Source of the DNA: Candidatus Kapaibacterium sp.
GTDB taxonomy: Bacteria; Bacteroidota; Ignavibacteria; Kapaibacteriales; UBA4661
DNA length: 18,457 nucleotides
Direction of reading: 5' to 3'
Assembly (NCBI GenBank): GCA_025358765.1
Contig: JANYIG010000256.1
Location: 1 to 18,457, forward strand
Position numbers and translations under genes: made by a program. The number at the start of each line of letters is the position of its first letter. The stretch's first letter is position 1. A model generated the notes under the pieces. It worked only from the letters and a program-made list of their open reading frames with translations, made no database searches and had not been told where the DNA came from. This document shows, one piece after another, positions 1 to 18,457 of this stretch.

Positions 1-912
1 GCAAACTCGAATACGGGTATTGAAACGGGGGATACGGCACTCTCCATGCGTCGCGCACAAGCTGTGGCGCAGTATCTCACAAAGATTTGGGGTATTAACA
101 CTAAACGTCTTACGCTAAAAGCGCAGAATCTGCCGGATCGCCGTGCCCGCATTGATACGCCCGATGGCATGGAAGAAAATCGTCGTGTAGAGCTTATCGC
201 TACACCTGTCACGCTCCTTGCGCCGCTTGTTGATGATGATGTATCTCGCGAAGTCACACCGCCTACGCTCGAAATTACGCCGAGCATAGCCACAGGTGCG
301 GGGTTGAACTGGTGGTACATGTTTATTAAGCAAAGGGGAAATGTTTTGAAGCAATATAGCGGCTCCGAAATGCCAAAGCCACAGCTTTTTAATATGGGTG
401 CCAATCTGGTACGCGAAGAGGAAATTCCGCTCGTCATCACGCTCCAAGCCGCTGATGCTGCCGGAAAACAGGGTAATGTGAGTAAACAAGTGACTGTCAA
501 ACAAATCACGCTCAAGAAAAAACGCATCGAACTTGTGGACGACAAACGCATTGACCGTTTTTCGTTCATTATGTTCGACTACGATAAATCTATCGTAGAT
601 GCCGAAAACACAAAAAATTTGCTTGAAGAAGTAAAGAAAAAAATCGAACCAACTTCAACCGTCACTATCGCTGGATATGGCGACCGAAGCGGTTCACGCG
701 ACTATAACCGCGAACTTGCCGCACGGCGCAGCGCGGAAGTACAAAAACTTTTGCAAGTACCCGAAAACCAGCTTGTTATCAAGCCTGTAGGCAACGCACG
801 CCTGTTGCAAGACAACAATTTACCCGAAGGACGTGCGTATTCGCGTATTGTGCAAATCATCATCGAAACGCCTATCAAAGCTGGTACGCCGCCCAAAAAA
901 CGAAAAAAATAA
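1..912 (+). CDS. Tandem OmpA-like (peptidoglycan-associating) domain protein, 5'-partial
   Basis: Frame 1 is open from base 1, so the gene begins upstream of the window. Residues 1-65 read ...TGDTALSMRRAQAVAQYL...NRRVELIA, which is the C-terminal half of an OmpA_C-like fold (LS-RRA-AV-YL and NRRVE motifs). A second complete OmpA-like domain follows: FDYDKSIVD...TIAGYGDRSGSRDYNRELAARRSAEVQKLL...GRAYSRIVQ. Stop TAA at 910-912. Confidence 0.7.
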   Translation, partial: ANSNTGIETGDTALSMRRAQAVAQYLTKIWGINTKRLTLKAQNLPDRRARIDTPDGMEENRRVELIATPVTLLAPLVDDDVSREVTPPTLEITPSIATGAGLNWWYMFIKQRGNVLKQYSGSEMPKPQLFNMGANLVREEEIPLVITLQAADAAGKQGNVSKQVTVKQITLKKKRIELVDDKRIDRFSFIMFDYDKSIVDAENTKNLLEEVKKKIEPTSTVTIAGYGDRSGSRDYNRELAARRSAEVQKLLQVPENQLVIKPVGNARLLQDNNLPEGRAYSRIVQIIIETPIKAGTPPKKRKK

Positions 913-954
913 TCCATAACCCTGACGCAATACAAATTTGCCTAAAATTTTTGG

Positions 955-1060
955 GCGCAGAGCCACAGAGAGCGCAGAGAACTTGGATTTTTATGGATAT
1001 GCCAGAGCAGCGCACGAGTTCAAACGTTTCTTAATCTCTGCGTTCTCATATCCTCTGCGC
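955..1060. repeat. Mirror-symmetric array of four GCGCAGAG octamers in the ompA-like/hisC intergenic region
   Basis: GCGCAGAG occurs at 955-962 and 972-979. Its reverse complement CTCTGCG(T/C) occurs at 1036-1043 and 1053-1060. Both direct pairs are spaced exactly 17 bp start-to-start, with a 56-bp centre. The array ends 75 bp upstream of the hisC ATG. It could fold as a long two-helix RNA hairpin or act as a paired operator. Confidence 0.6.
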
Positions 1061-1134
1061 TCAAGATAAACACAATGTCAGATAACTTCTACTTCAGGCA
1101 CAGTTGCTTGTAAGCTATCCTTAAAACCAATTGC

Positions 1135-2211
1135 ATGAATACATTCACGTTAGAAAATCTTCTTCGACCAAACATCCGTGCTGCAAAGCCTTACTCATCG
1201 GCTCGTTCTGAGTTTACCGGTACGGCAGATGTATTTTTGGATGCAAATGAAAATGCGTTCGGTTCACCCTCGCAGACATCAACGAATGGCGCGTATAATC
1301 GGTATCCCGACCCGCTCCAAAAAACCTTAAAAGCTCGTCTTGCAGAAATCAAACACGTTGCTCCAGAACAGATATTCATCGGCAACGGTAGCGATGAAGT
1401 GATAGACCTGTTGATACGTGCCTTCTGCGAACCTGCTCAGGACGAACTCATCATTACGCCACCCACATATGGGATGTACGAAGTTTCGGCAGAGATTCAA
1501 AATGCTCGTGTCGTGCGTGTGCCTCTTTTGCGTGAAGGGCTGACGTACAGCATAGACGTAGAGCGCCTTCTGGCGGCTATAACGGAACGCACAAAAATAA
1601 TATTTTTATGCTCGCCCGGCAACCCGACGGGAAATTCCCTTAGCGCCGATGCTCTACGTCAGATTATACAGGGCTTTCATGGTATTGTGGTATTGGACGA
1701 AGCCTATATTGATTTTGCGCCGGAAACGTCCTTTGTGGCAGAACTTGGCGATCATCCGAATCTCGTTATTATGCAAACACTCTCGAAAGCATGGGGGTTG
1801 GCGGGTTTGAGGCTTGGAATGGCATTTGCGTCGCAAGAAATCATAACCGTGCTGAATAAGATAAAACCACCGTATAATATCAACTCCGTCACCCAGCAAT
1901 TGGTCCTCAAAGCACTTGAAAACACCGTGTGGAAAGAGCGCGTCGTCCGCGAAACCTTGGAGGAACGTCGCCGATTGGAGGTGGAATTACCGAAATTCAG
2001 CGTTGTGGAAGCATTATATCCATCGGATGCAAATTTTTTACTTGTGCGTGTCACCAAACCCCGTGAAATCTACGAAGCACTTGTTCGTCAAGGAATTATC
2101 GTGCGTGACCGTTCGTCTGTGACGCTCTGCGAGGGTTGTTTACGTATTACCGTTGGTACACACGACGAAAATACGCGACTTTTGGCAATTTTGAACACTT
2201 TACCAATTTAA
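1135..2211 (+). CDS. hisC: Histidinol-phosphate aminotransferase (HisC-family class II PLP-dependent aminotransferase)
   Basis: 358 aa. N-terminal LDANEN...NRYPDP motif and overall length/composition are typical of HisC. Starts at ATG 1135 with no Shine-Dalgarno. Stop TAA at 2209-2211. Confidence 0.8.
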   Translation: MNTFTLENLLRPNIRAAKPYSSARSEFTGTADVFLDANENAFGSPSQTSTNGAYNRYPDPLQKTLKARLAEIKHVAPEQIFIGNGSDEVIDLLIRAFCEPAQDELIITPPTYGMYEVSAEIQNARVVRVPLLREGLTYSIDVERLLAAITERTKIIFLCSPGNPTGNSLSADALRQIIQGFHGIVVLDEAYIDFAPETSFVAELGDHPNLVIMQTLSKAWGLAGLRLGMAFASQEIITVLNKIKPPYNINSVTQQLVLKALENTVWKERVVRETLEERRRLEVELPKFSVVEALYPSDANFLLVRVTKPREIYEALVRQGIIVRDRSSVTLCEGCLRITVGTHDENTRLLAILNTLPI

Positions 2212-2223
2212 TATCAAAAATCT

Positions 2224-3201
2224 ATGGAATACAAACGTCTCGGAAAACACGGCATACAAGTCAGTACGCTTTCGCTTGGTTCATGGCTCACATTCGGCGG
2301 GCAAATCAGCAACGATGTTGCTGAAGGGTTGATGAAGACTGCTTACGATGTAGGTGTAAATTTTTTCGACAATGCAGAGGCGTATGCACATGGGCGTTCG
2401 GAGATTGTGATGGGTGACATTCTCAAAAAAATGCAGTGGGACAGAAGCACCTATGTGATTTCTAGCAAAGTGTATTGGGGTGGCGACAAACCGAACCAGC
2501 TTGGGTTATCGCGCAAACACGTGGTGGAAGCCTGCAATGCAGCATTAAAGCGCTTGCAAATGGAATATTTAGATTTGTTTTTTTGTCATCGACCCGATAA
2601 ACACACCCCTATTGAGGAAACCGTTTGGGCGATGAATATCCTCATCCAACAAGGCAAAATTTTGTATTGGGGAACGTCGGAATGGAGCGCTCAAGAAATT
2701 ATGGAGGCATATTCGGTTGCGCGGCAGTACAACTTGATTCCGCCCGCTATGGAACAGCCACAGTACAACATGTTTCACCGTCAGCGTTTTGAGGTCGAGT
2801 ACGCACAATTATACAAAACCATAGGCATGGGAACCACGGTTTGGTCGCCGCTTGCATCGGGCTTGATTTCGGACAAATACATTAGCGACCTGAACGCATC
2901 GTCACGTCTCAATCGTCCGGGTTTGGAATGGCTGAAAGAAACCGTTCTGCAAAACAACGCTATCGAAAAGGTTCTCGCATTAAAGCCGATTGCGGCTGAT
3001 CTCGGCATGACACTCCCGCAACTTGGTATTGCGTGGTGTGCGACTAATCCCAACGTAAGCACTGTGATTTTGGGCGCAACCCGCGTGGAGCAACTCGAAG
3101 AAACTTTAAAATCATTAGAATCTTTGCCAAAAATCACGCCGGATGTGCTGCAAGCTATTGAAAACGTGCTGCAAAACAAGCCGGAGCAACCGGAATATTA
3201 A
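2224..3201 (+). CDS. Aldo/keto reductase, Kv-beta-subunit-like (AKR) family oxidoreductase
   Basis: 325 aa. MEYKRLGKHGIQVSTLSLGSWLTFGG...DNAEAYAHGRSEIVMG is the AKR signature (catalytic D/Y/K/H framework, YNMFHR region). Lies 12 bp downstream of hisC, so it is probably co-transcribed. Confidence 0.8.
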   Translation: MEYKRLGKHGIQVSTLSLGSWLTFGGQISNDVAEGLMKTAYDVGVNFFDNAEAYAHGRSEIVMGDILKKMQWDRSTYVISSKVYWGGDKPNQLGLSRKHVVEACNAALKRLQMEYLDLFFCHRPDKHTPIEETVWAMNILIQQGKILYWGTSEWSAQEIMEAYSVARQYNLIPPAMEQPQYNMFHRQRFEVEYAQLYKTIGMGTTVWSPLASGLISDKYISDLNASSRLNRPGLEWLKETVLQNNAIEKVLALKPIAADLGMTLPQLGIAWCATNPNVSTVILGATRVEQLEETLKSLESLPKITPDVLQAIENVLQNKPEQPEY

Positions 3202-3243
3202 GGCTGTCGGAGGTTTAATTTTCAGACAATTCTTAAAACTCAA

Positions 3244-3298
3244 AAACATGCCTGTCGCACAGCATCATTGCTTGCACGACAGGCATGTTTATTTTTAA
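3244..3298. terminator. Bidirectional rho-independent terminator between convergent AKR (+) and fadD (-) genes
   Basis: Perfect 14-bp stem AAACATGCCTGTCG (3244-3257) pairs with CGACAGGCATGTTT (3277-3290) around a 19-nt loop. It is followed by ATTTTTAA on the + strand and preceded by AAAAA, which gives a U-run for the minus-strand transcript. Confidence 0.7.
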
Positions 3299-3315
3299 TC
3301 ATTCTGAACGCCGTA

Positions 3316-5061
3316 TTAGTTTGATATTGCAGCTGCTTTTGCTTGTTCTTCTTCCACCAACACACGGCGCAAAATTTTGCCAATCATTGTTTTTGGGAGT
3401 TCCGAACGGAATTCTATTTTCTTTGGCACTTTGTAATGCGCCATCCGTTCGCGGCAGAACTTTACAACGTCATCTTCCGTAGCGGTTTGCCCTTCGCGCA
3501 AAATGATATACGCCTTTACGATTTCACCCATAAATTTGTCTTTGATACCCACCACAACTGCCTCTTGCACGGCAGGATGTTCGTAGAGAACTTCCTCGAC
3601 TTCGCGCGGGAACACATTGAAGCCGCCTACAAGAATGAGGTCTTTTTTGCGGTCAACAATATAGAAATATCCGTCTTCGTCCATCCGCGCCATATCACCC
3701 GTGAAGAACCATACGTTCCCGTCAGATGCCGTTTTAAGTGACTTTGCGGTTTCGTCCTCACGATTCCAATAACCGCTCATCACCTGCGGACCACGTGCAC
3801 AAATTTCACCAACTTCGCCCGTTGGCAAGATATTGCCGTCTTCGTCCATTACCGCAAGGTCGGTGTCGGGCAAGGGAATGCCAATGCTTCCTGTGCGATT
3901 TTCGCCGCCAAGCGGATTGCCCGTAAGAACGGGAGATGTTTCAGACAATCCATACCCTTCAATGAGAATGCCACCTGTGAGGCGTTCAAATTCTTGCTTC
4001 ACCTCAAGCGGTAGCGGTGCTCCACCTGAAAAACATGCTTTGATGCTTCGTAAATTGTACTTTGCAATATCGGGGAAATTATTGATAGCAACATACATCG
4101 TTGGAACACCCGGAAAAAAGCCAATTTTATACTTTTCTAATGCCTTCACCGTATCAGCAGTATTGAATTTCGGGAATACAACAATCGTGGAAGCGGTTTT
4201 AATGGCAATATTCATCACGACCGAAAGCCCGAAGCTATGGAAAAACGGTAATGCGCCGCCAAATATTTCTTTCCCTTCAGCGACAGCCTGTGCCGAAAGC
4301 CACGAATTCATCTGGACTGAATTTGCCACAAGGTTGTGATTCGTGAGCATCGCCGCTTTCGGAAAACCCGTGGTGCCGCCTGTGTAAAGCAGCATTGCTA
4401 AATCTTCTTTCGGATTTTGCTCCACGCGCGACGGTGGTTGAGAATGTTTGCCCAACACTTTTTTGAAGGAAAAGAGGTCTGGCGCGGGTTTAACATTCAC
4501 CCAGACACCTTCTTTACGGGCTTTAAGCGGAAAGAGAAGATTTTTAGGGAATGGCAAATAATCTTGAATGCCTGTGACAATAGTACGTCTGATGTTTGTA
4601 TTAGCCGCGATTTCGCGGAACACAGGGTATTTCAAATCCAGAATGAGCAGGGTTTCTGCGCCGGAATCTTTGAGTACAAACTCAAGTTCGCGTGATGTGT
4701 AAATCGGGTTTACGGCAATAATCGTAGCGCCAGCGAGGTTTGCTCCGTAGAATGCAATCAGGAATTGCGGGCAGTTTGGCAGCATAATAGCCACACGGTC
4801 GCCTTTTTTAACGCCCATCATCTGGAGTGCTGTCGCAAACTGCTGAACAGACTGCCAAAGCTCGCCGTAGGTCAGCTTTGCGCCCAGAAATATCGTCGCC
4901 GTATTGTCAGGGTACGTATCAGCTGAACGTTTTAGCATTTCCCACAACATTGTAGGAGGATATTCAAGCGTGTCCGATACACCATTGACGTAATGCCGCG
5001 TCCACGGGCGGTTTGGGTTCGTAATAGTGGCTTTTACCGTCTCTTGGGTTTCAGTTGGCAT
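3316..5061 (-). CDS. fadD: Long-chain-fatty-acid--CoA ligase (AMP-binding ANL superfamily, FadD-like)
   Basis: AMP-binding motif YTGGTTGFPKAAMLTNHN, the EGYGLSET motif, and C-terminal GEIVKAYIIL...KKIEFRSELPKTMIGKILRR. The tracked ORF begins at 5298, but the 79-aa extension is non-homologous. An internal ATG at 5061 (MPTETQ...) is preceded by a perfect GGAGGAGG, so start is set at 5061 (582 aa). Confidence 0.8.
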   Translation of the reverse strand: MPTETQETVKATITNPNRPWTRHYVNGVSDTLEYPPTMLWEMLKRSADTYPDNTATIFLGAKLTYGELWQSVQQFATALQMMGVKKGDRVAIMLPNCPQFLIAFYGANLAGATIIAVNPIYTSRELEFVLKDSGAETLLILDLKYPVFREIAANTNIRRTIVTGIQDYLPFPKNLLFPLKARKEGVWVNVKPAPDLFSFKKVLGKHSQPPSRVEQNPKEDLAMLLYTGGTTGFPKAAMLTNHNLVANSVQMNSWLSAQAVAEGKEIFGGALPFFHSFGLSVVMNIAIKTASTIVVFPKFNTADTVKALEKYKIGFFPGVPTMYVAINNFPDIAKYNLRSIKACFSGGAPLPLEVKQEFERLTGGILIEGYGLSETSPVLTGNPLGGENRTGSIGIPLPDTDLAVMDEDGNILPTGEVGEICARGPQVMSGYWNREDETAKSLKTASDGNVWFFTGDMARMDEDGYFYIVDRKKDLILVGGFNVFPREVEEVLYEHPAVQEAVVVGIKDKFMGEIVKAYIILREGQTATEDDVVKFCRERMAHYKVPKKIEFRSELPKTMIGKILRRVLVEEEQAKAAAISN

Positions 5062-5065
5062 GGTT

Positions 5066-5073
5066 CCTCCTCC
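5066..5073 (-). promoter_or_regulatory. Shine-Dalgarno GGAGGAGG for fadD
   Basis: The + strand shows CCTCCTCC at 5066-5073. On the minus strand this reads GGAGGAGG, 4 nt upstream of the ATG at 5061. Confidence 0.6.
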
Positions 5074-5383
5074 GGTTGGGTTGAGATGTTTGGAAATAGA
5101 ATGGTCGGTACGATTTTGGGCATTTGAGAGAACTCCACAACTAAATAGACTGTCCAACGAAGAGAGCCCCATGGAAGGGGGTTGCGAAGCGCTATGTTTT
5201 GTACGCTGTGAAGCTGCGACAGGGGTAAAATACATTACGCCATCGTGAATGTCAATAGAAATTTCCCATAAATAAAAAATGACAAGGTAAAGAACCAATT
5301 GACATCTTCCGATGAGAGAAATTCAAGATTTGGCGCGTCGCAGGTGATAACGCTTGCAGATGTGGCTGCCCTGATGCTCGGCG

Positions 5384-6805
5384 TTATGTTAACGCCTTCT
5401 CCAGATGGTGTGCGTATTGCATCAAGTGCATTTCGTCGAAGTGGTTTGCCTGTAATTGTATTCCTATGGGAAGACCATTGGATGCTGTTCCTGCGGGAAT
5501 GCTGATACCCGGAACGCCGCCTAAGTTTGCCGATACGGTGAAGATGTCACCCAAATACATTGCGAGCGGGTCAGAGGATTTTTCGCCAATTTTGAACGGT
5601 GGCGTGGGATACGACGGCAACGCGAACAAATCTGCTGTTTTGAACATTTGTTTGTAATCGTTGTAAATCAAGCGCCGTACTTTTAATGCCTTCGTGTAAT
5701 ACGCATCATAATAGCCGGACGACAAAACGTAGGTTCCAAGCATGATGCGGCGTTTAACTTCTGCACCAAAACCCTGCGAACGAGTTTTGATGACCATATC
5801 ATCCTCGTCATTTGTTACATCCGCCCGGAAGCCGTAGCGAACACCGTCGTACCGCGATAGGTTTGATGAGGCTTCGGCGGTGGCGATGATGTAATACGTA
5901 GGAATCAGCGCTCCAATATATTTCATTTCATGCGTGACAATCTCTGCGCCCATGCCGCGCAGCGTCCCTAACACTTTGCGGTATGCCAGCAACACGTCAT
6001 CGTCACAACCTCTAAGCTGTTCATCGGGGAGTACCGCAACCGTAAACGTTGCGGGTAGCGGAGCATTGAGTTGCGATGTTGTGTTGAGCGGCGTAAAAGG
6101 GCAACTTGTTGCATCGCGTTCGTCGTTGCCATTAATAGTATCAAAAAGCAAGGCTGCATCTGCCACTGTTGGGGCGAGCGGTCCAATCTGGTCGAGTGAC
6201 GAACCGTAGGCAACCAAGCCGTAACGCGATACACGTCCATATGTCGGTTTTAAACCCACCGCCCCACAAAATGAAGCTGGAAGCCGTACCGAGCCGCCAG
6301 TGTCCGAACCAAGCGCAGCATGGCAAAGTTCTGCCGCGACGCTTGCTGCGGCACCGCCCGATGATCCACCCGGCACATACTCCGGATTAACAGGGTTTTT
6401 GACCGCTCCATATGCAGAGTTTTCATTCGATGAACCCATGGCAAACTCATCCATGTTTGCTTTGCCAATGATGATTGCGCCCGCATTTTTCAGACGTTCC
6501 ACCACCGTTGCATCGTAGATGGGAACATATGTTTCGAGGATTTTGCTGCCACACGACGTGCGGATACCTTTGGTGTTGATATTGTCCTTTAAGGCAATAA
6601 CCATACCTTCAAGCGGGCGCGGATTTCCAGCGGAGAAGCGTGCGTCGGCTTCAGCAGCTTGAGCGCGAGCGCCAGCGGCGTTGACGGAGAGAAGGCAGTT
6701 CAGGTCTTGTTTGGCTGCAATAGTTGCAAGGAAGGTTTCAACAGCTTCGGCACACGTTGTTTTTTTTGCTTCAAGGTCGTTGCGAAACGAGATATATGAT
6801 TTCAT
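5384..6805 (-). CDS. gatA: Glutamyl-tRNA(Gln) amidotransferase subunit A (amidase signature family)
   Basis: 473 aa. Amidase signature GGSSGGAAASVAA plus the Ser-cisSer-Lys context. N-terminus and length are typical of GatA. Its ATG (6805-6803) overlaps the tatB stop in an ATGA arrangement. Confidence 0.85.
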   Translation of the reverse strand: MKSYISFRNDLEAKKTTCAEAVETFLATIAAKQDLNCLLSVNAAGARAQAAEADARFSAGNPRPLEGMVIALKDNINTKGIRTSCGSKILETYVPIYDATVVERLKNAGAIIIGKANMDEFAMGSSNENSAYGAVKNPVNPEYVPGGSSGGAAASVAAELCHAALGSDTGGSVRLPASFCGAVGLKPTYGRVSRYGLVAYGSSLDQIGPLAPTVADAALLFDTINGNDERDATSCPFTPLNTTSQLNAPLPATFTVAVLPDEQLRGCDDDVLLAYRKVLGTLRGMGAEIVTHEMKYIGALIPTYYIIATAEASSNLSRYDGVRYGFRADVTNDEDDMVIKTRSQGFGAEVKRRIMLGTYVLSSGYYDAYYTKALKVRRLIYNDYKQMFKTADLFALPSYPTPPFKIGEKSSDPLAMYLGDIFTVSANLGGVPGISIPAGTASNGLPIGIQLQANHFDEMHLMQYAHHLEKALT

Positions 6806-7269
6806 GCAGGATTCTTCGATGATGGAATGTCGTTGTTATCGTTCTGAGTAGCAGCCGCATTGCGGGCAATAGCGCCTTCTGCGGGCTGAATACGGATGGG
6901 GGTAAGGTGTTGGACTTCGGGCAGCGCCTCTGACTGCACGATATTCATGCTATCAATCGCGCTGGCACTTGCATCTGTGTATTCCCCAAGCGGCATCACG
7001 CCATCGTTTACAGGCTTATCTTCTCGCGCTGACGGCAGGTCGTCGCCCTCTTCCAACAGAGAACGCACCTGCTGAACAGGTTCATTCACGGTTGATTCAA
7101 TTTCTTCTTGCAGTGAGTTCAAATTACGCTGGAACTCCGTCTGAGCCTTGCGAAGTTGCGCCATGCCCTTGCCGAATGATTTCGCCAACTCTGGTAATTT
7201 TTTCGGTCCGAACAGCAGAACAATTGCCAGTAAAATGAAAAGCAGTTCACCGCCGCCAACGTCAAACAT
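6802..7269 (-). CDS. tatB: Twin-arginine translocase subunit TatB-like (TatA/B/E family, long form)
   Basis: 155 aa. MFDVGGGELLFILLAIVLLFGPKKLPELAKSFGKGMAQLRKA... matches the TatB N-terminus (MFDIGFSELL...GP..LP), followed by an amphipathic helix and a long acidic tail. Confidence 0.75.
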   Translation of the reverse strand: MFDVGGGELLFILLAIVLLFGPKKLPELAKSFGKGMAQLRKAQTEFQRNLNSLQEEIESTVNEPVQQVRSLLEEGDDLPSAREDKPVNDGVMPLGEYTDASASAIDSMNIVQSEALPEVQHLTPIRIQPAEGAIARNAAATQNDNNDIPSSKNPA

Positions 7270-7348
7270 AGTTTTTCAATTGACAATGAATAATGGGCAA
7301 TGATTGATAATGCCTTTGGTGTGACGCATTATGAGAATTGGAATCGGC

Positions 7349-7522
7349 TTATTTTTTGACTTCTGCTTTTTCATCTTCGTCGGCAGGCAGTGTTGAAGCT
7401 TTTTTAAATTCTTTCACGCCAGAGCCAAGCCCTTTCATCAGCTCAGGGATTTTTTTTGCACCAAAAAGCAGCACAAGAACAAGCGCGATAACGATAATTT
7501 CGGGTGTTCCGAGACCAAACAT
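7349..7522 (-). CDS. tatA: Twin-arginine translocase subunit TatA
   Basis: The tracked ORF starts at 7609 with an implausible 29-aa extension. An internal ATG at 7522 gives a classic 58-aa TatA: [42 protein letters not shown]... It has no clear Shine-Dalgarno. Confidence 0.75.
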
Positions 7523-7642
7523 GACGGTACTTTCAAAAGGTGATGAAATTGTAAAACGAGAATGGAATACGATGGCAAAGAGAGTGTACTCAAGCATTCT
7601 CTTTTGCAAAATACAAAATTTCAGGCACGTGCGAATGCTGTT

Positions 7643-8161
7643 TTATGAAGCTGGTTCGTAGTACTGATGGTTTCGCAGATATTCCAAGCGGTCTTGAAGT
7701 TGTGCAATCGGCACGAGTAACTTTTCTTTGCCCAAAATCGCATCTTCGCGGTTTTCGTAGATCATTTCTACGTCACGGCTCATCACAATGGCTTCTTCGG
7801 GGCAGGCTTCCTCGCAAAATCCGCAGAAAATGCAGCGCAGCATATTGATTTCAAACTTCACCGGATAGCGTTCTTTCTCGCGGGTAGTGGTCTCAGCAGC
7901 TTGTACTTCAATAGCAAGTGCCGGGCATACCCGTGAACACAGCCCGCATGCTACGCAGCGTTCGCCGGATTCCTCCAGCACAAGTACGGGTCGCCCGCGA
8001 TACGAGCCTTGAGGAACAAAGCGCTCTTCGGGGTACGAGCGCGTCATTTTCGGCTCAAATATATGCTTAAACGTCAGCGCCATACCCTTGGCAATTTCAG
8101 GAAGGTAAATTTTTTCCCAAAATGTCATCCGTTGTGACTCGGTGTTGTGTTTGATGTTCAT
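7643..8161 (-). CDS. nuoI: NADH-quinone oxidoreductase subunit I (2x[4Fe-4S] ferredoxin-type)
   Basis: 172 aa. Two CxxCxxCxxxCP clusters: CVACGLCSRVCP and CIFCGFCEEACP. Full-length NuoI-like architecture. Confidence 0.9.
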   Translation of the reverse strand: MNIKHNTESQRMTFWEKIYLPEIAKGMALTFKHIFEPKMTRSYPEERFVPQGSYRGRPVLVLEESGERCVACGLCSRVCPALAIEVQAAETTTREKERYPVKFEINMLRCIFCGFCEEACPEEAIVMSRDVEMIYENREDAILGKEKLLVPIAQLQDRLEYLRNHQYYEPAS

Positions 8162-8206
8162 AATAATTGAAAAGTCAGGTTTAAAGTCAGAGTAACATTC
8201 AAGAGA

Positions 8207-9262
8207 TTATCGAAGAAATGCCATCACAATCGTTGTCAGAATAATATTCACCAGCGCAAGTGGCATCATTACTCGCCAGCCAAGGTTCATCAATTGGTCG
8301 TAGCGGAAACGTGGCAGCGACCATCGAACCCAAATGAACACGAAGCACATTACCGCTATTTTTGCAAAAAATGTACCGAATTGCAGTAATCCAAGCACAA
8401 TTGAGCCTTCCACAAGACCGATTGGAGCCAGCACCGATGCCGGAATTGGCAACTGCCACCCACCCAAAAACAATGTGGTTGTCATCGCTGCCGAAGCCAC
8501 CATATGCCCGTATTCTGCAAGGAAAAACATGCCGAATTTCATGCCTGAATATTCCGTATGATAGCCGCCTACAAGCTCTGGCTCGGCTTCCGGCAAGTCA
8601 AACGGAGCGCGGTTCGTCTCGGCAAAACCCGCCACAAAAAACACTATAAAACCAAGAGGCTGAAAGAAAAGATTCCATTTCAAATCGGCTTGATTTTTCA
8701 CGATGTCGTTCAAATTCAGCGAACCCGCCATCATAATCACCCCAATCACTGATAATCCCATACAAAGTTCGTAGGAAATCATCTGTGATGCCGACCGTAA
8801 GCCACCTAAGAGCGAAAATTTATTGCTGGATGACCAGCCCGCAAACGTAATCCCATAGACTGCCACCGAACCTACGCCAAACACATAGAGCAGTGCAACA
8901 TTGATGTTTGGTGCAACAGCAAGGTCAATCCGGGTGGTGCCGACCATGATGTAGTTCCCAAATGGTGTGACCGCAAAAGCCGCAACTGCCGTTGTTACAG
9001 CAATAAGTGGCGCAAAAAAGTGAAAGCCTTTATTTGCATCGGTAGGAATAATGTCTTCTTTTAAAAGCAACTTTGCCACATCAGCGAACGGTTGCAAAAT
9101 GCCAAATGGTCCCGTGCGGTTAGGACCAATCCTGTGCTGAATCCACGCAGAAACCTTGCGCTCGTAATACACGCTCACAACAGCGCCCGGTAATACCACC
9201 AAACCCAGCACCAATCCGCCTTTGAGCAGAGAAATAAGAATGAGGAGCAATAATTCAGGCAT
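8207..9262 (-). CDS. nuoH: NADH-quinone oxidoreductase subunit H (membrane subunit, ND1 homologue)
   Basis: 351 aa polytopic membrane protein. YYERKVSAWIQHRIGPNRTGPFGILQPFADVAKL is the canonical NuoH/ND1 N-terminal signature. Confidence 0.9.
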   Translation of the reverse strand: MPELLLLILISLLKGGLVLGLVVLPGAVVSVYYERKVSAWIQHRIGPNRTGPFGILQPFADVAKLLLKEDIIPTDANKGFHFFAPLIAVTTAVAAFAVTPFGNYIMVGTTRIDLAVAPNINVALLYVFGVGSVAVYGITFAGWSSSNKFSLLGGLRSASQMISYELCMGLSVIGVIMMAGSLNLNDIVKNQADLKWNLFFQPLGFIVFFVAGFAETNRAPFDLPEAEPELVGGYHTEYSGMKFGMFFLAEYGHMVASAAMTTTLFLGGWQLPIPASVLAPIGLVEGSIVLGLLQFGTFFAKIAVMCFVFIWVRWSLPRFRYDQLMNLGWRVMMPLALVNIILTTIVMAFLR

Positions 9263-9317
9263 AATCTCAGAAATGTAACGGATGAGTAAAATTCGAGTGC
9301 TTTTGTGAAATTCTCAG

Positions 9318-11216
9318 CTATTCTTTATTTTTTTTGGGATCTATCATCTCCATCAGCTTTAATCCTAACAGCCCGTCTATAGCGTTACCACCACCGTTAC
9401 TGCCTCCGATAAGTATATCGGGTATGAGTTTAATATGTCCTTTAGAGAGTTCTTCGGTAATCTTGTAACGGGTAAAGTTTTCTCCGCCTAAGGCATTTAC
9501 CGCAAGTTCATACGCTTCGGCGGTGGATTTACCGACAGCAAGGATTTTGCCTGCCTCGGCTGTACCTGTCAAAGAAATTTGTTCTGCTTGCGCTGCCGCA
9601 TTTAATTTAATAGCTTCCGATTCCGCTTGTGCTCTTGCTCTTGTGGCTTCGGCTTGGGCAAACGCTCGCATTTTTGTGGCTTCGGCTTCCGCACTTACCG
9701 CAAGTTTTACGCTCGTTGCGTCACCTTCGGCTTTTTTTACGGTTGCGTTTGCGGTACGCTCTGCAATCTCAACGCTTTGTTGAGCCTTGACAATTTCTTT
9801 TTGCATATCGGCGATTGCTGTCTCTTTTTCCATTCCTTGTCGTGTTTCCTGTGCCTGTTTTTGCGTATCATATGTCACTTTTTGTTCTTCGGCTATTTTT
9901 CGATCCGTCAAAGTTTTCATCAATGAATCGGGAGGCGCAATATCGCCAATAAGCGTATCCACGGCGTTCACGTTGTATTCATCCAATACTTTTTTAATGT
10001 GCTCCTTAGCAGATTCTTGTCTTTCTTTACGTGAGCTTAAAAACGCAATAACGTCACTGTCTTGTGCAGAATTACGGAAGTAATTTCCAATCGTCGGTTC
10101 TAATACCTGAGAGACAAGGTTGACCATATTTCCAAATCGTGCAATGACTTTCGGAGCTTCAGTGGTTGGTACGTGAATAATTTGCGCCACGTCAAGATTG
10201 AAGGGGAAGCCGTCTTTGGAGCGCACGGTAATAGTCGAGAGGTTTTTATCAAGATTATGAGCTTCGCTGCGTGCTGATGCCCAATTGAGAACAAGATTTG
10301 TCGTCGGCACCAATTCAACTTTCATAATGTATTTGTTTATGGGATATTTCCCAGGACCAATGGGTTCAAGCCAAACCCCCTTAAATCCCTTTTCGACAAT
10401 ACTTCCATGCTTAAATTCGGTGCCTGTCAAATCGTTTCCCTCTTGACCGATATAGGATATAACAACTCCAACAAATCCAATCGGAATTTCTGTCATTGGA
10501 ATCTCCTCGACTTGCACAGCCCAAGGATTCAGATTGTACGAACCCGCTAAAATTACCTGAGGTTGTAAACCCCTATTCCCGTTATTTTTAAGGAAAATGT
10601 CAAAGTTCTGAAAGTTGTTATGTCCATCAATCAATTCACCCGCTATTTGACCCGCCTCAATCGGCAAACCGTCTAAGGTAGTAATAATACCGACCATACT
10701 TTCTTTAATACGGATCATTTCCGTGACCGAAACCTGGAAGAGCATGGTGTTGATACGATATGAACCAGCAGTGATATACGCTGTTTGTCTGCCTCGTTGT
10801 CCGCCATTATTCAGAAATTTTTCCGCATCCTGAAAATTATCGCATTCAGCACGTTGTCCTAAAATGTTTCCTGTTGGAATTTCAGCGCCGTCTTTTGCTA
10901 AGACCAAGCCAATTTTTCCCTCAGGGATCACCGTAAAACTTTGCATGGTAACATCATATTGCCAAAACCATTTCCCAAAATACAAACCCGGAGCAAGCGT
11001 TTTTGCCTGAAACCCAGCTTCGCCCCGTGTTGCTATGATGCGCCCGTCCGGTAATTCTTTATGCTCGCCGAACAATACAAACTTTTTTGTCACCAATCCG
11101 GTTTTGTCTTCAGGTACTATAACTACCCCAAATAAAAACCGAAGAACATATTTGTAAAGCGCAATACTTACTATCAAAAGAATTGCCCACCAATACGATA
11201 AAAGAAAGGTTTCCAT
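9318..11216 (-). CDS. Flotillin-family (SPFH/band-7) membrane scaffold protein, YqiK/FloT-like
   Basis: 632 aa. N-terminal TM helix followed by an SPFH domain. The C-terminal Ala/Glu-rich coiled coil (AEAEATKMRAFAQAEATRARAQAESEAIKLNAAAQAEQ) and its terminal tail are typical of bacterial flotillins. Confidence 0.85.
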   Translation of the reverse strand: METFLLSYWWAILLIVSIALYKYVLRFLFGVVIVPEDKTGLVTKKFVLFGEHKELPDGRIIATRGEAGFQAKTLAPGLYFGKWFWQYDVTMQSFTVIPEGKIGLVLAKDGAEIPTGNILGQRAECDNFQDAEKFLNNGGQRGRQTAYITAGSYRINTMLFQVSVTEMIRIKESMVGIITTLDGLPIEAGQIAGELIDGHNNFQNFDIFLKNNGNRGLQPQVILAGSYNLNPWAVQVEEIPMTEIPIGFVGVVISYIGQEGNDLTGTEFKHGSIVEKGFKGVWLEPIGPGKYPINKYIMKVELVPTTNLVLNWASARSEAHNLDKNLSTITVRSKDGFPFNLDVAQIIHVPTTEAPKVIARFGNMVNLVSQVLEPTIGNYFRNSAQDSDVIAFLSSRKERQESAKEHIKKVLDEYNVNAVDTLIGDIAPPDSLMKTLTDRKIAEEQKVTYDTQKQAQETRQGMEKETAIADMQKEIVKAQQSVEIAERTANATVKKAEGDATSVKLAVSAEAEATKMRAFAQAEATRARAQAESEAIKLNAAAQAEQISLTGTAEAGKILAVGKSTAEAYELAVNALGGENFTRYKITEELSKGHIKLIPDILIGGSNGGGNAIDGLLGLKLMEMIDPKKNKE

Positions 11217-11252
11217 AATGATATAATAGTTCCGACATTTTTAGCTCATTTG

Positions 11253-11281
11253 CAACGCATCAAATCTTACAACGCATCAAA
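11253..11281. repeat. Perfect 12-bp tandem direct repeat CAACGCATCAAA x2 (5-bp spacer) spanning the DUF2628 stop codon
   Basis: Copies lie at 11253-11264 and 11270-11281, 17 bp start-to-start. On the minus strand the upstream copy encodes the C-terminal F-D-A-L of the DUF2628 protein. The downstream copy lies just after the stop, 37-48 nt upstream of the flotillin ATG. Confidence 0.8.
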
Positions 11282-11794
11282 AAGCGTGTCCGCATCGAAT
11301 GTGTTTATATCGCCTACGTGTCCTGACAATATTTTGAACACCACAGCATCAGCCGCACTGCCAGCAATACCAAGCACTATCACCCACAACAACGATGTGC
11401 CGCCGATTTGACGTAGCGTTGGCGCAAGCATGAGCGGATCGTCTGTACCCATAGTGTTGGCAACATCGCCCACTTTCCGGGTCGCATACCGATAATATAC
11501 CCAATTGCCAAAAATGCCAATCACAATAGACATAAGCAGTGTTGAACTGCGATGGCTGCTATGCGGAGCACTCAAAAAAAGAATATACTTTATTACACGT
11601 GCCGAGCCGAATACGAGTAGTGCCGGAATGTACATTTTACGGTACATCATCCAGTACGCCGAGAAAAAGAATGCCGACCAATTCCAGCTTATCTTCTCGC
11701 TGGAGTTCTCGAATACATCCCACTTTTGCAAATAATGCTCTGAGCGCTCGCCCACAAAAGAAGCAAGGTTTTCATCGCGGATTATGAGTGACAT
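11267..11794 (-). CDS. DUF2628-family small membrane protein
   Basis: The KWDVF...SWNWSAFFFSAYWMMYRKMY motif is characteristic of DUF2628, and two or three predicted TM helices follow. The tracked ORF starts at TTG 11812. The ATG at 11794 is preceded by GGAGGA (+ strand TCCTCC 11799-11804, 4-nt spacer), so start is set there (176 aa). Confidence 0.65.
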   Translation of the reverse strand: MSLIIRDENLASFVGERSEHYLQKWDVFENSSEKISWNWSAFFFSAYWMMYRKMYIPALLVFGSARVIKYILFLSAPHSSHRSSTLLMSIVIGIFGNWVYYRYATRKVGDVANTMGTDDPLMLAPTLRQIGGTSLLWVIVLGIAGSAADAVVFKILSGHVGDINTFDADTLFDAL

Positions 11795-11831
11795 GAAATC
11801 CTCCAGATGCAAGGGTGTACAGTAAATGAAG

Positions 11832-13598
11832 TTAATTTGGCTTCAACGTATGTGATTCGTATTCATACATCGCAAATGGCTCGCTCTCAGCCCCGCCAAA
11901 CACAACACCTTTGCGCTCGTCGAGCAATTCATATGTGAGTCCTGCAAACGCCGGAATAGTATCCACAATTTCCTCAAACACATCTTCCGACACGCGGTAA
12001 CGCCATTTATTTTTGTCTGCACCCATCGCTAGCGCTAATGCTGTGATCGTACCCCAGCTTTGACGGGCACTACGGCGTTCGCCATGCGTCCAACGGTCGT
12101 TTGGAGCGCCAAATTTGTCTAATCGGCTCATTTTTAATCCCATGCGCCGCTCGTTTTCTACCGTGATGATAGACGGGGAGAGGTGTTGCACGCGGCTCTC
12201 GAAGTTTGTGTAGGTGCCTTCCAATTCAGCGTAAGTTGCCGCGGCAAAGACTACGTGCGCCTTTGCGGTTATTGGCGTGTGATTATACGCATGAACGATG
12301 ATGAGCTGGAGCTTGCTTAAAACCTCGTCGGGCAGATGCAAACGGTCATCTTCCATGACGTACAGCACTTTGACGGAGCCGGAATTGAGTTTGGCAAGAA
12401 TAGCATCCAGATTGGAAGCGGCTTTTAGCCCCAATGCCGTTGCGCCTGTTGAATTTGGTGATTTATCGCTGTGGCGCAATTTCACATCACCAAAAGACGG
12501 GTCTTCATATTTTAAAAATTCTACATTGCTTGTGCCAAGAACATCCTTCGCAAACCGTGCAAGCGCGTAATTGTCCTCGTTTGTGGCATGTGCAGAGCCA
12601 AGAACAATAATCTCATTGCCGCTGAATTGCTTTAATTGCTCGGCTGCAAAGGCAGTAGCTTCTTGCCATTCAACCTCCGTTGATGTAACGTTTTTGCGGA
12701 TAAGCGGTTTTTGAATGCGGTTCGCGTTCACGTAGTCATACTGTGTGAGCCGCCCGTAGTCGCACATCCAAAATTCATTCACTTCAAGATTCGTATTTGG
12801 CTCAAGGCGCAAAATTTCGTTGTTGCGAACGCCTGCTTGAACATTGCAGCCACGCGCACAGCCAGTGCAAATCGTTTCGTTAAAGCTCATATCCCACACG
12901 CGAGCTTTGAAGCGGAAGTCACGGCTCGTGAGCGCCCCAACGGGACAGATTTCGATAACGTTCATGGAATATGGGCTATCGAACTCCGTGCCGGGGAAGG
13001 TTTCGATAGTCGTGTGATCGCCGCGTTGTACGAACGTCAACACGGGCTGTTCTGCCTCTTCGGTTGCGTAGCGGATGCAGCGCGAACACGAGATGCAGCG
13101 CTCACCGTCGAACAATACATTCGGACCAAGCGGGACACGTTTGTCTTTGTGATTTTTTGTCTCCTCGAAGCGGCTCTCGCCCTTAGAGTGACGGAAGCTG
13201 TACTCTTGTAATTTACATTGTCCTGCTTCGTCGCATATCGGGCAATCGAGCGGGTGATTGATGAGCAAAAACTCCATGACAGCTTCTTGTGCGGATTCTA
13301 CCTTTTTGTCAGCAATACGAACGTGCATCCCCTCCGACACGGGTGTTGCACAGGCGATGGAGAGTTTGGGCATGTACAAAATAACAGGATTACCCTGTTC
13401 ATCGAGCGCAGGTGTGCGATCAGGATTCATCTTGGGCATTCCAACATCGACAAGGCACATGCGGCAGTTTCCGGCGACCGAAAGCGATGGATGCCAACAA
13501 AAATGGGGTACGTCAAACCCGTTCTCCAATGCTGCTTGAATAATCGTTTGCCCGTCTTTGGCTTCGATGGCGCGACCGTCAATAGTTACACGCGGCAT
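11832..13598 (-). CDS. nuoG: NADH-quinone oxidoreductase subunit G (short form; 2Fe-2S + 4Fe-4S N-terminal domain)
   Basis: MPRVTIDGRAIEAKDGQTIIQAALENGFDVPHFCWHPSLSVAGNCRMCLVDVG is the NuoG N-terminal [2Fe-2S] signature. It is followed by a His-ligated [4Fe-4S] (HPLDCPICDEAGQC) and a [4Fe-4S] CxxCxxC motif. The tracked ORF's 68-aa upstream extension is non-homologous, so start is set at ATG 13598. The 588-aa product is shorter than a typical NuoG. Confidence 0.8.
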   Translation of the reverse strand: MPRVTIDGRAIEAKDGQTIIQAALENGFDVPHFCWHPSLSVAGNCRMCLVDVGMPKMNPDRTPALDEQGNPVILYMPKLSIACATPVSEGMHVRIADKKVESAQEAVMEFLLINHPLDCPICDEAGQCKLQEYSFRHSKGESRFEETKNHKDKRVPLGPNVLFDGERCISCSRCIRYATEEAEQPVLTFVQRGDHTTIETFPGTEFDSPYSMNVIEICPVGALTSRDFRFKARVWDMSFNETICTGCARGCNVQAGVRNNEILRLEPNTNLEVNEFWMCDYGRLTQYDYVNANRIQKPLIRKNVTSTEVEWQEATAFAAEQLKQFSGNEIIVLGSAHATNEDNYALARFAKDVLGTSNVEFLKYEDPSFGDVKLRHSDKSPNSTGATALGLKAASNLDAILAKLNSGSVKVLYVMEDDRLHLPDEVLSKLQLIIVHAYNHTPITAKAHVVFAAATYAELEGTYTNFESRVQHLSPSIITVENERRMGLKMSRLDKFGAPNDRWTHGERRSARQSWGTITALALAMGADKNKWRYRVSEDVFEEIVDTIPAFAGLTYELLDERKGVVFGGAESEPFAMYEYESHTLKPN

Positions 13599-13614
13599 AA
13601 ATTTTTTCCAAGTG

Positions 13615-13650
13615 TGAGAGTATGTTGAGAGTATTACGATGTGAGAGTGT
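13615..13650. repeat. Three direct copies of TGAGAGT(A/G)T immediately upstream of the nuoG start
   Basis: Copies at 13615-13623, 13626-13634 and 13642-13650. On the minus strand they read ACTCTCA and lie 17-52 nt upstream of the nuoG ATG. No Shine-Dalgarno is present. Confidence 0.6.
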
Positions 13651-14046
13651 TTGCGTGTTTGAAGTGCAAACCTACTCGAAGATACCAGATTCAGCGCAAA
13701 TAGGCAAAAAAAGTTCCACACAGGTTCCGTGTATCTCGCATGATTGCTGCCTAAGATGGTAATTGTTAAAACGGTGTTAAGACCGCTAAAAACATGCTCC
13801 ACAAGATAGTGAATATTGTATTTTACAAAAAATTTATCTACTTTAGTTTAATAGTTAATCTTCCATACTACTCGCCGAAGCACCCATCTGCAACGACGTA
13901 GCACCAAACTCCAGACACCAAACTTTATCATTTTATCATCCCAAACTCAACAATGACGCTCTCTGCAACCATATTCTCCGCAATATTTTCTACAATTTCC
14001 GACAGTAACTCTTTCTATTTGTTTACCATTTTTAAAGGTTTTGTTC

Positions 14047-14175
14047 ATGCGTAATGTCCCTACGCTTGCTGTGCGGCGTGGTTTCCGAACCGCCCTGTAC
14101 GCAATGCTACCAACGACCCTTTTTTTTAGTTTGTTTTGTAGTCTTTTGCTTCTGAGCAATGTCTCAAGTAATGCT
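14047..14175 (+). other. Predicted Sec signal peptide of the S8 peptidase
   Basis: MRNVPTLAVRRGFRTALYAMLPTTLFFSLFCSLLLLSNVSSNA|QS. It has a positive n-region, a hydrophobic h-region and an AxA-like site (SNA). An alternative start at Met20 is possible. Confidence 0.5.
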
Positions 14176-17100
14176 CAGAGTATATCATCAAGTACATCTT
14201 CAAGCCCAAAACTTGGACGAGCGCAATTTATAGCCGCGAACCCACGTCCGTCGCAGGATAGCTATTTTATAACGGTTCCGGGCAAACGGCAGCCTGACGG
14301 AACCTACTCGCTTGGCTCGGTTACGGAAGTCAAACGTCCTGCAAAAGGAACCTACGTCAAAGGTTCTGTCATTCTGAAAACGAAACAGCTTTATCCAGTA
14401 GATACAAAGTCGAGCAAAAATGTTGCAAGCCTCCAATCCTCTGTATTGATGACCACATTGGATGGTTTCACCGTAAAAAACATTCGCCCCGTATTCCCCG
14501 ACCTCAATGCTGGCAAGCGCTTGAGCGGGATTGCCTCGGACAATAACGGCATGGGTAACGTCTATGAAGTGCGTTACGATGCGCCCACTGACCCCTTCGA
14601 TGTGTGCCGCGAACTCAGCATGAATCCTGAAGTGGAGTATGCTGAACCGTGTTATATCTACAAACAACAAGCCGTACCCGGCGCACCGAACGATTCCCTT
14701 TACGCCAAACAGTATGCGTGGCAACGGGTGCAGGCGGAAGCCGCATGGGATATGGTGAAAGGAGAGACCACTGTCCTTATCGCTATTGTGGATAGCGGTG
14801 TGGATTGGGAACATGAAGACCTTGCCGCGAACATCTGGACAAATCCGGGCGAATCGGGCTTGGACAAAAATGGCAAAGACAAACGTTTTAATGGTATAGA
14901 TGATGACGGCAACGGCAAAATAGACGACTGGCATGGTTGGGATTTTATCGGTGCGCCAGACGATGCCGATCCCTATTTCCGCGAGGACAACGACCCGAAA
15001 CCCCGCTTCGACGAGCACAATGCCGATCTTTTCGACACACAAACGCACGGGACGCACGTAGCAGGCATAGCCGGTGCGGTGGCGAATAACGGTAAAGGCG
15101 GAGCCGGTGCGAGCTTTAACAATTGTAAAATACTGCCGCTCAAGGCAGGCTCTGATAAAGACGACCAAGGCTCAATTTTTTCCTCTGGCGCATATGCCGC
15201 CATCCTCTATGCCGCACAAATGGGTGCGAAGGTGGTCAATAATAGTTGGGGCGGTTCCGGTGGAGGAAGTCAATTTCAGCAAGATGTTATTAACACGGCA
15301 ACCGCAATGGGACTGTTGGTGGTTTCTTCGGCTGGTAATGGTGATGCGAATAACAATAACGACCTGATGGATTTTGTGTATTACCCAGCTTCGTATGATA
15401 ATGTTTTGTCCGTGGCAGCAAGCGATGTCAACGACGTAGCTGTGAGTAAACTTAATGACAATTATTTTGGTACAACACTTGGCATAAAAACAACAGTATT
15501 TGCGCCGGGTTCTAATATTTTGAGTACGTTTATTGGTAATCGGTATGGTATTTTTAGCGGTACGTCTATGTCATCACCGCTTGTAACAGGCATTGCAGGG
15601 CTTGTACGAAAGGTGCATCCGGAATGGACACCACGCCAAGTGTTGCAGCAAATTCGCTCTACGTCGGACAATGTTTTACGTCTTGGTGCATTCCAAAACG
15701 CGACCAACACCAACAGTGACCGCCCAACCCAGCAGTATGGGCGCATCAATGCGTTTCGTGCGGTTACGGTGAATAGTACGTTGAATTCCGGCGATAATGT
15801 CGTGCCGGGCATCAGCTTTACCCGTGCCTTCACGACGGCGCAAGACGGCATTGTGAACGCATATCAACCGCTCCGCTTAATTTTGGCAGTGCAAAACTTT
15901 CTCTCGAATGCGTCCGATGTGAGTGTTACGCTCACGCCGATTACGGCGAGCAATGCCGTTGCGTTGCAGCCGACGGCTTCGATTGGTACGCTCAACACAC
16001 TTCAAGAAAAACCCGCTGTATTCGACATTCAACTTCAACCGGGTGCTGCACGAACGGGCAATGTGGATTTTATGGTGACCTACCGTAGTGGCTCTGGCGC
16101 TACTGCTTACGTTAATTACGAGCGTATTCGCGTTCCGTATAACATTTCTGCCTCACGGACTCAACAGCTTATAACGTCAGCGTTAGTGGATTTTGGGTCA
16201 ACATCGCCATCGTCGCCAGTGACGAGTACAGTGAGCTTCCGAAACATCGGAGCACAAAGCATAACGGTTTCGACAGCAACTGTCACTGGGACAAATGCTG
16301 GTGATTTTTCGTTTGTAAGCCCGTTCAGCCCCATAACGGTGGCTGCCAACGGCACAGCCAGTGCTACGCTTCGCTTTACGCCGAGTAGCACAGCCAGTAC
16401 GACCGCTCGTGCGGCAACCCTTGACATCACGGCACTTTCAAGCACGGCGGCAACCATTGGTGGGATAGCCGTTGCATCGGGTTACGGTTTTGAAAGTGTT
16501 CGCGGAACATATTCAGAAATTACGGGCGGCGTGGTACTCGGCAAAGGAATAGTAGTAGATGACGAAGAATATGCGTTGGAGTTCGGTTTTCCATTCTTGT
16601 TTGCCGGCACGACCTACACAAAATTGACGATTAACTCGAATGGTTTTGTGGCATTTGCGCCGAGCGGAACGACGGTCGGGCAGCAGCAAAATATTCAAGC
16701 ACCTTTGAGCGATGTGTTCTCTGCTGGCGGCATGGTTTCAGCGTTTTCGAGCGACCTTCAGCTTTCGGCAAGCGGCGAAATTCAGGCAAAATCGGAAGGC
16801 ACAACGCCGAACCGCGTCTTTACAGTGCAATGGAAAAATTGTACATTTTTTGATGAAACGTTGGGAGCGCAGGGCGGTCCGTCGCCGAATGGAAACCTCA
16901 ACTTCCAGATTCGTATTTATGAAGGCTCGAACAATATCGAATTCCGCTATGGTACAATGACCTACGGTGCTTCGGCTCGTGTTCGCACGGACGAATTTAT
17001 TGGTCCGGGCGTTGGGCAGGTGGGTTTGCGAAGCTCTTCCACCAATGATTTTTTGAACCGACGCGTGACTCCGCTTGATCGCAATACATGGGATGGTTCG

Positions 17101-18457
17101 GTTGACGGCACGGCAAATACTGACCCGTGTGTTATTCAAGGGACACTCGCTCCGGCATCAGGGCTGATTTATCGCTGGCGACCACAAGACGCATCGGCAA
17201 CGAACGTGGCTACGTCGTTCCAGCGCAGCATACCGCTTGCAGGTGTTTTTCGGACGGGTGGCTTTTTGTCAACAGCCGTCACGGGGCTGAATTTCGGAAC
17301 CGTGTCGAGTACAACGTCGTCAATACTTCCAGTTCTCGTTACGAATTCCGGGACGGCTCCCGTTACGGTGAAGGCACTCACGATTGTCACATCGCCGACG
17401 CTGAGTGCAACCGAATACCAGCTTGCCGATCCGCTTTCAACGCCGCTCCCGTTCACGATTCAGCCGGGTGGCACGGCAACGTTCCGTGTGAAATTTACAC
17501 CTTCAACAGAGGCTTCGCGTCAAACAACAGGGCGTGGTCTGGCGGATGGGACATATACTATCGCCTCACGTCCGGCAGCATTGCAGATTGAAAGTGACGC
17601 GCCGACGCTCAGTATTCCCCTCAATGGCGTTGGAACGAATCCTGCACCCGCAACCCCAGCACGGGCATTGAATATCGGATTCACTGGCAGTGCGGATTTT
17701 AATCCCGCAACACCGATTTATAGCCGTTTCGACCGCATCCCACAAAATAGCTCGGGGCAAATCAATCACGTAGTCATTGGATCGGAACGTTTTGCTACGG
17801 ACATCGAACTCCGCAGCCGTGGCACACAAGCATTGACAATAACAGGTGCGACGATTGTTGGCACAGGCGCTTCAGAGTTTACCATTCAGGAGCCGAAATT
17901 TCCTGTCACGATTGACGTTGGGCGGTCTGTACTAATGAAAATCCGCTTTGCGCCTCGTGTTGCAGGCGAAAAACTCGTATATGTCACGTTCACCGGCGAC
18001 CTCCAGAAGCAACAAATCTTGGGTTTTGGAAGCAACGCCGCGCTGCCTCGCTTTATCGCTGTAACACCTCCAAACGATGGCAGCACGACGATTCCGGCTC
18101 CAGAAGCAGTGTTGGACATCTTCCCAGTTCCTGTACCCTCGGCAATCGTTGGAACATCGGAGCGCTTTACTATTCGCTTGCAGCACAGTACAAGTGCCAC
18201 GGCAGATGCTACGATTCGCGGCGTGACGTTTAGCGGTGCTGCTCAGGCGGAGTTTGTGGTTGACACAAAAAGCTCTCTGGCAGTTAAATTTCCGCTTACT
18301 CTCACTCCTGGGCAATCGCGGGTAATTCCCATTTTGTTCACACCGCAATCTGTTGGCGAGCGCAAAGCAGTGCTGACACTTTTGCCAGACGGCGACCCAA
18401 GCACTGAAAGCGTGAGCCTAACAGGTACAGGGACAAAAAATCAAGATATTGCTCTGG
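14047..18457 (+). CDS. Secreted multidomain subtilisin-like serine peptidase (MEROPS S8), 3'-partial and continuing beyond the window
   Basis: Frame (14047 mod 3) is open with no stop for 4411 nt to the window end. The N-terminus has an RR n-region, a hydrophobic core and SNA|QS. The catalytic triad sits in the canonical S8 order: Asp in AIVDSGVD (14791-14793), His in HGTHVAG (15055-15057), Ser in GTSMSSP (15565-15567), with the NNSWGG oxyanion Asn. A Bacteroidota-type Ca-loop is present: NGIDDDGNGKIDDWHGWDF. The gene is absent from the supplied ORF track because no stop occurs in the window. Confidence 0.85.
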   Translation, partial: MRNVPTLAVRRGFRTALYAMLPTTLFFSLFCSLLLLSNVSSNAQSISSSTSSSPKLGRAQFIAANPRPSQDSYFITVPGKRQPDGTYSLGSVTEVKRPAKGTYVKGSVILKTKQLYPVDTKSSKNVASLQSSVLMTTLDGFTVKNIRPVFPDLNAGKRLSGIASDNNGMGNVYEVRYDAPTDPFDVCRELSMNPEVEYAEPCYIYKQQAVPGAPNDSLYAKQYAWQRVQAEAAWDMVKGETTVLIAIVDSGVDWEHEDLAANIWTNPGESGLDKNGKDKRFNGIDDDGNGKIDDWHGWDFIGAPDDADPYFREDNDPKPRFDEHNADLFDTQTHGTHVAGIAGAVANNGKGGAGASFNNCKILPLKAGSDKDDQGSIFSSGAYAAILYAAQMGAKVVNNSWGGSGGGSQFQQDVINTATAMGLLVVSSAGNGDANNNNDLMDFVYYPASYDNVLSVAASDVNDVAVSKLNDNYFGTTLGIKTTVFAPGSNILSTFIGNRYGIFSGTSMSSPLVTGIAGLVRKVHPEWTPRQVLQQIRSTSDNVLRLGAFQNATNTNSDRPTQQYGRINAFRAVTVNSTLNSGDNVVPGISFTRAFTTAQDGIVNAYQPLRLILAVQNFLSNASDVSVTLTPITASNAVALQPTASIGTLNTLQEKPAVFDIQLQPGAARTGNVDFMVTYRSGSGATAYVNYERIRVPYNISASRTQQLITSALVDFGSTSPSSPVTSTVSFRNIGAQSITVSTATVTGTNAGDFSFVSPFSPITVAANGTASATLRFTPSSTASTTARAATLDITALSSTAATIGGIAVASGYGFESVRGTYSEITGGVVLGKGIVVDDEEYALEFGFPFLFAGTTYTKLTINSNGFVAFAPSGTTVGQQQNIQAPLSDVFSAGGMVSAFSSDLQLSASGEIQAKSEGTTPNRVFTVQWKNCTFFDETLGAQGGPSPNGNLNFQIRIYEGSNNIEFRYGTMTYGASARVRTDEFIGPGVGQVGLRSSSTNDFLNRRVTPLDRNTWDGSVDGTANTDPCVIQGTLAPASGLIYRWRPQDASATNVATSFQRSIPLAGVFRTGGFLSTAVTGLNFGTVSSTTSSILPVLVTNSGTAPVTVKALTIVTSPTLSATEYQLADPLSTPLPFTIQPGGTATFRVKFTPSTEASRQTTGRGLADGTYTIASRPAALQIESDAPTLSIPLNGVGTNPAPATPARALNIGFTGSADFNPATPIYSRFDRIPQNSSGQINHVVIGSERFATDIELRSRGTQALTITGATIVGTGASEFTIQEPKFPVTIDVGRSVLMKIRFAPRVAGEKLVYVTFTGDLQKQQILGFGSNAALPRFIAVTPPNDGSTTIPAPEAVLDIFPVPVPSAIVGTSERFTIRLQHSTSATADATIRGVTFSGAAQAEFVVDTKSSLAVKFPLTLTPGQSRVIPILFTPQSVGERKAVLTLLPDGDPSTESVSLTGTGTKNQDIAL
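16180..16478 (+). other. Ig-like beta-sandwich domain (ASH / choice-of-anchor-D-like), copy 1, within the S8 peptidase
   Basis: LVDFGSTSPSSPVTSTVSFRNIGAQSITVSTATVTG...FSFVSPFSPITVAANGTASATLRFTPSS...AATLDITALSS. The F-G-V-G-S...N-G...L-I...PG-S..V-F-P...G...A-L-I pattern is shared with the copies at 17240-18440. Confidence 0.45.
16479..17185 (+). other. NIDO-like (nidogen N-terminal-like) domain candidate within the S8 peptidase
   Basis: EEYALEFGFPFLFAGTTYTKLTINSNGFVAF...IQAPLSDVFSAGG...NLNFQIRIYEGSNNIEFRYG resembles the NIDO consensus (LPFxFPFYGxxYxxLYVNNNGxISF ... IAPFWADVD ... TFQAVLxTDGxxSFAIFxY). Recalled from memory, not searched. Confidence 0.35.
17240..18440 (+). other. Three further tandem Ig-like (ASH / choice-of-anchor-D-like) domains at the C-terminal end of the visible S8 peptidase
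   Basis: Approximate spans 17240-17640, 17650-18035 and 18040-18440. Each has the form ...FG.V..G.S...L.V.N.G.A.V.V.A.TIV...EF.........P..I.PG.S..I.V.F.P...G.R.A.L.L... ending in a G-x-G motif. Confidence 0.45.

Follow-up and report, generated by a model that had tools for sequence, protein, structure and literature searches.

A clade-wide DUF2628 gene and a species-level SPFH/Band_7 gene between nuoG and nuoH in a Candidatus Kapaibacterium genome

The stretch of DNA analyzed here, termed "the window," comprises 18,457 nucleotides of a Candidatus Kapaibacterium contig. Its minus strand carries, in the direction of reading, nuoG (positions 11832 to 13598), a gene for a DUF2628 membrane protein (11267 to 11794), a gene for an SPFH/Band_7 protein (9318 to 11216), nuoH (8207 to 9262), and nuoI (7643 to 8161), with gaps of 37, 50, 55, and 45 bp along the string. 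This order had been claimed in the original prediction and was confirmed by profile matches and by three independent assemblies, all of one species: the window itself, L036 (GCA_043724355.1, 99.7% nucleotide identity to the window), and L037 (the Logan assembly of SRR22198311, 99.9% identity). Gene order was unchanged and the junctions were identical in the three, which were 4 to 20 SNPs apart. Such a recurrence leaves an almost negligible probability that a metagenome mis-assembly fused two contigs, one with SPFH and one with nuo genes, although the composition of SPFH is that of an outlier, as such a fusion might produce.

The nuoG gene encodes a short form of 588 amino acids (aa) with the full Pfam domain set (Fer2_4, NADH-G_4Fe-4S_3, Fer4_Nqo3, Molybdop_Fe4S4, and Molybdopterin), and its score against TIGR01973 was 455 bits, just below the cut-off of 470. 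NuoH (351 aa) matched PF00146 with 411 bits and NF004741 with 355 bits (cut-off, 305), and NuoI (172 aa) matched TIGR01971 with 131 bits (cut-off, 113). The two additional genes had been described as inserted into a canonical nuo operon, which is not the situation in the window. Here, nuoG heads a detached nuoG-H-I cluster and is preceded by a divergently oriented gene for an S8 peptidase. The intergenic region between these two genes (13599 to 14046, not assigned to a strand) is the presumed promoter region of the string. It contains one TAGGTTTG 69 to 76 nt upstream of nuoG, without conservation in relatives. The Bacteroidetes-type −7 motif TAnnTTTG, of which one copy precedes nuoG, was dropped as a candidate, with 14 occurrences in the window versus 13.7 expected by chance and no copy ahead of this gene in five relatives.

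The lengths of the gaps had been given as 19, 50, and 55 bp. The latter two values stood, and the first applies if DUF2628 starts with the TTG at 11812; the N termini of the orthologues favor the ATG at 11794, and the nuoG-DUF2628 gap is then 37 bp long (11795 to 11831). This gap is without structure (z, −0.1), the DUF2628-SPFH gap (11217 to 11266) and the SPFH-nuoH gap (9263 to 9317) are likewise unstructured, and none of these minus-strand gaps folded better than shuffled sequences (other z values, +0.3 to +1.5). A simple scan for terminator-like sites found none in any gap of the string, in agreement with the earlier statement that no terminator-like hairpin is visible there, and a search against Rfam gave no match in the window. 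The short, terminator-free gaps make a single transcript plausible, so that DUF2628 and SPFH may be cotranscribed with nuoG, nuoH, and nuoI.

Alternatively, the string may be composed of at least three merely co-directional transcription units, with one promoter in the 3' half of DUF2628 driving SPFH and another in the 3' end of SPFH driving nuoH-nuoI. Sigma-70-type sequences with 10 of 12 matching positions are indeed located on the minus strand inside DUF2628 (11520 to 11492) and inside the 3' end of SPFH (9572 to 9544), and the long structured spacer preceding nuoH in relatives suggests that nuoH may have had its own start. The total of 14 such matches, however, was that expected from shuffled sequences (10.8 ± 3.6), for a consensus that may not be the one used by Kapaibacteria, and the upstream genes end without a terminator-like site, which makes separate units rather unlikely.

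The product of the DUF2628 gene is a protein of 175 aa with about four helical membrane segments. Its match to PF10947 (49.7 to 50 bits, cut-off 23, E value 4e-13) was above the gathering score in the HMM search, so that the predicted name is correct, and a WNWxAF...YRKMY motif was invariant across the DUF2628 alignment. The AlphaFold2 (AF2) model was all-helical with a pLDDT of 86, and comparison of this model gave no informative fold match. At 0.517, the GC3 of the gene is typical of the window.

Orthologues of DUF2628 with 47 to 58% identity were present between nuoG and nuoH in 7 of the 7 lineages examined (L038, L040, L042, L044, L124, L125, and the window), the NuoG of the window being 72 to 75% identical to those of the DUF2628-bearing relatives. 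These loci were monophyletic in a neighbor-joining tree of NuoG, with L008, a locus without DUF2628, as the sister; outside this clade, 17 Kapaibacteria/Ignavibacteria loci had nuoG directly beside nuoH, as judged from tblastn matches less than 230 bp apart. The dN/dS ratio of DUF2628 was about 0.07 to 0.24, at a dS above 1, and its position was kept while flanking synteny, in L042 and L125 even the adjacency to nuoI, was lost. DUF2628 has long occupied the nuoG-nuoH spacer throughout this clade. Other small genes have been gained and lost on either side of it among the relatives. Between DUF2628 and nuoH, these relatives have a spacer of 163 to 224 bp rich in REP-like hairpins (z, −3.2 to −6.1), which is replaced in the window by the 55-bp SPFH-nuoH gap.

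Between the two genes, DUF2628 is more promising than SPFH for a role tied to Complex I. It could serve as an accessory subunit, or as an assembly factor, that is specific to the Complex I of this clade and acts at the NuoH end of the membrane arm; SPFH would then be a later passenger without relevance. The persistence of its position in all seven lineages despite the changes around it, the purifying selection acting on the gene, and the confident prediction of a helical membrane protein agree with this possibility, as do the non-nuo open reading frames known from other nuo/nqo clusters. The nuo/nqo cluster of Paracoccus denitrificans contains unidentified reading frames (URFs) among the Complex I genes, one of them between nqo3 and nqo8, and the nqo operons of Rhodothermus marinus contain extra non-nuo genes; a paper on Paracoccus that was examined for the URFs does not describe them. 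There as in the window, genes without relation to the 14 core subunits interrupt the series of Complex I genes, in the same orientation and set off by short gaps, and some of these interspersed open reading frames are conserved within a lineage. The window differs from both clusters in the nature of the inserts, which encode an SPFH protein and a DUF2628 membrane protein, in the host cluster, which consists of nuoG-H-I alone and is separated from the remaining nuo genes, and in the distribution of the inserts, one being clade-wide and the other at the species level. The role as accessory subunit is nevertheless regarded as a tentative possibility. Conservation in one clade may reflect inertia because deletions beside essential genes are risky, the long hairpin-rich spacer parts DUF2628 from nuoH in the relatives, and an association with Complex I is absent from the wider DUF2628 family. 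Among distant DUF2628 genes, 0 of 79 loci had an SPFH or nuo neighbor according to tblastn, and 0 of 43 flanking open reading frames were Band_7, NfeD, or nuo genes according to Pfam. A literature search found no paper on the function of DUF2628.

The second insert encodes a protein of 632 aa and is specific to the species of the window. Residues 244 to 458 matched PF01145 (Band_7) with 84.4 bits (cut-off, 23.6). An N-terminal transmembrane helix, with a hydrophobic stretch at residues 8 to 30, is followed by about three serial beta-repeats of approximately 75 aa each, the SPFH domain, and a long coiled coil. The AF2 model placed helices at residues 2 to 29, 430 to 504, and 511 to 592, the latter two at low pLDDT, and the part with the SPFH domain and the coiled coil was of low confidence (pLDDT, 33 to 65). 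The beta-repeats resemble vault repeats, and in the model the N-terminal repeats are predicted to fold like the repeats in major vault protein (MVP), giving an MVP-like architecture in which a series of vault-type beta-repeats precedes an SPFH-like shoulder and then a long helix. The Pfam models Vault and MVP_shoulder had no match in this protein or in six long relatives.

The designation "flotillin" in the original prediction was right as far as the SPFH/Band_7 superfamily is concerned and too specific beyond it. No match to Flot (PF15975) was obtained even at an E value of ≤10, whereas the positive control YqiK from Escherichia coli scored 139.8 bits; the match to the NCBIfam model FloT reached 22 bits versus a cut-off of 700 and came from the coiled-coil stretch alone, as did an hhalign alignment to YqiK (18% probability). 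The best PDB match by sequence was QmcA, with a marginal E value of 0.004. The protein shares with YqiK of E. coli and FloT of Bacillus subtilis the N-terminal anchor, the Band_7/SPFH domain, and an Ala/Glu-rich coiled coil; it differs from them by the missing Flot domain, by about 210 extra beta-repeat residues ahead of the SPFH domain, and by its gene neighborhood. As had been predicted, a gene for an NfeD/YqiJ-type partner was not adjacent to SPFH in the window, nor was it at the six orthologue loci. JGI and NCBI label the orthologues as "YqiK" or "flotillin family."

MVP-like proteins that carry a band-7 domain, near residues 509 to 598, have been described from the bacteria Saprospira, Microscilla, and Enhygromyxa (bioRxiv 10.1101/872010; Daly et al. 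2013, PMC3762200). Compared to these proteins and to the major vault protein, the SPFH protein of the window contains about three repeats only and possesses an N-terminal transmembrane helix, and its length is below that of the bacterial proteins. Other SPFH proteins have been tied to respiration, namely HflK-HflC of E. coli (PMC12005517) and the mitochondrial prohibitins and SLP-2. All of these are, like the protein in the window, SPFH-domain membrane scaffolds, and their loss affects the function of the respiratory chain (PMC12005517). Their links to respiration are indirect or posttranslational, not via membership in an operon with Complex I genes, and their sequence similarity to the SPFH protein of the window is marginal.

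An SPFH gene between nuoG and nuoH was confined to the species of the window (the window, L036, and L037). It was found at 0 of the 6 other loci of the DUF2628 clade and at 0 of 17 related nuoG-nuoH loci. The insertion could be older and more widespread than one species because the sampled NuoG identities skip the range between 75% and 99.6%. In six other genomes, orthologues 86 to 92% identical to the SPFH protein were solitary in unrelated contexts, with an upstream region of 96 to 332 bp and, at 0 of 6 loci, a nuo or DUF2628 neighbor. A 180-aa gene upstream of SPFH in L002 was considered as a DUF2628 analogue and was unrelated when compared. The family is 85 to 92% identical across classes of Bacteroidota, and its synonymous sites are saturated; a recent horizontal sweep as the cause of this hyperconservation was rejected because four-fold sites were only 28 to 42% identical. 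The GC3 of SPFH in the window, 0.385, is an outlier compared to 0.45 to 0.54 in the window, and in five of the six other genomes the GC3 of the gene tracks that of the host. Judged from base composition, this suggests a donor of lower GC content or another locus with different codon usage; codon bias instead of a foreign origin could also be responsible. The PADLOC defense models had no match to the DUF2628 or the SPFH protein, and no paper on an SPFH gene within a nuo cluster was found in a literature search.

At the junction of DUF2628 and SPFH (11253 to 11281, minus strand), two direct copies of TTTGATGCGTTG span the DUF2628 stop codon, the first copy being the last four codons of the gene. 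The period is 17, and 14 of 15 positions are identical when the repeat is extended. A close 12-mer repeat is expected 0.058 times per window and occurred at least once in 20 of 500 Markov shuffles. The 12-bp tandem repeat in the original prediction is therefore real, albeit as two copies separated by a 5-nt spacer and not as a strict tandem array. A regulatory role found no support, this junction being known from one species only, and the repeat probably reflects a minor duplication at the point where the insert joins. A third 12-mer copy at the far end of the SPFH insert or flanking direct or inverted repeats were not present, and the search for a donor, a mobile-element gene, a target-site duplication, or terminal repeats yielded none. 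Alignments of the 50- and 55-bp gaps with the DUF2628-nuoH spacers of the relatives, and of the SPFH upstream region with those of the six orthologues, gave no usable homology.

DUF2628 and SPFH had been seen as one module inserted between nuoG and nuoH. A survey of the relatives, as had been proposed, revealed conservation of the arrangement for DUF2628 and its absence for SPFH; one gene is clade-wide and the other arrived later. A dedicated scaffold module, coexpressed with NuoG, NuoH, and NuoI and organizing a membrane microdomain for assembly or stability of Complex I, would be in line with the location on one strand, the gaps of 37 to 55 bp without terminator-like sites, and the respiratory links of HflK-HflC (PMC12005517) and of the mitochondrial prohibitins and SLP-2. 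The two genes differ in history and composition, the SPFH orthologues in the six other genomes are never beside DUF2628 or nuo genes, the relatives in the DUF2628 clade have no SPFH at the nuoG-nuoH locus, and the distant DUF2628 genes are without Band_7, NfeD, or nuo neighbors, all of which renders such a module improbable.

The reading considered reasonably probable is that of two separate gene gains in the nuoG-nuoH spacer, with a read-through coexpression of SPFH and the Complex I genes that is incidental and with DUF2628 being likelier linked to Complex I. In the ancestor of one clade, a DUF2628 gene became established just downstream of nuoG, and every sampled descendant has retained it at this place under purifying selection. 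An SPFH gene that is extremely conserved in Bacteroidota then landed, as a complete copy, in the DUF2628-nuoH spacer in the lineage of the window only. Because its 50- and 55-bp flanks are unstructured and terminator-like sites are missing, read-through transcription from the nuoG promoter now most likely covers SPFH along with DUF2628, nuoH, and nuoI. By analogy to its family, the product may be anchored by its single N-terminal helix and assemble into a large oligomeric membrane cage, which would be extended by the vault-like repeats. The coexpression with the genes of Complex I most likely follows from the landing site and not from a conserved functional coupling. The link between scaffold and Complex I probably arose by chance from the local order of the genes, since the genes arrived separately and only the position of DUF2628 was kept in relatives. 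A combined scenario, in which the Complex I of the clade has DUF2628 as a lineage-specific supernumerary subunit or as an assembly factor and a membrane-anchored, vault-like SPFH cage was recruited into the same expression unit in the species of the window, appears highly improbable; if true, it would be an operon-encoded bacterial counterpart of the link of prohibitins and SLP-2 to the respiratory chain.

If the link between SPFH and Complex I were true, the support of respiratory complexes by SPFH cages could be studied in a bacterial system that is defined genetically; with the adjacency confined to a single sampled species, it is a gene-order curiosity on present evidence. DUF2628, held between nuoG and nuoH across a clade of Kapaibacteria, is a testable candidate for a lineage-specific accessory protein of Complex I, and its placement provides the first clue from gene context to a family of no known function. 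The unusually conserved SPFH family with vault-like repeats, in turn, is relevant to how SPFH cages and vaults are connected in evolution.

The string of co-directional genes on the minus strand starts with nuoG (11832-13598), followed by a DUF2628 gene (11267-11794), an SPFH/Band_7 gene (9318-11216), nuoH (8207-9262), nuoI (7643-8161), and a small tatA (7348-7521), and ends downstream with a tatB-like gene, gatA, and a fadD-like ligase gene. The position of the SPFH and DUF2628 genes between nuoG and nuoH was confirmed when order and spacing were read. A mis-assembly is excluded because the identical arrangement recurs, with 99.7-99.9% nucleotide identity, in two further assemblies of this species, L036 (GCA_043724355.1) and L037 (Logan assembly of SRR22198311). 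Searches with the NuoG protein returned MAGs of Candidatus Kapaibacterium, Kapabacteria, and Ignavibacteria with identities of 45-65%. What looks like a 373-bp gap separating nuoI from the 155-aa TatA/B-family gene contains the 57-aa TatA-type ORF at 7348-7521, which was below the ORF length cut-off used; a TatA_B_E gene is called at the matching place in L036.

Upstream of nuoG and divergent from it, an S8 peptidase gene of more than 1470 aa occupies 13957-18456 on the plus strand and runs off the end of the window. The nuoG-H-I genes are therefore a detached cluster here and not the middle part of a 14-gene nuo operon, and the assumed insertion into a canonical nuo operon had to be abandoned. 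The S8 subtilase is very large, with Ig-like/ASH/Cep192-type domains, and its orthologue at the same position in the related locus L038 (1-5514) shares 47% identity and possesses in addition a Por_Secre_tail domain. A 19-nt inverted pair (TTTTGCAAAATACAAAATT and AATATTGTATTTTACAAAA, 17/19 matches) at 7602-7620 and 13812-13830 flanks the whole block from nuoG to nuoI; it is AT-rich and of marginal significance, and the relatives show no clear conservation of it.

The gaps along the string are 37 bp between nuoG and DUF2628, 50 bp between DUF2628 and SPFH, 55 bp between SPFH and nuoH, and 45 bp between nuoH and nuoI. This agrees with the 50 and 55 bp of the original prediction; the 19 bp given there for the first gap result only from an upstream TTG start, and the N-termini of the orthologues favor the ATG at 11794. 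As had been noted, the gaps are free of terminator-like hairpins: the consensus scan detected no terminator-like site in any of them, and they folded no better than shuffled sequence. Sigma-70-like motifs with 10/12 matches were located once inside DUF2628 and once inside the 3' end of SPFH, with a scan total at chance level, and the Bacteroidetes TAnnTTTG motif was uninformative here. Because SPFH has apparently lost the long upstream region that it possesses at other loci and no terminator precedes or follows the gene, its transcription probably relies on read-through from the nuoG promoter, which would place nuoH and nuoI now downstream of SPFH in this transcript.

DUF2628 is located between nuoG and nuoH in every lineage looked up, namely, the window and the related loci L038, L040, L042, L044, L124, and L125. 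A neighbor-joining tree of NuoG groups these loci in a single clade, whose NuoG proteins are 72-75% identical to that of the window, and L008, a locus without DUF2628, is the sister of this clade. The close DUF2628 orthologues (n = 14) are about 174 aa in length and 47-58% identical. No SPFH gene is present at the nuoG-nuoH locus of any of the six relatives, so the survey of neighborhoods found a conserved position for DUF2628 and none for SPFH. A coiled-coil ORF of 88-95 aa resides between nuoG and DUF2628 in L040 (2295-2582) and L124 (3600-3866), with 77% identity, and a 210-aa outer-membrane beta-barrel-like ORF at the same junction in L042 (7332-7964).

At 17 Kapaibacteria/Ignavibacteria loci possessing both genes, the tblastn matches for nuoG and nuoH were less than 230 bp apart with nuoI next, and neither DUF2628 nor SPFH was there. 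One of these loci, L008, contains between nuoH and nuoI a gene (6319-7182) whose 287-aa product, judged by its sequence, resembles a short-chain dehydrogenase, which indicates that the Kapaibacteria nuoG-H-I cluster can take up foreign genes at more than a single junction.

DUF2628 evolves with a non-synonymous rate two to four times faster than that of NuoG and NuoH, and its dN/dS of 0.07-0.24, at dS above 1, indicates purifying selection. Neither nuo genes nor this SPFH family were ever found beside distant DUF2628 genes (79 metagenome loci, 25-36% identity), and Pfam scans of 43 ORFs flanking distant DUF2628 genes revealed neither a recurring partner nor any Band_7, NfeD, or Complex I family. 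The AF2 model of DUF2628 is confident (pLDDT 86) and all-helical with about four membrane helices and had no informative structure match; a literature search found no functional study.

The DUF2628-nuoH spacer is 163-224 bp long in all six relatives (8523-8746 in L038, 3159-3364 in L040, 8526-8739 in L042, 1621-1789 in L044, 4413-4596 in L124, and 7553-7715 in L125), and each contains a long, very stable hairpin (z of -3.2 to -6.1). The hairpins are composed of lineage-specific palindromic units, either CACGAAT arrays or CACAGACA...TGTCTGTG. These units look like REP-type elements because one of them recurs elsewhere in L040, at 5090-5109, and the hairpins may punctuate the transcript. In the window they are gone, and SPFH is flanked by two short unstructured gaps.

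The SPFH protein had been named a "flotillin," which could not be maintained. No Flot domain was detected at E<=10 (E. coli YqiK, 140 bits), the FloT model scored 22 bits compared to a cut-off of 700, and hhalign aligned the protein with YqiK at 18% probability, restricted to the coiled coil. Among solved structures, QmcA is the closest in sequence (E 0.004), and these searches classify the protein as an SPFH protein rather than a canonical flotillin. Among the relatives, proteins extend to 1800 aa, with as many as 12 repeats and a VWA domain at the C-terminus, and the order repeats-SPFH-long helix in this family is the one seen in the major vault protein (MVP); Pfam Vault models had no match among the long relatives. 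MVP-like proteins that carry a band-7 domain are already described from bacteria (bioRxiv 10.1101/872010), but those are longer and were identified through their sequence similarity to MVP. An exact 15-bp direct repeat with 33-bp spacing at 9641-9688 is in the part encoding the Ala/Glu-rich coiled coil and was rejected as a regulatory element, since it mirrors a repeat in the protein sequence (AQAEA...).

Orthologues with 85-92% identity number in the thousands across the Bacteroidota in the broad sense, among them Chryseolinea, Saprospiraceae, Cyclobacteriaceae, Flavobacteriales, "Parabacteroides sp.," Fluviicola, and Ignavibacteriaceae. For the window protein and its orthologues in the loci L001-L007, the pairwise identity remains at this level whatever taxa are compared, star-like across the Bacteroidota classes, and residues 321-400 are nearly invariant. 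Such similarity might be that of a recently spread gene; this was rejected because identity at four-fold degenerate sites, which are saturated, is only 28-42%. Together with a GC3 of 0.22-0.65 that follows the host, this argues for an old family of membrane proteins of about 630 aa under unusually strong purifying selection.

In six orthologue genomes inspected, the gene is solitary, in unrelated contexts with 96-332 bp of upstream intergenic DNA and never with a nuo, DUF2628, or NfeD neighbor; in the window, too, an NfeD-type partner is absent, as had been noted. GC3 tracks the host in five of six other genomes. In "Parabacteroides sp. FAFU027" (L002, 8001-9941), SPFH has a GC3 of 0.56 compared to 0.38 in the neighboring genes, a second case of foreign-looking composition. 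In the window, SPFH is the sole compositional outlier (GC3 of 0.385 versus 0.45-0.54 in all eleven other genes), which fits an acquisition from a lower-GC source or, alternatively, codon bias. No donor, mobile-element gene, or flanking repeats for an SPFH insertion were found.

At the end of DUF2628, the 12-bp sequence TTTGATGCGTTG occurs twice (0.058 expected per window by chance; 14/15 identical when extended). Both predicted copies are real but not strictly tandem, being separated by 5 nt, and the first forms the last four DUF2628 codons. It may be conjectured that this duplication at the stop codon is a scar of the SPFH insertion. The simplest history would comprise two separate events: DUF2628 would have been gained a single time in the nuoG-nuoH spacer, at the base of the clade, and kept there, and SPFH would later have entered the DUF2628-nuoH spacer in the lineage of the window only.

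For SPFH, which is at this place in one sampled species, these comparisons do not support a conserved scaffold module with a hard-wired coupling to Complex I; nothing in the comparative data links this protein to Complex I. DUF2628 is the better candidate for such a link, although its clade-wide position, the only evidence, suggests the coupling no more than weakly. The arrangement, in which accessory genes have been inserted into a nuo cluster, is of a kind already known: non-nuo ORFs reside inside nuo/nqo clusters, such as the Paracoccus URFs and in Rhodothermus. In the literature searched, no SPFH gene within a nuo cluster was described. Links of SPFH proteins to respiration are documented but indirect: E. 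coli HflK-HflC acts via IspG and ubiquinone (PMC12005517), and mitochondrial prohibitins are another example. The conserved position of DUF2628 and the hyper-conserved, vault-repeat-bearing SPFH family merit attention above the module originally proposed.

What the first reader, a model, noticed from the sequence alone, without database searches (positions are those of the whole stretch)
14047..18457. Giant secreted S8 subtilase with an unusual C-terminal domain train, missed by the ORF track
A single frame stays open for more than 1470 codons and runs off the window. It contains a propeptide-like N-domain, a complete S8 catalytic domain with a Bacteroidota-type calcium loop, and a beta-sandwich domain at about 15790-16150. 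Then come an Ig-like domain, a roughly 235-aa NIDO-like domain, and three more Ig-like ASH/choice-of-anchor-D-type domains. ASH-type domains are best known from eukaryotic ciliary/centrosomal proteins and bacterial adhesins. Finding them on a protease, together with a NIDO-like module, suggests a surface-anchored or substrate-targeting protease of novel architecture. Because the frame has no stop in the window, the supplied ORF track omitted it. The track instead shows antisense ORFs such as 14200-15168 and 16161-16457.
Basis: partly seen in the sequence, partly recalled or inferred. Interest (0 to 1): 0.65.

Follow-up and report, generated by a model that had tools for sequence, protein, structure and literature searches.

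The report
Truncated giant T9SS-type subtilisin protease gene
This is the first three-quarters of a real gene for a very large secreted subtilisin-type protease from an uncultured Kapaibacteria-like bacterium, cut off because the assembled contig ends; the protease belongs to a family already in public databases, and its one poorly understood part is a 240-residue module shared with gliding-motility adhesins.

Summary
An ATG at 14047 opens a frame that stays open for 1470 codons to the window end. It encodes a signal peptide, a pro-region, an intact S8 catalytic domain (D249/H334/N399/S506) and six all-beta domains: a beta-sandwich, an Ig-like domain, a 240-aa module and three more ASH/choice-of-anchor-D Ig-like domains.

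The window is a whole 18,457-bp MAG contig, so the truncation is an assembly break. A syntenic orthologue (P0002, 1956 aa) and at least 25 other full-length relatives from Kapaibacteria/Ignavibacteria MAGs run about 440-460 aa further. They end in a type IX secretion (T9SS) sorting domain. The architecture is therefore not novel: it is an existing, database-annotated family of T9SS-type cargo subtilases.

"NIDO-like" is only partly right. NIDO is the only Pfam family that recurs on this module, but it matches just the first third of the model, and the window's copy scores below threshold (17 vs 25 bits). The module is clearly homologous to the N-terminus of the F. johnsoniae RemA-family adhesin RemZ. 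It occurs in about 22,000 protein clusters, has no Pfam or NCBIfam model and no solved structure. The "Bacteroidota-type" calcium loop is shared with deseasin MCP-01 and is not phylum-specific. Overall: an ordinary new member of a known kind.

The parts
14047..18457 (+). 5' 77% of a pre-pro-subtilase gene (1470 codons, no stop; about 440 codons missing beyond the contig end)
   Evidence: Open frame. Collinear homologues of 1780-2020 aa. In the syntenic orthologue P0002, aa 1516 aligns with window aa 1470, leaving 440 aa. The window is a whole 18,457-bp contig.
14047..14175 (+). Sec signal peptide, aa 1-43 (basic n-region R2/R10/R11/R14, hydrophobic core aa 16-36, SNA|QS cleavage-like site)
   Evidence: Sequence read directly. 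The Kyte-Doolittle 15-residue window peaks at 2.13 at aa 25-39. No dedicated predictor was available.
14176..14727 (+). N-terminal pro-region, aa 44-227 (putative intramolecular chaperone/inhibitor)
   Evidence: Only sub-threshold hits: Fervidolysin_NPro-like at 17.3 bits against 21, and Peptidase_S8_N at 16.7 against 30.5, both at aa 165-215. The region is conserved across the family and 49% identical to the orthologue.
14728..15756 (+). S8 (subtilisin-like) catalytic domain, aa 228-570: D249 (14791-14793), H334 (15046-15048), oxyanion N399 (15241-15243), S506 (15562-15564)
   Evidence: PF00082 at E 6.7e-48. The closest solved chains are deseasin MCP-01 3vv3 (E 2e-35), AK.1 protease and thermitase. 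The motifs DSGVD, HGTHVAG, NNSWGG and GTSMSSP align with MCP-01.
14890..14946 (+). Asp-rich calcium-loop-type motif NGIDDDGNGKIDDWHGWDF (aa 282-300), inside an enlarged Asp-His segment of about 85 aa
   Evidence: Nearly invariant in the family. Aligns with GIDNDGNGYIDDVHG of MCP-01. Calcium binding itself is inferred, not tested.
15811..16143 (+). Post-catalytic beta-sandwich domain, aa 589-699
   Evidence: Eight strands with pLDDT 80-90 in model m45a4ff6e0350. No Pfam family even at E<=10. Conserved in all long and short paralogues.
16168..16452 (+). Ig-like domain 1 (ASH/HYDIN-VesB type, weak), aa 708-802
   Evidence: HYDIN_VesB_CFA65-like_Ig E 5.5e-4, Cep192_D4, ASH and DUF1573, all sub-threshold on their own. 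All-beta in the model. The four choice-of-anchor D stretches reported (only the best, aa 1241-1314, was located) equal the number of Ig-like domains.
16471..17193 (+). 240-aa RemZ-N-terminal-like / distantly NIDO-like all-beta module, aa 809-1049
17215..17637 (+). Ig-like domain 2 (ASH), aa 1057-1197, with a disordered internal loop at aa 1156-1171
   Evidence: ASH best stretch at aa 1079-1156. Model strands and a low-pLDDT loop.
17788..18045 (+). Ig-like domain 3 (choice-of-anchor D / ASH type), aa 1248-1333; the conserved SRFDR segment at aa ~1225-1230 may belong to it
   Evidence: NF012200 best stretch at aa 1241-1314. Model strands.
18124..18435 (+). Ig-like domain 4 (Cep192_D4 / HYDIN-VesB / ASH type), aa 1360-1463
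   Evidence: Cep192_D4 at aa 1372-1462 and HYDIN_VesB_CFA65-like_Ig at aa 1386-1460. Model strands.
14200..15168 (-). Antisense shadow ORF (322 aa), not a gene
   Evidence: Listed. No Pfam match. It lies wholly opposite the S8 catalytic domain, which matches its family at E 6.7e-48.

Best explanation
The region encodes the N-terminal ~77% of a ~1,900-aa pre-pro-subtilase from an uncultured Kapaibacteria-lineage bacterium (Bacteroidota/Ignavibacteria group). The gene is truncated only because the MAG contig ends.

Proposed mechanism:
1. The Sec pathway exports the protein using the aa 1-43 signal peptide (sequence features shown).
2. The pro-region assists folding and keeps the enzyme inactive until it is cleaved off (inferred from weak similarity and from general subtilase biology).
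3. The catalytic domain is an active serine endopeptidase with an intact D249/H334/S506 triad and N399 oxyanion residue (residues shown; activity inferred).
4. Six beta domains follow in the window. The orthologue then has one more ASH-like domain, two cohesin-like domains and a type-A T9SS C-terminal sorting domain.
5. The whole protein is therefore most likely passed through the type IX secretion system and left on, or released from, the cell surface (inferred by orthology; the C-terminus itself is not in the window).
6. The Ig-like train acts as a stalk or spacer. The RemZ-N-like/NIDO-like module probably acts as a ligand- or surface-binding head that brings the protease to polymeric substrates (inferred; no direct evidence).

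The gene diverges much faster than its housekeeping neighbours, as expected for an exposed surface protein.
For: - The frame is open for 1470 codons.
- S8 model at E 6.7e-48. The triad and oxyanion motifs align with deseasin MCP-01.
- ASH, HYDIN-VesB, Cep192_D4 and choice-of-anchor D are all above their cut-offs.
- The train model shows six beta domains. Its best Foldseek hits are chains of the ciliary central apparatus, the structure for which the ASH/HYDIN-type Pfam families are named.
- There are 5089 homologues. At least 26 are full-length and collinear, and most carry PF18962.
- The homologues extend a median of 458 aa past the window end. That extension contains Por_Secre_tail above its cut-off in three of three tested.
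- Locus L083 is syntenic (OmpA-GatA-TatA-TatA-NuoI-NuoH-orf-NuoG, then the divergent protease), which makes P0002 (1956 aa, with CTD) the positional orthologue.
- Neighbouring genes are 74-87% identical to L083, against 48% for the protease.
- All relatives come from Kapaibacterium, Ignavibacteria or Bacteroidota MAGs.
- T9SS-cargo S8 peptidases with autoinhibitory propeptides have been shown experimentally in Bergeyella cardium (PMC11982257).
Against: - The C-terminus, and therefore the sorting signal, of this particular gene is not in the window. It could not be recovered from any collection.
- No T9SS component genes are visible in the 18 kb.
- The pro-region matches no propeptide family above threshold.
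- The signal peptide was judged by eye and by hydropathy only.
Confidence: 0.85

Rival explanations
1. The protein is primarily a surface adhesin or cell-surface structural protein. On this view the S8 domain serves only for self-maturation or is secondary, and the Ig-like train plus the RemZ-like module are the functional business end.
For: Two thirds of the protein is non-catalytic beta domains. The 240-aa module is shared with the RemA-family gliding adhesin RemZ. It typically sits at the N-terminal tip of giant multi-domain T9SS cargo proteins, often in several copies.
Against: The catalytic residues and surrounding motifs are strictly conserved across the family. The S8 domain is the most conserved part against the orthologue (59% against 39-52% for the train), which argues that catalysis is under the strongest selection. 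Short paralogues keep S8, the beta-sandwich, Ig1, the module and the CTD but drop the rest of the train.
Confidence: 0.1
2. The long frame is an assembly chimera or a decaying pseudogene, not a single functional gene.
For: It comes from a metagenome-assembled contig and is cut at the contig end. No identical protein is on record.
Against: There are no stops in 1470 codons (chance about 3e-33). The alignment with many independent homologues is collinear and covers 93-99% of the query. The same gene sits at the same syntenic position in another genome. Every domain folds confidently. The region has no DNA repeats that could cause misassembly.
Confidence: 0.03
3. The protease is secreted but not through T9SS: this lineage's copy may have lost or replaced the C-terminal sorting domain, so the enzyme is released or anchored by another route.
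For: The C-terminus is unseen. A few full-length relatives (P0004, P0007, P0025, P0026) have no PF18962 in their precomputed annotation. The orthologue's CTD scores only just above the cut-off (27.6 against 27).
Against: P0004 and P0007, which lack a precomputed PF18962, still end in CTD-like sequences (...SPNPAS/SPNPVS...GTYFLTL...). The CTD is present in the syntenic orthologue and in long, medium and short paralogues alike.
Confidence: 0.07

Closest known systems
Kapaibacteria/Ignavibacteria 'S8 family serine peptidase' long-form family (e.g. P0002 in GCA_053499435.1; P0014, P0017 named by NCBI)
   Same: The domain order is the same from signal peptide to Ig-like domain 4, with collinear alignment over 93-99% of the query. 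P0002 sits at the same syntenic position next to nuoG.
   Different: Identity is only 38-48%, although the neighbouring housekeeping genes are 74-87% identical. The window's copy lacks its last ~440 aa because of the contig end.
T9SS-cargo subtilases of Bacteroidota (e.g. KP-43-subfamily SpBcA/B/C of Bergeyella cardium, PMC11982257)
   Same: S8 peptidase with an N-terminal propeptide; putative T9SS cargo (abstract).
   Different: The domain train differs, judging from the Pfam composition seen here: the window protein has a ~900-aa train of ASH-type Ig domains plus the RemZ-like module. Its catalytic domain is closest to MCP-01, AK.1 and thermitase; KP-43 does not appear in that list.
Deseasin MCP-01 (PDB 3vv3)
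   Same: It is the closest solved catalytic domain (E 2e-35). It shares the GID(D/N)DGNGxIDD(W/V)HG loop and all catalytic motifs.
   Different: MCP-01 lacks two insertions present here (LDKNGKDKRF and YFREDNDPKPRFDEHNADL). From my own knowledge, it has a different, much shorter C-terminal extension and is not a T9SS substrate.
RemA/RemZ gliding-motility adhesins of Flavobacterium johnsoniae (RemZ = chain D of PDB 8gl6)
   Same: The N-terminal ~170 residues of RemZ match the profile of the window's 240-aa module at E 3.4e-17. RemZ is a type-A T9SS substrate (PMC10994853).
   Different: In RemZ and most other carriers the module is at the extreme N-terminus. Here it is internal, downstream of a protease. 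RemZ has no S8 domain. Only the RemZ CTD is resolved, so there is no experimental structure for the module.
NIDO (nidogen-like) domain, Pfam PF06119
   Same: It is the only Pfam family that recurs on the module (6 of 68 copies), always at the same place: the FxF-G-x-Y...SNGF(I/L)xF region.
   Different: The match covers only profile positions 2-58 of 186. The window's copy scores 17 bits against the cut-off of 25, and only one of 68 copies reaches the cut-off (25.8 bits). The rest of the module has no detectable NIDO similarity.
VesB-type proteases with a C-terminal HYDIN/VesB-like Ig domain (Pfam PF22544)
   Same: A secreted bacterial serine protease followed by an ASH/HYDIN-type Ig-like domain. 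The Pfam family that matches here (48.5 bits) is named after VesB.
   Different: From my own knowledge, VesB is a trypsin-fold (S1) protease with a single Ig domain and a GlyGly-CTERM signal. The window protein is a subtilase with at least four such domains and, by orthology, a T9SS signal.

Membership tests
Peptidase family S8 (subtilases), Pfam PF00082 | Match to the family model above the curated cut-off | tested here: met
   163.9 bits against 21.8, aa 242-553.
Peptidase family S8 (subtilases), Pfam PF00082 | Catalytic triad in the order Asp-His-Ser, plus the oxyanion Asn, in the canonical motifs | tested here: met
   D249 (DSGVD), H334 (HGTHVAG), N399 (NNSWGG) and S506 (GTSMSSP) align with DTGVD, HGTHVSG, NNSWGG and GTSMATP of deseasin MCP-01. 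They are nearly invariant in the family.
Peptidase family S8 (subtilases), Pfam PF00082 | Peptidase activity | not testable with these tools
   Needs expression and an enzyme assay.
S8 propeptide (Inhibitor_I9 / Fervidolysin_NPro-like / Peptidase_S8_N) | Match to a propeptide model above its cut-off | tested here: inconclusive
   PF22148 scores 17.3 against 21 and PF16361 scores 16.7 against 30.5, both at aa 165-215. Inhibitor_I9 was not reported.
Type IX secretion system cargo (type-A CTD) | N-terminal Sec signal peptide | tested here: met
   Basic n-region, a hydrophobic core of about 20 residues (KD peak 2.13) and an SNA|Q site. This is by inspection; no SignalP-type tool was available.
Type IX secretion system cargo (type-A CTD) | C-terminal Por_Secre_tail (PF18962/TIGR04183) domain | not testable with these tools
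   The C-terminus lies beyond the contig end, and the extension attempts failed. The domain is present above its cut-off in the syntenic orthologue P0002 (27.6 against 27) and in P0001 and P0014 (29.4 and 35.5 bits).
Type IX secretion system cargo (type-A CTD) | Host genome encodes the T9SS core (GldK/L/M/N, SprA/Sov, PorV) | not tested
   None of these genes is in the 18-kb window. The rest of the genome was not available.
ASH / HYDIN-VesB-CFA65 Ig-like / choice-of-anchor D domains | Matches above the curated cut-offs | tested here: met
   PF15780 at 38.4 against 27; PF22544 at 48.5 against 25.5; PF22073 at 54.9 against 35.5. NF012200 at 83.5 against 45, in four stretches.
ASH / HYDIN-VesB-CFA65 Ig-like / choice-of-anchor D domains | Ig-like beta-sandwich fold resembling solved ASH-domain proteins | tested here: met
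   The train model is all-beta. Its best Foldseek hits are chains of the ciliary central apparatus (E down to 9e-24). TM-scores are low, as expected for flexible multi-domain chains.
NIDO (PF06119) | Match above the gathering score (25 bits) over most of the 186-position model | tested here: not met
   The window's copy scores 17.0 bits over profile 2-57. Among 68 family copies, 6 give a hit and one reaches 25.8 bits, again over positions 2-58 only.
RemA/RemZ N-terminal module (unnamed family) | Significant profile match to the N-terminal region of RemZ (Fjoh_0803) | tested here: met
   The A1 profile matches 8gl6_D aa 20-191 at E 3.4e-17 and 65.7 bits. The paper identifies the trapped substrate in these complexes as RemZ.
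TANFOR (TIGR02542) N-terminal domain of Bacteroidota polymorphic toxins | Match to TIGR02542 | tested here: not met
   No NCBIfam hit for any of the 28 module copies at E<=1.

The most novel reading that the evidence does not exclude
The 240-aa module (window 16471-17193) may represent a very large domain family that no database has yet modelled. It has about 22,000 cluster representatives, typically caps the N-terminus of giant T9SS cargo proteins including the RemA/RemZ gliding adhesins, is only distantly related to the first third of animal NIDO, and has no solved structure or close fold neighbour. Its placement inside a protease here would be an unusual domain shuffle. The module could be the ligand-binding head that targets such surface proteins, which would link bacterial T9SS adhesins evolutionarily to the metazoan nidogen/mucin/tectorin NIDO domain.
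Probability: 0.3. Interest if true: 0.45.

Novelty: new member of a known kind. Interest (0 to 1): 0.25.

Why it matters
As a gene call it matters mainly for annotation. A 4.4-kb coding region at a contig edge was missed and replaced by spurious antisense ORFs. It should be annotated as a partial S8 peptidase.

Biologically it adds one divergent member to an expanded family of giant T9SS-type surface proteases in Kapaibacteria. These are probably part of how these uncultured bacteria degrade extracellular protein.

The more useful by-product concerns the RemZ-like/NIDO-like module. It is abundant (about 22,000 clusters), confidently foldable, unmodelled in Pfam and NCBIfam, and without a solved structure. 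Defining it would improve the annotation of thousands of large Bacteroidota surface proteins, including gliding-motility adhesins.

Tried and rejected
- Recovering the missing 3' end. An exact 51-mer from the window end found nothing in genome contigs or metagenome contigs. A look-up of the SPFH ORF product found no record. The Logan contigs carrying the identical GatA extend only in the opposite direction. No identical or near-identical protease fragment is in the protein collection; the best hit is 47%.
- TANFOR (TIGR02542) as the identity of the module: no hit.
- Synteny among the 80 GTDB loci: none. Synteny was found only later, through the GatA link to L083.
- A Pfam identity for the post-catalytic beta-sandwich (aa 572-708): none even at E<=10.
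- Rfam, DNA tandem repeats in the gene and the promoter/terminator scan of the upstream region gave nothing informative.
- The original RemA paper (PMC3393505) is not held.
- A literature search for NIDO together with T9SS or Bacteroidetes: none of the eight papers listed contained 'NIDO domain'.
Full report

Yes. Translating 14047-18457 on the + strand gives 1470 codons without a stop, running off the window. The nearest upstream in-frame stop is at 13954-13956. The ATG at 14047 is preceded only by one alternative TTG at 14020 (sequence). With the window's base composition, a random frame would stay open that long with probability about 3e-33.

The ORF lister omits ORFs that run off an end. 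Neither has a Pfam match, and they lie opposite sequence that matches protein families very strongly, so they are shadow ORFs.

A search with the window's GatA found an identical protein whose longest contig is exactly 18,457 bp. The window is therefore an entire metagenome-assembled contig, and the gene is cut by an assembly break rather than by anything biological.

**2. What the frame encodes**

| Part | Residues | Evidence |
|---|---|---|
| Signal peptide | 1-43 | Basic n-region, ~20-residue hydrophobic core, SNA\|QS site |
| Pro-region | 44-227 | Only sub-threshold propeptide hits at aa 165-215 |
| S8 catalytic domain | 228-570 | PF00082 at 163.9 bits, aa 242-553 |
| Beta-sandwich | 589-699 | Model only; no Pfam match even at E<=10 |
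| Ig-like 1 | 708-802 | Weak ASH/HYDIN-VesB hits; all-beta in the model |
| 240-aa module | 809-1049 | See section 4 |
| Ig-like 2 | 1057-1197 | ASH best stretch at aa 1079-1156 |
| Ig-like 3 | 1248-1333 | Choice-of-anchor D best stretch at aa 1241-1314 |
| Ig-like 4 | 1360-1463 | Cep192_D4 and HYDIN-VesB |

- **Catalytic domain.** D249, H334, N399 and S506 sit in canonical motifs. They align with those of the closest solved relative, deseasin MCP-01 (3vv3, E 2e-35), followed by AK.1 protease and thermitase.
- **Asp-His segment.** It is enlarged (about 85 residues). It carries the Asp-rich motif NGIDDDGNGKIDDWHGWDF, which is nearly invariant in the family. The motif aligns with GIDNDGNGYIDDVHG of MCP-01. 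From my own knowledge MCP-01 is a Pseudoalteromonas enzyme, so the loop is real but 'Bacteroidota-type' is not an apt label.
- **Domain train.** An AlphaFold model of aa 560-1470, built on 18 full-length homologues (mean pLDDT 80), resolves the six all-beta domains above, separated by low-confidence linkers.
- **Ig-like domains.** Over the whole protein they exceed the curated cut-offs of ASH, HYDIN_VesB_CFA65-like_Ig and Cep192_D4 and of choice-of-anchor D (83.5 bits against 45, four stretches). The train model's best Foldseek hits are chains of the ciliary central-pair apparatus (E down to 9e-24), followed by alpha-2-macroglobulin and complement MG-domain chains. This is consistent with an ASH/HYDIN-type Ig train.
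- The region has no DNA-level tandem repeats.

**3. Relatives, taxonomy and the missing end**

- **Family size.** The protein has 5089 detectable homologues. The top 26 clusters (1780-2020 aa) align collinearly over 93-99% of the query at 38-47% identity. Most carry PF18962 (Por_Secre_tail), and several are named 'S8 family serine peptidase' from Candidatus Kapabacteria or Bacteroidota MAGs.
- **Paralogues.** Shorter forms exist. One of ~1,590 aa covers about half the query. One of ~1,100 aa covers aa ~1-1050 and consists of S8, the beta-sandwich, Ig1 and the module followed directly by the CTD. Long and short forms occur in the same MAGs (L001 with L011; L002 with L007), so the family is expanded in this lineage.
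- **Taxonomy.** A scan of GTDB representative genomes returned only Kapaibacterium, Ignavibacteria, Bacteroidota and Chlorobiota-type MAGs. The window's GatA is 81-82% identical to its two best non-identical hits (one from JGI/Logan, one from NCBI), and about 70% identical to proteins labelled Kapabacteria.
- **Orthologue.** The NCBI hit sits on the same 130,245-bp contig as protease homologue P0002. Locus L083 shows OmpA-GatA-TatA-TatA-NuoI-NuoH-small ORF-NuoG and then the divergently transcribed P0002, which is the same arrangement as the window. P0002 (1956 aa) is therefore the positional orthologue.
- **Missing end.** Window aa 1470 aligns with P0002 aa 1516, leaving 440 residues. Across 27 full-length relatives the overhang has a median of 458 residues. 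In three relatives that overhang contains one more ASH-like domain, two weak cohesin-like domains and a Por_Secre_tail above its cut-off: 29.4, 27.6 and 35.5 bits against 27. The full protein is thus predicted to be about 1,900 aa and to end in a type-A T9SS sorting domain. This is inference by orthology; I could not recover the actual 3' end.
- **Rate of divergence.** The housekeeping neighbours are 74-87% identical between the two genomes. The protease is 48% identical overall: 59% in the catalytic domain and 39-52% in the train. That pattern is typical of exposed surface proteins.

**4. The 'NIDO-like' module**

- **Pfam.** Scanned alone, aa 802-1051 hits only NIDO, at 17 bits (cut-off 25), over profile positions 2-57 of 186. 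In an alignment of 28 copies from the protease family (A1), 2 copies touch NIDO. Among 40 diverse copies from unrelated proteins (A3), 4 do. NIDO is the only family hit by more than one copy. One copy reaches 25.8 bits, again only over positions 2-58. The link to NIDO therefore looks like genuine but local remote similarity. The window's copy does not qualify as a NIDO domain.
- **Clear homologue.** A profile of A1 matches the N-terminal residues 20-191 of PDB chain 8gl6_D at E 3.4e-17. The PDB labels that chain RemA. The paper identifies the trapped substrate in these complexes as RemZ (Fjoh_0803), a RemA-homologous gliding adhesin and type-A T9SS substrate, of which only the CTD is resolved (PMC10994853).
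- **Distribution.** An exhaustive profile search of 1.84 billion cluster representatives finds 21,922 proteins at E<=1e-3 and 2,108 at E<=1e-30. Among the top 144, 104 have their first copy starting within the first 80 residues. Proteins carry 1-13 copies, have a median length of about 2,000 aa, and many copies comprise only the first ~180 profile positions.
- **Partners.** Ten shorter representatives show no Pfam family over the module. Their other domains are Por_Secre_tail, Ig_7 (CHU_C-associated), TSP_3, GEVED and dockerin.
- **Other models.** NCBIfam, including TANFOR/TIGR02542, gives nothing.
- **Conclusion.** The module is a widespread, apparently unmodelled domain typical of T9SS cargo. 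What is unusual here is only its internal position behind a protease.

**5. Mechanism**

- **Shown:** an intact subtilase active site, secretion-type N-terminus features, a train of beta domains, and orthologues ending in a T9SS CTD.
- **Inferred:** Sec export; propeptide-assisted folding and autoinhibition, as demonstrated for T9SS-cargo S8 peptidases in Bergeyella cardium (PMC11982257); T9SS translocation with CTD removal and surface attachment or release; and the Ig train acting as a stalk, with the RemZ-like module as a binding head.
- **Rivals:** adhesin-first function, assembly artefact or pseudogene, and non-T9SS export. All are less well supported; see the rival list.

**6. Verdict**

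The claim of novel architecture is not supported, because the architecture is a conserved, publicly annotated family, and ASH/VesB-type Ig domains on bacterial proteases have precedent. This is a new, divergent, truncated member of a known kind. Interest is low to moderate. The most interesting residue is the abundant, structure-less RemZ-N/NIDO-like module.

Noticed in passing
window 1-18457: The window is an entire MAG contig. An identical GatA (P0270) is on record with a longest contig of exactly 18,457 bp. Logan assemblies SRR20627849 and SRR23617167 contain the same organism, so reads exist from which the contig could be extended.
   Followed up: partly
window 46-912 (+): The OmpA-family ORF at the left edge is the 3' part of a larger gene cut by the contig start. 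In Logan contig L081 the same gene is complete (742 aa; OMP_b-brl_2 plus OmpA; L081 9093-11321).
   Followed up: partly
window 7643-13802 (-): The nuo gene run is interrupted. nuoG (11832-13802) is followed by a DUF2628 ORF (11267-11812) and a 632-aa SPFH/Band-7 protein (9318-11216) before nuoH and nuoI. The syntenic relative L083 has only a 209-aa ORF between nuoG and nuoH, so the SPFH gene looks like a lineage-specific insertion.
   Followed up: partly
window 13601-13802 (-): The mechanical NuoG ORF is probably over-extended at its 5' end. Homology to the L083 NuoG starts at ORF residue 68, the first Pfam domain starts at residue 71, and a terminator-like hairpin (13733-13717, - strand) lies inside the extension. 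The intergenic region upstream of the protease gene is then about 445 nt rather than 244 nt.
   Followed up: partly
window 6802-7609 (-): There are two tandem TatA/E-type genes: 6802-7269, and a small ORF at about 7349-7609 that is called as an 82-aa TatA_B_E gene in L081 and L082. They sit between gatA and nuoI, and the arrangement is conserved in L083.
   Followed up: no
window 14047-18457 vs L083 10001-15871: The protease is only 48% identical to its positional orthologue, while the flanking GatA, NuoI, NuoH and NuoG are 74-87% identical. This secreted protein is evolving much faster than its neighbours.
   Followed up: yes
P0126-P0269 (representative library hits): The RemZ-N/NIDO-like module occurs in about 22,000 protein clusters, in proteins of up to 7,268 aa and in up to 13-14 copies per protein. 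It usually starts right after the signal peptide, and many copies are a shorter ~180-residue version. No Pfam or NCBIfam model covers it.
   Followed up: partly
L001/L011, L002/L007; P0007/P0029; P0022/P0043: Kapaibacteria-type MAGs carry several paralogues of this protease in long (~1,900 aa), medium (~1,590 aa) and short (~1,100 aa) forms. Some pairs have the same recorded contig length, which may mean they share a contig. This indicates a lineage-specific expansion.
   Followed up: no
L083 15942-16778 (+): Immediately downstream of the orthologous protease gene lies a 278-aa predicted outer-membrane beta-barrel protein (weak OMP_b-brl_2 hit). The corresponding region is beyond the window end. 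Whether this protein is functionally linked to the protease is unknown.
   Followed up: no
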